Shown here in pieces: positions 1 through 64,000 of a DNA stretch of 64,000 nucleotides. The notes beneath the pieces were generated by a model. That model searched no databases and had not been told where the DNA came from. It saw only the letters and a list, made by a program, of their open reading frames with translations. Numbering within the stretch: position 1 is the stretch's first letter; each line of letters opens with the position of its first letter. The position numbers and the translations under genes were made by a program. This DNA comes from Takakia lepidozioides (Eukaryota > Plantae > Bryophyta), in contig CM060734.1 in assembly GCA_030704615.1 (NCBI GenBank), positions 992,001 through 1,056,000 on the forward strand. The letters are read 5' to 3'.

Positions 1-1762
1 ACAATCGGGACAAACACCACCTTTGGTACATACCAGATCAACATAAACACTTGAGCCTTTGAGAATGAGTTGCAGGTGTTGCAATTCCAAGAGCCCAGCC
101 TGATAATGTAGACCAGCCAGCATGCTATGTCTATGTTCCATGAATGCACAAAGGTCTGGATCTGGTTTTCCAATCATCGATCTCCAAAACTCAATCAGAG
201 TGGAGTGCTACAATGAGCATAATCAGAACTTTATAGACAACGCCAGCTCTTCCAAAAGGCTAGTTTGATAAGTTAAACCAGCCCCTATGTATTTTGAAAA
301 AGCCCAACAAGACCACTGCTTGGTATTCTTCCAAGTCAAGTACAGCTTGGTACTTTCCAAGTTAACATAGTAAAACTGAACCTGTTTCAAATTCAAAGGA
401 TGGTTCGCAACCTTAAAACAGGTGTTATGTAATCTGAAAAGCCCATCACGCCAGCTGCTTGGTAATCTCCAAGTTAGAACAGTGTAACCAGGGCTGTTTT
501 AAATTTAGAACTTTGACCTCAATGTTCAAAAAGTATCGCTTGGTACTTACCGTGTTAAATCAGCATAAGAAGGCCTATCTCAAGCATCATCGGATAGCCT
601 TATAAGGTCTGGAGATGGTACTCCAGCACCATATCAAAATGCACCCGAAGCTCAGACTGGTATCATGCCAGAAAACTGATTTACAATCGGGTTGAAAACC
701 CCACTAATATGGTGCCAAAGTTCGGACTGGTATCATACCAGAAAACTGACTTATAATCAGGTTACAACCCATAAAAACCAAAAAGGATCAAGGTTGAGAG
801 GCCGAATCGTATCAGATGCCCCACTGAAGCAGTATGTAGCGTCAATCGTCACCATCGCCAAGTCCTTTGATCATCTGCAAACTGAAAAAATACACATCCA
901 GTGAAGACCCTCACCTGTGCCCGTCCCAAAAACCACCACATCAAGATGTGTGTCAGTGAGGATGCACGAGGTGAGTAGCAGGTCTTCACAGTTGCTATCC
1001 ATGTCCAACATGCATTCTACAGTGAGCAAATTGATCAAAAGTAAAACATAGATGCGACACCACAAAGAACTTTAATCGTTTGTGGAGTGGGACGCTGCGG
1101 CATTCAACACCTGAATCTCAAGAGATCACAGCAGAATGCAACAAATTGGGATACTTGAGGACAAATTGCATATTTTACAAAGTGCACGATACTTCCCCCA
1201 TCACCTTATGAGCGCCGCTGCTTCACGAATAAGAAAGATTGCAGGCAAACACAGCAGTAGGTCATTTGCCAGTGCGGGAAATGGAAGAGTCTGCCGCCAT
1301 CGCGCAAGAAAAAACAAAATGCACGCGCATCGTGATGCTGGAGCACTCAGCTCAGCCGCCATCGCCATCCTCCAGAGAAAACAAGCACGAGTATCGTGCC
1401 GTGCTTAGGGCAGAGAGGCGGTTAGCAAACCATCCCGCGATGTCATCCACTGGGATGAAATTTTGCACTTCATTAGAGTTACATCCTCTTAGGTTTACAT
1501 CCGTCAGGGTAACATCCAGGATGGATGTAATCCGTCATGGATGAAAAATTGCAGGCTACATCCTTAGTGGTAAGGCTCGAGACAACAATTCATCCAGTCA
1601 GGGATTATACCTGGCATATTTTTCATCCGGTATGGATGAAATTCAAAACATATTCCATTAGGGATTAGAAAGAAGGTATTTCCAAACCAGGTAGGCTTAG
1701 GAAAATAATTGTTAATCCCAAACAGATAATTGGAGAGAGGGAGAGAGGGGGCGCCCACCATC
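1..1762 (-). repeat. Inverted near-identical copy of 7987-9756 (runs off window start)
   Basis: Base 1 (acaatcgggacaaacacc) is the reverse complement of 9756 leftwards; mirrored ORFs in the track (692..904 vs 8845..9057, 1136..1408 vs 8341..8613). Confidence 0.95.
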
Positions 1763-2350
1763 AGATAAGATACTGCCTATGGAAGGTGAAGTTAGATAGT
1801 GCCTTGTTATGAGGCTGATTTGTCGTTGATTTGACAAAGACCTTGTTTGGTCTTGTCCATGTCCCGACAAGACATAGTATCTTCTTTCTCTATTCTTGAC
1901 CAGTGTACTCAGTGGTTTCTGTACACTCTCTCTCTCTCTCTCTCACCTGCCATTTTCCAGTTTTCTTACTATGATGTACTAACACCTTTAATGGAAAGCC
2001 ATGGGGTATCAGCCCCCTATACCTCCATAACAATAGTGTGGAGCAACAAATCCCTCATAAGGTATGATGATCCTCTCCGACAAAAATTTGTTGGCGGATT
2101 GGACAACGAGAGACAGGCATTGCTGATATTACTTGAAGAACATCTAAGGGTTTCTTGCATACTGATATTATGAGCTAGGCCCGGGTAAAACAGCCTGTTA
2201 GAGTATGTGTGTACACCTTCTACATGATCCGGTCAATGCACATTACTCCTGTTAACTGGTAACCTGTAGTTGATGCCTTATGTTAGCATCAGATCCCTTG
2301 TGATGAAAAGCCTTCCCTACTCGTGGGCTTTAATACTTCTCCTGGATGTG

Positions 2351-3078
2351 TGTCGCGCACCTCACTTCGGTAAGCTCCCCTTCAAGTCATAGTTACTTGC
2401 TTTGATGCACGCGCCTGACTCCCAACTTGGCCGCCCGGGCCAACTTGGAGCTTCGGCTGCTCACCGGGACATAACGGTCCCCCTTTGCTTCCCACTAAAC
2501 CCTCTACCTATTTGGGACTAAAAGAATTCCCTTTGGTAGATGGCAGTCCGGAACAGCTCCCCACTCTTTGGTCGCTTTCCGGCTCCCTCGCTTACTCACT
2601 AGTTTTTGGTCACCAACGGGCTTGCACCGTTCTCGGGGTCACTACTCCCCTTATATATACTTCTGTAGCTGTCCGCGGGGGTTTCACAACCAGCCATGCC
2701 ATTTTATGGCGAACCACCACGAAAACCCTCGACTCCCGGTGATGAGTCGCGGTGAGTCTTGGCCCACTCACTACGGTCCCTATGGACCGTGATGAGTCCC
2801 AAGACTCCCCACGACTCCCACCACGAGGTCTCCGCCCCCATGGTGAGTCGTATGCCACCCCCACTAAGTCCCGCTAAGCTACCACCACCCTTGTGGAGCC
2901 ACCCCCACCGCAACCCGGTGTGCGGGGCTCCACCTAGTGAGCGCCTCCGCCTCCTTGGGTGCCTTGGGCAGTCAAGGGTGCTTCAGCCCCCCATACCTAT
3001 CGCTGCCGCTGCCCCCACCACAGGGGCAACCCCTCATGTGTCCCGACCCCCTTGCCCTCAAGGCAAAGGGCCGCGACA
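2351..3078 (-). repeat. 3' LTR (~728 bp) of the deleted chromovirus
   Basis: Reverse-complement similarity to 19291-20016; purine-rich tract adjacent at ~3079-3093. Confidence 0.93.
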
Positions 3079-3973
3079 CACACCCCTACCAACAGGGAGT
3101 CGATGTCCTCATCATTTTGTAGAAACGAACATCCAAGTTGTGGCATCCCACATCAAGGAGTTTGTTTCCGTACCATGGCGTCCCATGGCAAAGAACCAAA
3201 CCCCACACTTGACTCTACTCTCGACTAGCTAGTTCGGCCGACTTCCTCCAAGTCCCGGCCAAGGGTGGAGCCTCTCCAGCTCCTCCCAGTGCACTCTTTT
3301 GGCCTACTTCAAGGCCAAGGAACGATCCTCCCTGAGGATCGAATCGCCTTAGTGCAACAACATTGCTTGCGACCGCTCATGATGCCGCTTTTGGCATCAC
3401 CTTGAGCAAGGGTTCCCTGGAACCCTCTTTGACTAGGAAGATAACCTTGAACCAACCGTGCGCCCCAATCACTACAATTGGGTCCGCCTTGGAATGCTGG
3501 CCTGAGGTACGGGAACACGCCGAAGCCGCACTACGACTTCGTCCCGAGGCTACATGATTATAGTACGTGAACGGAAGCACGTGGCTTCCGCGTTAGCCTG
3601 CACTACAAGGCAACCCCCTCGGTAGCGCAGTTATAGTACGCGCACGCGCCAGGTGCGCACTAGCACGTGAACTCCCAAAGAAGTCGCAAGTTTCCTTGCC
3701 CCTTGGATGGGGGTCACCCGATTTCGGCACTACGCAAACACACGATTAACCCAATTTACCTCTCCCACTTTTATAAGCTAGCATGCATTCTACACACTAG
3801 CCAACCATACCATGCATCACCATTCCAAACAAAATAGGACGCACAACATTTGGAACCCATTTCCTTTATAACAAATTTTTGTACAATACAAGTTTTTGTA
3901 ATCGGATTCCTAAGCTAGCTAAGCCGGGCTTAGCATGCATTTCCTCCCCCACGCTCCAAGGTTGATGTCCCCA

Positions 3974-6900
3974 TCAACGCTTTTTCCGCTTTTGAGGTCG
4001 CCCTTCGAAAGCTGCAACCGCCTCGGATGCGTTTCCCATTTCTGAGGCACGCACCCAAGATGCCTCCACATGATGATTGCCCTTCCATTTGACGAGATAC
4101 TCCGTTTCTCGGTTCCTGAACCTCCTCGACTTAAGTATTGCCTCCACCTTGTACTCAGGTTCATTTTCATGATCCAACAGCATAGGTGGCGGACGCAACA
4201 CTTGATGCCGATTCGGATGCGCTTCATCTTTGAAGTAAGGCTTCAAAAGGGAGACATGGAATACTGGGTGCACCTTGCTGTTTGCCGGCAGCTCCAATTC
4301 ATACACATCCTCATTCATAACCTTCCGAATGCGAAAGGGTCCCGCATACGGAGGTACGAACTTCGGACTCACTTCCGGAGGTAGTCGGAAATTCTTGATG
4401 TTCGACCAGACCTCTGTGCCTGCCTCAAACTTCACTTCCCTCCGCTTCCGATTCGCCTGCCTTTCATACCGTTTCCTAGCTTTGGCAATATTGTACTTTG
4501 CGAGCTTCAACAAACGCTCGCATTCTTCCAGTACCGCCGCTACTGCCGGTTCCTCAACGTCCTGGGCGGCCCAACTTGTCGGCACCAGAGGTGCTTTTCC
4601 ATAGACCAATACGAAAGGGGAAACTCCCGTTTCGGAGTGTTATGTGTTATTATAACAGAACTCTGCCGCGTCTAAGTGTTCCACCCAGTCTGTTTGGTCT
4701 GCCGACACGTAATTCCGCAAGATCTGCTTCACTACGGAATTCACCCTTTATGTTTGGCCGTCGGTCGTAGGTCGGAAGGCGGTGCTCATCTTCAGCCTCG
4801 TCCCCATCTTCTTCCAAAGTGCCCTCCAAAATTTACTCGTAAACTTTGGATCGCGGTCCGAGACAATATCCTTTGGGACTCCATGATGTTTTAAGACGTG
4901 GGTGAAGTAAAGTCGCCCTGTCTCCTGCGCCGTTGCCGTCTCCTTGGTGGGGATGAAATGGCCCATTTTACTGAACCTATCCACCACCACCATGATTGCA
5001 TCGAATCCTTTTGACAGCGGCATAGCAGTCATGAAATCCATCAAGACGCTTTCCCAAGTCCCCTCTGGAATCGGCAAGGGTTGTAACAGCCCCACTTGCT
5101 TTTTGTACTTGCTCCGGTTTTGTTGGCATGTGGTGCATGTCTTGACATACTCCTCTGCCTCCTCCCTCAGTTTGGGCCATAAATACTCTTTCTTCAAGAG
5201 TGACGCAGTGCGCTTGGCTCCGCCGTGGCCCACAAGTGGGCTATCATGGCATTCTCTCAAGAGGCTATCTTTGATCCCTCCCTTCGGCACGTAGAGACGT
5301 TTTTGCTTATACCGGAGCAGTCCATTTTGCAAGTGGAACTGCGATTTACCCCCATCCTCAAGTCCTGCATCGCGGACTTTGCCAGCTCATCCTTCCGGCA
5401 AGCCTTCCGGATCTTCCTTTGGAGCGCCGTCTCGCCCTTGTACACCAACAAGAGCTGCTGCTTTCTACTTAAAGCATCGGCCACCACGTTGTCTCGTCCC
5501 GGTTTGTACTGGATATCCACGTCGAACACCGCCAAAGTATCTTGCCACCTAAGTTGTTTTGGGGACAACTTGGGCTGCGTGGCAAAGTACTTCACCGTGA
5601 CATTGTCCGTGAACACTTGTGAGGGTTGGAACCAACATAGTGGCGCCAAAGCTCAAGACAATGCACCACCGCCTTCATCTCTTTCTCGTGCGTCGGCCAC
5701 CGTCGCTCCACTTCATTCAGTTTCTTACTTTCGTAAGCCACTGGACGTCCATCTTGCATCAGTACACCCCCAATCGCGAAGTCCGACGCATCTGTATGTA
5801 TCTCGAACGGACGATCGAACTCCGGGATTTTCAAGACTGGAGCTTCTGCCATCCGCTGCTTCAATTCAGCAAAAGCTTGGCCACAAAAGGTGTTCCATGC
5901 CCAGACTTTAGATTTACACAGAAGGTCTGACAGCGGCCCCGCAATCTTGGCGAAATTTCTCACATACTTCCGGTAATAGGAGGCGAGTCCTAGGAAGGAT
6001 CGCACTCCCGGGACCGAAGTCGGAGGCTCCCAGTCCAAGATCGCCCTCACCTTTCCGTCATCCATTTTGATCCCATCCTGTGTAATCACATGCCCCAGGA
6101 ACTCCACTTTTGTGACCCCGAATTCGCACTTTGAAGCTTTGGCATACAACTTCCCTTCTCGCAATTTTTGGAACACCCTTTTCAGGTGCTCCAGGTGCTC
6201 CTCATTTGTTTTCGAGTACACCAAGATGTTGTCAATGTACACGATCACAAAGTCATCCAACCACTCCTGGAAAAGGCTGTTCATCAGCGTGCTAAATGTT
6301 GCTGGTGCATTGGTGAGCCCAAAATGCATCACCAAGAACTCATATGAACCATACCTTGTCCTGCACGCGGTCTTCTCCTCATCTCCTTCCGCCACCCGAA
6401 TTTGGTGATAGCCGGAGCGCAAGTCGATCCGGCTGAAATACTTCGCTCCTGCCAACCGATCGAAGAGGTCGTCGATCCTTGGCAAAGGGTACCGGTTTTT
6501 TATAGTCACCTTATTCAGAGCCCTGTAATCGACACGCATCCGCAACGTCCCATCCTTCTTGTCTGCAAATAGCACCGGGGCTCCCACCGCTTCCACCAAG
6601 CGACTGATGGTATCTTCCGACAGCTCCGTGGTTGCCCGGGTCATGTTCAATTGTCAAGGTTTTGTGCACTTCTTGGCCATGTGCCCGGGCTCCCCGCAAT
6701 TCAAACACACTCCATCAAAGGTCGCCTTCTGTCCGCCATAAGCCGCTCCACCCGCTTTTCCTTTCGAAGCACCGGGTGCCGCCTTGACGTGTGAAGGCCA
6801 TCCCTTCGATTTCCACGTGCCATTGTTGCCGCGTGGCCTATCCCACTTCTTTTCCGGTCGGGAGGAGTCAACTTCCCGCCGGGTCTTCTTGTGGTTCAGC

Positions 6901-6980
6901 TCCGTACGGCCTTGTCTCTCACCCCTAGGGACATCCGAGAAACATTCAGCCCTCTCAATTGCCTCGTTCAAAGTCTTGGG
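3974..6980 (-). pseudogene. pol: Disrupted gag-pol: gag C-terminus/CCHC, RT, RNase H, integrase, chromodomain; protease deleted
   Basis: CLNCGEPGHMAKKC; [16 protein letters not shown]; [10 protein letters not shown]; MDF...SDRDPKF; EYKVEAIL...YLVKWKG; several frameshifts and stops. Confidence 0.93.
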
Positions 6981-7265
6981 GAGTCCCAAGACTCCCCACG
7001 ACTCCCACCACGAGGTCTCCGCCCCCATGGTGAGTCCTATGCCACCCCCACTAAGTCCCGCTAAACTACCACCACCCCTTGTGGAGCCACCCCCACCGCA
7101 ACCCGGTGTGCGGGGCTCCACCTAGTGAGCGCCTCCGCCTCCTTGGGTGCCTTGGGCAGTCAAGGGTGCTTCAGCCCCCCATACCTATCGCTGCCGCTGC
7201 CCCACCACAGGGGCAACCCCTCATGTGTCCCGACCCCCTTGCCCTCAAGGCAAAGGGCCGCGACA
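6981..7265 (-). repeat. Truncated 5' LTR (first ~285 bp only), fused to gag
   Basis: Matches 12872-13156 reverse complemented, then jumps into gag (PKTLNEAIE). Confidence 0.9.
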
Positions 7266-7986
7266 ATGTGGGTTTGCTCTTTATAGCACCACTAAAAAAA
7301 TACCCAGGTGTAACGTGATATGTCCTTTTTCATACCTTAAGGAAATCTGGTTTTAAAACCATAAAGCTGGCTGATATGGTGAAAAAGATGGGCACCGGAT
7401 TGCTGCCAATGTTTTTATTCACATGTTCATGTTGTGAATCACGGGCAGTAGACTACTGCCACTGGCTGAAGAACACAAGTTCTTATTCATACCTTTGGAA
7501 AAACGGTTCTAACCATAAAGTTGGCTGATGTGGTGGAAAAATGTGCAGTAATTTATTGGCATCGGTTGAAGAACACCTGTAATTTATGAACTCTTGCGTG
7601 CCCAGCTATATGAATGTTTTGTCCATATAATTTTCTCTTGACTTGGGAAGCAGAGACTGTAGCTTTTTAACCAAAGATAAAACTACATCGCACGGAGATT
7701 CTTCCTTGGTCTCTACTTCTTTACAAGAGCTTGTTGACAAGATAAGAGGTAAGACGGAAAACGCATGACTCTATATTCTTGCCAAGTTTGATTTATGCTA
7801 TGCCAATGTTCACTCGTGATCTGAGGGCAGAGAGAATGTAGACCTTTTATCTTTTTGGTATTCAAGTCCAAGGACAGAACTACATTGTAGAGGGAGAGCC
7901 TTATGAGAATGGGTCCGGTATGCACTCCCTTACGGGGTGAGTGCATACCACACTCACTCCATAAGGGACTGCCATACCAGGGGTTG

Positions 7987-9756
7987 GATGGTGGGCGCCC
8001 CCTCTCTCCCTCTCTCCAATTATCTGTTTGGGATTAACAATTATTTTCCTAAGCCTACCTGGTTTGGAAATACCTTCTTTCTAATCCCTAATGGAATATG
8101 TTTTGAATTTCATCCATACCGGATGAAAAATATGCCAGGTATAATCCCTGACTGGATGAATTATTGTCTTGAGCCTTACCACGAAGGATGTAGCCTGCAA
8201 TTTTTCATCCATGACGGATTACATCCATCCTGGATGTTACCCTGACGGATGTAAACCTAAGAGGATGTAACTCTAATGAAGTGCAAAATTTCATCCCAGT
8301 GGATGAAATCACGGGATGGTTTGCTAACCGCCTCTCTGCCCTAAGCACGACACGATACTCGTGCTTGTTTTCTCTGGAGGATGGCGATGGCGGCTGAGCT
8401 GAGTGCTCCAGCATCACGACGCGCGTGCATTTTGTTTTTTCTTGCGCGATGGCGGCAGACTCTTCCATTTCCCGCACTGGCAAATGACCTACTGCTGTGT
8501 TTGCCTGCAATCTTTCTTATTCGTGAAGCAGCGGCGCTCATAAGGTGATGGGGGAAGTATTGTGCACTTTGTAAAATATGCAATTTGTCCTCAAGTATCC
8601 CAATTTGTTGCATTCTGCTGTGATCTCTTGAGATTCAGGTGTTGAATGCCGCAGCGTCCCACTCCACAAACGATTAAAGTTCTTTGTGGTGTCGCATCTA
8701 TGTTTTACTTTTGATCAATTTGCTCACTGTAGAATGCATGTTGGACATGGATAGCAACTGTGAAGACCTGCTACTCACCTCGTGCATCCTCACTGACACA
8801 CATCTTGATGTGGTGGTTTTTGGGACGGGCACAGGTGAGGTTCTTCACTGGATGTGTATTTTTTCAGTTTGCAGATGATCAAAGGACTTGGCGATGGTGA
8901 CGATTGACGCTACATACTGCTTCAGTGGGGCATCTGATACGATTCGGCCTCTCAACCTTAATCCTTTTTGGTTTTTATGGGTTGTAACCTGATTATAAGT
9001 CAGTTTTCTGGTATGATACCAGTCCGAACTTTGGCACCATATTAGTGGGGTTTTCAACCCGATTGTAAATCAGTTTTCTGGCATGATACCAGTCTGAGCT
9101 TCGGGTGCATTTTGATATGGTGCTGGAGTACCATCTCCAGACCTTATAAGGCTATCCGATGATGCTTGAGATAGGCCTTCTTATGCTGATTTAACACGGT
9201 AAGTACCAAGCGATACTTTTTGAACATTGAGGTCAGAGTTCTAAATTTAAAACAGCCCTGGTTACACTGTTCTAACTTGGAGATTACCAAGCAGCTGGCG
9301 TGATGGGCTTTTCAGATTACATAACACCTGTTTTAAGGTTGCGAACCATCCTTTGAATTTGAAACAGGTTCAGTTTTACTATGTTAACTTGGAAAGTACC
9401 AAGCTGTACTTGACTTGGAAGAATACCAAGCAGTGGTCTTGTTGGGTTTTTTCAAAATACATAGGGGCTGGTTTAACTTATCAAACTAGCCTTTTGGAAT
9501 ACCCTTTGAGCTGGCGTTGTCTATAAAGTTCTGATTATGCTCATTGTAGCACTCCACTCTGATTGAGTTTTGGAGATCGATGATTGGAAAACCAGATCCA
9601 GACCTTTGTGCATTCATGGAACATAGACATAGCATGCTGGCTGGTCTACATTATCAGGCTGGGCTCTTGGAATTGCAACACCTGCAACTCATTCTCAAAG
9701 GCTCAAGTGTTTATGTTGATCTGGTATGTACCAAAGGTGGTGTTTGTCCCGATTGT
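7987..9756 (+). repeat. Partner of the inverted duplication at 1-1762
   Basis: Reverse-complement near-identity with a few SNPs and a small indel. Confidence 0.95.
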
Positions 9757-9887
9757 TTTATAAGAAAAACAAGACTCCTTCAATGATGAATGACATCTGA
9801 ATCTAGGGCGATGGTTGTCTTGGAAATCCCACCCTCCCACCCTAATTTTTTTTTTCATGTGTTTTCAGGAAGATGACACGAGTTTTT

Positions 9888-10898
9888 ATCAGGTAAGATA
9901 CTGCCTATGGAAGGTGAAGTTAGATAGTGCCTTGTTATGAGGCTGATTTGTCGTTGATTTGACAAAGACCTTGTTTGGTCTTGTCCATGTCCCGACAAGA
10001 CATAGTATCTTCCCTCTCTATTCTTGACCAGTGTACTCAGTGCTTTCTGTACACTCTCTCTCTCTCTCTCTCTCTCACCTGCCATTTTCCAGTTTTCTTA
10101 CTATGATGTACTAACACCTTTAATGGAAAGCCATGGGGTATCAGCCCCCTATACCTCCATAACAATAGTGTGGAGCAACAAATCCCTCATAAGGTATGAT
10201 GATCCTCTCCGACAAAAATTTGTTGGCGGATTGGACAACGAGAGACAGGCATTGCTGATATTACTTGAAGAACATCTAAGGGTTTCTTGCATACTGATAT
10301 TATGAGCTAGGCCCGGGTAAAACAGCCTGTTAGAGTATGTGTGTACACCTTCTACATGATCCGGTCAATGCACATTACTCCTGTTAACTGGTAACCTGTA
10401 GTTGATGCCTTATGTCAGCATCAGATCCCTTATGATGAAAAGCCTTCCCTACTCGTGGGCTTTAATACTTCTCCTGGATGTGGGTTTGCTCTTTATAGCA
10501 CCACTAAAAAAATGCCCAGGTGTAACGTGATATGTCCTTTTTCATACCTTAAGGAAATCTGGTTTTAAAACCATAAAGCTGGCTGATATGGTGAAAAAGA
10601 TGGGCACCAGATTGCTGCCAATGTTTTTATTCACATGTTCATGTTGTGAATCACGGGCAGTAGACTACTGCCACTGGCTGAAGAACACAAGTTCTTATTC
10701 ATACCTTTGGAAAAACGGTTCTAACCATAAAGTTGGCTGATGTGGTGGAAAAATGTGCAGTAATTTATTGGCATCGGTTGAAGAACACCTGTAATTTATG
10801 AACTCTTGCGTGCCCAGCTATATGAATGTTTTGTCCATATAATTTTCTCTTGACTTGGGAAGCAGAGACTGTAGCTTTTTAACCAAAGATAAAACTAC
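9888..10898 (+). repeat. Uninterrupted (empty-site) partner of 1760-2350/7266-7686
   Basis: Single ATGTG at 10478-10482; (CT)n tract length differs between the copies. Confidence 0.93.
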
Positions 10899-11860
10899 CC
10901 ACACCTGGCAGTGGTACCTGCAAGTTTGAGGTGCATGTTGTGTGGGTCTACTAGAGGGGCAGCCACCATGCTGGTGTGTGATCAATGCTCTAGAGGTTGG
11001 CATATGGGATGCTTGACTCCACCTCTTGAGATGGTTCCTGATGGGGATTGGTTATGTCCGCATTGCATTGGATAGTGGGAGTGGATACAACCATGGAAGG
11101 CTAACAAGAAATGCAAGGCCAAGCTACTAGGAGACCAACACACGAGATCATGTTTCAAGTTCACAGATTGCAAGACGGCGACTAACGATGGGGATGCTCT
11201 TGTACCCGGCCTCTTGGTCTATAGAGTTTGAGTACAATAGGGACAGTGATAGAGGACTTAGTACGGCTGTGGCTATTACATCTTGTAGCTATCTGGAGTT
11301 AGAGGGACCTAACCACCAGCTAGGGGGGCGATTGTGGCAGACTACTTTATTGTGCATATATGTGTGGTGTGGTTTGGACAACGATGTAGTTGTGTAGCGA
11401 TATGTATGCGCACGACAGCTGTCAAGTTAAATAAACACAGTGTGAAACTAACTAGAATAAATCTAGTTATTTGTATTTAACACTTGGAATTAGTTCAAGT
11501 GTTAAGTCAGGTGTCAAGTTTAGCTTGACACCTGAACCATCTTATCTTCACGAGCTCATCAGTTGTGCGGCTCATCTCTCTCGAATTGAGCCCGCACGAC
11601 CAAGCTCCCTCGCTGCTTAGCATCTGAGTGTACTTATGGAGGGAGAGTAGGATGTTGTGGGATGGAGTCCCCATAGCTTGGGGTGCCCCTGGCTTGACTC
11701 TTATTTTAACGAGTGATTGTATTGTATTTCGTGTTTTTGTGTCAAGAGACAGTGTGAGTTTAGTTTTCATTTCATTGTGGCAGACTACTTTATTGTGCAT
11801 ATATGTGTGGTGTGGTTTGGACAGCGATGTAGTTCTGTAGCGATACGTATGCGCACGACA
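10898..11860 (+). mobile_element. 3' half of DNMT-Gypsy element 1: degenerate PHD, 3' UTR, PPT, repeats A-B-A
   Basis: Homologous to 20087-20525 reverse complemented; PPT agctaggggggcgat ~11318-11332; A 11333-11417, GC, B 11420-11774, T, A 11776-11860; followed by CAAT. Confidence 0.9.
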
Positions 11861-12408
11861 CAATGCTCACATCGACCCAGGACCAGTAGAGATAGATGTG
11901 TACGGCGTTGTTTAGTGGATGATGGGAGCTCATTCAACATCATGCCGTTCTCCGTTCTATCCAAACTGGGTTTGAACATGACAGGGGAATCCCCTCTGAC
12001 AATCAGGCTAGCTGACCAGCGGAAGATCCGACCAGTGGGTCACATAGCAAATGTAAAGATGAAGACATGAGGCTATACGTATGCAGTAGACTTCCAAATC
12101 ATAGACTTCCCCATCGACGAATATTTGTATGCACTCCTATTAGGGAGGCCATGGTTGGTCCAGTCCAGGGCACGAACGGACTGGGGGGCAGGCACCATTA
12201 CTTATGGGGTAAGACCTTACACTACTACTGTTGCATTTCTTTCTGGAGCACCTCACAAAGAAACACATGAGGATGAGCTCAGCATGATTGGCTCTGAAGA
12301 GGAGTATGCAGACTTGAGTGAGGAGGATTTGTGGTTAGAAGGAGAGCTCCTCCCCACCTCACACGCCCACCGAGTTTTAGCAACAGCTACCGCGCCTCAC
12401 ATGGAGGT
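11861..12408 (+). pseudogene. Aspartic protease remnant of an older Gypsy element (continuation of the gag ending at 40304)
   Basis: CLVDDGSSFNIMP...TIRLADQRKIRPVG...YALLLGRPWL; the translation joins across CAAT (...AQAHHIN-AHIDPGPVEIDVYG). Confidence 0.75.
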
Positions 12409-12493
12409 TGTCGTGCGCATACATATCGCTACACAACTACATCGCTGTCCAAACCACACCACACATATATGCACAATAAAGTAGTCTACCACA
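12409..12493 (-). repeat. Terminal repeat A2 (85 bp, TG...CA) of element 2
   Basis: Matches A1 (12852-12871 plus 20022-20086) and is similar to 11333-11417 and 11776-11860. Confidence 0.92.
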
Positions 12494-12494
12494 A

Positions 12495-12849
12495 TGATAA
12501 GAAAACTAGAAAACACACTGCTCACACCAGAAACAACATGAACCCATTGCTATCACTCTTTAAAACAGAAGTCAAGCTAGGGGCACCCCAAGCTATGGGG
12601 ACTCCACCCCACAACAACCTACACTCCCATCATAAGCACACTCAAATCTAAACGCATGAAGGAGCTCGGTCGCGCAGGCTCAACTCGAGAGAGATGAGCT
12701 GCGCGACTGCCGCTCTCGTGAAGATAAGACGGACCAGGTGTCAAACTAAACTTGACACCTGATTTAACACTTGACCTAAATCCAAGTGTTAAATACAAAT
12801 AACTAGTTTTATTCTAGTTGTTTTCACACTGTGCTTATTTAACTTGACA
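12495..12849 (-). repeat. Repeat B2 (355 bp, TG...CA) of element 2
   Basis: About 7 differences by eye from B1 at 30828-31182. Confidence 0.93.
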
Positions 12850-12871
12850 GCTGTCGTGCGCATACATATCG

Positions 12872-13598
12872 TGTCGCGGCCCTTTGCCTTGAGGGCAGGG
12901 GGTCGGGACACATGAGGGGCTGCCCCTGTGGTGGGGGCAGCGGCAGCGATAGGTATGGGGGGCTGAGGCACCCTTGAGTGCCCAAGGCACTCAGGGAAGC
13001 GGAGGCGCTCACTAGGTGGAGCCCCGCACACCGGGTTGCGGTGGGGGTGGCTCCACAAGGGGTGGTGGTAGCTTCGTGGGACTTAGTGGGGGTGGCATAG
13101 GACTCACCATGGGGGCGGAGACCTCGTGGTGGGAGTCGTGGGGAGTCTTGGGACTCATCACGGTCCATAGGGGCCGTGGTGAGCGGGCCAAGACTCACCG
13201 CGACTCACCACCGGGAATCGAGGGTCTTCGTGGTGGTTCGCCATAAAATGGCATGGCTGGTTGTGAAACCCCCGCGGACAGCTACAGAAGTATATATAGG
13301 GAGTAGTAACCCCGAGAATGGTGCAAGCCCGTTGGTGACCAAAAGCTAGTGAGTAAGCGAGCGAGCCGGAAAGCGACCAAAGAGTGGGGAGCTGTTCCGG
13401 ACTGCCATCTACCAAAGGGAATTCTCCTAGTCCCAATTAGGTGGAGGGTTTTAGAGGGAAGCGAAAGGGGACCGTTATGTCCCGGTGAGCAGCCGAAGCT
13501 CCAAGTTGGCCCGGGCGGCCAGGTTGGGAGTCAGGCGCGCGCATCAAAGCGAGTAACTATGACTTGAAGGGGAGTTTACCGAAGTGGGGTGCGCGACA
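12872..13598 (+). repeat. 5' LTR of the chromovirus
   Basis: TG...CA; TATA-like gtatatata at ~13290. Confidence 0.95.
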
Positions 13599-13600
13599 CT

Positions 13601-13612
13601 TGGTATCAGAGC
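13601..13612 (+). promoter_or_regulatory. Primer-binding site complementary to initiator tRNA-Met
   Basis: TGGTATCAGAGC 2 nt after the LTR, the canonical plant iMet PBS. Confidence 0.95.
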
Positions 13613-13653
13613 TTAGAGTTCAGTACGCGATCGTCCTTGGGATTGGCCTCGTC

Positions 13654-16600
13654 ATGGGTTCGGGCAAGCCGAAGCGAAAGCGGAACGGCCCAAAAGATGA
13701 TGATCCCGGTGAGCCCGATGGGGGCGGCGTGTCACCGAGGCGGCCGTTTGAGGAAGCGATGCATGTTTCCGAAAACGAGGCCGCCCAAGAGCGGGAGGAA
13801 TCCGAGGAGTCGGAGCCCGAGGAATCCTTGAGAGCTCCGACAAACCAAGAGATGCCTCCCATGCCGGCAGCCTTTTGGGAAGGGTTGTTGGCGCAGTTTG
13901 GCGGGACGTTGAAAGACGTGTTGAAGGCGGCTAATGCCACTTCCGCTAAGGCAAAGTTTAAGGTGAAGCCTAAGGAACCCGGCACCTTCGAGGGCGTCCG
14001 AAATCGGAAGGCACTCAACACCTGGCTCTTGGAGCTAGAGCAGTACTTCCGGGCGGCCAAGTTGAGTGACGAGGATCAGGTGGAAGTGGCTCCCACCTAT
14101 TTGAGGGGCTATGCTCAACAATGGTGGCAGAAACGCCTTCACGACCGAGGTCCAAGTCCGGAAACCTTGAACTGGAGTGGGTTCAAGGAATTGTTGAAGA
14201 GACAGTTTGTGCCCCTCAACGCGTCCTGGCTTGCCCAGGACAAGATGAGGAATTTGAAGCAAACAGATGACATTCGGGGGTATGTCCAGGCTTTCAATGT
14301 GTTGTTGCTCGAAGTCGCGGACATGGCAGAACCAGAAATGGTCTTCAACTTTGTGGCGGGACTAGCCCCATGGGCCAGGCGGAAGTTGGAGGAGAAGCCA
14401 CCCAAGACTTTGAACGAGGCAATTGAGAGGGCTGAATGTTTCTCGGATGTCCCTAGGGGTGAAAGACAAGGCCGTACGGAGCTGAACCACAAGAAGATTC
14501 GGCGGGAAGGTGACTCCTTCCGACCGGAAAAGAAGTGGGATAGGCCACGCGGCGAAAATGGCACGTGGAAATCGAAGGGAGGGCCTTCACACGTCAAGGC
14601 GGCACCCGGTGCTTCGAAAGGAAAAGCGGGTGGAGCGGCTTATGGCGGACAGAAGGCGACCTTTGATGGAGTGTGTTTCAATTGCGGGGAGCCCGGGCAC
14701 ATGGCCAAGAAGTGCACAAAGCCCCGACAATTGAACATGACTCGGGCGACCACGGAGCTGTCGGAAGATACCATCAGTCGCTTGGTGGAAGCGGTGGTCG
14801 CCAGGACTTGCAAGGTAGGCAAATTTTCTTGTGAGTTGTATCAGGAAACTGGCACCTTACGAAAAGGGAGTCAGTTATTGTTCGTGGATGGGATAATATC
14901 CGGAACTAATGTGTCGTTGTTGGTGGACACAGGAGCGTCGCACTCCTTCATGACACCGGCAACGGCACAAAAGCTGGGACTCCCGACAAGTGACGTTGGG
15001 GCCTCTATTGAGGTGCGTTCTGCCAAAGGAGAACCACAGTTGGCGACAAGGTTGGCGATTGATGTTCCTCTTCAACTGGGGATTGGGAGGGACGTGAGAA
15101 CTTCACCATCTGCGAGATCGATGGAGTGGATCTCATTTTGGGGATGACCTTTTTGCGCAAATCCGGAGCGGTCATAGATGGCCGCAAGAGAGTAGTCACG
15201 CTGCCATGTGGGAATGGTGGCGAGGTTTTATGAGTGTCTGAAATGCCCAAATCCGTGGGAGGGCGAATAAACCTTCTATCAGCAAAGGAGTGGGCCGTGG
15301 AGGAGGCACATGAGCCCCAGTTTTTGCTTTACATTAGAGAAGTGAAAGGAGAAGGCGATGGGGAACTGAGCCCAGATTGGATCAAGGGGATTTTGGAGAA
15401 ATACCAGGATGTGATGCCGGAGGATTTACCAAGCGGCTTGCCACCGCGAAGCGGAGTTGACCACAAGATTGAGGTGATACCGGGATCGGAACCGCCTGCC
15501 AAGGCGCCCTACCGGTTGAGCCACAGAGAGTTGGTCGAGCTGAAGACTCAGCTCAAGGATCTAATGTCAAAGGGGTACATCCGGCCGAGTAAGTCACCTT
15601 ACGGAGCCCCGGTGCTATTCGCAGAAAAGAAGGATGGGACGCTGCGGATGTGTGTCGATTACAGGGCTCTGAATAAGGTGACTATCAAAAACCGGTACCC
15701 TTTGCCGAGGATCGACGACCTCTTCGATCGGTTGGCAGGAGCGAAGTATTTCAGCCGGATCGACTTGCGCTCCGGCTATCACCAAATTCGGGTGGCGGAA
15801 GGAGATGAGGAGAAGACCGCGTGCAGGACAAGGTATGGTTCATATGAGTTCTTGGTGATGCCTTTTGGGCTCACCAATGCACCAGCAACATTTAGCACGC
15901 TGATGAACAGCCTTTTCCAGGAGTGGTTGGATGACTTTTGTGATCGTGTACATCAACAACATCTTGGTGTACTCGAAAACAAAGGAGGAGCACCTGGAGC
16001 ACCTCAAAAGGGTGTTCCAAAAATTGCGAGAAGGGAAGTTGTATGCCAAAGCTTCAAAGTGCGAATTCGGGGTCACAAAAGTGGAGTTCTTGGGGCATGT
16101 GATTACACAGGATGGGATCAAAATGGATGACAGAAAGGTGAGGGCGATCTTGGACTGGGAGCCTCCGACTTCGGTCCCGGGAGTGCGATCCTTCCTAGGA
16201 CTCGCCTCCTATTACCGGAAGTATGTGAGAAATTTCGCCAAGATTGCGGGGCCGCTGTCAGACCTTCTGTGTAAATCTAAAGTCTGGGCATGGAACACCT
16301 TTTGTGGCCAAGCTTTTGCTGAATTGAAGCAGCGGATGGCGGAAGCTCCAGTCTTGAAAATCCCGGAGTTCGATCGTCCATTTGAGATTCATACAGATGC
16401 GTCGGACTTCGCGATTGGGGGTGTACTTATGCAAGATGGACGTCCAATGGCTTACGAAAGTAAGAAACTGAATGAAGTGGAGCGACGGTGGCCGACGCAC
16501 GAAAAAGAGATGAAGGCGGTGGTGCATTGCCTTGAGCTCTGGCGCCACTATGTTGGTTCCAACCCAGTGAAGGTGTTCACGGACAATGTCACAGTGAAGT

Positions 16601-18385
16601 ATTTTGCCACGCAGCCCAAGTTGTCCCCAAAATTGCCACTATCTGGGCAATCTCTCTTGACATGGGGTCCTCCACATGTCCAACATATCACCCCTGGTTG
16701 CTGTTGGCCTGCAAAAGATGCCACGGGCCTCTGCACCTGAGGTCCCCTGTAAGCTCCATGGAACTTGGGTTGGGAAACCTTGCCCCCCTGACCACGCTGT
16801 TGGGCTTAGGTGGCAAGATACTTTGGCAGTGTTCGACGTGGATATCCAGTACAAACCGGGACCGGACAATGTGGTGGCCGATGCTTTAAGTAGAAAGCAG
16901 CAGCTCTTGTTGGTGTACAAGGGCGAGACGGCACTCCAAAGGAAGATCCGGAAGGCTTGCCGGAAGGATGAGCTGGCGAAGTCCGTGATGCAGGACTTGA
17001 GGATGGGGGTTAAATCGCAGTTCCACTTGCAAAATGGACTGCTCCGGTACAAGCAAAAGCGTCTCTACGTGCCGAAGGGAGGGATCAGGGATAGTCTCTT
17101 GAGAGAATGCCATGATAGCCCGCTTGCGGGCCACGGTGGAGCCAAGCGCACTGCGGCATTCTTGAAGAAAGAGTATTTCTGGCCCAAACTGAGGGAGGAG
17201 GCAGAGGAGTATGTCAAGATATGCACCACATGCCAACAAAACCGGAGCGAGTACAAAAAGCAAGCGGGGCTGTTACAACCCTTGCCGATTCCAGAGGGGA
17301 CTTGGGAAAGCGTCTCGATGGATTTCATGACTGCTATGCCGCTGTCAAAAGGATTCGATGCAATCATGGTGGTGGTAGATAGGTTCAGTAAAATGGGCCA
17401 TTTCATCCCCACCAAGGAGACGGCAACGGCGCAGGAGACAGGGCGACTTTACTTTGCCCACGTCTTAAAGCATCATGGAGTCCCAAGGATATTGTCTCGG
17501 ACCGCGATCCAAAGTTTACGAGTAAATTCTGGAGAGCACTTTGGAAGAAGATGGGGACGAGGCTGAAGATGAGCACCGCCTTCCAACCTACGACGGACGG
17601 CCAAACGGAAAGAGTGAATTCCGTAGTGAAGCAATTCTTGCGGAATTACGTGTCGGCAGACCAATCAGACTGGATGGAACACTTAGACGCGGCAGAGTTC
17701 TGTTATAATAACACAGAACACTCCGCAACGGGAGTTTCCCCTTTTGTGTTGGTCTATGGAAAAGCACCTCTGGTGCCGACAAGTTGGGCCGCCCAGGACG
17801 TTGAGGAACCGGCAGTAGCGGCGGTACTGGAAGAACGCGAGCGTTTGTTGAAGCTCGCAAAGTACAATATTGCCAAAGCTAGGAAACGGTATGAAAGGCA
17901 GGCGAATCGGAAGCGGAGGGAAGTGAAGTTTGAGGCAGGCACAAAGGTCTGGTTGAACATCAAGAATTTCCGACTACCTCCGGAAGTGAGTCCGAAGTTC
18001 GTGCCTCCGTATGCGGGACCCTTTCGCATTCGGAAGGTTATGAATGAGGATGTGTATGAATTGGAGCTGCCAGCAAACAGCAAGGTGCACCCAGTATTCC
18101 ATGTCTCCCTTTTGAAGCCTTACTTCAAAGATGAAACGCGTCCGAATCGGCATCAAGTGTTGCGTCCGCCACCTATGCTGTTGGATCATGAAAATGAACC
18201 TGAGTACGAGGTGGAGGCAATACTTAAGTCGAGGAGGTTCAGGAACCGAAGAAACGGAGTATCTCGTCAAATGGAAGGGCTATCATCATGTGGAGGCATC
18301 TTGGGTGCGTGCCTCAGAAATGGGAAACGCATCCGAGGCGGTTGCAGCTTTCGAAGGGCGACCTCAAAAGCGGAAGAAGCGTTGA
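13654..18385 (+). pseudogene. gag-pol: gag-pol (gag, CCHC, PR LVDTGAS, RT, RH, INT, chromodomain) with frameshifts and a foreign 173-bp insert
   Basis: ORFs 13564..15147, 15234..16130, 15931..16740, 16676..17566, 17551..18444, 18131..18385. Confidence 0.94.
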
Positions 18386-19290
18386 TGGGGACATCAACCT
18401 TGGAGCGTGGGGGAGGAAATGCATGCTTAGCCCGGTTTAGCTAGCTCAGGAATCCGATTGCAAAAACTTGTATTGTACAAAAATTTGTTATAAAGGAAAT
18501 GGGTTCCAAATATTGTGCGTCCTATTGTGTTTGGAATGGTGATGCATGGTGTGGTTGGCTAGTGTGTAGAATACATGCTAGCTTACAAAAGTGGGAGAGG
18601 TAAATTGGGTTAATCGTGTGTTTGCGCAGTGCCGAAATCGGGTGACTTCCATCCAAGGGCAAGGAAACTTGCGCCTTCTTTGGGAGTTCACGTGCTAGTG
18701 CGCACCTGGCGCGTGCGCGTACTATAACTGCGCTACCGAGGGGGTTGCCTTGTAGTGCGGGCTAACGCGGAAGCTACGTGCTTCCGTTCACGTACTATAA
18801 TCGTGTAACCTCGGGATGAAGTCGTAGTGCGGCTTTGGCGTGTTCCCGTACCTCAGGCTAGCATTCCAAGGCGGACCCAATTGTAGTGATTGGGGCGCAT
18901 GGTTGGTTCAAGGTTATCTTCCTAGTCAAAGAGGGTTCCAGGTGAACCCTTGCTCAAGGTGATGCCAAAAGCGGCATCATGAGCGATCGCAAGCAATGTT
19001 GTTGCAGTAAGGCGATTCGATCCTCGGGGAGGATCGTTCCTTGACCTTGAAGTAGGCCAAGAAGAGTGCACTGGGAGGAGCTGGAGAGGCTCCACCCTTA
19101 GCCGGGACTTGGAGGAAGTCGGCCGAACTAGCTAGTGGAGAGTAGAGTCAAGTGTGGGGTTTGGTTCTTTGCCATGGGACGCCATGGTACAGAAACAAAC
19201 TCCTTGATGTGGGACGCCACAACTTGGATGTTCGTTTCTACAAAATGGACAAGTCGATGAGGACATCGACTCCCTGTTGGTAGGGGTGTG

Positions 19291-20016
19291 TGTCGCGGCC
19301 CTTTGCCTTGAGGGCAGGGGGTCGGGACACATGAGGGGCTGCCCCTGTGGTGGGGGCAGCGGCAGCGATAGGTATGGGGGGCTGAGGCACCCTTGAGTGC
19401 CCAAGGCACTCAGGGAAGCGGAGGCGCTCACTAGGTGGAGCCCCGCACACCGGGTTGCGGTGGGGGTGGCTCCACAAGGGGTGGTGGTAGCTTCGTGGGA
19501 CTTAGTGGGGGTGGCATAGGACTCACCATGGGGGCGGAGACCTCGTGGTGGGAGTCGTGGGGAGTCTTGGGATCATCACGGTCCATAGGGGCCGTGGTGA
19601 GCGGGCCAAGACTCACCGCGACTCACCACCGGGAATCGAGGGTCTTCGTGGTGGTTCGCCATAAAATGGCATGGCTGGTTGTGAAACCCCCGCGGACAGC
19701 TACAGAAGTATATATAGGGAGTAGTATCCCCGAGAATGGTGCAAGCCCGTTGGTGACCAAAAGCTAGTGAGTAAGCGAGCAAGCCGGAAAGCGACCAAAG
19801 AGTGGGGAGCTGTTCCGGACTGCCATCTACCAAAGGGAATTCTCCTAGTCCCAATTAGGTGGAGGGTTTTAGAGGGAAGCGAAAGGGGACCGTTATGTCC
19901 CGGTGAGCAGCCGAAGCTCCAAGTTGGCCCGGGCGGCCAGGTTGGGAGTCAGGCGCGCGCATCAAAGCGAGTAACTATGACTTGAAGGGGAGTTTACCGA
20001 AGTGGGGTGCGCGACA
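19291..20016 (+). repeat. 3' LTR of the chromovirus
   Basis: About 3 differences from the 5' LTR; preceded by tggtaggggtgtg. Confidence 0.95.
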
Positions 20017-20086
20017 TATTGCTACACAACTACATCGCTGTCCAAACCACACCACACATATATGCACAATAAAGTAGTCTACCACA

Positions 20087-20101
20087 ATCGCCCCCCTAGC
20101 T
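20087..20101 (-). promoter_or_regulatory. Polypurine tract of DNMT-Gypsy element 2
   Basis: agctaggggggcgat immediately before the TGTGG of repeat A1; same in element 1. Confidence 0.8.
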
Positions 20102-20346
20102 GGTGGATAGGTCCCTCTACCTCCAGATAGCTACAAGATGTAATAGCCACAGCCGTACTAAGTCCTCTATCACTGTCCCTATCGTGCTCAAACTCTATCA
20201 ACCAAGAGGCCGGGTACAAGAGTAGCCCCATCGTTAGTCGCCGTCTTGCAATCTGTGAACTTGAGCCAAGATCTCGTGTGTTCAAGGTCTCCTAGTAGCT
20301 GGGCCTTGCGTTTCTTGTTAGCCTTCCATGGTTGTATCCACTCCCA

Positions 20347-20490
20347 CTATCCAATGCAATGTGGACATAACCAATCCCCATCCGGAACCATCTCAAGAGG
20401 TGGAGTGAAACATCCCATATGCCAACCTCTAGAGCACCGATCACACACCAGCATGGTGGCTGCCCCTTTAGCAGACCCACACAACATGCA
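20347..20490 (-). pseudogene. PHD zinc finger (C4HC3) at the integrase C-terminus
   Basis: CMLC...MLVCDRCSRGWHMGCFTPPLEMVPDGDWLCPHC. Confidence 0.93.
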
Positions 20491-21850
20491 CCTCAAACCT
20501 GCAGATACCACTGCCAGGTTTGGGTCAATCCTGCCATCGACATTCGGAAGGTGACATGGCGCACAATTACGCACATGGTCCTTCCAAGTTATGCCATCCC
20601 GACCCTCCAAGACCAAGACGCCTGAGGGCAAGACCTCTCGAACCCTCAAAATAACACGTCCTGCAGTCACATCCAGGGTCGTAGGAGCAGTCTGCTGCAG
20701 ATAGACATAGTCACCAGGGTTGAATCTCCGAACCCCAGGACATTAGCCCCCACCACGTATGGTAGCATACCTCAACGTATCACGGGGTTGTGCAATGGCA
20801 AGGTTCTTGAAAGCCATAGGCATGACTCTCTTGAACAACTCTGCACGCTGCTCACATGCACGTGCACACACATCCGGATCGTCAAGGTTAAGAACTGTAG
20901 CAGCTTCTCTGCGAATGGATGTAGGCAAATCCGGCTCTCGGCCAAAGAGAAGAAAGTATGGTGAGAAGGAGGCAAGTGATGCTTGCTTGCTGAACCTGTA
21001 GCCCATGACTAACCAGGGTAACTGAAGGTCCTAATCTCCTAGGTGTCCCTTCTGCAAGCCATACTTGCGCAAACCCCTCTTTACTGTCTGAACAACTCTC
21101 TCTGCCAAGCCATCGGCCTCAGGAGAAGTGGTGTAGTGGTCTATCAAGGCCTTGTCACACAACGCCTGAAACTCCCCCAAGAACTCTCTCCCTTGGTCCG
21201 TGAGTACCTCAGCTGGAGCACCGAATCGGCTAAGCACACAATCCAAGAATGCATACGCAGCTCCCTCACTAGCCTTATCAGGCAATGGAACCAATTCAAT
21301 CCACTTGGAGAAGTGCTCCACCATCACCAACACATACTTGTTGTGGCGCATGGTCAGTGGCAACGGCCCTGCGAAGTCAAGACTCCACCTGTAGCCCAAT
21401 CCCATGATCGGAAGAGGGTGCAATTGTGGAGTAGGGGCGTTGAATGAAGCACGCACCTTGTCACACGCCATGCACCTAGCCACAAATTGTTGCACCTCTG
21501 TGTGCATACCACGCCACCAATACTGCCCCTGTAGTAGACTATGAGTGCGTCGCACCCCAAAATGCCCCAACTCCTCATGGGCATGCGCACTAACCGTGCC
21601 CGCTGTGTTGGGTGAGGCACAATCCTCACTCGACCATCCTCCCACACTCGGAGCAGGTGTGTCCCCTCCCACTTGAACCTCTTGGCTCGTTGTAGGATCC
21701 GATCCCTCTCCTTGGCAGTCACAGTGGCTGCCGTGTCTCCAGTGCGGAGGTAGTCCAACACAACTGAATCCTCATGTAATCTACAGTCATCCCTGTTGCA
21801 GGTCCAACCTGGCCTTCCGCTGCCAAGATACACAGAAATGCAGATGCATG
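20491..21850 (-). pseudogene. Gypsy DDE integrase (HHCC plus catalytic core), frameshifted
   Basis: HEELGHFG...CMAC; WSLDFAGP; VLTDQGREF; DGLAERVVQTVK; SPYFLLFGREP. Confidence 0.92.
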
Positions 21851-23304
21851 CCATCCGGGCACCATCTCCTCGTCCGTCTCACCATGCCACCGAGCTCCAG
21901 TGTCATCCTGTTGGCTCGTGCATGGATTGCGACTCAACCCATCTGCATTGCGATTGACCAAACCCGGTCGATGCACCACCTGAAAGTCATACTCTTGAAG
22001 GATGAGTGCCCACCGTGCAAGCTTCCCCGTAAGCTTGTCTGACTCCATCAACCACTTGAGTGGTTGGTGATCCGTGACAAGGGTGAAGAGATTGCCGTAT
22101 AGATAGCACCTGAAGTGTGCCACGGCCCACACTGCAGCTAAGCATTCTCCCTCATATGAGCTATACTTAGACTCTGCAGTGTTGTTTGAGCGGCTAGCAT
22201 AAGCCACTACGAACTCTCTTCCCTCATCATCCACCTGTGTGAGCACCGCTCCAAGCCCCAACATGCTCCAATCTGTATGCAGCTGAAAAGGACGCCCCCT
22301 GATAGGTCGTCTCAAGATGGGCGCCGAGGTCAACCTCGCCTTGAGCTCTTGAAAAGCTTGTTCTTGCTCATCTTCCCACTGCCACTCCTGGTCCACCTTG
22401 GTCAGCTTGGTTAGAGCCTTTGCAATGGCACTAAATCCCTTAACAAACCGTCTGTAATAGTTTGCTAACCCCATGAAAGCTCGAACTCGGCTCACATCCG
22501 TGGGGCGTGGAACCTGTGCAATGGACTCTACCTTAGTCTGCTGTACCCCCAATCCTCCAGGATATATCATGTGACCCAGATACTCAATCTGGTTGTGGAA
22601 AAACTTGCACTTTCCCGGATGTAACTTCAATCCGTGCGCCCTCAAGCGCTCAAATACCCCCTGAAGGTGTCTCTCATGCTCCTCCACCGTAGCACTAAAG
22701 ATGATGATGTCATCTATGTAGCACCGAGCAAACTCCACCCTGCTAGAATCCTGTCCATGACTCTTTGAAACTCAGCGGGAGCGTTTTTAAGCCCAAATGG
22801 TAAGAACCGCCACTGGTATAGGCAATCCTTCCCGTGCTCATTGATCCCCCAGAATGCCGTCTTTTGCTTATCCGCCTCCTTGATCGGCAACTGGTGATAT
22901 CCGGATCGTAAATCCAACGTGCTAAAGACCTTGGAATGCCCAATGGCATCAAAGATCTCCTCTGGTGTCGGCATGGCATACCTATCGGACTTGGTCTGAC
23001 GATTTACAGGCCGGTAATCACCGCACATACGTCTCTCCGTCCAATTGCCATAGACATCCTTCTTGGCTGGCATCACTGTGGCTGAAGCATACTCTCCACC
23101 AGAGAGCTCCACCAAACCTGCCTCCCAAAGATCCTGAGTTCTCATCTGAATCAAGGACCTCTCCATGTCACTGTATCTATAGGGTCTCCAAAAGATTGGC
23201 GTGTCAGTAGCCAATTCAATGCGAATCTCTTGACCCTTCAGTGCTCCCAAGTCCTTCAAACTGAAGGCAAAGCAATTCCTGTAAGCCCTCAGGAACCGCC
23301 GCAT
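21851..23304 (-). pseudogene. Reverse transcriptase and RNase H
   Basis: [40 protein letters not shown]; LHTDWSMLGLGAVL, YEGECLAAVWA, TDHQPL; one frameshift near 22740. Confidence 0.95.
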
Positions 23305-23418
23305 ACGTCGTCTCTCTCCTCCGGTGACAATGGGTCCAATGTCAGGCTCCCAATTGTCCTCCGTAACTGCAACCTTAAGTCCAGTGGGCTTAGAGGTAGA
23401 GGACGCGTCCCGTGGTTG

Positions 23419-24783
23419 CTATGCTGCAACCTCTTGAGCAGTACTCCCTTCTTGCTCAGTCAATGACAAGGCCTCATCCTGCCCCATCATCTCATCATTG
23501 AGAACCTCCTCAACCCGAGAAGAATCCCCAACCTCATCCATCATAGCTGCCTTGGCTGCCAACTCCCTCTGGACCTCGAGCACCTCCCACGTGTGCCATG
23601 GATGTCTACACCCCGTGGTCCTCACCGGCTCGCCCCCACTCGCTGCCTGTACCGTCTCGGTGGGCAGAGAGACCGTCAAGGGAAGTGCACTCCGCACTCT
23701 ACGTTGCTCAGCCATAGCCAAGCTGATAATCCAGGTCAAGCAATTGAGATCCATTGCTTGCCCCAACACCTGACGACGTGATGCCTCAGAAAGAGAAGGC
23801 ACCGCCGTGGTCCCAGTGGAAAACCCCATAGCCCGCTCGCGCTCGTCGGCATTAGGCTCCACTAACTGTTGCAACTGAGCATCCCACAGGAGGCCAGGTC
23901 CACCATCCCGAAAAGCATGGGATCCTGGGAAGCTGAGCAGTGTAGGTAATGCTGCTCGTGGTTGACCCACCCTGTTGACCACTGCCAAAGGCGAACGGTC
24001 ATCGTGTCTCACACGTTGAGACTGCCTTCCTGTGTCCAAAATGCCATCCACGGTGAGGTGTGTTGGCCGCTGCACCCCATCAAATGCACGCTTGAGCAGT
24101 GCGGGTGGCATCAAGTTAGTCCACCAAAGCCGTGGACGATGAGCCCGTGATCCCACTGCAGCTGCATCCAGCAGCACTGCTGACCCAAGCCACGACCGGA
24201 CTTGATGCACACTGGCCATCACCCTGGCCCGAGAATCACCCATCAGTGGCACATTCTCCAAGATGTATGCTGGAGATACAGCTTGATGAAGCTGCAAGTG
24301 GCGCAAAACCCGCACCATCTCCCAAAACAGACCCGTCCTCGAGTCTCGCAATCCATTGCCATGCCCGGCTGATGAATGCCCCTGGCAGGGCCAACCTGCC
24401 ACTACGAGATCAATGGAGCCAACCTGCTCCAAATCTTGCGCCCCCAACAAGGAAATGTTTGCTCGCAAGGCTTGTTGGTATCCACGAACTGTAGACACAG
24501 GCAACAAGTCAGGGTACTGCTGAACCAACTGAGCAACATGGCGCAGTGAGACGCGTCGTGCAGTCTCATCCCTCTCCACATACAGGTACCGCCTTACCCG
24601 CACACCTGCCTGTAGCACAGCAGCCAATCCGGTGCTGATCCCGCCAAACGAGTCCAGAAGGCAAATGCCTTCATCCATATATTGCCACACAATAGGTGTG
24701 GTATCCAATGGTGACAACTGAGGTGGTCCTGGTGCAATACCCGCACTCTCCTCCTCTCCTGACGGTACGAAAGCTTCTACCAA
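23419..24783 (-). CDS. DNMT3-like C5 cytosine DNA methyltransferase domain within the polyprotein (core ~23730-24670)
   Basis: Motifs in unpermuted order: I LLDSFGGISTG, II YVERD, IV AGWPCQ, V RTGLFWE, VI ILENVP, VIII AHRPRLWWTN, IX ERERAMGF, X RRQVLGQAMD. Confidence 0.93.
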   Translation of the reverse strand: MVEAFVPSGEEESAGIAPGPPQLSPLDTTPIVWQYMDEGICLLDSFGGISTGLAAVLQAGVRVRRYLYVERDETARRVSLRHVAQLVQQYPDLLPVSTVRGYQQALRANISLLGAQDLEQVGSIDLVVAGWPCQGHSSAGHGNGLRDSRTGLFWEMVRVLRHLQLHQAVSPAYILENVPLMGDSRARVMASVHQVRSWLGSAVLLDAAAVGSRAHRPRLWWTNLMPPALLKRAFDGVQRPTHLTVDGILDTGRQSQRVRHDDRSPLAVVNRVGQPRAALPTLLSFPGSHAFRDGGPGLLWDAQLQQLVEPNADERERAMGFSTGTTAVPSLSEASRRQVLGQAMDLNCLTWIISLAMAEQRRVRSALPLTVSLPTETVQAASGGEPVRTTGCRHPWHTWEVLEVQRELAAKAAMMDEVGDSSRVEEVLNDEMMGQDEALSLTEQEGSTAQEVAA

Positions 24784-25486
24784 GCTTGTTGCACCCGTCC
24801 ATCAGCAACCTGCTGCAAATCCTTGCTCGTACCCCACAATGGAGTGTGAGCAACCATGGCAGGCAACTCCGCCATACCATGCATGTCATCCTGCTCTGCT
24901 GGAGGTGGCACATCTCTGCATGGGCATTGCCTTCCAGCAACTCTCCAGGCCAACAAACTGCAGCTGTAAAGGCGGCTAGTGTTGGCATCTTGCCCCGCTG
25001 GGCAGCCGCTATACCCCCAATGAATGTCACAGGAAGCTGTGCACGGCGACCATCGCCTGACTGCCATCCAGGCCTGTAGGATGCTGACTCCTCCCAAAAG
25101 TCCAGGGTGAAGCCCATGGGGTATAACACTGCCCCACCCATTTGGACATCGTAAGAGACCGCGTCTGTCACAATGGCCTTGGTTCGCATTACTGAGCCAT
25201 CGATAGGATGATCCGGCTGCAGTCTAATGGCCAACTGATGCCGTGTCATGCCCCGAGCCTGCTCTGATCCTCCCAAAGATGTCTGTATCTGGAAAGGACA
25301 AGGCTCCATATCCGCCTCCATGAGGCCCAAACCTGCAATAGCAGCTCTGCCCAACATCAGTGGCTGAGCTCCCGAGTCCAACAAGACCCGTTGTGGCCGG
25401 TACTTCTTGCCTGCCGGTCCACTCAAAGTGAAAATGCCTCCCTGGTTGTCTAACAAGACAACTCCAGGTGTCACCATGGCGCTCAA
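24784..25486 (-). pseudogene. Retroviral-type aspartic protease region
   Basis: VLLDSGAQPL catalytic motif and downstream YDVQMGG (YDVLVGG in element 1). Confidence 0.8.
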
Positions 25487-25561
25487 AGGCTGGCCTAGCT
25501 AGCAGCTCCGTCAACCTGGCAGCTGCAGCTTGCCAGGGCGCAGCCGTGGCAGTCTTGACCC

Positions 25562-27259
25562 TCAAATCCAGGATCCCTCTGCCACTACACCTTCCACTAA
25601 CTCCGCAGAAGATGAAGTGACCTCCCCACTCTCACAGAGTGTTGCTGCTAGTCTGAACACTGCAGCTGGCCTTACCCCCGGCGTCGCAATCATGGTTGCC
25701 GAGAACAATGGGGCTTGACACACAGAGGTGGCTGCCCCCAATAACACACCGGCTGCACTAGCCTTGGTAGCAGGTGTTAGTGCTGCACGTGTAGCTCTCC
25801 CCAATGGCATAGTAACCTCCGCCTCGGTAACAGTCGGGCGAGAACTAGGTGCCATGGATGGCGTCGACACAGTCTCCGCCAATGTGAATGACTGAGGAAG
25901 CCTCGCCTGACGGCTTGCCTCCCCACGCTGTGGATCCAATTCCACCTCTGCACCTCGTGGCTCAGGAACTCGTGCTGCTCCTCGAGTCACGGCTGCAGCA
26001 GACTCCACCTGCTCTAGTGGTAGTGCTGCTCCGCACATGAATCCCATACCTCCCATATCTCCTCCCTCGGGAGCAGGAGGTGGACCATCCGGCCTTAGAG
26101 CCGGTACCGCCTGAGCTATAGCCATTGCAGCGAGCCTCTGCTCTAGCTGCTGAAGCCGGTTGGCCATGCCTTGGTCAACACCCTGACCTTCGCGTCCGTG
26201 GCCATGTTGAGCTTGCCCTTGGCCTGCACCTCGTGCCCGACCACCTCGTCCTCTCTGGGCTGGTCCACCTCGCCCCCGGCCACCATTGTTCCCTTGGAAC
26301 TGGCCTGGGCGCAACTCAGGATGCAAGTCATAACACTGGGCATCTCCATGCCCATACTTGCCACAATGCCCACACTGCAACTGTGCAGGCTGTGTTTGTG
26401 CCGGCCTAGTCCCTTGTGCCTGTGGGCTGACAGCTGTGCCCCGTGCAGGCATGTCCTTGCCAAATCCAATTGTAACAACTCGCTCCTCCACCATGTTGAG
26501 CTCAATCCGCTCAGCCAGCAGCAACACATCTGCTAATGTGGGTTGGGCTGCTTGTAACAGGGTTGCATCTCGCACCCTTCTCTTGAGCTCCTTGTCCAGA
26601 ATTCCATACCAAAACTGGATTTCCTGAGCTTCAGTAACCCCTTGGGTCACACTTATCAAGCGCCTCATATGAGTGTACGCCTCTCGTAGGCTCTCACTGG
26701 GTTTGCGCTGGAAGTCTTGCAAACTTCGCAGCTTCTCTGTCCGTACACCTTGGTAGTTCCTCCGCAACTCCTGGAAGAACTCCACCACCGGGTTGAATCT
26801 AGGCACATGTGTTGTAGTCGTGGCAGGAGGAGTAGTAGCACCTTTTGAACTGGTACCACCTGCAGAAGTACCAGCACTACTTGCTCCACTACTAGTGCTG
26901 GCAGTGGGAGCTATTGGTACTGATGCAGCTACTGGTCGCGTCGTGCCTCGAGTAATGGAGACGTAGTCAGGTGACCAATACATCCTCCACTCCTCAATCT
27001 CTGCTTCATGTCCTCGCCTGAACTCGTGGTAATCGTCCATAGGCGGGCCTTCCAAATGCTGGAACAGTCCCTTCCACGCCATGAATGGGGTGAATAGCTG
27101 TGGATTGCGCATCTGCTGCAAATCACACCAGCTGTCGAACTCCTGGATAAAGTCATCCAACTCGATTGTGCCCATAGCTCCAGAGTACCTACGAGGCCCC
27201 TTGGTAGCTCCATACATCTCCTCCATGTCGTCCCACAACAATGGCGAATGAAAGTGCAC
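25562..27259 (-). CDS. gag: gag of element 2 (one CCHC retained, one deleted in frame)
   Basis: FQRKPSESLREAY capsid-like motif, CGHCGKYGHGDAQC, RGG-rich tail; start codon uncertain. Confidence 0.8.
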   Translation of the reverse strand: MHFHSPLLWDDMEEMYGATKGPRRYSGAMGTIELDDFIQEFDSWCDLQQMRNPQLFTPFMAWKGLFQHLEGPPMDDYHEFRRGHEAEIEEWRMYWSPDYVSITRGTTRPVAASVPIAPTASTSSGASSAGTSAGGTSSKGATTPPATTTTHVPRFNPVVEFFQELRRNYQGVRTEKLRSLQDFQRKPSESLREAYTHMRRLISVTQGVTEAQEIQFWYGILDKELKRRVRDATLLQAAQPTLADVLLLAERIELNMVEERVVTIGFGKDMPARGTAVSPQAQGTRPAQTQPAQLQCGHCGKYGHGDAQCYDLHPELRPGQFQGNNGGRGRGGPAQRGRGGRARGAGQGQAQHGHGREGQGVDQGMANRLQQLEQRLAAMAIAQAVPALRPDGPPPAPEGGDMGGMGFMCGAALPLEQVESAAAVTRGAARVPEPRGAEVELDPQRGEASRQARLPQSFTLAETVSTPSMAPSSRPTVTEAEVTMPLGRATRAALTPATKASAAGVLLGAATSVCQAPLFSATMIATPGVRPAAVFRLAATLCESGEVTSSSAELVEGVVAEGSWI

Positions 27260-28134
27260 ACCTGTTGATGAAGCCTCCGAGTCTGTGTCTGACTCTACAG
27301 TAATTGAGGGTGGCGGTGAAGGTGGTCTGAACCGAATACCTCATCTTGTGAACCCACTCTCACTGTTATTGCCTATAGCCGTACTCCCCTCAAAACCCTT
27401 GGGTAACTCCGTAATGACACTCACAATGTGCACCTCCTCCACGTGACACTATAAGGCTCTAGTACTAATCTAATAGTGACACGGGTGGGCACCTGTTGCA
27501 GTTTAAGGGTCATATCCCAATGGCTCAGGGCACCTGCACCTGCATCCACCGCAAGAACTCCTATGGTTGGGTGGTCATCAACCCAGCCTCACCATAGAAG
27601 AAACACTGGTGGTCTTGTTGGTCATCACTCCAGCCTCACCACCGACATCATACTCTAGGATTGACCGGTGATCAAATCCGGCCTAATCCCTATGAAAGCA
27701 AGCGCCCACACAAAACCAACATGGCGCACAGTCAAGCATGCAGGTGTTGGGGGGGATCCAAACACAAGAAATCAAAACATCAACACCCCCACACCAAAAT
27801 CCAGCTGCAATGCTGATCCTGCAGAATAGCCCAGCCCAAAACCCCGGACTGACTGGCCTCCACCAAGAGAGGCTTTGGCAACTACAAGTACAAGGTAATG
27901 AAAATAGTACAGAGATGGAGGGGAAGAATAGAAGCCCGACCAAGCAAGATCTAATCCTGATCTATGCTATCAACTGCCAGACTTCTCTCAAAGCGCCTCG
28001 CTCTGCATGATGGTAAGGTGTAGGAGGCATATCTATGTCCAGAAACCTGCCACTAACCTTGTCCCAAGCTACAGTAGCTCGCTCTAACCAACCCTCCTCC
28101 TCTTTCTGCCAGGTAGAGACAAAGCAATGCTCCC

Positions 28135-28710
28135 CTATCTCCCGCTCACTGAACACTTAAGAAAACAAAGGTAGGTCTGATAGTCTCTCAACTCGAAAGC
28201 TTTGAGACGGTTGCGGGTGTCCTCATTGCGAATGACTGCATCTCCTTCACGCACAACAAACATGTCATTGCTGATGAACCCCTGCTCGTGATTGCCCTGT
28301 GCAGAGCGTATCCGGCTGCAATCGTGTCTGATTGCACAAACTTGTGTAGCTCCTGCTCCTCTGCTCCAGTACACCACGGCCTTGTGGCTGAACACCTTGG
28401 TCCCCGGGGCTGTCTTTGGCTGTGTTCCAAGCCTAGATTTCACCCACTTTGGTATTTCACCTACAGCTGCAGAACTGCTGGCTCCAACAGAGTTCTGACT
28501 GTCCAAGGCGATATTGAGGCCCTCAATGCCAATTACAGCAGTCTGTTGTCTACTGCTAATGCCTGACTCCCAGTATGCAATCAACTCGTCCAACTGTTCT
28601 CTACTCAAATCAGTCTGAGTTCCTTGGGAAACATAAATCTTGTCCCCTTGTGTGCACAGGCTAAGAGAAGAGACCTGCCCTTCAATTACGTCCTCATTTC
28701 CCCCAGCCAT
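28135..28710 (-). CDS. 191-aa ORF of unknown function in the leader of element 2
   Basis: ATG-initiated, element-sense, plausible composition; no motif recognised. Confidence 0.35.
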   Translation of the reverse strand: MAGGNEDVIEGQVSSLSLCTQGDKIYVSQGTQTDLSREQLDELIAYWESGISSRQQTAVIGIEGLNIALDSQNSVGASSSAAVGEIPKWVKSRLGTQPKTAPGTKVFSHKAVVYWSRGAGATQVCAIRHDCSRIRSAQGNHEQGFISNDMFVVREGDAVIRNEDTRNRLKAFELRDYQTYLCFLKCSVSGR

Positions 28711-29459
28711 ACAAGGAGTACATCCACAGATTTGTCTTTCATATAGACCAGCACAGGTTCTAGAAACAGAATTGTGGATCTTTCATGGCACACTCACACT
28801 CTAAAAATTCCATAGATTTTTAGCAGAGTCCTAAAAACAAAAACCAGGTCTAGATTGGTAGATTTCCCCTTTCTACAGCTATCCCCTCAAAAACTGGGTC
28901 AAACAGAGTCCATTTGACAAAGATATGACCAGCCAGGCTCTTTAACATAACACCTTTTTTTTTTCTTTTTTTTTTTCTTTTTTAACACCAAAACGTTCTC
29001 GCCATTACAACCTGTTCCCAGGTTATCTACGGGTTCCCGAGGCCGTTCCTCCCCACAAGACTTCGCCAGTGAGATTCATAGTCCCTTGGGAGGCATTGAA
29101 CAGTCTTTAACCAGCCAAGGGATAGATCCGGCACGGACTGTCAACTCAGCCTCTTCAGTGTAGGTGATTAGAGGATCTGTTGTAGCTGTCATGGAGGTGA
29201 CAGAGGAGACTCAAGGGGCAGATGGAGTAAAAGAACAGGTGAGTGTATCACAAGCATCTGCAGATGGCGTGGTTATGGACTCTCACCATCAGTTTGACCA
29301 TTCTGGAAGTTCTCTAAGGGATGCAGCGCTCCACTCTCAAGTGCCTGTGGCAGACACTGTATCAGAGGTGTATTTGCCTCCCAGCATAAACACACAGGGC
29401 TTTCTTGCTAGCGACACAAGGACAAGCACGGCACCCATAACATCCGCAAGGCTTGATCT

Positions 29460-29600
29460 TATAGCTCCTTGAGTGATCTTTCCGCTTTGGCAATGTGCCC
29501 AGGATACCACTGGACAAGTCTCGTAGACCTGGTAAGGTAGTCTATGTCATCATCCAAACTTTCCCACTTCTTCTGTACTTCCGCAATAGCTGCCACAGCT
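29460..29600 (-). pseudogene. Captured fragment of a chloroplast RbgA/YlqF-family GTPase (DAR GTPase 3-like)
   Basis: LVQWYPGHIAKAERSLKE matches the family N-terminal WYPGH motif. Confidence 0.8.
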
Positions 29601-30366
29601 CTCACCACCGTTGTGGGCTGAGGCCGGGACGCGATGGAAAGGGGAGCATGAGAAGATCGCCACGCTTGCAACCCTGCTGTTGGTTCCTGAGGCCCAAATA
29701 CCTAAGTATGGATGGCACTACACACAGCCCAGTGACCTGCGCTTCAAGCTGGCCCCCTTAATAAGACCGGACTCCCCAATGGTGCAGCACGGACGACATG
29801 CAATTCGAGACGTGTATAACTAGATAACTGTAAGTCTACTTGCGGGCCTGACCCTCAAACCACATGAGCTGCTACTTCTCTTCCTGCAAACCACTACTTT
29901 GGAGTGCATCTACCGCTCTGCCGCTCTGCAGCAGCCCCCGACATCAAGTTGCCTAACACTGCAAACCCAGCTCGCAATTTACCGCTACGTTCTGGGCAGA
30001 CAATCTCTTCAGGATGCAGTTTGTGGACAGTATATCTCCGATGGCATTCACCTCTCAGAGAAACGCCGTCTCTGGATTGATTCACCTCCCCTGCCTTGTG
30101 CTGGCTCCCGCTCCCTCACAAGCGAGCGTTGATCTTGAAGACGTCTCTCCCGAAACAGAGAGGCCCCACATGACTTGTACACCTGATTATTCCCTACTTC
30201 CTGCTCAAGTGGCCACAAATTGGGTTATGGCTTGCAGGGTTTGGTTGTTGTCGCAGCATCCTCGTCAACATTTTCCCAGCTTTGCAGCTCTTGCGCAGCT
30301 GCTTACGTACGCTGAAAGCTCCCAGAGCAGCACCATTGTCTCAAGCGTGCTGCAGCCAGCGTCTTA

Positions 30367-30663
<297 letters not shown>

Positions 30664-30811
30664 TCAAACTCACGCGCAGAGACGACAACTAAATCTGCGC
30701 GCACAGCCCATGGCAACAGCAGGGCCAGATGGACTCCTGCCCCCAAATATATATTATAATAGTGCTAAAAACAAACATCGTATCTAGCTTAGCACCAGCA
30801 CACTAGATAAC

Positions 30812-30827
30812 GCTCATCTCTCTCGAA
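30812..30827 (-). promoter_or_regulatory. Self-complementary primer-binding site of element 2
   Basis: (T)TCGAGAGAGATGAGC directly after B1, complementary to GCTCATCTCTCTCGA inside B (31018-31032). Confidence 0.8.
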
Positions 30828-31182
30828 TGATAAGAAAACTAGAAAACACACTGCTCACACCAGAAACAACATGAACCCATCGCTATCACTCTTTAAAACA
30901 GAAGTCGAGTCAGGGGCACCCCAAGCTATGGGGACTCCACCCCACAACAACCTACACTCCCATCATAAGCACACTCAAATCTAAACGCATGAAGGAGCTC
31001 GGTCGTGCAGGCTCAACTCGAGAGAGATGAGCTGCGCGACTACCGCTCTCGTGAAGATAAGACGGACCAGGTGTCAAACTAAACTTGACACCTGATTTAA
31101 CACTTGACCTAAATCCAAGTGTTAAATACAAATAACTAGTTTTATTCTAGTTGTTTTCACATTGTGCTTATTTAACTTGACA
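30828..31182 (-). repeat. Repeat B1 (5' terminus of element 2)
   Basis: Matches 12495-12849; flanked by TSD AGGT. Confidence 0.93.
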
Positions 31183-31205
31183 AGGTTAAGCGAAGAAAGG
31201 TAGGA

Positions 31206-32481
31206 CAGGATTTCGAATGGTGCAACGCACAGACATCCCGGCCCACGCATTTCCGGTTCCTCAGACCCAGCCATTGCAGACTGCTCGGTCCAGTAGAGAC
31301 GGATTGGACAATTCTGCACATCCCACAATGCGATTCGGAAGAGTGAAGAGACGACACCCTCCCAACAAGTTGAATGAGACTCGGATTGCCAATGCTCTTG
31401 GGATGGCTTGCACTATTCAGAGCTCCGTGGACGTACCCCCACCCGGCCTTGGGCGTGTGTATCGGATGGCAACGGCCGGCTCGGCTGTACGCGACGATGT
31501 ATACACAATTACGATTGGAGTGGAGCCGACTTGCAATTGTACGGACTTCTCGTTGATGGAAGCAAAGAAGGGTTCGAAGTATTATCCGTGCAAGCATCTG
31601 TATTACATTTACCTAAAGAGGTTGAGGATGAACGTGACTATTGATGACTTTATTCATGCACCGGCGTTGAGCGTGAACGAGCTGCACAAACTCCTCCTTA
31701 GGGATTCCAGAAATCATTGATGGGGCAAAGGGAATCCTCCATATGGATATTTTCAATTGCATTTTGCTGTATCAGACTTTTTTTTGCAGTGTAATGAAAT
31801 GCACCCCAAAACTCCTGGAATGATGCAATATTCCATTCAAACTGAGATCCAACAGAAGCAGTTGTGGGGCCATTTCTGGAAAAATGGCGCCGAATTTCTC
31901 TTTTTGGGGCCGAAAACTGGCTAAGTCCCAACATGCACTAGTACCTGTGTCTGGGAAAATGGCGCGCCATGTCACCTTCCAAATGTTGACATGCACTGGT
32001 ACCGTATCTGGAAAAATGGCGCCAAATTTCTCTTTTTTGGGCCGAAAACTGGCTAAGTCCCAACATGCACTGGTACAGTGTCTGGAAAAATGGCGCCGAA
32101 TTTCCCTATTTTGCGCCGAAAACTGGCTAAGTCCGAACATGCACTGGAAAAATGGCGCCGAATTACCTGTCATGAGGGGACCTATAGCCGCGGAATTCGG
32201 CACCATTTTTCGCCAGAGAGACCTATTACCGCGAAATACGTCGTCGTTTTTTTCAGGTTACGGACCCTATTACCGCGAAATTCGGCGCCATATTTGCACA
32301 TGTCGCTGGGAATTGGCATGAGCGGAAGACGAAATATCATGAGCACAACTGTCAAAACTGCAATTTTCCCTTCAAGGGGCCGAATAATATATTTGTTTTT
32401 CCTGACACATTGCATTAAATTATTGTTTTTTATTGTTTTTTATTTTCGAAAATTGTACTTCTGCTCATGAAAACCGATTGT
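31206..32481 (+). mobile_element. Terminal fragment of the MULE/SWIM-type DNA transposon (inverted copy of ~59223-60365)
   Basis: Same SWIM C-terminus (CNC...CKH) and ~73-bp subterminal repeats (gaaaaatggcgccgaattt). Confidence 0.85.
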
Positions 32482-32486
32482 CTAGT

Positions 32487-33790
32487 ATGAGTGCCAACCG
32501 TGCAAGCTTCCCTGTAAGCTTGTCTGACTCCATCAACCTCTTGAGTGGCTGGTGATCCGTGACAAGGGTGAAGAGATTGCCATATAGATAGCACCTGAAG
32601 TGTGCCACGGCCCACACTGCAGCTAAGCACTCTCCCTCATATGAGCTATACTTAGCCTTTGCAGCGTTGTTCGAGCGACTGACTTAAGCCACTACGAACT
32701 ATCTTCCCTCATCATCCACCTGTGTGAGCACCGCTCCAAGCCCCAGCATGCTCCAATCTGTATGCAGCTGAAAAAGACGCCCCTTGATAGGTCGTCTCAA
32801 AATGGGCGCCGAGGTCAACCTCGCCTTGAGCTCTTGGAAAGCTCGTTCTTGCTCATCTTCCCACTGCCACTCCTAGTCCACCTTGGTCAGCTTGGTTAGA
32901 GCCTTTGCAATGGCACTAAATCCCTTGACAAACCGTCTATAATAGTTTGCCAACCCCATGAAAGCTCGAACTCGGCTCACACACGTGGGGCGTGGAATTT
33001 GTGCAATGGCCTCTACCTTAGTCTGCTGTACCCCCAATCCTCCAGGATATATCATATGACCCAGATACTCAATTTGGTTGTAGAAAAACTTGCACTTCCC
33101 CGGATGTAACTTCAATTCGTGCGCCCTCAAGTGCTCAAATACCACCTGAAGGTGTCTCTCATGCTCCTCCACCGTAGCACTAAAGATGATGATGTCATCT
33201 ATGTAGCACCGAGCAAACTCCACCCCTGCTAGAATTCTGTCCATGACTCTCTGAAACTCTGCAGGAGCGTTCTTAAGCCCAAATGGTAACCCGCCACTGA
33301 TATAGGCAATCCTTCCCGTGCTCATTGATCCCCCAGAATGCCGTCTTCTGCTTATTCGCCTCCTTGATCGGCAACTGGTGATATCCGGATCGTAAATCCA
33401 AAGTGCTAAAGACCTTGGCATGCCCAATGGCATCAAAGATCTCCTCTGGTGTTGGCATGGCATACCTATCGGACTTGGACTGACGATTTACAGGCTGGTA
33501 ATCAACGCACATACGTCTCTCCGTCCAATTGTCATAGACATCCTTCTTGGCTAGCATCACTGTGGCTGAAGCATACTCTCCACCAGATAGCTCCACCAAA
33601 CCAGCCTCCCAGAGGTCCTGAGTCCTCATCTGAATCAAGGACCTCTCCATGTCACTGTATCTATAGGGTCTCCGAAAGATTGGCGTGTCAGTGGCCAATT
33701 CAATGCGAATTTCTTAACCCTTCAGTGCTCCCAAGTCCTTCAAACTGAAGGCAAAGCAGTTACTGTAAGCCCTCAAGAACCGCCGTATAC
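32487..33790 (-). pseudogene. RT and partial RNase H of element 1
   Basis: [30 protein letters not shown]; stops and frameshift. Confidence 0.92.
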
Positions 33791-33902
33791 GTCGTCTCTC
33801 TCCTCCGGTGACTATGGATCCAATATCAGGCTCCCAGTTGTCCTCCGTGACTGCAACCTTGAGTCCAGCAGGCTTAGAGGTAGAAGACGCGTTCCGTGGT
33901 TG

Positions 33903-35915
33903 CTATGCTGCAACCTCTTGAGCAGTGACCACTACCTGCTCTGTCAGTGACAATGTCTCATCCTGCCCCATCATCCCATCCTTAAGGACCTCCTCAACCC
34001 GAGAAAAATCCCCAACCTCATCCATCACCGCCGCCTTGGCTGCCAACTCCTTCTGAACCTCGAGCACCTCCCACGTGTGCCATGGATGCAGCCTGCACCT
34101 CGTGGTCCTCACCTGTTCGCCCCCACTCGCTGCTTGTACCGTCTCGGTAGGCAGAGAGACTATCAAGGGAAGTGTACTCCATACTCTGCGCTGCTCAGCC
34201 ATAGCCAAGCTGATAATCCAGGTCAAGCAATTGAGATCCATGGTTTGCCCCAACACCTGACAACGTGATGCCTCAGAAAGAGATGGCACCACCGTGGTAC
34301 CAGTGGTAAAACCCATTGCCTGCTCGCGCTCGTCAGCATTGGGCTCCACTAACTATTGCAACTGACTATCCCACAAGAGGCCAGGTCCACCATCCCGGAA
34401 AGCATGAGATCCTGGAAAGCTGAGCAGTGTAGGCAATGCTGCTCGTGGGTGACCCACCTTATTGACCACTACCAAAGGTGATCGGTCATCGTGTCTCACA
34501 CGTTGAGACTGCCTCCCTATGTCCAAAATGCTATCCACCGTCAGGTTTGGTGGCCGCTGCACCCCATCAAATGCACGCTTGAGCAATGCAGGTGGCATCA
34601 AGTTGGTCCACCATAGTCGTGGGCGATGAGCCCGTGACCCCACTGCAGCTGCATCCAGCAACACTGCTGACCCAAGCCAAGACCGCACTTGATGTACACT
34701 GGCCATCACCTTGGCCCGAGAATCACCCATCAATGGCACATTCTCCAAGATATATGCCGGAGAGTCTGTCTGCTGAAGCTGTAAATAGCGCAGGACCCTC
34801 AACATCTCCCAAAACAGGCGTGACCTTGAGTCTTGTAACCCATTGTCATACCCAGCTGATGAAAGCCCTTGGCAGGGCCAACCTGCCATTACTAAGTGAA
34901 TAGGGCCAACCCGCTCCAAATCATGCGCCCCTAGCAAGGAGATGTCTGCTGGCAAGGCTTGTTGGTATCCACGAACTGCAGACACTGGCAACAAATCAGG
35001 GTACTGCTGCACCAACTGAGCAATATGACGCAGTGAGATGCGTCGTGCAGTCTCATCCCTCTCCATATATAGGTAACGTCGAACTCGTACACCTGCCTGC
35101 AGCACTGCAGCCAATTCAGTGCTAATCCCGCCAAACAAGTCCAGAAGGCATATGCCTTCATCCGGGCACTGCCACACAAGAGATGTGGTGTCCAATGGCA
35201 ACAACTGAGGTGGTCTTGGTGCAATCACCGCATTCTCCTCCTCTCCTAACGGTACAAAGGCCTCTACCCAGGCTTGTTGCACCCGTCTATCAGTAGCCTG
35301 CTGCAAATCTTTGCTCGTACCCCACAATGGAGTGTGAGCAACCATGGCAGGCAACTCCATCGTATCATGCATGTCATCCTGCTCTGCTGGAGGTAGCATA
35401 TCCTCTGCATGGGCATTGCACTCCAGCAACTCTCCAGGCCAACTAAGTGCTGTTGTGAAGGCTGCTAGTGTTGGCATCTTGCCCCGTTGGGCAGCAGCAA
35501 TACCCCCAATGAACGTCACAGGGAGCTGTACATGACAACCATCCCCTGACTGCCATCCAGGCCTGTAGGATGCTGACTCCTCCCAAAAATCCAGGGTGAA
35601 GCCTATAGGATACAACACTGCCCCACCAACGAGGACATCATAAGAGACCGCGTCTATCACAATGGCATTGGCTCGCATCACTGAGCCATCTATAGGATGA
35701 TCTGGCTGTAGTCTAATGGCCAACTCACGCCGTGTCATGCCCCGAGCCTTCTCTGATCCTCCCAGAGATGTCTGTATCTGGAAGGGACAATGCTCCATAT
35801 CCGCCTCCATGACGCCCAAACCTGCAATAACGGCTTTGCCCAACATCAGTGGCTGAGCTCCCAAGTCCAACAAGACCCGCAATGGCCAGTACCTCTTGCC
35901 TGCCGGTCCACTCAA
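33903..35915 (-). pseudogene. Protease plus DNMT3-like methyltransferase of element 1 (in frame with each other; one stop at ~34353)
   Basis: LLDLFGGIST, AGWPCQ, ILENVP, AHRPRLWWTN, EREQAMGF, QVLGQTMD. Confidence 0.92.
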
Positions 35916-36001
35916 AGAAAAAATGCCATCCTGGTTGTCTTACAAGACAACTCCAGGTGTCACCATGGCGCGCTCAAAGGCTGGCCTAGTTGGCAGCTCC
36001 G

Positions 36002-38060
36002 TCAACCTGGCAGCGCAGCTTGCCATGGCGCAGCCGTGGCAGTCTTGACCCTCAAATCCGAGGATCCCTCTGCCACTACACCTTCCACTAACTCCGCAGA
36101 AGATGAAGTGACCTCCCCACTCTCACAAAGTGTTGCTGCTAGTCTGAATACTTCAGCTGGTCTTACCCCCGGCGTCACAATCATGGTTGCCGAGAATAGT
36201 GGGGCCTGACACACAGAGGTGGCCGCCCCCAACAACACACTGGCTGCACTAGCCTTGGCAGCAGGTGTCGGTGCTGCATGTGTAGCTCTTCCCAATGGCA
36301 CAATAACCTCCGCCTCGGTATCCGTGGGGCAAGAATTAGATGCCATGGATGTCGTCGACACTGTCTACGCCAAGATGAATGATTGAGGCAACCTAGCCTG
36401 ACGGCTTGCCTCCCCACGTTGTGAATCCAACTCCACCTCTGCACCTCGTGGCTCAGGAACTCGTGCTGCTCCTCGAGTGACGGCTGCAGCAGACTCCACC
36501 TGCATTAGTGGTAGTGCTGCCCCACACATAAATCCCATGCCTCCTATGTCTCCTCCGTCAGGATGACGCTGCTGAGGAGAAACAGGAGGTGGACCCTTAG
36601 GTCTTGGAGCTGGTACCACCTGAGCTGTGGCCATGGCAACAAGCCTTTGCTCTAGCTGCTGAAGCCGGTTGGCCATACCTTGGTCAACGCCCTGACCTCC
36701 ACGTCCTTGGCCATACTGTGCTTGCCCTCGTCCTGCACCTCGTGCCTGAGCACCTCGTCCTCTCTGAGGTGCTCCACCTCGCCCTCGGCCACCATTGTTC
36801 CCTTGGAACTGGCCTCGCCGCAACTCAGGGTGCAAGTCATAACACTGGGCATCTCCATGCTCATATTTGCCACAATGCCCACACTGCAACTGTGCAGGCT
36901 GTGCTTGTGCCGGCCCTTTGCCACTTTCTGGGCAATCTTTCTTGACATGGGGTCCTCCACATGTCCAACATACCACCCCTGGTTGTTGTTGGCCTGCAAA
37001 AGAAGCTATTAGCCTCTGCACCTGAGGTCCCCTGTAAGCTCCATGGAATTTGGGTTGGGCAACCTTGCCCCCCTGACCACGCTATTGGGCAGTCCCTTGT
37101 ACCTGTTGGCTGGTAGCTGCACCTCGTGCAGGCATGTCCTTGCCAAATCCAATGGTAACAACTCGCTCCTCCACCATGTTGAGCTCAATCCGCTCAGCCA
37201 GCAGAAACACATCTGCTAATGTGGGTTGGGCCGCTTGTAACAGGGTTGCATCCCGCACCCTTCTCCTGAGCTCCTTGTCCAAAATTCCATACCAAAACTG
37301 GACTGCCTGAGCTTCAGTAACCCCTTGGGTCACACTTATCAAGCGCCTCATACGAGTGTAGGCCTCTCGCAAGCTCTCACTGGATTTGTGCTGGAAGTCT
37401 TGCAAACTTCGCAGCTTCTCTGTCCGTACGCCTTGGTAGTTCGTCCGCAACTCGTGAAAGAACTCCACCACCGGGTTGAATCTAGGCACATATGTTGTAG
37501 TCGTGGCAGGAGGAGTAGTAGCACCTTTTGAACTGGTACCACCTGCAGAAGTACCGGCACTATTTGTTCCACTACTAGTGCTGGCAGTGGGAGATATTGG
37601 TGCTGATGCAGCTACTGGTCGCGTCGTGCCTCGAGTAATGGAGACGTAGTCAGGTGACCAATACATCCTCCACTCCTCAATCTCTGCTTCATGTCCTCGC
37701 CTGAACTCGTGGTAATCGCCCATAGGCGGGCCTTCCAAATGCTGGAACAGTCCCTTCCACGCCATGAATGGGGTGAACAGCTGTGGATTGCGCATCTGCT
37801 GCAAATCACACCAGCTGTCAAACTCTTGGATAAAGTCATCCAGCTCGATTGTGCCCATAGCTCTAGAGTACCTACGAGGCCCCTTGGTAGCTCCATACAT
37901 CTCCTCCATGTCGTCCCACAACAATGGCGAATGAAACTGCACACCTGTTGATGAAGCCTCCGAGTCTGTGTCTGACTCTACACTAGTTGAGGGTGGAGGT
38001 GAAGGTGGTCTGAAATGAACACCTCGTCTGGTGAACCCACTCTCACTACTGGTGAACCCA
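36002..38060 (-). pseudogene. gag: gag of element 1 with two CCHC knuckles
   Basis: CWTCGGPHVKKDC and CGHCGKYEHGDAQC; in-frame stops. Confidence 0.85.
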
Positions 38061-38517
38061 CTCTCACAATCTGTAGGTCCTCGCGCAAATTTGAGGTCAA
38101 ACAGCCTTTGTATGACCAAGTTATGGCAAAAACAGGCTCTGTATAATTTAAATTGGATCAAAACAAAGCTCCAAATGTATTTCAATAAATACAAGTATTT
38201 TTGACGTACCCTACATGTTTCATGCGAATACCCGTAATTCCGAGGACGGATCTCTACATGTGCAGGAGCTTTAAAACTGGGAGTCGGGGATTTGCTACTG
38301 GTCGGTGCAGGAAAGAAAACTTCGCAGTCAGGTGCCAAGCGCCATGAATACCATTCCAAACAACGATGGCCTAATGCCCAAGATCCTGTCTTAACTGCGT
38401 AATTTGTTCAATCAGTGGAGCTCCTTCAAGCAACTGCTCCAGTCGTTTGTACTGATCATATCTTCTTAGCTAGCCCCCCACCCTGCCCCCTCCCTCTCAC
38501 ATTGTGTCAGACGAACA

Positions 38518-38770
38518 CCTTAACACGGAAGAGGCCATCGAGCAGAATGTTTGAGGTCTTGACATCACAGTGGACATAGTGGGCCTTGGTGTAATCGTGG
38601 ATGTACTCCAGCCCCGCTACATCCAAGGCTATCTGCACTCTGCCTGACCATGGTAATGGCCGATGCCCATTTGCAGCAGCGTTATGAAGACGATCGCTGA
38701 GAGCTCCCTTCTCAACAAACTCGTAAGCCAGGAACAGACTGGTCTCACCTGCCGAATATCCGATCAACTC
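38518..38770 (-). pseudogene. Captured LysM receptor-like kinase (CERK1/LYK-type) kinase fragment
   Basis: [19 protein letters not shown]...[35 protein letters not shown]. Confidence 0.82.
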
Positions 38771-38801
38771 CACCTTCGGTGGAACAACCCAACTCACAAA
38801 G

Positions 38802-39030
38802 AATTCAGACCAGTTCCCAACGTATCTGGAGCGACCCTAGAAATTGTATTCTCGCACGGTACATTTGGGAGCAGTTGTTAACCCAATTGGCTGGCTTCCT
38901 TGGTTGGGTACCTTTGCATTCAAGACCCTTTTCTATGCAGAGTATCAAAGCAGGCGGTCTTATGGGGTCTCATACAGGTCCACGCAAATCACCAGTCCAA
39001 AGGTGGCCGACCACTTTTCAGGCTGCAAAC
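38802..39030 (+). pseudogene. Captured pectin methylesterase C-terminal fragment (antisense to the element)
   Basis: [15 protein letters not shown]...VVNPIGWLPWLGTFAFKTLFYAEYQ resembles TYLGRPWK.YSRTV...GW..W...L.TL.Y.EY. Confidence 0.8.
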
Positions 39031-39948
39031 ACCTGGCTACCAGGTACATGAATCAATGGGTTTTATACTTCCCTCTGATTTCTTCAATAGCTGATGTCGC
39101 AGCTTCCTTTGTCTGGAATGTTGCTTAGACAATCGTCTTCTGCATCCCTCATGTTGATGCAAAAGATCCGCAAGCTGGAGAAGTTTTTTAAGACAAATAA
39201 AATAAAATAAAACCCAATGTGACCAGCAGCAGCCGACAGAGGCTGATAGGTGGCAGACCTCCTACTAGCTCTCCAGCAGCCCGCAGTAGCTTGAACCTTC
39301 CACCCTGAGCCTAGCAGGCATAAAGAAGGGCGGGAATCTTCCAGCTTCCCCGAATGATACACTCGATGCAGTGAAAATCAGAATAATACAAAGCTTTGCC
39401 CTGTTTCCACAAGAAAATCGCAGTGATAGAGACGTCCCAATGAAATGATATTGCTCAAGAGACGACGCATTACATCACCAATAAGTACAATCGACATCTG
39501 CACGCATTGGCTGGTGACGTGCAATCCAGCTCGATGCCCAGGTAGCAGTTCCGCACACCGTCACCGCTTGCTCTACATTCTCGCGGCCTCACTAGCCCCA
39601 ATACATGCTTCTACTTGTGCTCGACTTGGTGATTTCAGATGCCACTAGTACTTGGACCGGCCCCCATGGTGAAGATTGAACCTGCTCGACCTTCAGTGTC
39701 CGGCAATGCACCGGTTAACCTATATTACGGGAAGCAATACCTTCTTTCAACAATATAGGCTTCTCAGTTCAGCCCCTTCCAACAACCTTGTACAAAGCAA
39801 AGCATTCTGTTCTCAACAGATATATATATGGATTACATAATTCTCCACTTCACCTGCCCTCAAACAAGCTTTGAAACAAAAACAAGTATACTAGTGCTAA
39901 CTAAAAACTCACATCTAGCACTGACGATGCAAGCTCATCTCTCTCGAG

Positions 39949-40303
39949 TGAAATGAAAACTAAACTCACACTGTCACTTGACACAAAAACACGAAATACA
40001 ATACAATCACGCGTTAAAATAAGAGTCGAGCCAGTGGCACCCCAAGCTATGGGGACTCCACCCCACAACATCCTACTCTCCCTCCATAAGTACACTCAGA
40101 TGCTAAGCAGCGAGGGAGCTTGGTCGTGCAGGCTCAACTCGAGAGAGATGAGCCGCACGACTGACGAGCTCGTGAAGATAAGATGGTTCAGGTGTCAAGC
40201 TAAACTTGACACCTGACTTAACACTTGAATTAATTCCAAGTGTTAAATATAAATAACTAGATTTATTCTAGTTAGTTTCACACTGTGTTTATTTAACTTG
40301 ACA
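39949..40303 (-). repeat. Repeat B1 of element 1
   Basis: About 11 differences from 11420-11774; same subfamily, distinct from element 2 B. Confidence 0.92.
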
Positions 40304-43300
40304 ATTGATATGGTGGGCCTGAGCAGAAATGCTTACTCACTTCCTCACCAATGATGCCTTAAGAGCGTGGCGGACTGTGGGCACTATGGCTATGAGTTGT
40401 GCAAACGTAATGTTTGCTTGAATATGGCAAAGATCCTCCATTAGATTGTACGGTTCCAGCTCGTCTGTGAACCGCATAGTTGAATGCATCCTCCTCCAGA
40501 TAAGCTTTTCTAGTGCCGCTGGCCGATTCGTCGGACTCTTCGCTCTTGATTCAGGGGGTCGAGAAATGGTTGGTCAGACTATTGGAGGTTCCGCCTTTGC
40601 GAATGCTACCTCTTTTTCTTTGGGATGATGCATAGCTACCTTTTCCGGGGCTAGCTGTCGCTGTTGGAGTGGCCTCCGGCTCACTCGCAATCCAATTTAC
40701 TTGGTGTTGCGTCTCCTGAAGGCGCGTTGTATGATTGGGTTGTACATTGGTCTGTTGTTGCTGAGGCGGCGCCGAGGTAGACGCTTGATGTCCTCCCTAC
40801 ACCCTTACATCCTTAGGGGGAGACCACGTGTTAGAAGAACCCTGGGCTATCTGAGCCGCAGGATTTGAATAAGCTGCTCGGGCAGTCTGTCCCTGAGCGG
40901 CATTGCCCCCTGAGTATGATAGAACTGCCCGATCCGGCCTAGGTCATTGTGCTATCTGCGTTGGTGTAGCAAAATACATGCTATGCTGTTGCGGTAGAGG
41001 GTTGGGTGGTTCAATCGCATACTGATCCGGGAATGGGGCTCGTTGCCCTTCCAAATTCCTCTCTACTTGCTGGATGGTGGCAGGGGCCGATCGGTCCACC
41101 TGCCTCCGGGAACATCTCTCCAAGGGATGGCCTCTTTGGCCGCAATGCAAACATACTATATCACTCCAACAGTCTTCTGTTGGGTGAGTGGTTCTGCCAC
41201 ATTTTTTACAACCTTTCCTGGATTGACTGAATTGTCGTTTTGATCTATCCTGATAAGTCGGGTTTCGGCTTACCTGCCTCTCCCAGGTGGGATAAGGATA
41301 ATGTTGAGCAGCATGCCCAAGACCGTTGCAGTTGGAGCACCATACCTTTGCCGGGTTGGGGCCGGATTCTCCTACTGGAGCAACATCTTGATACCCCACG
41401 TAGCTGGTGATCTGCTGGCCGATGGAGCTCATGCGATCGCCCATTGTTTTGATGGTTTTGATGAGAGAGGTGACTTGCGCCTCCAAATGGCCCACCCGTG
41501 AATTAGACTGGCCAGGGGAATCTGCATACGAGTTAGTAGGGGCAGCATTCCTATACTGTGGCACGGTCAGTGCTACTGCTGGTGTAGGGGACATCGCCGG
41601 GGCGTATGGCCATGCTCCTACTACATATGACGGCATATAGTGTAGAGCGGGTTGGATCACCGCTAATGGCGTCGGCTCTTGCGTGGGCTCGATCGTAATG
41701 TATGATGGAAGTGCAAAGTCGGGCATCTTGGCCCGTTGTACCTGGCGATGCATGTTGTCGAACTCCTTGCCGGCTTGTATGGCATCTACCAGTGTTGCAG
41801 GTCTTTGCTGCAAAACAAGAAAGTGAGTGGTCTCTCGTAATCCACTCAGAAAACAATCCTTCAATACCCCATCATCTAGGGGGTTAAAGGGTTTTGGAGT
41901 CGCATCAACTCCCGAAATCGCATTTCAAAGTCCGCTACCTCCTCTGTGGGGCCTTGGCGGATCCTGGTCAGTGCCATCAAGACACTGGTGAACTGCTGGA
42001 CCGCTCGAAAATGATCTAAAAATGCGTCCCGAATCTGCTGCCAAGTGACGAATGTACCTAGCGCCTGTTGCCAATACCAAGTGGACGCCCTACCCCTCAT
42101 GGTCGTGGGAAACCATATCAACCAATAGGCATCATTTAACACTTGGTTAGAATAGCAACACTAAATAAAGCTTTACACATGATACTCTGGGTTTTCATGT
42201 GCTTCCCCGGAAAACCAAGGCAAATGCCTGGGTAACGTTAACGGGGGCAGGCCTGCTGGGACCACAATAGGTACCTCAAGAGGTCCTGGAACATGTGCCA
42301 TAACTGACACTAACGACGGCGAAGGGCTCCTTGACCTGGCCGGTGGTGTATAAGGGGGACTAGATACAGGGGAAACCACTCGTGAATACTCAATCTCTGA
42401 AGAGCTGTCAGTGTTCTCTCCTTCCCACTCTATCTTACCAAAACTTCTAGTTTATGAGTCTGATTGTGGACTCAATGTTGGGTGTTTCCCTAGCAGTTGA
42501 TCTCTGACGGCTTCTCGAGCCAGTCTCCTTTGCAACCTAATATCAAAGGATATGCTATCCAAGCTTGGGAGTGTGGCTCTTGATCCTGAGCTAGACATAC
42601 ACTCACTGTTGTGCTGATGAGGATTCTCCTACCTCAGCCTGTACTGAAGGACCTATATTACCTTGAACAACCATGTCAAGAATAAACGAGGTCAGATTTA
42701 AATACCTTCCATGGAACCTTGGCGATGGAGGCACGTCAGTGTGCAATCTATGGTGCATTAAAGGATACCTAATGGGCCACGGTCCTTCACAATGCAAGCA
42801 TTATGATCGGAGTATCAGATGCTGGTGTGCGAAGAATGGACAAGACTCACAGTGAGTAAAGAAATCAACTTGCCACCTTAGGTGGGCTACAAACGACGAC
42901 CTCGGGTGTAATGCGCCTAAGTAAATGCCTGGACAGGAACAACCCGGGAATACAAATCTATCTGGACACCAGTAAGAATTCTGAGTGGTGCCGTCGGGTA
43001 GAGTTCGGGTGTTCCAAACTCGTTCGTCGACCAACGTTTCTTATTCACCCAGGTACCGAATATATTCTTCGATCCGTTCTCGGGTAGACCGTGGTGTATG
43101 GAAGAACCGGTGCCGGATGCGTTTCACTTTTTCATCAAAGGACATCCAAATGGTGTTCTACGCTGGCTTATCAGTGACCCACTTCTACACTTGTGTTAAA
43201 CCTGTCATAAGCAATCATACCATTTAACGGTGCTGGTTTGGTACAATGGTGCTCAACCGCACGCCACTACCATACTCCTCAGCACTCCAAGCAAATGAGG

Positions 43301-46200
43301 TCCGAACCCCTCTAGTAGGAGTTCCATGAACAAAACCTCTAATTTGACTCCCTAGGATGGCTACTGGTGGCAGGATCGTCCCCTTCCTCCTCTGAGGAAG
43401 TGTACTCAGTAGGTCCACTCGGGGCACTCTCTACTGAAGAGGTGGCATGTACCACCCGGGGCGGTAAATGAGGCAATTGCGCCAAAGGGACTCTCAGACC
43501 AAAAGGAAAAACTACTAGCCGAACTAGGACCGGTGGTAGTGTCCTACAAGCTACAACATGTGATGCAACAAAAGAACTCTCTGCTGGCCGATCTCTAACT
43601 GTGCCTAGCAGGGTTAATGAACTAGATGAAATCAACTCACGAATAAGGGCTGATGACGTGTTCCCCGGTGATAGTACCGAGGAGGCAAGAATGGTTGGCA
43701 GGCCCTCCTTGGGTGGGGGAGGTGCTCACTCTCGACTCCGTCCTCTCCTGGGCCGACTCCAATCAACCAGTCCACGAAAGCGGGGCGATGTCCGCAAATA
43801 GTGCGCCCCACACACTCCCTCAACGGAGTGGAACGCCTAGCGACCCTACTGCGCGTGTAGAGCAGGGTGTCGGTGATGGTGCGACACAACACACAACAAG
43901 CCATGTAGGCCACCTGCCACGCAAGATGGACCTCAAGGGCCGAATCAAAATGAATATACGCAAGAAAGGGTGGCTGACAACAGCCTGGCCAACGAGTGTT
44001 GAACCGAAAAAATGTAGCAATAGGGGCCGTCCGGGCTCCGGGGCCTCGGGGTTCAACTCGAGCAGAGATCCAATACTCTTGATACTCCTCTGCAATGGTC
44101 AGGATGCGTCGTAGCATCAGCCTGCAAATCACTGTGGCCTCGGGGCGAGGTACGTCTCCAGTCCTGGTGCTGGAAATGATGCGGTAGAGTCCGATCACCT
44201 GGTACTCAAAGGAATGCTCCCGACGAGGGAGTGCCAATGGTGCAGCCATACTGCCACTCAAAATTCTCCACGTGGTTAGCCCTGTGCTTAACTCAAATGC
44301 AAGAAATCTATCTAGATGTACCTATTGGTTCACTCAGTCTTTTCCTGTCCGAGTCAAAACATAAAACGTCAATAAAAAATGAAAAGAACAAAAATCCCAA
44401 AGGAGAATGACAAAGGTCCAATTCTCCTTCTATTCGGAATACAAAGAGTCCTGACTATTCACTTACCTCCCGGCAGATGTACCATTCATATGACGAGCCC
44501 TGAGCGCGCGCGGTCAGGGTGACGGCATAGTAGTCTAGGAGGGTCGTGGTAAGTTGCGGTGTAGGTTAGGCTCATTGAACCGCCTACCCGACTACGGTTA
44601 GTGCATGGGGTCCGTGGTCGTATATGGTGGCTATGATCACTATTTAAGTTCTACCGGCAAAGAGAAATCACGTACTCCTCTTCACAGGGCAAGTTTGCGT
44701 TTCTAAGTCCTACAATCTACTCAGTAACTACCTTCCAAGTCTTTGTGTTTTATTGTCTAATTCCTACCGCCTAGGCCCCCGAGCCGCCTATAGCCGGGAC
44801 ATGTTTTAATCCCTTCACAAGGCACTTGCCGAGCCTAGAGGGAAAATCTTCCTCTCCCAATGCCCCTCTTTCGCCGAGGGTTTGAGTTCAAGTCACTTCT
44901 AATGGAAGGTCCAACGCTTCCTACCCCAGTGCCTAAATACTTTGTTTTAGCAAAGGAGTGGCCAAAATGCCTATCGTCATCCAATAGGTTCACCAAGTTC
45001 AATAAGGTGGTTCTAAGCCCCTCAACTCAACAAGTTCAATTAGTTTAATCAATGCCCTACAGGCTATAACGAGCACCACGTGCATCTATCCTATTTAAGT
45101 AATTTCGCAAATCAGAAATGTTGGAAAATAAAAGAAATTAAGAAAAATCAGAAAAATTACCTCCCCTATGGGAAATCATGTGGGGAATCCAAAGATACCC
45201 TTGGCGCCTAAAGATGCCCTTGGGAACCCAATGAGAACCGAGGAACACCCGGGAACCGTTCCCTGCCGCGGGGAACTGTCGCGGCTCTATCGGATGAATG
45301 AATCTCGCTGAGAGCTCATCCCTGCATACTACATTCGTTAGTCCAAAACATGCATGCGTAAATAATAAAATAACCACTGGTGGATCCAAGCCAGATTTCA
45401 CCCCCTTACATTATTTTAAGGCGCTGGTGCGCTTTCCCTCCGTGGAAAAAGTCATCCTCTACCTTGGGCTCTGACACAAAGGCTCACTGTAGCCGAGTTT
45501 TTAGGACATAGTACTTTCTCTCCTTCCTTGTCTCTCGAGGTCTCCGCCTCTAGCTCACTGCTCCCATGCCCGCTTGGCTCTCTCTTGGAGTCCTAAGAAC
45601 GCTCCCCTCCAAGGCTACGTCCTCCCAAAATCCTAGATTTTATCTACCACTGGCGCCTTAGATAATGGCTCCTAACCCTTAGAGAGGTATAAATTGAATC
45701 TAATAACTAAAGGTAAGAATACCCCCCTTTAAGGGAATTTGCAGACGCATTGCCCGCTGGGTAAAACACCCCGCCACGTGGCGGGGCTCAGATCCGCGCG
45801 TAGTGGTCCAAACCGTGGACCGCTGCGGTTAACGCCAGCGTCCGCCGGTCCGTCTCAACTTCTGGTTATCCAGCGGTAAAGACCCGCACCCTGCTCGCAC
45901 GCTTCAGGGCCTCACGCCTGAGCCACGCGGCTGATGTTCTTGATCTCAGTACGACTTAAGGTCAGCGCTGGGGCCCCACTCCCGTACGTCGTGGCTGGGC
46001 CACGGCTGCCTCCACGCTTTTAGTAATCGAGTCCCTACTCTCTAGGCGCAGCACCCGCGCTCCTCCCGGGCTGCTCGCGACTTTGGGGCAGCTGCTGTCA
46101 AGCGAAATTAGCCCGCCCAAACCCCAAGACAAAAAATACAACCCATATTTTCAAGGTTAACCACTCGAGCCCAGGCTCGAGCTCTCCTATTGGTGGAGGC
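40304..46200 (-). mobile_element. Older degenerate Gypsy-like element (gag with several zinc knuckles, long leader); right boundary uncertain
   Basis: LPWFSGEAHENPEYHV, FPTTMRGRASTWY, IRQGPTEEVADF, CFLSGL, CKKCGRTTHPTEDC, CLHCGQRGHPLERC in 40944-42379. Confidence 0.6.
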
Positions 46201-46209
46201 ACGTCCTCT

Positions 46210-49200
46210 ACACTTTGAACCATTTTTTAATGACCTCATACTTGCTCGGTACCTGTTCAACGACATGTACAACATACTGGCAAAGTTTCAAAACAATCAA
46301 AAATTGTTGAATGAAGAAACCATTGGTTCACCCATTGCAATATTTTAAATCAAACTCATACTTGTCCGGTACCTTTAAGAAGGCATGTACAATGCAATGG
46401 CAAAGTTTGAAAGCAATCAGATCATTTCATCAAGTAATCATTGGTTCATCCTGTGAACCATTTTTGATTGATCTCATACTTATCCGGTCCATGTAAGAGG
46501 GCATGTAGAACATACTGGCAAAGTTTCAAATTGATTGACCATGTACTTGTCCCATCCCTATAAGAGGGCATATACAACGCAATGGCAAAGTTGCAAAGCA
46601 ATAAAAAATCATTTCATCAATTAATCATTGGTTCATCCTTTGAATCATTTTTTATTCGCCTCATACTTGTCCGGTTCTTCTAAAAGGGCATGTACAACAC
46701 ACTCGCAAAGATTGGAATGAAAATAAAACCATTTGATGAAGGAACTGTTGGTTCACCCATTGAACCATTCTTTATTCACCTCATTCTTGTCTGGTACCTG
46801 TAATAGGGCATGTAGAACACACTTGCAAACATTGGAATGAATCAAATATCATTTGACCCCCGAACTACTCGTTAAACGAGTAACGATTAATCACGAATAA
46901 ATGAACGGACGAATAAATCATTTGCCTCCCCATCGACGCGCTCACCCCTCAAGCCATTCCATAATTGAATTGAATTTAAATTAATTTTAAGCCAATAAAT
47001 AGGTTTGCACTGCCTTTCATTGGGGGTTTCTGGCACGTATCAATTTTGTTTTTGGCTCAATTTTGTTCTGCGGCTTCAAGCATCCCACCGCTACTCCCCC
47101 GCCAAAATTTGGACCAATCAAAAATGCCCCAAAAAAAAAAGTTTTCTCTTTGTTCACTGTTGCATAACTCTCTGTGAATAGTGCATGAAGTAGAACACAA
47201 ATCAAGTTTGGAGTGCAAAACAGGGAAGAAACTATGGTTTTGCGTCCAAATGGATTTTGTTCACTCCCAAATTTGGCACGCACATTGCATATGGAGTCAT
47301 TACATGCCCCATTCAAAAATGGAATGAAAAAGAAATCATGAGCACGCGAAACGCGGTCCAACAAGTCCCAAAGTAATAGCAGATCCAATGAAATACATTC
47401 AATGGGTGAACGGATGGTTGCCCATCCAAATCATTTCTGTTTGCTTCCAAACTTTGCCAGTACGTTCGAGACATCCTCTCATAGGTCCCGGACTATTATG
47501 ACATTAATCGAAATTCATTTGATGGCTCAACGGATTGGTTGGCCATTGAAATGGTTCGCTTTGAGACTTGGCCAGTATATTCAATGTACCATGCAAGAGG
47601 CCTCAGAGTAATATGAGATCAATCGAAATTCGTTCAATGGGCCAACGGATGGTTGCCCATCCAAATGATTTTCGTTCGCTTTGAGACTTGGCCAGTGTGT
47701 TCAATATACCCTCTGATAGGTCCCAGTGTAATATGAGATCAATGGAAATTCGTTCAATGGGCCAATGAGGCATTCAGTTGTCATCTGGTTTTTGTTCATT
47801 GCGAAAAAAAAATCTTGCAATGCGTGCATGGCTATTGCACCCATTGAACGGATGTGGTTGAAGCCCCTCTTTTGCCCGCATGTGCTTGAACATGTGTGCA
47901 ATACATATGCGGAGACACAACAGACGAATAAATCATTTGCCTCCCCATCGACGCGCTCACCCCTCAAGCCATTCCATAATTTAATTTAATTTTAATTAAT
48001 TTTAAGTCAATAAATAGGTTTGCACTGCCTTTTCTGGCACGTATCGATTTTGTTTTTGGTTCAATTTTGTTCTGCGGCTTCAAGCATCCCATTGCTACTC
48101 CCCCGCCAAAATTTGGATCAATCAAAATTGCCCCCAAAAAAAGGTGTTCTCTTCGCTCACTATTGAAGAACTCTTTATGAAGAATGCATGAAGTAGAATA
48201 CAAATCAAGTTTAGAGTGCAAAACAGGGAAGAAACTGTGGTTTTGGGTCCAAATGAATTTTGTTTGCTCCCAAATTTGGCACACATGTTGCATATAGAGT
48301 CATTATACGCCCCATTAAAAAACAGAATGAAAAAAAAATCATGAGCACGCGAAACGCAGTCCAACAGGTCCCAAAGTAATAGCAGATCCAACGGAATACA
48401 TTCAACGGGTGAACGGATGGTTTCCCATCCAAATCATTTTTGTTTGCTTCTAAACTTTGCCAGTACGTTTGAGACATCCTCTCACAGGTCCCAGACTAAT
48501 ATGAGATCAATCGAAATTCATTCAATGGCTCAACGGATGGTTGGCCATCAAAATGATTTTGGTTCGCTTTGAGACTTGGCTAGTATGTTCAATGTACCAT
48601 GTAAGAGCCCCAGAGATATGAGATCAATCGAAATTCGTTCAATGGGCCAACGGATGGTTGCCCATCCAAATGATTTTCGTTCGCTTTGAGACTTGGCCAG
48701 CGTGTTCAATGTACCCTCTGATAGGTCCCAGTGTAATATAAAATAAATCGTTAACGATTTATCATGAATTATCCAACAGTGAAACTGTTGGTTCACCCTT
48801 TGAACCATTTTACATTGACCTCATACTTGTCCGGTAACTTTAAGAGGGCATGTACAAGACACTCGCAAAGTTTCAAATCAATCCAAAATCATTTGGCATG
48901 GGAATGATTGGTTCACCCATAGCCAATTTCAGGGGCTGGACTTGCAATTTGAGGGGCTTCAATTGCCAATTTGAGGGGCTGGACTAGCAATTGCCATTTC
49001 ACAGGCTACAATTGCAATTTGAGGGGTTGGAATTGCCATTTCAGGGGCTAGAATTGTAATTTGAGGGTTGGAATTAAATTGAGGGGTTGGAATTGACAAT
49101 TTCAAGGGCTCTAGTTACAATTTGAGGGGCGGCCGGAGTTGGCCATTTTATGGACTGGCATTACCAATTTTAAGGGCTTGAATTGCATTTTGAATTGTAA

Positions 49201-50780
49201 TTCAAGGGTTAGAATGGGCCATTAGGGGGCTAGAATTACCAAAGCAATGACATCCAAAGCAGTGACATCCAAAGCAATATAAAATCATTTGATAGCGGAA
49301 TGATTGGTTCACCCTTTCAACCATTTTTTATTCACGTCATACTTTTCCGGTACCTGTAAGAGGGCATGTGGCAGACACTTGCAAAGCTTCAAAGCAATGT
49401 AAATTCATTTCATAGGGGAACAATTGGTTCACCCTTTCAACCATATTTGACTGACCTCATACTTGTCCAGTACCTTTAAGATGGCATGTGAAAGACACTT
49501 GCAAAGCTTCAAAACTCTCAAAAATCATTTGATATGTTCATGATTGATTCACCCTTTCAACCATTTTAGATTGACTTGAAACTTGTGAAAGACCTGTAAG
49601 AGGGCATGTACAAGACACTTGCAAAGTTTCAAATCAATTTAAAATCATTTGGTAGGGGGACGATTGGTTCACCCTTTAAACCATTTTAGATTGATGTCAT
49701 ACTTCTCAAAGACGTGTAAGAGGGCATGTAGAAGACACTTGCAAAGTTTCGGAGCAATAAAATATCATTTCATTGGGGAAGTTTCCGTTCACTCTTTCAT
49801 CCAAATTTGAATTGAACTGGATTTTTACTAAATAAAATGATTTAGAGGGCATAGGATTGTGGATTTGTGGGGCGTAATGATTTTGTTTTTGGCTTGATTT
49901 TGTTTGGTGAGTTGAACCCTCACACCACCACATCCTTGCCAAAAAATGTACCAAAGAAAAATGTTTGAAAAAAAACGTTCATCCTTTGCTCTATGCTCAC
50001 TATTGCAGTACTCTCTATGAAGAGTGCATGAAGTTGAAGATAACTTCACCTTGGAGTGCAAATGAGGGAATAAAATGTGGTTTTGGATGCAAACGATGTC
50101 TGTTCATGGTGATATTTTGCATGCAGACTCTTCATGTTGTTATCAAGCATATGGCTTCAGAATGGAATTAAAAACAATTCATGTGCAGGTGAAAGGTTGT
50201 TTCTCATCTGTACGACACATACCTCCGTTATGAATTTGAATAACCCATTCAAACAACTTTGTTGAAGTTCAACTTTGGTCCACATGTGCTTAAGTACGTA
50301 CAAATCACATACACAAAGTTGCAAGCGAAGAAAAAATAATTTGTCCCCCGAACGACTCGTTAAACCTTTCAACCAATTTTCAATCATGAATCATTTAATA
50401 GGGGAACTATTGGTTCACCATTAGAACCATTTTAGATTGACCTCATACTTGTCCGGTAACTTTAAGAGGGCATGTAGAAGACACTCGCAAAGTTTCAAAT
50501 CAATCTAAAATCATTTGGCAGGGGAACGATTGGTTCACCCATTGAACCAATTTTGATTCACGTCATACTTGTCCGGTACATGTAAGAGGGCATGTGGCAG
50601 ACACTTGAAAAGCTTCAAAGCAATATAAAATCATTTGATAGCAGAACGATTGGTTCACCCTTTCAACCATTTTTTATTCGCCAGATACTTGTCCGGTATC
50701 TGTAAGAGGGCATGCTGGCCCGTTGAACCATTTTGATTAACTTCAAACTTGTCAAAGACCTGTAACAGGGCATGTAGAAC
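46210..50780 (+). repeat. Arrays of a 120-bp AT-rich unit in both orientations, with a ~1 kb direct duplication (46905-47765 and 47925-48740)
   Basis: Unit tcatacttgtccggtacctgtaagagggcatgt...ttggttcaccc; exact 120-bp period at 49321/49441/49561/49681; reversed units at 47400-47765 and 48400-48740. Confidence 0.88.
48920..49240 (+). repeat. ~20-bp degenerate minisatellite (aatttgaggggctggaattgc)
   Basis: Roughly 15 visible units. Confidence 0.8.
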
Positions 50781-50949
50781 CCTTTTCCATATTTGAAGTA
50801 AGTATGAATAGTCTGAGATCTCTCAAAGTAGAGATATTGTGACCTGCATTATAGTACTCCATTGAAGCAACATTCTTGTCCAATATAATGCATGCAACAT
50901 CAGTTGGAGCGTCGTCCATGACCCCATTGGTGTTGTTGGCGGGAATGTG

Positions 50950-52130
50950 AATTGTTGGATGCACAGCTTCTTTTGCTACGGACGGGTGAGAGAATGATAA
51001 GTATTGATCATTGTTCGTACAATTGCTTGTATGTGCTAAAGTAGTTTGACAAGCAAATGTTCACACAATGATCACTAACTACCATTCTCTCACCCATTCG
51101 GAGCAAAAGGAGCTATGCGTCCAAAATTGTCGCCTGAACTTCTCATTCGCCACGTGTCATGATCCATGAGCGCTCGGCTGCCATGTCAACATTGGTCGTC
51201 TTGGAACTTGCCGGGAACCTGAAGTGTTGGATGCACAGCTTGTTCTGATACGAACGAGTGAGAGAATGGTAAGTAATGATCGTTCTTCGAACCCTTGGTT
51301 GTACATGCTATACTAGTTTCACATTGTTTTAAATTGGTTGTAAAGGAGAACCAATCGTTCCTCATCATGGCAATATGTGTGTATTTGCGAGCTTTTCAAT
51401 TGGTTCATGTGACGAAATCAACGTTCCCCAAACAAATGATTATGTATTGCTTTGAAGTTGTGGCGATGAATCAATTTCCTATTACTACATCAGATAAAGA
51501 ACAGAAACATGATATTAATGAATCATCGCTTTTCAATTGGAGGGCATTTTGACAGGTCTTTCCATTAGGTAAACAGTCTCACATGTGGTGTCATCCTCAA
51601 GGTTTTCGGCAGAGAGCAGGTTCATTGCCAGTAAATCACATATTTCTCTCTACCTGACTTGATCCCATGTCAAACAATGCAATGGAAAGCAAACTAGAGA
51701 GATATATATGCGATTTACTGGCAATGAAACTACTCTCTGCCGAAAACCTTGAATATGACACCAGATGTGAGACTAATTACCTAATGGAGGGACCTGTCAA
51801 CATGCCCTACAACACAAAATGAGGATTCGGTAATCTCTTGTTTCTGTTCTATATTTGAAGTAGTAATACGAGTTTCATTCATTGCACAGCTTCAAAGCAA
51901 TTAAAAATCAGTTGACTAGGGATTGCATCTTTCGTCACAAGAACGATTTGAAAACCTTGTAAATTCACCCATCTTGCCATGATAAGGAACGATTGGTTGT
52001 CATTTACAAGCAATTTACAGCAATGTGAAACTAGTGCAGACCGTATAAGCAAGAATTCGGACAACGATCATGAACTACCACGCTCTCACCCATTCGGAGT
52101 AGAAGAAGCTATGCATCCAGAACTGTCGTG
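50950..52130. repeat. Foldback inverted repeats (small 50955-51125; large ~51225-51652 vs ~51695-52120)
   Basis: For example ggttttcggcagagag vs ctctctgccgaaaacc; cattgccagtaaatc vs gatttactggcaatg. Confidence 0.8.
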
Positions 52131-52368
52131 TGGACTTCTCAGTCGCTATAGGCCCAATGCCTCTGACCCAGGAGGTTTGAGCGCTCGGCTGCCATGTCAT
52201 CTGCGTCATGTACACTGTCACTCTTCGAGATTCGTGGGTGTGGTGCTTGATTATCCCATATGATGGACCCAGGTGCCATGGCCAAGTAACAAATCATTAA
52301 AACATGATGGTACGAGACAAACACAATTGAAAATAACATTTATTCAAACATGATGTACAGTCAGAGGT

Positions 52369-53994
52369 CTACAAGTTTCTATCCATCTTCCAGCAATTTT
52401 TGGGCTCAGGCCAATTGAATAGCCCCGTCATGAAACGCTTCATAACATTTTCTAGTTTGTACCGCAACTCTACTGTGTTTACACACAAGTTTTCCAGAGC
52501 CGAAGCAAAACAAGTTCCAGTAGACATATCGTTGAGCAGGCTTGCATCAAACGTGTTACCCCCATTTACTGCCTGGGCTATCTTCCCAATTGCAAAGGTC
52601 TTTGATAGCATGGTTAGAGGGGGTCTACGAGGTGTGCCATCTGACTGGTTGTTGGCTACATTATGAACAATTGCAATTTCAGGTGCAATCCACCATCTAT
52701 GTGCGAGAGTCTTTATCATCTTGTCTCTGCTCTCGAAAATGTACAACGTGGTTTTTGGGTCATCCATCGTGGATGCCATCCCCCAATCGCATACCCCGAT
52801 GTACACATCTTCAGACCTTTGTGGAAAATGCAGCAAGATGTTGTCGGGGGACATGTCGTTGTGCAAGAGGTGGTGATTATGGACGTTGAGCATGATGTGC
52901 AAAAGCGCCCATGCCAATTGGGTGCGATTCTATCGGAATCGAACTAGTCGGTTGACCTCCTACATTTCCTGCTTCGTCCCCCGTCGTTCCATTAACTTCT
53001 TGTTATCCCGATCATTCCCCCATTTCCTGTCAATACTCAACCATGATCGTATGGTCCCCCCATTCCACCAATGTGTGTAACCTTCATTTCGACGTGGATG
53101 CAACGCAAAATACTTTATGATGCCGAAATGATGGATTCTTACAGCCAACGCCTCATTGTTATGTTGGACTTTGGCAAGTTCAGCATTTGTTTCCCTGGGC
53201 GTTTTCCCTGCTAGCTCCCAGGATGGAGGAATGAATTGATCCCCAACAATTCTAACCCTCTGAATTGTACCATACCCTCCCTGTTTGGGCGCGTCGAGTT
53301 GTTGTACCTGTGCGTTTGTGGATATGTATCTCACATTCAATGCCGCATCCGCGGATGAGGACCCTGCCTTCCATGGGAGTGGTTTTGTATGTCGTTTGGC
53401 GTGGGCCTTTGCCATGTCAGACCACCAATCCACAAGCACAAACAACTCCTCCTCCGAAGTTGGCATGCGACCTTCAGCTACAGGTGTTCTCGTAACAAAC
53501 TTGTCCATGGTTTGCCTCAGATTCCATGTGGCATCATCGGCCCGGTCCTCCATCCATTTCGTGAACTGGAACTTCGCCCTGTCCTCCTCCCATTCATCCT
53601 CGGCCGAAGCCTCCCTCATTTTCATCTCCATATTGTGCTGGAATCTAAGGAACCCCTCATTCCCATGTCAGACATACAAAAGATTCAAACGCATTATGTC
53701 ATTGTCCTTCAAATAATCCAGCACTACTTGCTTCACCACCTTCGCGGCCTCTGCGCTTGGATAGTCTTTTTTGTTGACCTAACTATCCCGTTCATGTGCA
53801 TGTTTACGCTTCCTACCTTTACGCCCACTTCCCGAGGAACCCCCTGACACTGCGTTCGAAGCAATGTTTCCGGACATGATGAAAGTACTCTGCGGAATAG
53901 ACGCGGTTTCGTATCGGAAAACTAAACCCAGACTATTGATAACCTTATATACTAGCGGACCAATTTCCTCACCCTCTATTGGTATAGTACCCAA
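52369..53994 (-). pseudogene. Divergent, apparently intronless protein kinase, disrupted
   Basis: QGGYGTI (Gly loop), LAGK, NE, LLHNDMSPDNILL, CDWGMA, WIAPE across ORFs 52960..53631 and 52369..52917. Confidence 0.82.
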
Positions 53995-54244
53995 AGCAAA
54001 CTGTCTCCCGCAGTCCTATAAAAAAACCGCAAAAACTCCTCCCCCACACAAATCCACTTTTTTTCCACCCCCAGGGCTCAGTCCTGGCCACCGAAGTTGA
54101 AACTCCAAGAAGCCCCAAAACCGCACTCACAGAGAGGGAAAAAAGTGGGTTGGGAATGGGGGGTAGGCCCTTATATACTGCCTGGAGAGGCCTGCCTTGA
54201 GCGGCGCGCGACCGCCTCTGCTGCCCATTCGCGCCTCGCCACAT

Positions 54245-54830
54245 GTCCAGGTAGCGGTCGCACCTATGGGTGGTCACAACTAATAACAAAACAAAAAAAC
54301 TGCTGCGACCACCTCCTGCTGGTGGTCACACCTTTTTAAAAACAAAAAGAAAATGTGCGACCCCCCCTAAGCGGTCGCACGCAACTGTTAAAAAACAAGA
54401 AAAATGTTGCGACCACCCCACTGCTGGTGGTCGCAGCTATTAAAACAAAATACAAATTGTGCGACCACCAGTAGCGGTGGTCGCAACTGTTTAAAAAAAA
54501 AGAAAAATAGTGCGACTACCCCCTGCTGGTCGTCGCACCTATTTTATAAAACAAATGCTGAGACCACCCCCCTGCTGGTGGTCGCAGCTATAAAATCTGC
54601 GACCACCCCTTGCTGGTGGTCGCACCCAATTTAAAAAAAAGTAAAAATGTGCGACCACCCTCTGCTTGTGGTCACACCTATTAAAAAAAAATGAAAAATG
54701 CTGCGACCACCACCTGCTGGTGGTCGCACCCATTTAAAAAATAAGTAAAAGTGTGCGACCACCCCCTTCTGGTGGTCGCACCTATTTTATATAAAAAAAA
54801 TTGTACGACCAACTGTTGCTGACGGTCGCA
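54245..54830. repeat. ~60-bp tandem units, each a TGCGACCACC-Nx-GGTGGTCGCA hairpin plus an A-rich linker
   Basis: About 10 units read directly. Confidence 0.85.
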
Positions 54831-56903
54831 TGATTGACAATATAAATCATAATATATGAATTTTACAGATAAAATAATGAAGTCCACGTAATGAGGCCAC
54901 ATCGGTTGCCACGTCAGTTCTCATAGTAAATAGTCAATAGTAAAGTAAAAAAATAAACATAATTATGTACAGTAACGTCCGTTTTGGACGTGACATGACG
55001 CACGTCCGTCGCTGACGTCGGACGTGACGCTGACGCGTCAACGCCACGTCACGTCCAAATTTGCAACTAGGGTCAGCACCACCTCTTTTCACAACTTGGT
55101 GAGCCCTTTGGCTTAAGGGAAGATCTCTCTCTTCCCCTGATTCACTTGCCTACTCTAACAATTCTCTCTCCCAGGCTTGCCCACTATCACCACATGCTCA
55201 ACCCTGTCACATCCAATCAGTACTGCCTCGTATTCATACCCAAGAGCCCAAAGATGCCCCAACTATCTCACCCTCTCCTGCTGCCAAAGCATTCTGCTAT
55301 TCCACCTTACCCCACTTCCCCAAAACACTGCCATTGGCATCCTCTATGGCCTCAGCTCAATCCCCGGTTCCTTCACTCTATGTCCTTACCCATTCCACCC
55401 AATTCAACCCCCCCCCCCCCCCCCGCCCATCTGCTGCCCAACCTCAGGTCCCCTTCTTCCTACCATGCTTTCCAGCTTCCCTTCAGCGACTATCTGTCCA
55501 ACCCAACACCCACCCAACTACCCACAAGCCAGCTAACCTTAATCATGTCTGCCTAGACTCCGCTAGACCCCTTTTGAGCAGCCCCTCTTCCAAGTCTACT
55601 CCCCTCCCCTCTGGGGCTGCCACATTCATGATAGCCACCACCCTAACAGTCTACCCCCCTCTTTACAATCTTGCCACAATGCCCGTACCCCTCTTAGCAC
55701 ATACAATATGATCTCACTCTACACTGCATCTTGTTCTAACCCTTACTTCATGATTGCAGGCTATCCATACAACACTTACTGCACAACACACCCACACTTC
55801 CCCCTATGGGGCTCCCTCACACAATGGTCCTCTATATTCCACTCAGTCAATTACATATGCCCCGCATATGTCCATTCAAATAATTTGCAAAAAGCTTCCA
55901 CACCCCTACCAATTACGCACATATGTTCTGCATATGTACACTCGTCACACCAGATCTGGCACCACAATCTCTCACCACAGAACTCTTGTGGCACCCTGCC
56001 CTGTCATCCCACAGAGCCCTCTACCCATTCCGAATTCCATCTCTCCAGCAATTACATATCATATGCCTACCCACCACTCACGAGGGCCCTCGTTGCCTCA
56101 CCATTTCATCCCTACCCCCTGCCCCCTCCCATCATCCGTGTCACCCCACCCCCCTTGCCCAGATTTGACCCATATGCCATGCCAAGCCCTGAAAGTGATT
56201 ACCTGTTATCTCACCAGCCCACTTCCCACAACCCAATCCCACACCCCCAATCCAAGACCCAATCAATTCTACTCCTACTTAACACCCTGCCACATGCAAT
56301 ACTTAGTATGCCTACACATATGCCCAAGCCCACACACTATATAGCACGTAGGAAACATAACCTGCCACCAATTTTCTCCCATCCCACGCTGCTTGACCAA
56401 CATAATTCCCACTGTCTAAACAAATATCACTGGGCCCTGCCCACCTCAACTCCATTTACAGCTCCTAGGTACCCCTGCCTGCACCCAATTTTAACCACAA
56501 ACAACACTAATGATATAAACCAAACTGCAGACTGCCAAAATTGCAACCTCTTAATACACAACTCTTCAAGCTGGATTAATTACCCCCCCCCCCCCCCCCC
56601 ATTACCCCCCCCCCCCCCCCCCCCCCCCCGTAATCACTACCTCCCACTAACCAAATCAGCGCCGACTCCCAACCTCAAACCACCACACCCACGGTACACA
56701 GTAAAAAGCTGTTTACTGACAAAGGCATGCCACCACCTTGTCATGCGTTTACACTTCTTAATACCTCTCCTTACTCCAGCACATCTCAGCCGCCACCCAG
56801 CCACAAAAGGCTAACGGCTCTAATTACTACTCCAAGACAACCCTGCCACCAGGCTACCTCACACTGCTGCCATACTGCCCCCACATATAGGCTGCAGCCA
56901 CAC

Positions 56904-59160
56904 CAGTTTCCCAAGTTACTCTTGGTAATTTGGTAAACTCCCGGTAAATTGGTAAGAAATGATAAATCATGGTAATAAACAAAACCACTTTGTTACAACA
57001 CAGTTTTGATAGAACTGTTGGATAAGCCAATGATTAGTTGCCAAGTATACGAAGAATCCATGAGTTGTGTTCTTATACACATCCAAGTTTCAATATTGTG
57101 TCTATCATCCATCCAAATATAGACACTCTAAAAGTAATGTGTCTTGTGTGTTCTAAGAGAAAGGGTGTGTGCATGTCCTTTCATCAAGGGAGAGAGATCT
57201 ATCCTAAGAGTACATTAGCTTTATGACATAATTTATTAGACAACTAAGACAAACCAATGACCACTAGGTCGTGGAGGTTTTGTCTATAATGTGGTTTTGA
57301 ATGCTCATCTTCTTTCTTGTTGGAGTTAAACAAAGAGATATGGGGTTCCCAATCACACACCACAATACGGATCAGAGCCATATATTCTATTGGTTTTTCT
57401 TTTTTACATGAATTATGCATAACAATTTCAGATCTCCTCTAGGTTTATAATCATATCGAGGGTCATCTGGCCAATTTTTGATCACCATAACCAGCCTGTC
57501 AAGATTCTCAACCTGCAAACGACAACGACGGAGTGCTATGAGGACACCTGCAAGACTAAAAACTCGTTCGGTCTCAATTTGGGACCCCGGGATGCCAAAG
57601 ATTTGTTTGGCAAGATATGCAACGTTGGGAAATTGTTGCTCATGATCACGCCACCATAACAAGGGATCGGTTGTTGCAGTTATGAGGAACAATGAATCGC
57701 TGAAATAATGAAAGTTCAGCCTTCACTACTGCAGCACTTGCTTCTTTGTTTGATGCTCCCACACCAAACATATTGATGTCCTCATATGTTTCAGGAGATG
57801 AAACAACTTCAGACTCGCATGTAGCCGGGTTCAGCCGCTTAAAACAAACCATCAGCAAATGCAATAGACATTTCTGGTCATAGTCCTGAACAAGTTGTAC
57901 AGCAGCGTCACGGCCCACATAATTTGACACAAGTTTCAGCCCCTTGAAACGAGGATCCAACATAAGCGCAAACATGTTATGCGCCTTGCGTGCATCAAAA
58001 TGTTGTAGAAATGCAAGGAAAGGTTTGAGAAACATGTAACACCTCTTGTCGTATCCTACTTTTCAGTAGGAGAAGCTCCATTTCGAACACATCTGGCGGT
58101 TGCGTCTCCTCATCAAACTCCAACATCTCCCTTTGCATGATAACTGAGATGGATATGGACGCATTGAGTGCATCAGAAAGTAACCAATGACCTCGAGATT
58201 GGTTTGCCACACAAGCTGTCACGACAGATTTCAAAGAACTTGTAACAACCTCTGCAATAGCCCAGATTTGGGGCTTAGGAACTCTTTGCTGGAGCGTCAG
58301 ACTTTGACGACCATAACAAGTGACAATGGCCTCTTTGAACTCCATGGTTTCTTCAAACATTATCACCTTTGATGTAAATCTGGTTTTGACGGGAGTTTTC
58401 AGTTTCCGACGCCGTAACCCTGAATCCACACAGGCCTTGTTCTACTCAATTCTGCCCTTTCAACTTTTCTTGGTCCATGTGATTGTTTTTTGTGGTGACG
58501 GTTGAGCATCGGAAACTGAAATCTCCTTGAAATCTACACAAACTTTGGCCTCATTTGTTGCGTATTGGCATGCTTTAGACATCACATGTGCAAAGCATGT
58601 GCCCTCAAAAACTGTAAGGGATTCCAAAACATCGCATGATACGACAGATCTGAGAGCGGCAGCCATTGTGCTCAAATTACCTCCTTCATCCTTGACAAAG
58701 GCAATAATGCGTCTGGTCAAATCAAAACTGTCGAGTAAGGTTTTCAACTAAACTGCCATCGCTGCCCCTGATGTGTTAGACACTTCAAATAGACCCACAG
58801 TAACATGAACAGGAACCCACTTAGAACTAATGAAATTGATTACCAAGGCAAAAAGTGCTGACTCCACCCCTGCTCATCCATAAATCGAAGCTGACAGATG
58901 TAGAGACACAACTTCCAAGGGAAGGCAACACATGACGATCCATCGTCTTAGCAACCATTGACGGCAAAACCTCAACCACAAATTGTCTCCGAGAAGGAAA
59001 TATGACACGAGGATACCGCCTCAAAACCAATCTTCTAAGCCACAAATTTTCAACAGATGAGAGGGCTCTGTAACCTTTAGCAATGTAAAGTGTAAGGTCT
59101 TCCAAAAATTGCACTTGCTGCTCATCTATTTGCTTGTAAGGATTTGTGGACCCAAAGGAG
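56904..59160 (-). mobile_element. Truncated hAT DNA transposon with transposase pseudogene (57387-59114)
   Basis: SFDLWMS, FVKDEGGN, CFAH, LDPRFK, DPLLWW...IPGSQIETERVFS (hAT dimerisation domain); candidate end CAGTTTCCCAAG with GGTAA subrepeats. Confidence 0.88.
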
Positions 59161-59222
59161 GTTTGCTATTTCATGAGCATGAGCGGCATGAGCGGCATGA
59201 GCGGCATGAGCAGAGTAGTAAC

Positions 59223-61430
59223 ACAATCGGTTTTCATGAGCAGAAGTACAAATTTCGAAAATAAAAAACAATAAAAAACAATAATTTAATGCAATGTGTC
59301 AGAAAAAACAAATATATTATTCGGCCCCTTGAAGGAAAAATTGCACTTTTGACAGTTGTGCTCATGATATTTCGTCTTCCGCTCATGCCAATTCCCAGCG
59401 ACATGTGCAAATATGGCGCCGAATTTCGCGGTAATAGGGTCCGTAACCTGAAAAAACGGCGACGTATTTCGCGGCAATAGGTCTCTCTGGCGAAAAATGG
59501 TGCCGAATTCCGCGGCTATAGGTCCCCTCATGACAGGTAATTCGGCGCCATTTTTCCAGTGCATGTTCGGACTTAGCCAGTTTTCGGCCCAAAAAAGAGA
59601 AATTCGGCGTCATTTTTCCAGACACGGTACCAGTGCATGTTGGGACTTAGCCAGTTTTCGGCCCCAAAAAGAGAAATTCGGCGCCATTTTTCCAGAAATG
59701 GCCCCACAACTGCTTCTGTTGGATCTCAGTTTGAATGGAATATTGCCTCATTCCAGGAGTTTTGGGGTGCATTTCATTACACTGCAAAAAAAAGTCTGAT
59801 ACAGCAAAATGCATTTGAAAATATCCTTATGGAGGATTCCGTTTGCCCCATCAATGATTTCTGGAATCCCTAAGGAGGAGTTTGTGCAGCTCGTTCACGC
59901 TCAACGCCGGTGCATGAATAAAGTCATCAATAGTCACGTTCATCCTCAACCTCTTCAGGTAAATGTAATACAGATGCTTGCACGGATAATACTTCGAACC
60001 CTTCTTTGCTTCCATCAACGAGAAGTCCGTACAGTTGCAAGTCGGCTCCACTCCAATCGTAATTGTGTATACATCGTCGCGTACAGCCGAGCCGGCCGTT
60101 GCCATCCGATACACACGCCCAAGGCCGGGTGGGGGTATGTCCACGGAGCTCTGAATAGTGCAAGCCATCCCAAGAGCATTGGCAATCCGAGTCTCATTCA
60201 ACTTGTTGGGAGGGTGTCGTCTCTTCACTCTTCCGAATCGCATTGTGGGATGTGCAGAATTGTCCAATCCGTCTCTACTGGACCGAGCAGTCTGCAATGG
60301 CTGGGTCTGAGGAACCGGAAATGCGTGGGCCGGGATGTCTGTGCGTTGCACCATTCGAAATCCTGCTGCAGATAGAGCATCCGCCTCATTCTGAGAGAGG
60401 CTGCAACCCGGTGCAACAGGCCAGACGCCCGGAGGCTCCGGCATTCCCTGAATCCCGTACTTGGGCTTGCCAAATACACAGGTCATTATGTCGTGCCTAC
60501 AGAACCAAAATGTCTGCGTTGTGGCGTGAGCAAATGTGGGAGTAAAAAATCTACCGTTGAAACAAGGTGCAGGTACAGCACCGTGTGGGTTCCTCCGAAT
60601 CATCTCACCACAGCGTGCTCTCGTATCCACCCGGATGGCGCAACACTTCCCTCGAAATGCCGGCAATGTCCTCGCAATTCTCCACTGTGACTCCGACACT
60701 CTTGTCTCCACAATGGGAATGTTGTATTGCTTTACTACAGATGGCTCGTTATGTTGCCGGGGCACGTGCCCTGTGCTCAAAGGAGATGGCGATCTTGAAC
60801 GTGCAGGACTTCCGGTGCTCGACGAGACCTCCTCGGACAACATCACCGGACCACGAGGGAGCGTGCGAATATTCTTGTCAGCTCGCCATGAATCCTCTTC
60901 TCCGCCAGGTGCCTCGTCAAGTCTTCGTCTCACTGGACGGGTATGAACATCTCCTTCCAAATGTTGGCCTCTTCGCAGCAATGGCGTGTCCCGAAGGCCC
61001 TCTCGCAAGGCCGCCGCCCACTTCCGAGGATTCTTCGATCTAGAGGCAGTCCGCATCAGCATTTCCTGCCTGTCCGGCCCCAAGCCCCACTGTTTCCCTT
61101 TCAAGAACTCGTTGTACCTGCATTGCTGCATAATTGACCTCACAATGTCCTCCGTTGTGGCAGTGAGGATGTCCACCAGATGCGCCGCAGAGGAGGCACG
61201 CCAGGAAGAGTGCACTGATTCGGCCATGTTTGTCGTGGGCATGTCGGTGTCGGAGTCGAGACACATTTCCTGCACAAGCACATGTTTAGGTTACAAGCAA
61301 GTTACAAATATGGCCAAGAATAATATCCAACGGGACGCGAATTCGTGCAACTCACCTCCCGCATATAGTCGCCGAACTGGAGGAAACGATAATGCCACCA
61401 TGCTAGCCAACTGACCATTGCTCCTTCGTC
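59223..61430 (-). mobile_element. MULE-like DNA transposon arm: subterminal repeats plus 3' part of a SWIM-finger transposase-like gene (59851-61430, intron ~61270-61355)
   Basis: WLAWWHYR...PTTNMAESVHSSW (TxNxxESxH motif), CNCTDF...PCKH SWIM finger; N-terminus missing. Confidence 0.72.
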
Positions 61431-61656
61431 TGATTTCGGGCTAAGTCCCTAGACTGGCTGGCTCTGAACTGGAAATTCGGCGCCATTTTCCAGTTCCAGG
61501 CCGTATTGCCGTTCAGGGACTTAGCCATTTTCGGGCTAAGTCCCTAGACTGGGTGGCCCTGAAGTGGAAATTCGGCGCCATATTCCAGTTGTAGGCCCTA
61601 TTGCCGTTCAAGGACTTAGCCATTTTCGGACCTCATTGTGTTTTTCATGAATGCAG

Positions 61657-63419
61657 GTACTGTAAGTTCTCCCTTTTGGAGAAAGGTCATCTGTCTTTCG
61701 AGCCACCATTCTTCCTGGCATGGAGGAACCCTGGGGCTGACTCCATGTACACTGACGATATTGTGAAGGAGTGGCATCTGGAACATTTGCGTGATTGCCC
61801 TTGGTATGTGGACCTTCCGCCCGGCTCGCTCGACCCATCCGAGTTTCAATTGAAGCTGGATGCTGAATTCCGACGAAACCGGGCTCCGCTGCCTCCGTTG
61901 GGTGCAAAAGAGGCAAAAGCGCTTGCGAACTCCAGGAAAGCGGCAGAGCTTGCTCAGGCAGGAATTCAGGAGAAATTGCATGAGAAGAGTAAAGGTCAAA
62001 GGAAAAGGACAAGGAAACAGGTGACTGCAGTAACACCCAAAAAGAAGAAAACCATCGGGGCATCAGAGGAGGCGCAGGAGGGGACCCAAGAGAGTGACTC
62101 CGACGCCGATTTTGTTCAAGGTCCTGCGACTGCTGTTGCTCCTACCCAGTCCCCGGTCGTCCGGGTTCCCAAGTCAGTTCGGAGTGGGATTGGCTCTGCC
62201 AAGAAGTTGGCATTTGAGGGCGAGCCTACACGGCGGTATTCGGCGGTGACGTTTACGCACAGGCCAAAGCTAGAACCTCCAACCATCATCCAATGCGTCA
62301 ATGAGAGCTTCCTTGACGCTCTCGCTGCCAGGGCGAAGAAGGTGGCATACAACAAGTCTCTGGCGGAGCAGAAGGGGAAAGCCAAGAAGAGGGCTGCCGG
62401 TACAGAGCCTAAAGCACCCCTGGTTTTGAAGCCATGATGGAATTCTTCACGGCTGTGAGCACGAATTGCAAGAGCACTCGGGGGGGGGGTTGAGGTGGAG
62501 AGAGCTTGCGACATGATTCTCCTCGACATTCCAGATGGGGAGCTGCTGGAGGGCCTGGATGGTGTGCCCACCTGGAACAGGTTTACTGAGGACTACTGGA
62601 AAGCCGGGTTTGGGCTGGCGGGGATGCTTCTGGATGACGGTGGATGTGTGGTTGTCCTTGCCATGAGAGGGAAGACCACAGAGAATGCGGTGGCAAGGTG
62701 GACACCAAAAAGTGTCACCCCGGTCCTCCTCAGAAAATGGTTCTGCATCAGTACGCAGGGGTTGCGAACAGAGGGCCAAAGTGTAAGTTATCAATCTATT
62801 GCATTCACTTCATATTGTGGTGTATGTTAAGTAGACCCTGGAATTGATCCCTTCTTTGTTGGATGTGCAGACATTGGTGTTTGAGGCATATTGCTTTGTG
62901 AAGAGAGGGTCTACGTTCAAATTCCGCAACGACGGTCGTCTTGTTGATGCCGTTGTGGACCCTGTAACCTACGATGTCCTCTACAACTATGTGCCCCACT
63001 CTAGTATGCCGAAGGACACAAAGACAGGCAAACCGTGGCGGTACAGCCGGACCCGGAGCCCTGCTTTCATCCAAACCCTCATGGAGACGTGCTCGGATGT
63101 CCAAGGGCGGATTCTGGACCTCACATGCGGCACGGGTAAGCCTTCACGTGCTCAGTTTGTCCCCTGGCCCCATTGCAATTGCATGCCGCAAGCTATTAAC
63201 CGCCCGCTTTGTTCCTCAGGTGCTTCAATGTGGGCAGGGACGTTGTCCGACAGGCATGTGTTCGCCTTCGAGCCAGATACTGCCCTCCACAACTTGGAAC
63301 TTGCAGCGGCTGAACGTCTGCCGAAAGAGGAAGAGGCATCCTCGGAGGATGAGGAAAAATCCGAGAAGGAGCAGGGGGAGGAAGTTGGGATCGAGGCCGA
63401 GGAGCCCCCGGTTTACGAG
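61657..63419 (+). pseudogene. Intron-containing beta-class N6-adenine/N4-cytosine DNA methyltransferase-like gene with a charged N-terminal extension; frameshifts near 62433 and at poly-G ~62480
   Basis: ILHGC...CDMILLDIPDG...LLDDGGCVVV...FEAYCFVK...RSPAFIQTLMETCSDVQGRILDLTCGTGASMWAGTLSDRHVFAFEPD after removing GT-AG introns 62783-62870 and 63136-63219. Confidence 0.7.
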
Positions 63420-64000
63420 TGAGTGGTGGCATTGTAAGTTGCCTCCAGATTTTGTGAGGCACCTCCCTCCGCTCTCTTATTTCATTGAAAACCCTTTCTG
63501 GTTGTGCTGGTATTGACATTCTTCAAGTGGATTTGTTCTTACTGTAGGATGCCAAGTACTGCCGGAGGGACGTCTACACCGGAGTTCATGGGCAGGAGGA
63601 ACGTGCCTTTTTTTGCCAGGGGGATTTCATGCCTAGTCCAGAAAGGGAGTACATCCTTCCTACTTATGCTGCCCGGCTTGCTTCGGTGTCCATTAGGAGG
63701 TGTTCCGAACGTAGTCGTGTACAGCAGATTTTAGACGAGGCAAGCCTCAAGAAAATGAAGATGAGGGAGGAGGCAACAGCTATTAGAGCCCGTCGGGCTC
63801 GTAGATTTGTGTTGGATTCTGCTGAGGAAAGTGGGGGAGAAGACGCAGAAGATTCCCAGGAGGTGAGGTGGACAGTCCCCCAAGGAGAGGACGGGATTTT
63901 TGAGAGGCATAGTGGAACTGATGCATCACAGAGCTCAGAGGATGAGGGGGATGAGGGGGATGAGGAAGAAGGTGGGGCAAGTTCCTCGGAGGGTGTAGGA

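Follow-up and report, generated by a model that had tools for sequence, protein, structure and literature searches.

The closest described system for priming from an element's own RNA is Tf1, in which the transcript's first 11 bases pair with the primer binding site (PBS) and RNase H cuts after base 11, freeing the primer (PMC7175516). In plants, self-priming has been predicted for Tcn1 and TAR Copia elements in a study whose main text, as available, does not contain the term 'PHD' (PMC6317226). Repeats that are split rather than carried as two equal LTRs have been described in other elements. KnitGypsy-Dnmt3 of Klebsormidium nitens (de Mendoza 2018) has Gypsy domains, a Dnmt3-related domain in pol and, according to a figure legend, DIRS-type repeats, and the available text and supplement mention neither its priming nor its circles (PMC5890265). 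The same source describes an A-coding-B-A-B layout for SymbioDIRS (PMC5890265). Among Chlamydomonas elements, Gypsy-7a was reported to have a PHD finger, 'LTR subparts' and a left LTR without its last 8 bp (Craig 2023), and Gypsy-7a_cRei to be active in laboratory strains; the available part of that paper gives no mechanism for the split LTRs (PMC9940879). As to the fate of joined ends, 2-LTR circles of LTR elements are described as mostly regarded as dead ends (PMC5314604), and HIV-1 integrase is reported to be able to cut a palindromic 2-LTR junction internally (PMC1905944).

Here we analyse a site that follows a terminal repeat in a 64-kb window, by which we mean the whole stretch of DNA studied. 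We consider it probable that this site is the PBS of a PHD/DNMT3-type Ty3/Gypsy element with split repeats, and that the element is self-primed and integrates by way of end-joined DNA.

Results

Structure of the two window elements

The window is a heavily rearranged nest of Ty3/Gypsy elements in which a 355-bp repeat, B, is present in four copies, two in each of elements 1 and 2. The left terminal repeat of element 2, B1 (30828-31182 (-), where (-) denotes the reverse strand; 355 bp, TGTCAAG...TATCA), comprises part of U3, R and U5, and is identical to B2 (12495-12849 (-)) at 348 of 355 positions. A contig of run X2 departs from the repeat at 31182, the outer edge of B1. The 4-bp target duplication ACCT adjoins the element on its left side at 31183-31186 (-) and on its right side at 12405-12408 (-). 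Between the repeats lies a decayed gag-pol (20350-27340 (-)), with frames broken by frameshifts and stops, in which Pfam recognised gag-like, protease-like, DNMT3-like, RT, RNase H, DDE integrase and PHD domains. The methyltransferase domain (PF00145; its reading frame is broken in the window) has DNMT3A as its top PDB match (E 2.7e-09). The PHD finger is located C-terminal to the integrase (E 7.3e-11), and Pfam detected no chromodomain. An rve integrase is present, and no tyrosine recombinase family was found in the eight of nine long ORFs of element 2 that were scanned.

A polypurine tract (PPT, 20088-20101 (-)) immediately precedes A1, the 5' part of which (20017-20087 (-)) is broken by a nested conventional Gypsy at 12872-20016. 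The palindrome GACA-GC-TGTC spans the A1/B2 junction (12846-12855, unstranded), and A2 (12409-12494 (-)), which terminates in CACGACA, forms the right end of the element. The layout is B1...A1-GC-B2-A2, with B1 alone at the 5' end and the PPT, A1 (86 bp), GC, B2 and A2 at the 3' end.

Element 1 has the same parts. Its B1 (39949-40303 (-)) contains the primer motif at 40153-40138 and is flanked on the left by the duplication CAAT (40307-40304). Its 3' end, now inverted (11318-11864 (+)), consists of the PPT, A1 (11332-11417), GC, B2 (11420-11774), A2 (11775-11860) and the duplication CAAT. B1 and B2 of element 1 agree at 344 of 355 positions. An inversion splits this element (32484-40303 (-) / 10897-11860 (+)), and the same 4-bp duplication is still found at both ends.

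The PBS is complementary to a site within repeat B

The PBS of element 2 (30812-30827 (-)) lies directly after the LTR-terminal CA. A sequence-only reading of this DNA had claimed that no TGG-type site follows B1, and neither the PBS of element 2 nor that of element 1 (39933-39948 (-)) opens with TGG. In element 2 a single T (30827) comes first, and the next 15 bases (30826-30812) can form an unbroken run of 15 Watson-Crick pairs with B positions 151-165 (31032-31018); the spacer T could add a G-U pair. In element 1 the complement is spacer-free and exact over 16 nt (39948-39933 with 40153-40138), the PBS offset from the LTR end being 1 in element 2 and 0 in element 1. The predicted self-primer of element 2, GCTCATCTCTCTCGAG (31017-31032 (-)), is the likely 5' end of its transcript. 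The complementarity of 15-16 bp announced by the earlier reading, with a polarity suited to priming and a partner about 150 nt inside B, is correct in coordinates and polarity, and the pairing begins at B position 151.

We compared these matches with LTRs resampled with their dinucleotide content kept (n = 20,000), and for both elements none of the 20,000 attained either 15 nt or 16 nt. At all other positions in the internal region of element 2, the self-match to the LTR is at most 10 nt. A 14-mer of the motif occurs six times in the window, each time exactly (four times in the B copies and twice at the PBS), against 0.35 occurrences expected when up to two mismatches are allowed. The nested chromodomain Gypsy, used as an internal control, has a TGG-type site and a self-match of just 6 nt. 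The earlier claims that the signal is kept in element 1 and that the sequence just downstream diverges also hold: over the 60 nt downstream of the PBS 34 of 72 aligned columns are identical between elements 1 and 2, as against 299 of 359 (83%) for B1.

The PBS and its partner change together across families

A scan of metagenome contigs yielded at least 80 loci of relatives, the best 80 of 90 confirmed, and gave three further families of the same branch with a 5' end. We refer to the window elements as F1 and to these families as F2 (L023, L031 = L033, L040, L008 and L003), F3 (L007) and F4 (L068 and L075). The PBS sequence is different in each of the four families, and each matches the repeat of its own family. 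In a PBS-by-LTR matrix the diagonal, within-family matches are 10-17 nt long (with one exception, a match of 6 nt) while those between families are 4-8 nt. The compensatory changes across copies that the earlier reading had suggested looking for are therefore present, in that the PBS changes together with its partner over four families. When F1 was aligned with F2, about 93-94.5% of cells were paired, compared with 26-48% in slid registers, and two-sided changes were seen in 6 of 11 pairs, a count from a single comparison of two families that was attained by 141 of 500 shuffles. L007 was excluded from the pair count as misaligned.

Three of the eight distinct related 5' ends (L007, L023 and L040) have an exact match of at least 10 nt to their own B1, with 0, 89 and 67 of 20,000 nulls, respectively; two (L031 and L068) match a sibling LTR only, and three (L003, L008 and L075) are decayed or without a PBS. 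L007 is a permuted contig and possibly a collapsed assembly. In each of the four families, the 3' arm of the pairing starts 0-1 nt past the LTR-terminal CA. We did not count an inverted repeat of 12 nt in L079, which may lie in coding sequence and where the terminal repeat lacks a defined end, and no relative of the element was found among viral contigs. In L014 (3361-3878) the sequence after B repeats the first 180 bp of B in inverted orientation, starting at a PBS-like sequence; this fold-back at a self-complementary site is either a template switch or a misassembly.

Promoter position and folding of the predicted RNA 5' end

Counted on the sequence, the distance from a TATA-like box to the first paired base downstream of it is 31 nt in F2, 26 nt in F3 and 32 nt in F4. 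At the position homologous to the TATA box of these relatives, element 2 has what is probably its counterpart, a non-canonical TTATCTT (31054-31060 (-)) 28 nt upstream of the primer. Plant transcription starts about 30 nt downstream of TATA. Given this usual distance and the spacing in the relatives, we infer that transcription of element 2 starts at 31033-31028.

When folded from the predicted start, the primer helix forms at a probability of ~1.0 in four of five 5' ends (elements 1 and 2, L007 and L023); it did not form in that of L040. In element 2, primer positions 2-14 pair with the PBS at a probability of 1.00. A second helix, whose 3' arm is at 30904-30911 (-), pairs with GTTGAGCC just behind the primer. 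Its probability is 0.98-0.99 in element 1 and 0.3 in element 2, and it is strong in L007; over five sequences 91% of its cells are paired, with zero two-sided changes. L024, L007 and the published Gypsy-3_cRei LTRs also have a 10-13 bp hairpin whose centre is at the predicted start or immediately ahead of it and whose upstream arm lies in U3. This arm might hide the primer motif's 3' copy, an idea that fits F2, F3 and Gypsy-3 and not clearly the window's family.

Split repeats, junction palindrome and target duplications

Seven insertions have both ends, and 4-bp duplications flanking B1 and A2 are perfect in six of them (elements 1 and 2, L031, L040, L075 and L008); in the seventh, L023, the duplication agrees at three of four bases. 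Five of the seven have the form B..ABA and two the form B..A, and none of eight intact left ends is B-A-B. The B2|A2 and PPT|A1 junctions share the start of A in both window elements, L031, L033 and L040. B2|A2 corresponds to the two predicted cDNA ends joined flush, and it is flush with the LTR-terminal CA.

Taken without its GC, the palindrome GACA-GC-TGTC consists of the two outer ends of the element, GACA and TGTC, and its only two copies in the window are both at A1/B2 junctions. Of 16 junction rows, 11 have an intact ACA-nn-TGT, and seven of these, with L028 and L078 of the algal branch among them, read ACA-GC-TGT; the 16 are the rows with a visible junction, three row pairs being the same insertion. 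Ten other loci, of 16 inspected, ended early or had no junction. The length of A ranges from 8 to ~180 bp with the palindrome retained. A short non-coding B-PPT-A derivative flanked by a 4-bp duplication is present at L068:18068-18594 (-).

Similar junctions are visible in the published Chlamydomonas consensus sequences, which we compared with the window element by eye. In the available part of that library, five of nine visible internal ends finish ACA-GC before a TGT LTR (PMC9940879). The internal part of Gypsy-7a ends in this way, with an A of 8 bp and a TGG-type site, and Gypsy-3_cRei has the same junction together with a non-TGG PBS that is self-complementary over 14 nt (PMC9940879). Gypsy-2 and Gypsy-7 have the split junction yet TGG-type sites (PMC9940879), and thus split repeats and self-priming are not tied to each other.

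Relationship to described elements

In common with Tf1/sushi and plant Tcn1, the window element has a PBS, apparently not of tRNA type, that adjoins the LTR directly and is complementary to a stretch inside it. It differs from them in having a PHD finger and no chromodomain, in a match of 15-17 nt and in carrying split repeats where they have two equal LTRs. In a quick RT/RNase H tree (81 rows, none of them a named Tf1 or Tcn1), it belongs to a branch of 48 rows with an SH-aLRT of 91, apart from the sampled chromodomain elements. Because of the PHD finger without a chromodomain, this separate branch and the split repeats, the window element is not a chromovirus of the Tf1/Tcn1 type. The description of the signal as Tf1-like, made in the sequence-only reading, consequently stands for the manner of priming, which covariation and the TATA-like boxes support, and not for the type of element, which lacks both the Tf1/Tcn1 chromodomain and a canonical LTR pair.

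KnitGypsy-Dnmt3 shares with the window element the Gypsy order with a DDE integrase, a Dnmt3-related pol domain and DIRS-like split repeats. Klebsormidium proteins match at 51-60% and one falls in the element's branch, none being labelled KnitGypsy-Dnmt3. In contrast, the closest named relatives of the window element, judged on the integrase core, are liverwort proteins (80-82%), followed by those of Sphagnum, Klebsormidium and chlorophytes, which makes a land plant without seeds the likely host. PAT, Ngaro and TOC elements have the A-coding-B-A-B layout in common with it. They use a tyrosine recombinase, whereas the window element has a DDE integrase, a PPT, CA-3' ends and 4-bp duplications.

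Discussion

Self-priming and its alternatives

We regard Tf1-like self-priming of the element as highly probable on the basis of its sequence and that of its relatives, with a predicted start at 31033-31028, a fold-back 5' end and a multi-way junction. The first 11-17 bases of the element RNA would bind the PBS, and RNase H, a domain that element 2 contains, would cut the primer free as in Tf1. For this the RNA 5' end would fold back across a loop of ~190 nt onto the PBS, and the second helix behind the primer would create the multi-way junction.

The PBS might instead bind a host tRNA, a tRNA half or another small RNA, the match to the LTR being a by-product of copying. Half-tRNA priming is known in plant Copia lineages (PMC6317226), and the TGG-type sites of the split-repeat relatives Gypsy-2 and Gypsy-7 favour such a reading. 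We nevertheless think it improbable, given that the PBS sequences of the four families are unrelated and every one of them finds its match in its own LTR, at a constant position downstream of a TATA-like box, and that the PBS has no TGG and the window no tRNA. Only marginally more credible is a pairing that is real but structural, closing a domain of the 5' leader that serves in packaging, dimerisation or the control of translation, with priming starting otherwise. The second helix, the local hairpins around the motif and a start position that is itself inferred are in keeping with such a role; the placement of the 3' arm 0-1 nt past the LTR-terminal CA in four families, where a primer must end, and the B2|A2 junction flush with that same CA speak against it. 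That the inverted repeat arose by chance or through misassembly can practically be dismissed. The motif is CT-rich and the window heavily rearranged, but no dinucleotide-preserving null reached the observed length, the match is found in two elements that are 83% alike in B as well as in independent assemblies, and the covariation across families already refutes this explanation.

A different objection accepts self-priming and concerns the repeats. Template switching along a read-through transcript with A2 in it could restore them and give linear DNA with B and A ends and no end joining. Template-switch rebuilding of split repeats has reportedly been modelled for Ngaro/PAT elements. The left ends, always B alone, would suit this route, as would the joined B|A, which is already present in every genomic copy and can be transcribed. 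Against it, the PPT directly before A1 means that plus-strand DNA begins with A and not B. Moreover, neither end of the element retains the two-base GC spacer, in agreement with a staggered cut, and the palindrome persists even though the length of A ranges between 8 and ~180 bp. We consider template switching a rather unlikely alternative to end joining.

A proposed end-joined route of integration

The balance of the sequence evidence tips modestly toward integration by way of end-joined cDNA that is re-opened by integrase at the palindrome. Synthesis of the plus strand would begin behind the PPT, at A, and that of the minus strand behind the PBS, where B ends. With these starts, standard reverse transcription would give a linear cDNA carrying a true LTR of A-GC-B. 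The cDNA ends would then be joined flush as B2|A2, through ligation to a 2-LTR circle or through an end-to-end jump of RT, and the DDE integrase would cut ACA-GC-TGT beside the join with a 2-nt stagger to produce CA-3' ends. The re-opened DNA would be inserted with a 4-bp duplication. We favour this route because B2|A2 has the form of joined cDNA ends and because the outer ends of the element are the palindrome cut in two; a cut after CA on both strands, staggered by two bases, would leave both ends without the GC, as seen. Unlike what a symmetric circle would give, left ends of the form B-A-B are absent, which requires that cutting be steered to the palindrome beside the join, or else that the repeats are rebuilt in another way such as template switches.

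Retroviral 2-LTR cleavage (PMC1905944) has in common with the end-joined route the cutting of an internal palindrome by a DDE integrase. In the retroviral case the palindrome is the end-to-end join itself and the reaction a side route, whereas in the window element the palindrome is a separate site inside the LTR and its cleavage would be the normal route.

For the wider branch, we give even chances to the following generalisation: in a green-lineage branch of Ty3/Gypsy elements, from chlorophytes to liverworts, the integrase site has moved to an internal ACA-GC-TGT, end-joined DNA is the normal route, and several families self-prime independently of Tf1/Tcn1. Self-priming is a known mechanism, found here in another lineage, and the end-joined route is the more surprising part. 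In the literature covered in full text, which takes in few subscription papers, Repbase reports and theses, neither self-priming nor palindrome-opened integration has been linked to this branch. The REM1 paper, which may reportedly discuss self-priming, would in that case lower the novelty of the priming in algal PHD elements. A published description places REM1 among the chromoviruses and gives its integrase region as truncated and reversed (PMC2774666); the name REM1 was not found in the part of the Chlamydomonas repeat supplement that was searched.

These elements add to the self-priming elements a non-chromodomain Gypsy branch with natural compensatory variants, one that seems to alternate between tRNA-type priming and self-priming. 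Their arrangement in the genome looks like what an end-joined cDNA, once opened by a DDE integrase, would leave behind, and the end-joined route is directly testable because Gypsy-7a_cRei, active in the laboratory, carries the same junction. Element finders built on the presence of two equal LTRs would overlook this branch or delimit its members wrongly.

Other features of the window

The conventional chromodomain Gypsy (12872-20016 (+)) that sits inside A1 of element 2 has LTRs of 728 bp that are 99.6% alike and a 5-bp duplication with one mismatch; inverted partial copies of it are found at 2351-7265. The leader of element 2 contains at 30385-30663 (-) a captured fragment of a host monodehydroascorbate reductase gene (PDB matches E ~1e-21). 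The stretch 30468-30656 of this leader shows three differences from a deep contig, and 30397-30461 matches a second contig. A scan against Rfam gave three weak matches in the window, all far under their gathering scores, and no tRNA gene was found within it. Two inverted copies of one unit, adjoining B1, are located at 31206-32481 and 59223-60365. This unit includes a SWIM-finger-like ORF (31190-31720; E 0.0013, below the Pfam cut-off) and may be a MuDR-type DNA transposon. At 46176-50808 and 54246-54830 there are tandem arrays, arranged in part as inverted blocks, whose repeat periods are ~120 bp and 52 bp.

Follow-up and report, generated by a model that had tools for sequence, protein, structure and literature searches.

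The 64,000-nucleotide stretch of DNA analysed here (the window) is repeat-rich, with Gypsy elements, a hAT relic and satellites, and towards its right-hand side it holds two divergent, truncated genes. On the reverse strand, 59851–61433 carries the 3′ part of a SWIM-finger gene, likely for a Mutator-type transposase, with a predicted intron (61355–61270) and its 5′ part absent; on the forward strand, a spliced gene with a methyltransferase-fold domain runs from 61657 to about 63850. At the junction of the two genes lies an internal pair of 95-bp units (61434–61630), 92% identical to each other, whose motifs are those of a subterminal repeat array at 59406–59703 containing AATTCGGCGCCAT and GGACTTAGCC motifs in both orientations (families D2, D3 and D5). 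The candidate left end is a cluster of ATGAGC(A/G)G (59163–59243, forward strand; five units at 59179–59236) adjoining the hAT relic. This relic (57387–59170, reverse strand; Dimer_Tnp_hAT, E 3e-14) is a decayed transposase broken into at least five ORF pieces; its 5′ side is cut off at the start of the cluster, which may belong to either the hAT or the SWIM element. A second, truncated left-arm copy, comprising the end region, subterminal repeats (31875–32290) and the SWIM 3′ end, lies at 31206–32481 on the reverse strand; it begins at the position equivalent to 59223 and matches at 98.6% (760 nt) and 97.1% (475 nt). Elsewhere in the window, two related Gypsy-type elements (23419–24801 and 34353–35939, reverse strand) have a C5 methyltransferase domain within their pol region (PF00145, E 1.7e-12 and 5.4e-11) with a GWPCQG motif; they resemble the Klebsormidium DNMT retrotransposons as the available text of PMC5890265 presents them, and would extend that system if the host is a land plant. 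Split protein-kinase-like ORFs (52369–53667, reverse strand; Pkinase, E 2.6e-8), possibly the cargo of another element, lie next to a region of satellite DNA and an imperfect palindrome of 890 bp (51228–52119, 78%). Two further regions, 46200–50800 and 54270–54830, consist of degenerate tandem repeats whose units measure about 120 and about 105 bp, respectively.

The methyltransferase-like gene is organized in several exons, all on the forward strand. The first one present (61657–62782) encodes the end of an N-terminal helical domain, a low-complexity linker and the first half of the methyltransferase-fold domain, including DMILLDIPD (62510–62536, as read from the sequence), in which DIPD (62525–62536) aligns with homologues at the motif IV position; the exon follows an AG acceptor at 61656 and is supported by a contig of public run X8 spanning 61654–62446 and by the homologue alignment. 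The next exon (62871–63135) encodes motif X and the first part of motif I, with RSPAFIQTLMETCS starting at 63054 and ILDLTCG at 63111, and a third (63220–63418) encodes the end of motif I, motif II (RHVFAFE, 63252–63272) and an acidic linker. Both are supported by a spliced X8 contig, the former also by phmmer relatives and a profile match to 5hek (E 3e-6), the latter by the homologue alignment. DMILLDIPD and motifs X, I and II were found where the initial annotation had placed them. The two GT-AG introns between these exons, 62783–62870 (88 nt) and 63136–63219 (84 nt), are removed in a single 770-nt X8 contig that maps to 62484–62782, 62871–63134 and 63219–63425, which bears out the proposal of spliceosomal introns, X8 and X11 being taken as RNA by guess only. 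A likely last exon (63548 to approximately 63850) with a conserved SP...LP.YA motif and a frameshift at 63618 follows a predicted intron (63419–63547), whose removal was not seen in the X8 contig, which runs to 63425; the exon matches the same-place exon of metagenome locus L001 (2 of 2,000 shuffles) and, weakly, the Ceratodon purpureus protein P0061 (53 of 2,000 shuffles; BLASTP E 8.9). The first intron and the predicted third one have counterparts at matching places in L001 and L002, where the second is absent. Hence, the initial annotation of a gene at 62430–63419 was right about its introns and the motifs just named, but its coordinates were too short on both sides. A diverged subfamily under the same organism label (X8, X11) is about 82–89% identical to window positions 62740–63105 and 63229–63436, with a shorter first intron and other sequence before 63229.

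Several features of the window copy show that its reading frame is broken. ILHG (62442–62453), which the initial annotation had read as part of the beta-class motif order, stands in a reading frame that a stop at 62427–62429 closes, is out of frame with DMILLDIPD and was rejected as motif III. An additional base at 62414 is present in many contigs from other copies (37 in X1, 20 in X3, 20 in X2 and 1 each in X7 and X8), and it takes a 280-codon upstream ORF into the FEAMMEFF frame. The G run at 62480–62489 varies among copies by −1, −2 or +3: the −1 form (11, 9 and 1 contigs) joins the FEAMM frame, and the ILHG frame would be joined by the −2 form (12 and 1 contigs). As neither of the two frames gave a significant score in comparison with homologues, the choice between them rests on the 62414 evidence. 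Further downstream, 40 X2 contigs have an extra G at 63618 that the exon from 63548 needs. The 5′ end of the gene is lost, as had been supposed: the X8 contig covering 61654–62446 continues 385 letters upstream in sequence unlike 59300–64000, a 20-base piece of this extension is absent from the window, and its last codons read RLLY, as in the RLLYRY of the Ceratodon protein P0060; at least one 5′ exon is therefore missing. A profile of the Ceratodon N-terminus did not find the upstream ORF of the window; a separate alignment gave only a 13-residue likeness. Of the differences listed between this gene and X8, only 3 of 11 are synonymous. With its missing 5′ exon or exons and three frameshifts (62414, the G run at 62480–62489, and 63618), the window copy is, as judged from its sequence, a 5′-truncated pseudogene.

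Homologues of the gene were collected in several searches. A phmmer search with the second ORF gave 12 matches, 11 of them relatives at 32–52% identity; the twelfth, P0005 (Sushi repeats), was dropped as spurious. A family profile then yielded 28 more rows among 1,899 candidates, three metagenome loci (L001–L003) among 106 stretches, and two full-length C. purpureus proteins, with one cluster mate, among 7,995 scored candidates. An earlier search for longer homologues found none among 974 candidates, and scans of viral contigs and of 55 genome-contig stretches likewise found no family member. The Ceratodon proteins (P0060–62) are 788–803 aa long, and the spliced window product, its exons joined by coordinates, matches the whole domain of both P0061 (E 5e-20, 26% over 231 aa) and L002 (E 1e-25). 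Between P0060 and P0061, identity is 216/231 in the domain, 196/240 in the N-terminus, 129/179 in the linker and 91/103 in the tail, making the domain the best-conserved part (94% vs 72% in the linker). Subfamilies are 23–52% identical and look multi-copy in several hosts: one cluster has 24 members on separate long contigs, and the Ceratodon paralogues carry three different chromosome tags, from which we infer different chromosomes. All named homologues come from the moss C. purpureus, one of them labelled ‘DNA methylase N-4/N-6 domain-containing’ in UniRef; no Marchantia-named protein appeared in the family searches, though most matches are unnamed. The Ceratodon homologues, together with the plant-metagenome label of one public run matching the window, suggest a non-seed plant as the putative host. 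Most homologues are exon-B fragments. MAFFT repeatedly placed exon A (62495–62674) on the columns of exon B (62871–63134), which may be an artefact or may reflect beta-alpha-beta similarity within the domain; alignments A8, A10 and A12, which show this placement, were excluded from folding, and in A11 the last ~40 residues are misplaced in three exon-A rows.

The fold of the domain emerges from profiles and structure comparison. Pfam finds no methyltransferase match in the window exons, and the relatives stay below the PF01555 gathering score of 26.7, the best of them, P0011, reaching 26.5 bits and P0061 18.3 bits. A single-sequence PDB search gave three matches, all irrelevant, and an exon-A profile alone gave none. 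The exon-B profile, by comparison with the PDB, retrieves M1.HpyAVI (5hek, E 3e-6; E 1.5e-5), 5hfj and MboIIA (0.003) and, more weakly, CcrM, BceJIV-type and RsrI entries (14 sequences among the matches listed). The full profile is collinear with CcrM residues 30–257 (E 0.0036, about 215 positions), with DAPE of the Ceratodon proteins falling on DPPY. Consistent with a beta-class enzyme, motif IV precedes motifs X-I-II, as seen both in the profile alignment and over 231 aa of the window protein. An AlphaFold model of P0060 built from 14 rows has a mean pLDDT of 31.8, with values no higher than about 56 in the domain; a single-sequence fold (pLDDT 33) was set aside. With this low-confidence homologue model, Foldseek, which also draws on sequence, gave 43 matches at E ≤ 1e-3, led by CcrM (E 4.5e-8) and followed by BceJIV, HpyAVI, MboIIA, rotifer N4CMT, RsrI and PvuII; among the matches listed at that cut-off, 26 of 26 are DNA methyltransferases, one entry being putative. 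The top 20 entries from VIA on the same model are DNA amino-methyltransferases (Z 8.6–10.6), with Z no higher than 6.6 below them, the top Z of 10.6 being reached at an rmsd of 5.1 over 185 residues. In addition, all 10 best family matches in Atlas share family or clan with N6_N4_Mtase, and eight of nine phage or plasmid tblastn matches are annotated as DNA methyltransferases, the ninth being unannotated. Collectively, these partly independent lines establish the amino-methyltransferase fold, and the beta-class fold and motif order proposed in the initial annotation stand, with profiles and the P0060 model both matching CcrM, M1.HpyAVI and MboIIA.

Both signature motifs of the fold are altered across the family. 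At motif IV, canonically DPPY or SPPY, the window has DIPD, L001 and L002 have QFPD and P0060–62 have DAPE; the catalytic (D/N/S)PP(Y/F/W) is absent from all three families with a motif IV exon, and in each of them the base-stacking Tyr is replaced by Asp or Glu. The first Pro of the motif is also lost, and the first position is Gln in one family. DIPD itself has no substitution among those listed at ≥3% in four runs. At motif I, neither DPFxG nor DxFxGxG occurs in any of the 71 stored family proteins, which typically have D-(L/C/W)-(T/S)-x-(G/A/S)-T-G; these proteins are silent on motif IV because most are exon-B fragments. Residues that would lie around the cofactor pocket are kept, namely the motif IV second Pro, a Trp after it and the Glu of strand 2, the acidic end of that strand reading FAFE in the window, LAFE in L002 and LALE in P0060/61. 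D467, P474, G476, P488, W490 and N491 of P0060 are invariant across six aligned rows. For the rotifer enzyme N4CMT, the available text of PMC10406627 describes the Tyr of SPPY as modelled stacking on the target base, and a cofactor analogue in contact with motif I residues, with a Trp, with the Asp of strand 2 and with the Pro just before that Tyr, while the accessible part of PMC8885841 reports that changing SPPY to APPA abolished activity.

DIPD had been taken as either a decayed DIPY or an inactive variant. The former does not hold, as the acidic fourth residue is common to three families only about 25–28% identical over the domain, so that decay in this copy was rejected; the latter therefore fits. 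Owing to the same family-wide residue, the proposed second, independent methyl-writing system is unlikely, and membership in the eukaryotic 4mC-writer group was rejected, the family having no SPPY. From these residues we infer that the domain is not a decayed writer but either a pseudo-enzyme under conservation or an enzyme whose chemistry has changed. An active SAM-dependent enzyme of the second kind could write 4mC or 6mA with an unusual site, or could methylate something else, for example a basic side chain in a protein, which the acidic residue would suit. The constraint on the domain (216/231 between the Ceratodon paralogues), the invariant P0060 residues and the kept strand-2 Glu speak for it, as do some amino-methyltransferase clades with unusual strand-4 motifs (described in the available text of PMC4738411); yet we regard it as unlikely, given a stacking aromatic turned acidic in three of three families, the lost first Pro, Gln at the first position in one family, the lack of DPFxG in all 71 proteins and the loss of N4CMT activity when S and Y become Ala (PMC8885841, in the part available).

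Repeats of the same kind accompany the methyltransferase-like gene and its neighbour. GGACTTAGCC occurs at 59569, 59643, 61517 and 61612 on the forward strand and at 61439 and 61534 on the reverse strand, and AATTCGGCGCCAT at 59539, 59675, 61474 and 61569 (forward) and 59413 (reverse); both motifs are present in both arrays, in agreement with the initial annotation. The SWIM frame is stop-free over 479 aa, with its intron predicted from GT-AG boundaries and frame, and against an X8 contig 15 of the 30 listed differences (39 in all) are synonymous. Its SWIM finger scores 17.2 bits against a Pfam cut-off of 19.6, Atlas SWIM leads stay under 0.9, and no MULE or other transposase domain matched in Pfam or Atlas, the 5′ part of the gene being absent. 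The peptide TTNMAESVH at 61236 resembles the MULE motif around the third catalytic Glu, and the putative Mutator-type identity rests on this likeness.

The element is repeated, as shown by the second left-arm copy and by run X2, in which 22,270 contigs cover 30 of 30 bins of 59300–64000 at 80–100% likeness (9,699 at ≥99%, 8,169 at 95–99%, 3,692 at 90–95% and 710 below). Their summed depth stays within about three-fold across both genes and is not a copy number. Among the variant places listed for X2 over 59300–64000, 25 of 106 are C<->G changes, high for transversions. Ten X2 contigs have loose ends at 61439, which suggests longer or different junctions in other copies. The left end is approximate, and the right end is outside the window. 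Locus L001 carries three ATGAGC(A/G)G units immediately 3′ of its gene, in the opposite orientation to the five in the window (0.04 expected); this would fit inverted ends, but an alignment of the L001 flank with the window end is not significant (114 of 1,000 shuffles score as well), leaving a hint only. A perfect 8-bp hairpin, CTCCCCGG ... CCGGGGAG (L001 1413–1434), directly follows that cluster and may mark an element end. CpG observed/expected ratios of the element coding parts (0.55–0.86) overlap those of neighbouring elements (0.47–0.90), and thus give no sign of escape from methylation; the Gypsy elements with C5 domains are the most CpG-depleted in the window (0.47–0.56).

The view of one element with two divergent, 5′-deleted genes is upheld for the shared repeats, for the repeated unit and for the 5′ loss of the methyltransferase-like gene. 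Linkage of the two genes in one element is no more than likely, as no locus outside the window (L001–L003, each at most 1.85 kb long) holds both and no contig among those listed bridges them. Alternatively, the two may come from separate elements, or from a chimeric derivative, and be adjacent only here. In favour of this, the internal repeat pair is where both genes are cut, contigs with loose ends or joints reveal further junctions at 61439 and 61536, and none of the loci outside the window contains both genes. However, X2 contigs cover all bins at a depth within about three-fold (again not a copy number), the SWIM gene is flanked on both sides by the same motifs, run X9 from another organism holds pieces of both genes, and the inverted motif cluster of L001 lies just 3′ of its gene, its flank alignment being non-significant; we consider separate origins quite unlikely. 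It is decidedly unlikely that the gene belonged to the host, as a domesticated relation of a Marchantia-type acquisition, and was captured and amplified as passive cargo that does nothing for the element; this would agree with the intact Ceratodon gene models, their UniRef methylase label and the intron positions conserved between the window and L001/L002, but not with the many unrelated subfamilies (23–52% identical) that look multi-copy in several hosts, the lack of a Marchantia-named match among mostly unnamed ones, or the TSPPY of MpDN4MT1 (bioRxiv 2021.02.12.428880, in its available text).

Taken together, we favour, by a little over even chances, the reading that the window copy is a truncated, frameshifted copy of a repeated spliced gene that likely served as a transposon accessory, encoding a non-methylating, DNA-binding pseudo-methyltransferase. 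To the splicing, fold, motif order, changes at motifs IV and I, conservation and repetition described above, this reading adds an origin and a role. Counting against it are the two genes being found together only in this window, the SWIM gene matching no transposase family, the non-significant L001 end motif, motif IV being legible in three families only, the low-confidence homologue model, the few synonymous differences to X8 in this gene (3 of 11) and the CpG ratios. A prokaryote or phage would have donated the gene to a non-seed-plant lineage, where it acquired introns and an N-terminal helical domain and came to ride on the element, its domain keeping the cofactor-pocket residues (the second motif IV Pro, the Trp and the acidic strand-2 end) and losing the base-stacking aromatic. 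An intact element would then encode the SWIM transposase and, divergently, an accessory protein of ~800 aa made of a helical N-terminal domain, a basic/acidic linker, the methyltransferase-fold domain and a short C-terminal motif. Without the stacking aromatic, the domain may bind DNA, perhaps together with SAM, and not methylate it; its likeliest targets would be the element's own GGACTTAGCC and AATTCGGCGCCAT arrays, which it could simply bind, or whose target bases it could flip or occupy. By analogy with VANC and TnpA, such a protein might aid transposition or counter host 5mC silencing. A bolder generalization, which we hold to be doubtful, is that DNA transposons widespread in non-seed plants carry a bacterial restriction-modification-type methyltransferase rebuilt with a conserved acidic residue where the catalytic Tyr was, and use it on their own repeats, either to deposit a non-5mC mark through new chemistry or to flip cytosines and shield them from silencing by the host. 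If so, this would be an epigenetic system run by transposons and distinct from the 4mC writers of rotifers and Marchantia, and hosts might have drawn such acquired genes from it.

We found no paper in the open-licence literature on this family, its motif change or its link to a transposon. Two eukaryotic 4mC writers derived from bacteria are named in the available texts of PMC8885841 and bioRxiv 2021.02.12.428880, and each is a host gene that retains SPPY. The present finding points to another beta-class family in plants, one that is multi-copy and intron-bearing and has intact members in Ceratodon, a model moss (among them KAG0632178.1 and KAG0614198.1); in it the fold has been kept under selection while both signature motifs changed. 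It makes testable how transposons reuse captured bacterial methyltransferases, be it for binding, anti-silencing or new chemistry, and it cautions that a moss gene labelled ‘N-4/N-6 methylase’ is not necessarily a 4mC or 6mA writer.

Compared with known systems, the family shares the fold and the order of motif IV followed by X-I-II with PF01555 beta-class enzymes such as M.CcrMI, M1.HpyAVI, M1.MboII, M.RsrI and M.PvuII. Unlike them, it has DIPD, QFPD or DAPE, no DPFxG and a sub-cut-off Pfam score, together with spliceosomal introns, an N-terminal helical domain of about 240 aa and a C-terminal motif. In being of PF01555 type, intron-bearing or eukaryote-resident, and probably of prokaryotic origin, it resembles N4CMT (PMC8885841) and MpDN4MT1a/b (bioRxiv 2021.02.12.428880), as their available texts describe them, and N4CMT structures are among the structural matches of the P0060 model. 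According to the same texts, these host genes are low in copy number, encode SPPY and have demonstrated 4mC activity, and N4CMT also contains a chromodomain; our family, in contrast, is repetitive, has no SPPY and gives no chromodomain match in Pfam. The N6A-methyltransferase domain of the DIRS1 retrotransposon, judged inactive from catalytic and substrate-binding substitutions in the accessible part of PMC4738411, is likewise a transposon-borne amino-methyltransferase fold and sets a precedent for inactivity; it is of Group 2 (PCIF1-like) within a retrotransposon polyprotein, whereas here a beta-class domain is encoded by a separate spliced gene of what is likely a DNA transposon. The retrotransposons of Symbiodinium and Klebsormidium, which, as far as the available text of PMC5890265 goes, carry C5 DNMTs able to methylate CG de novo, also represent capture of a DNA methyltransferase by a transposon; theirs is a C5 enzyme in retroelements, ours an amino-methyltransferase fold with altered motifs. 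Finally, the available texts of PMC5735166 and bioRxiv 10.64898/2026.08.24.746577 describe VANC of the Mu-like VANDAL elements and TnpA of Spm as accessory regulators. Like those elements, the one studied here has an extra gene and tandem arrays of short motifs in its non-coding parts, as seen in one copy; the likeness serves as a working analogy, with no sequence relation expected, through which we propose DNA binding and anti-silencing for the methyltransferase-like protein.
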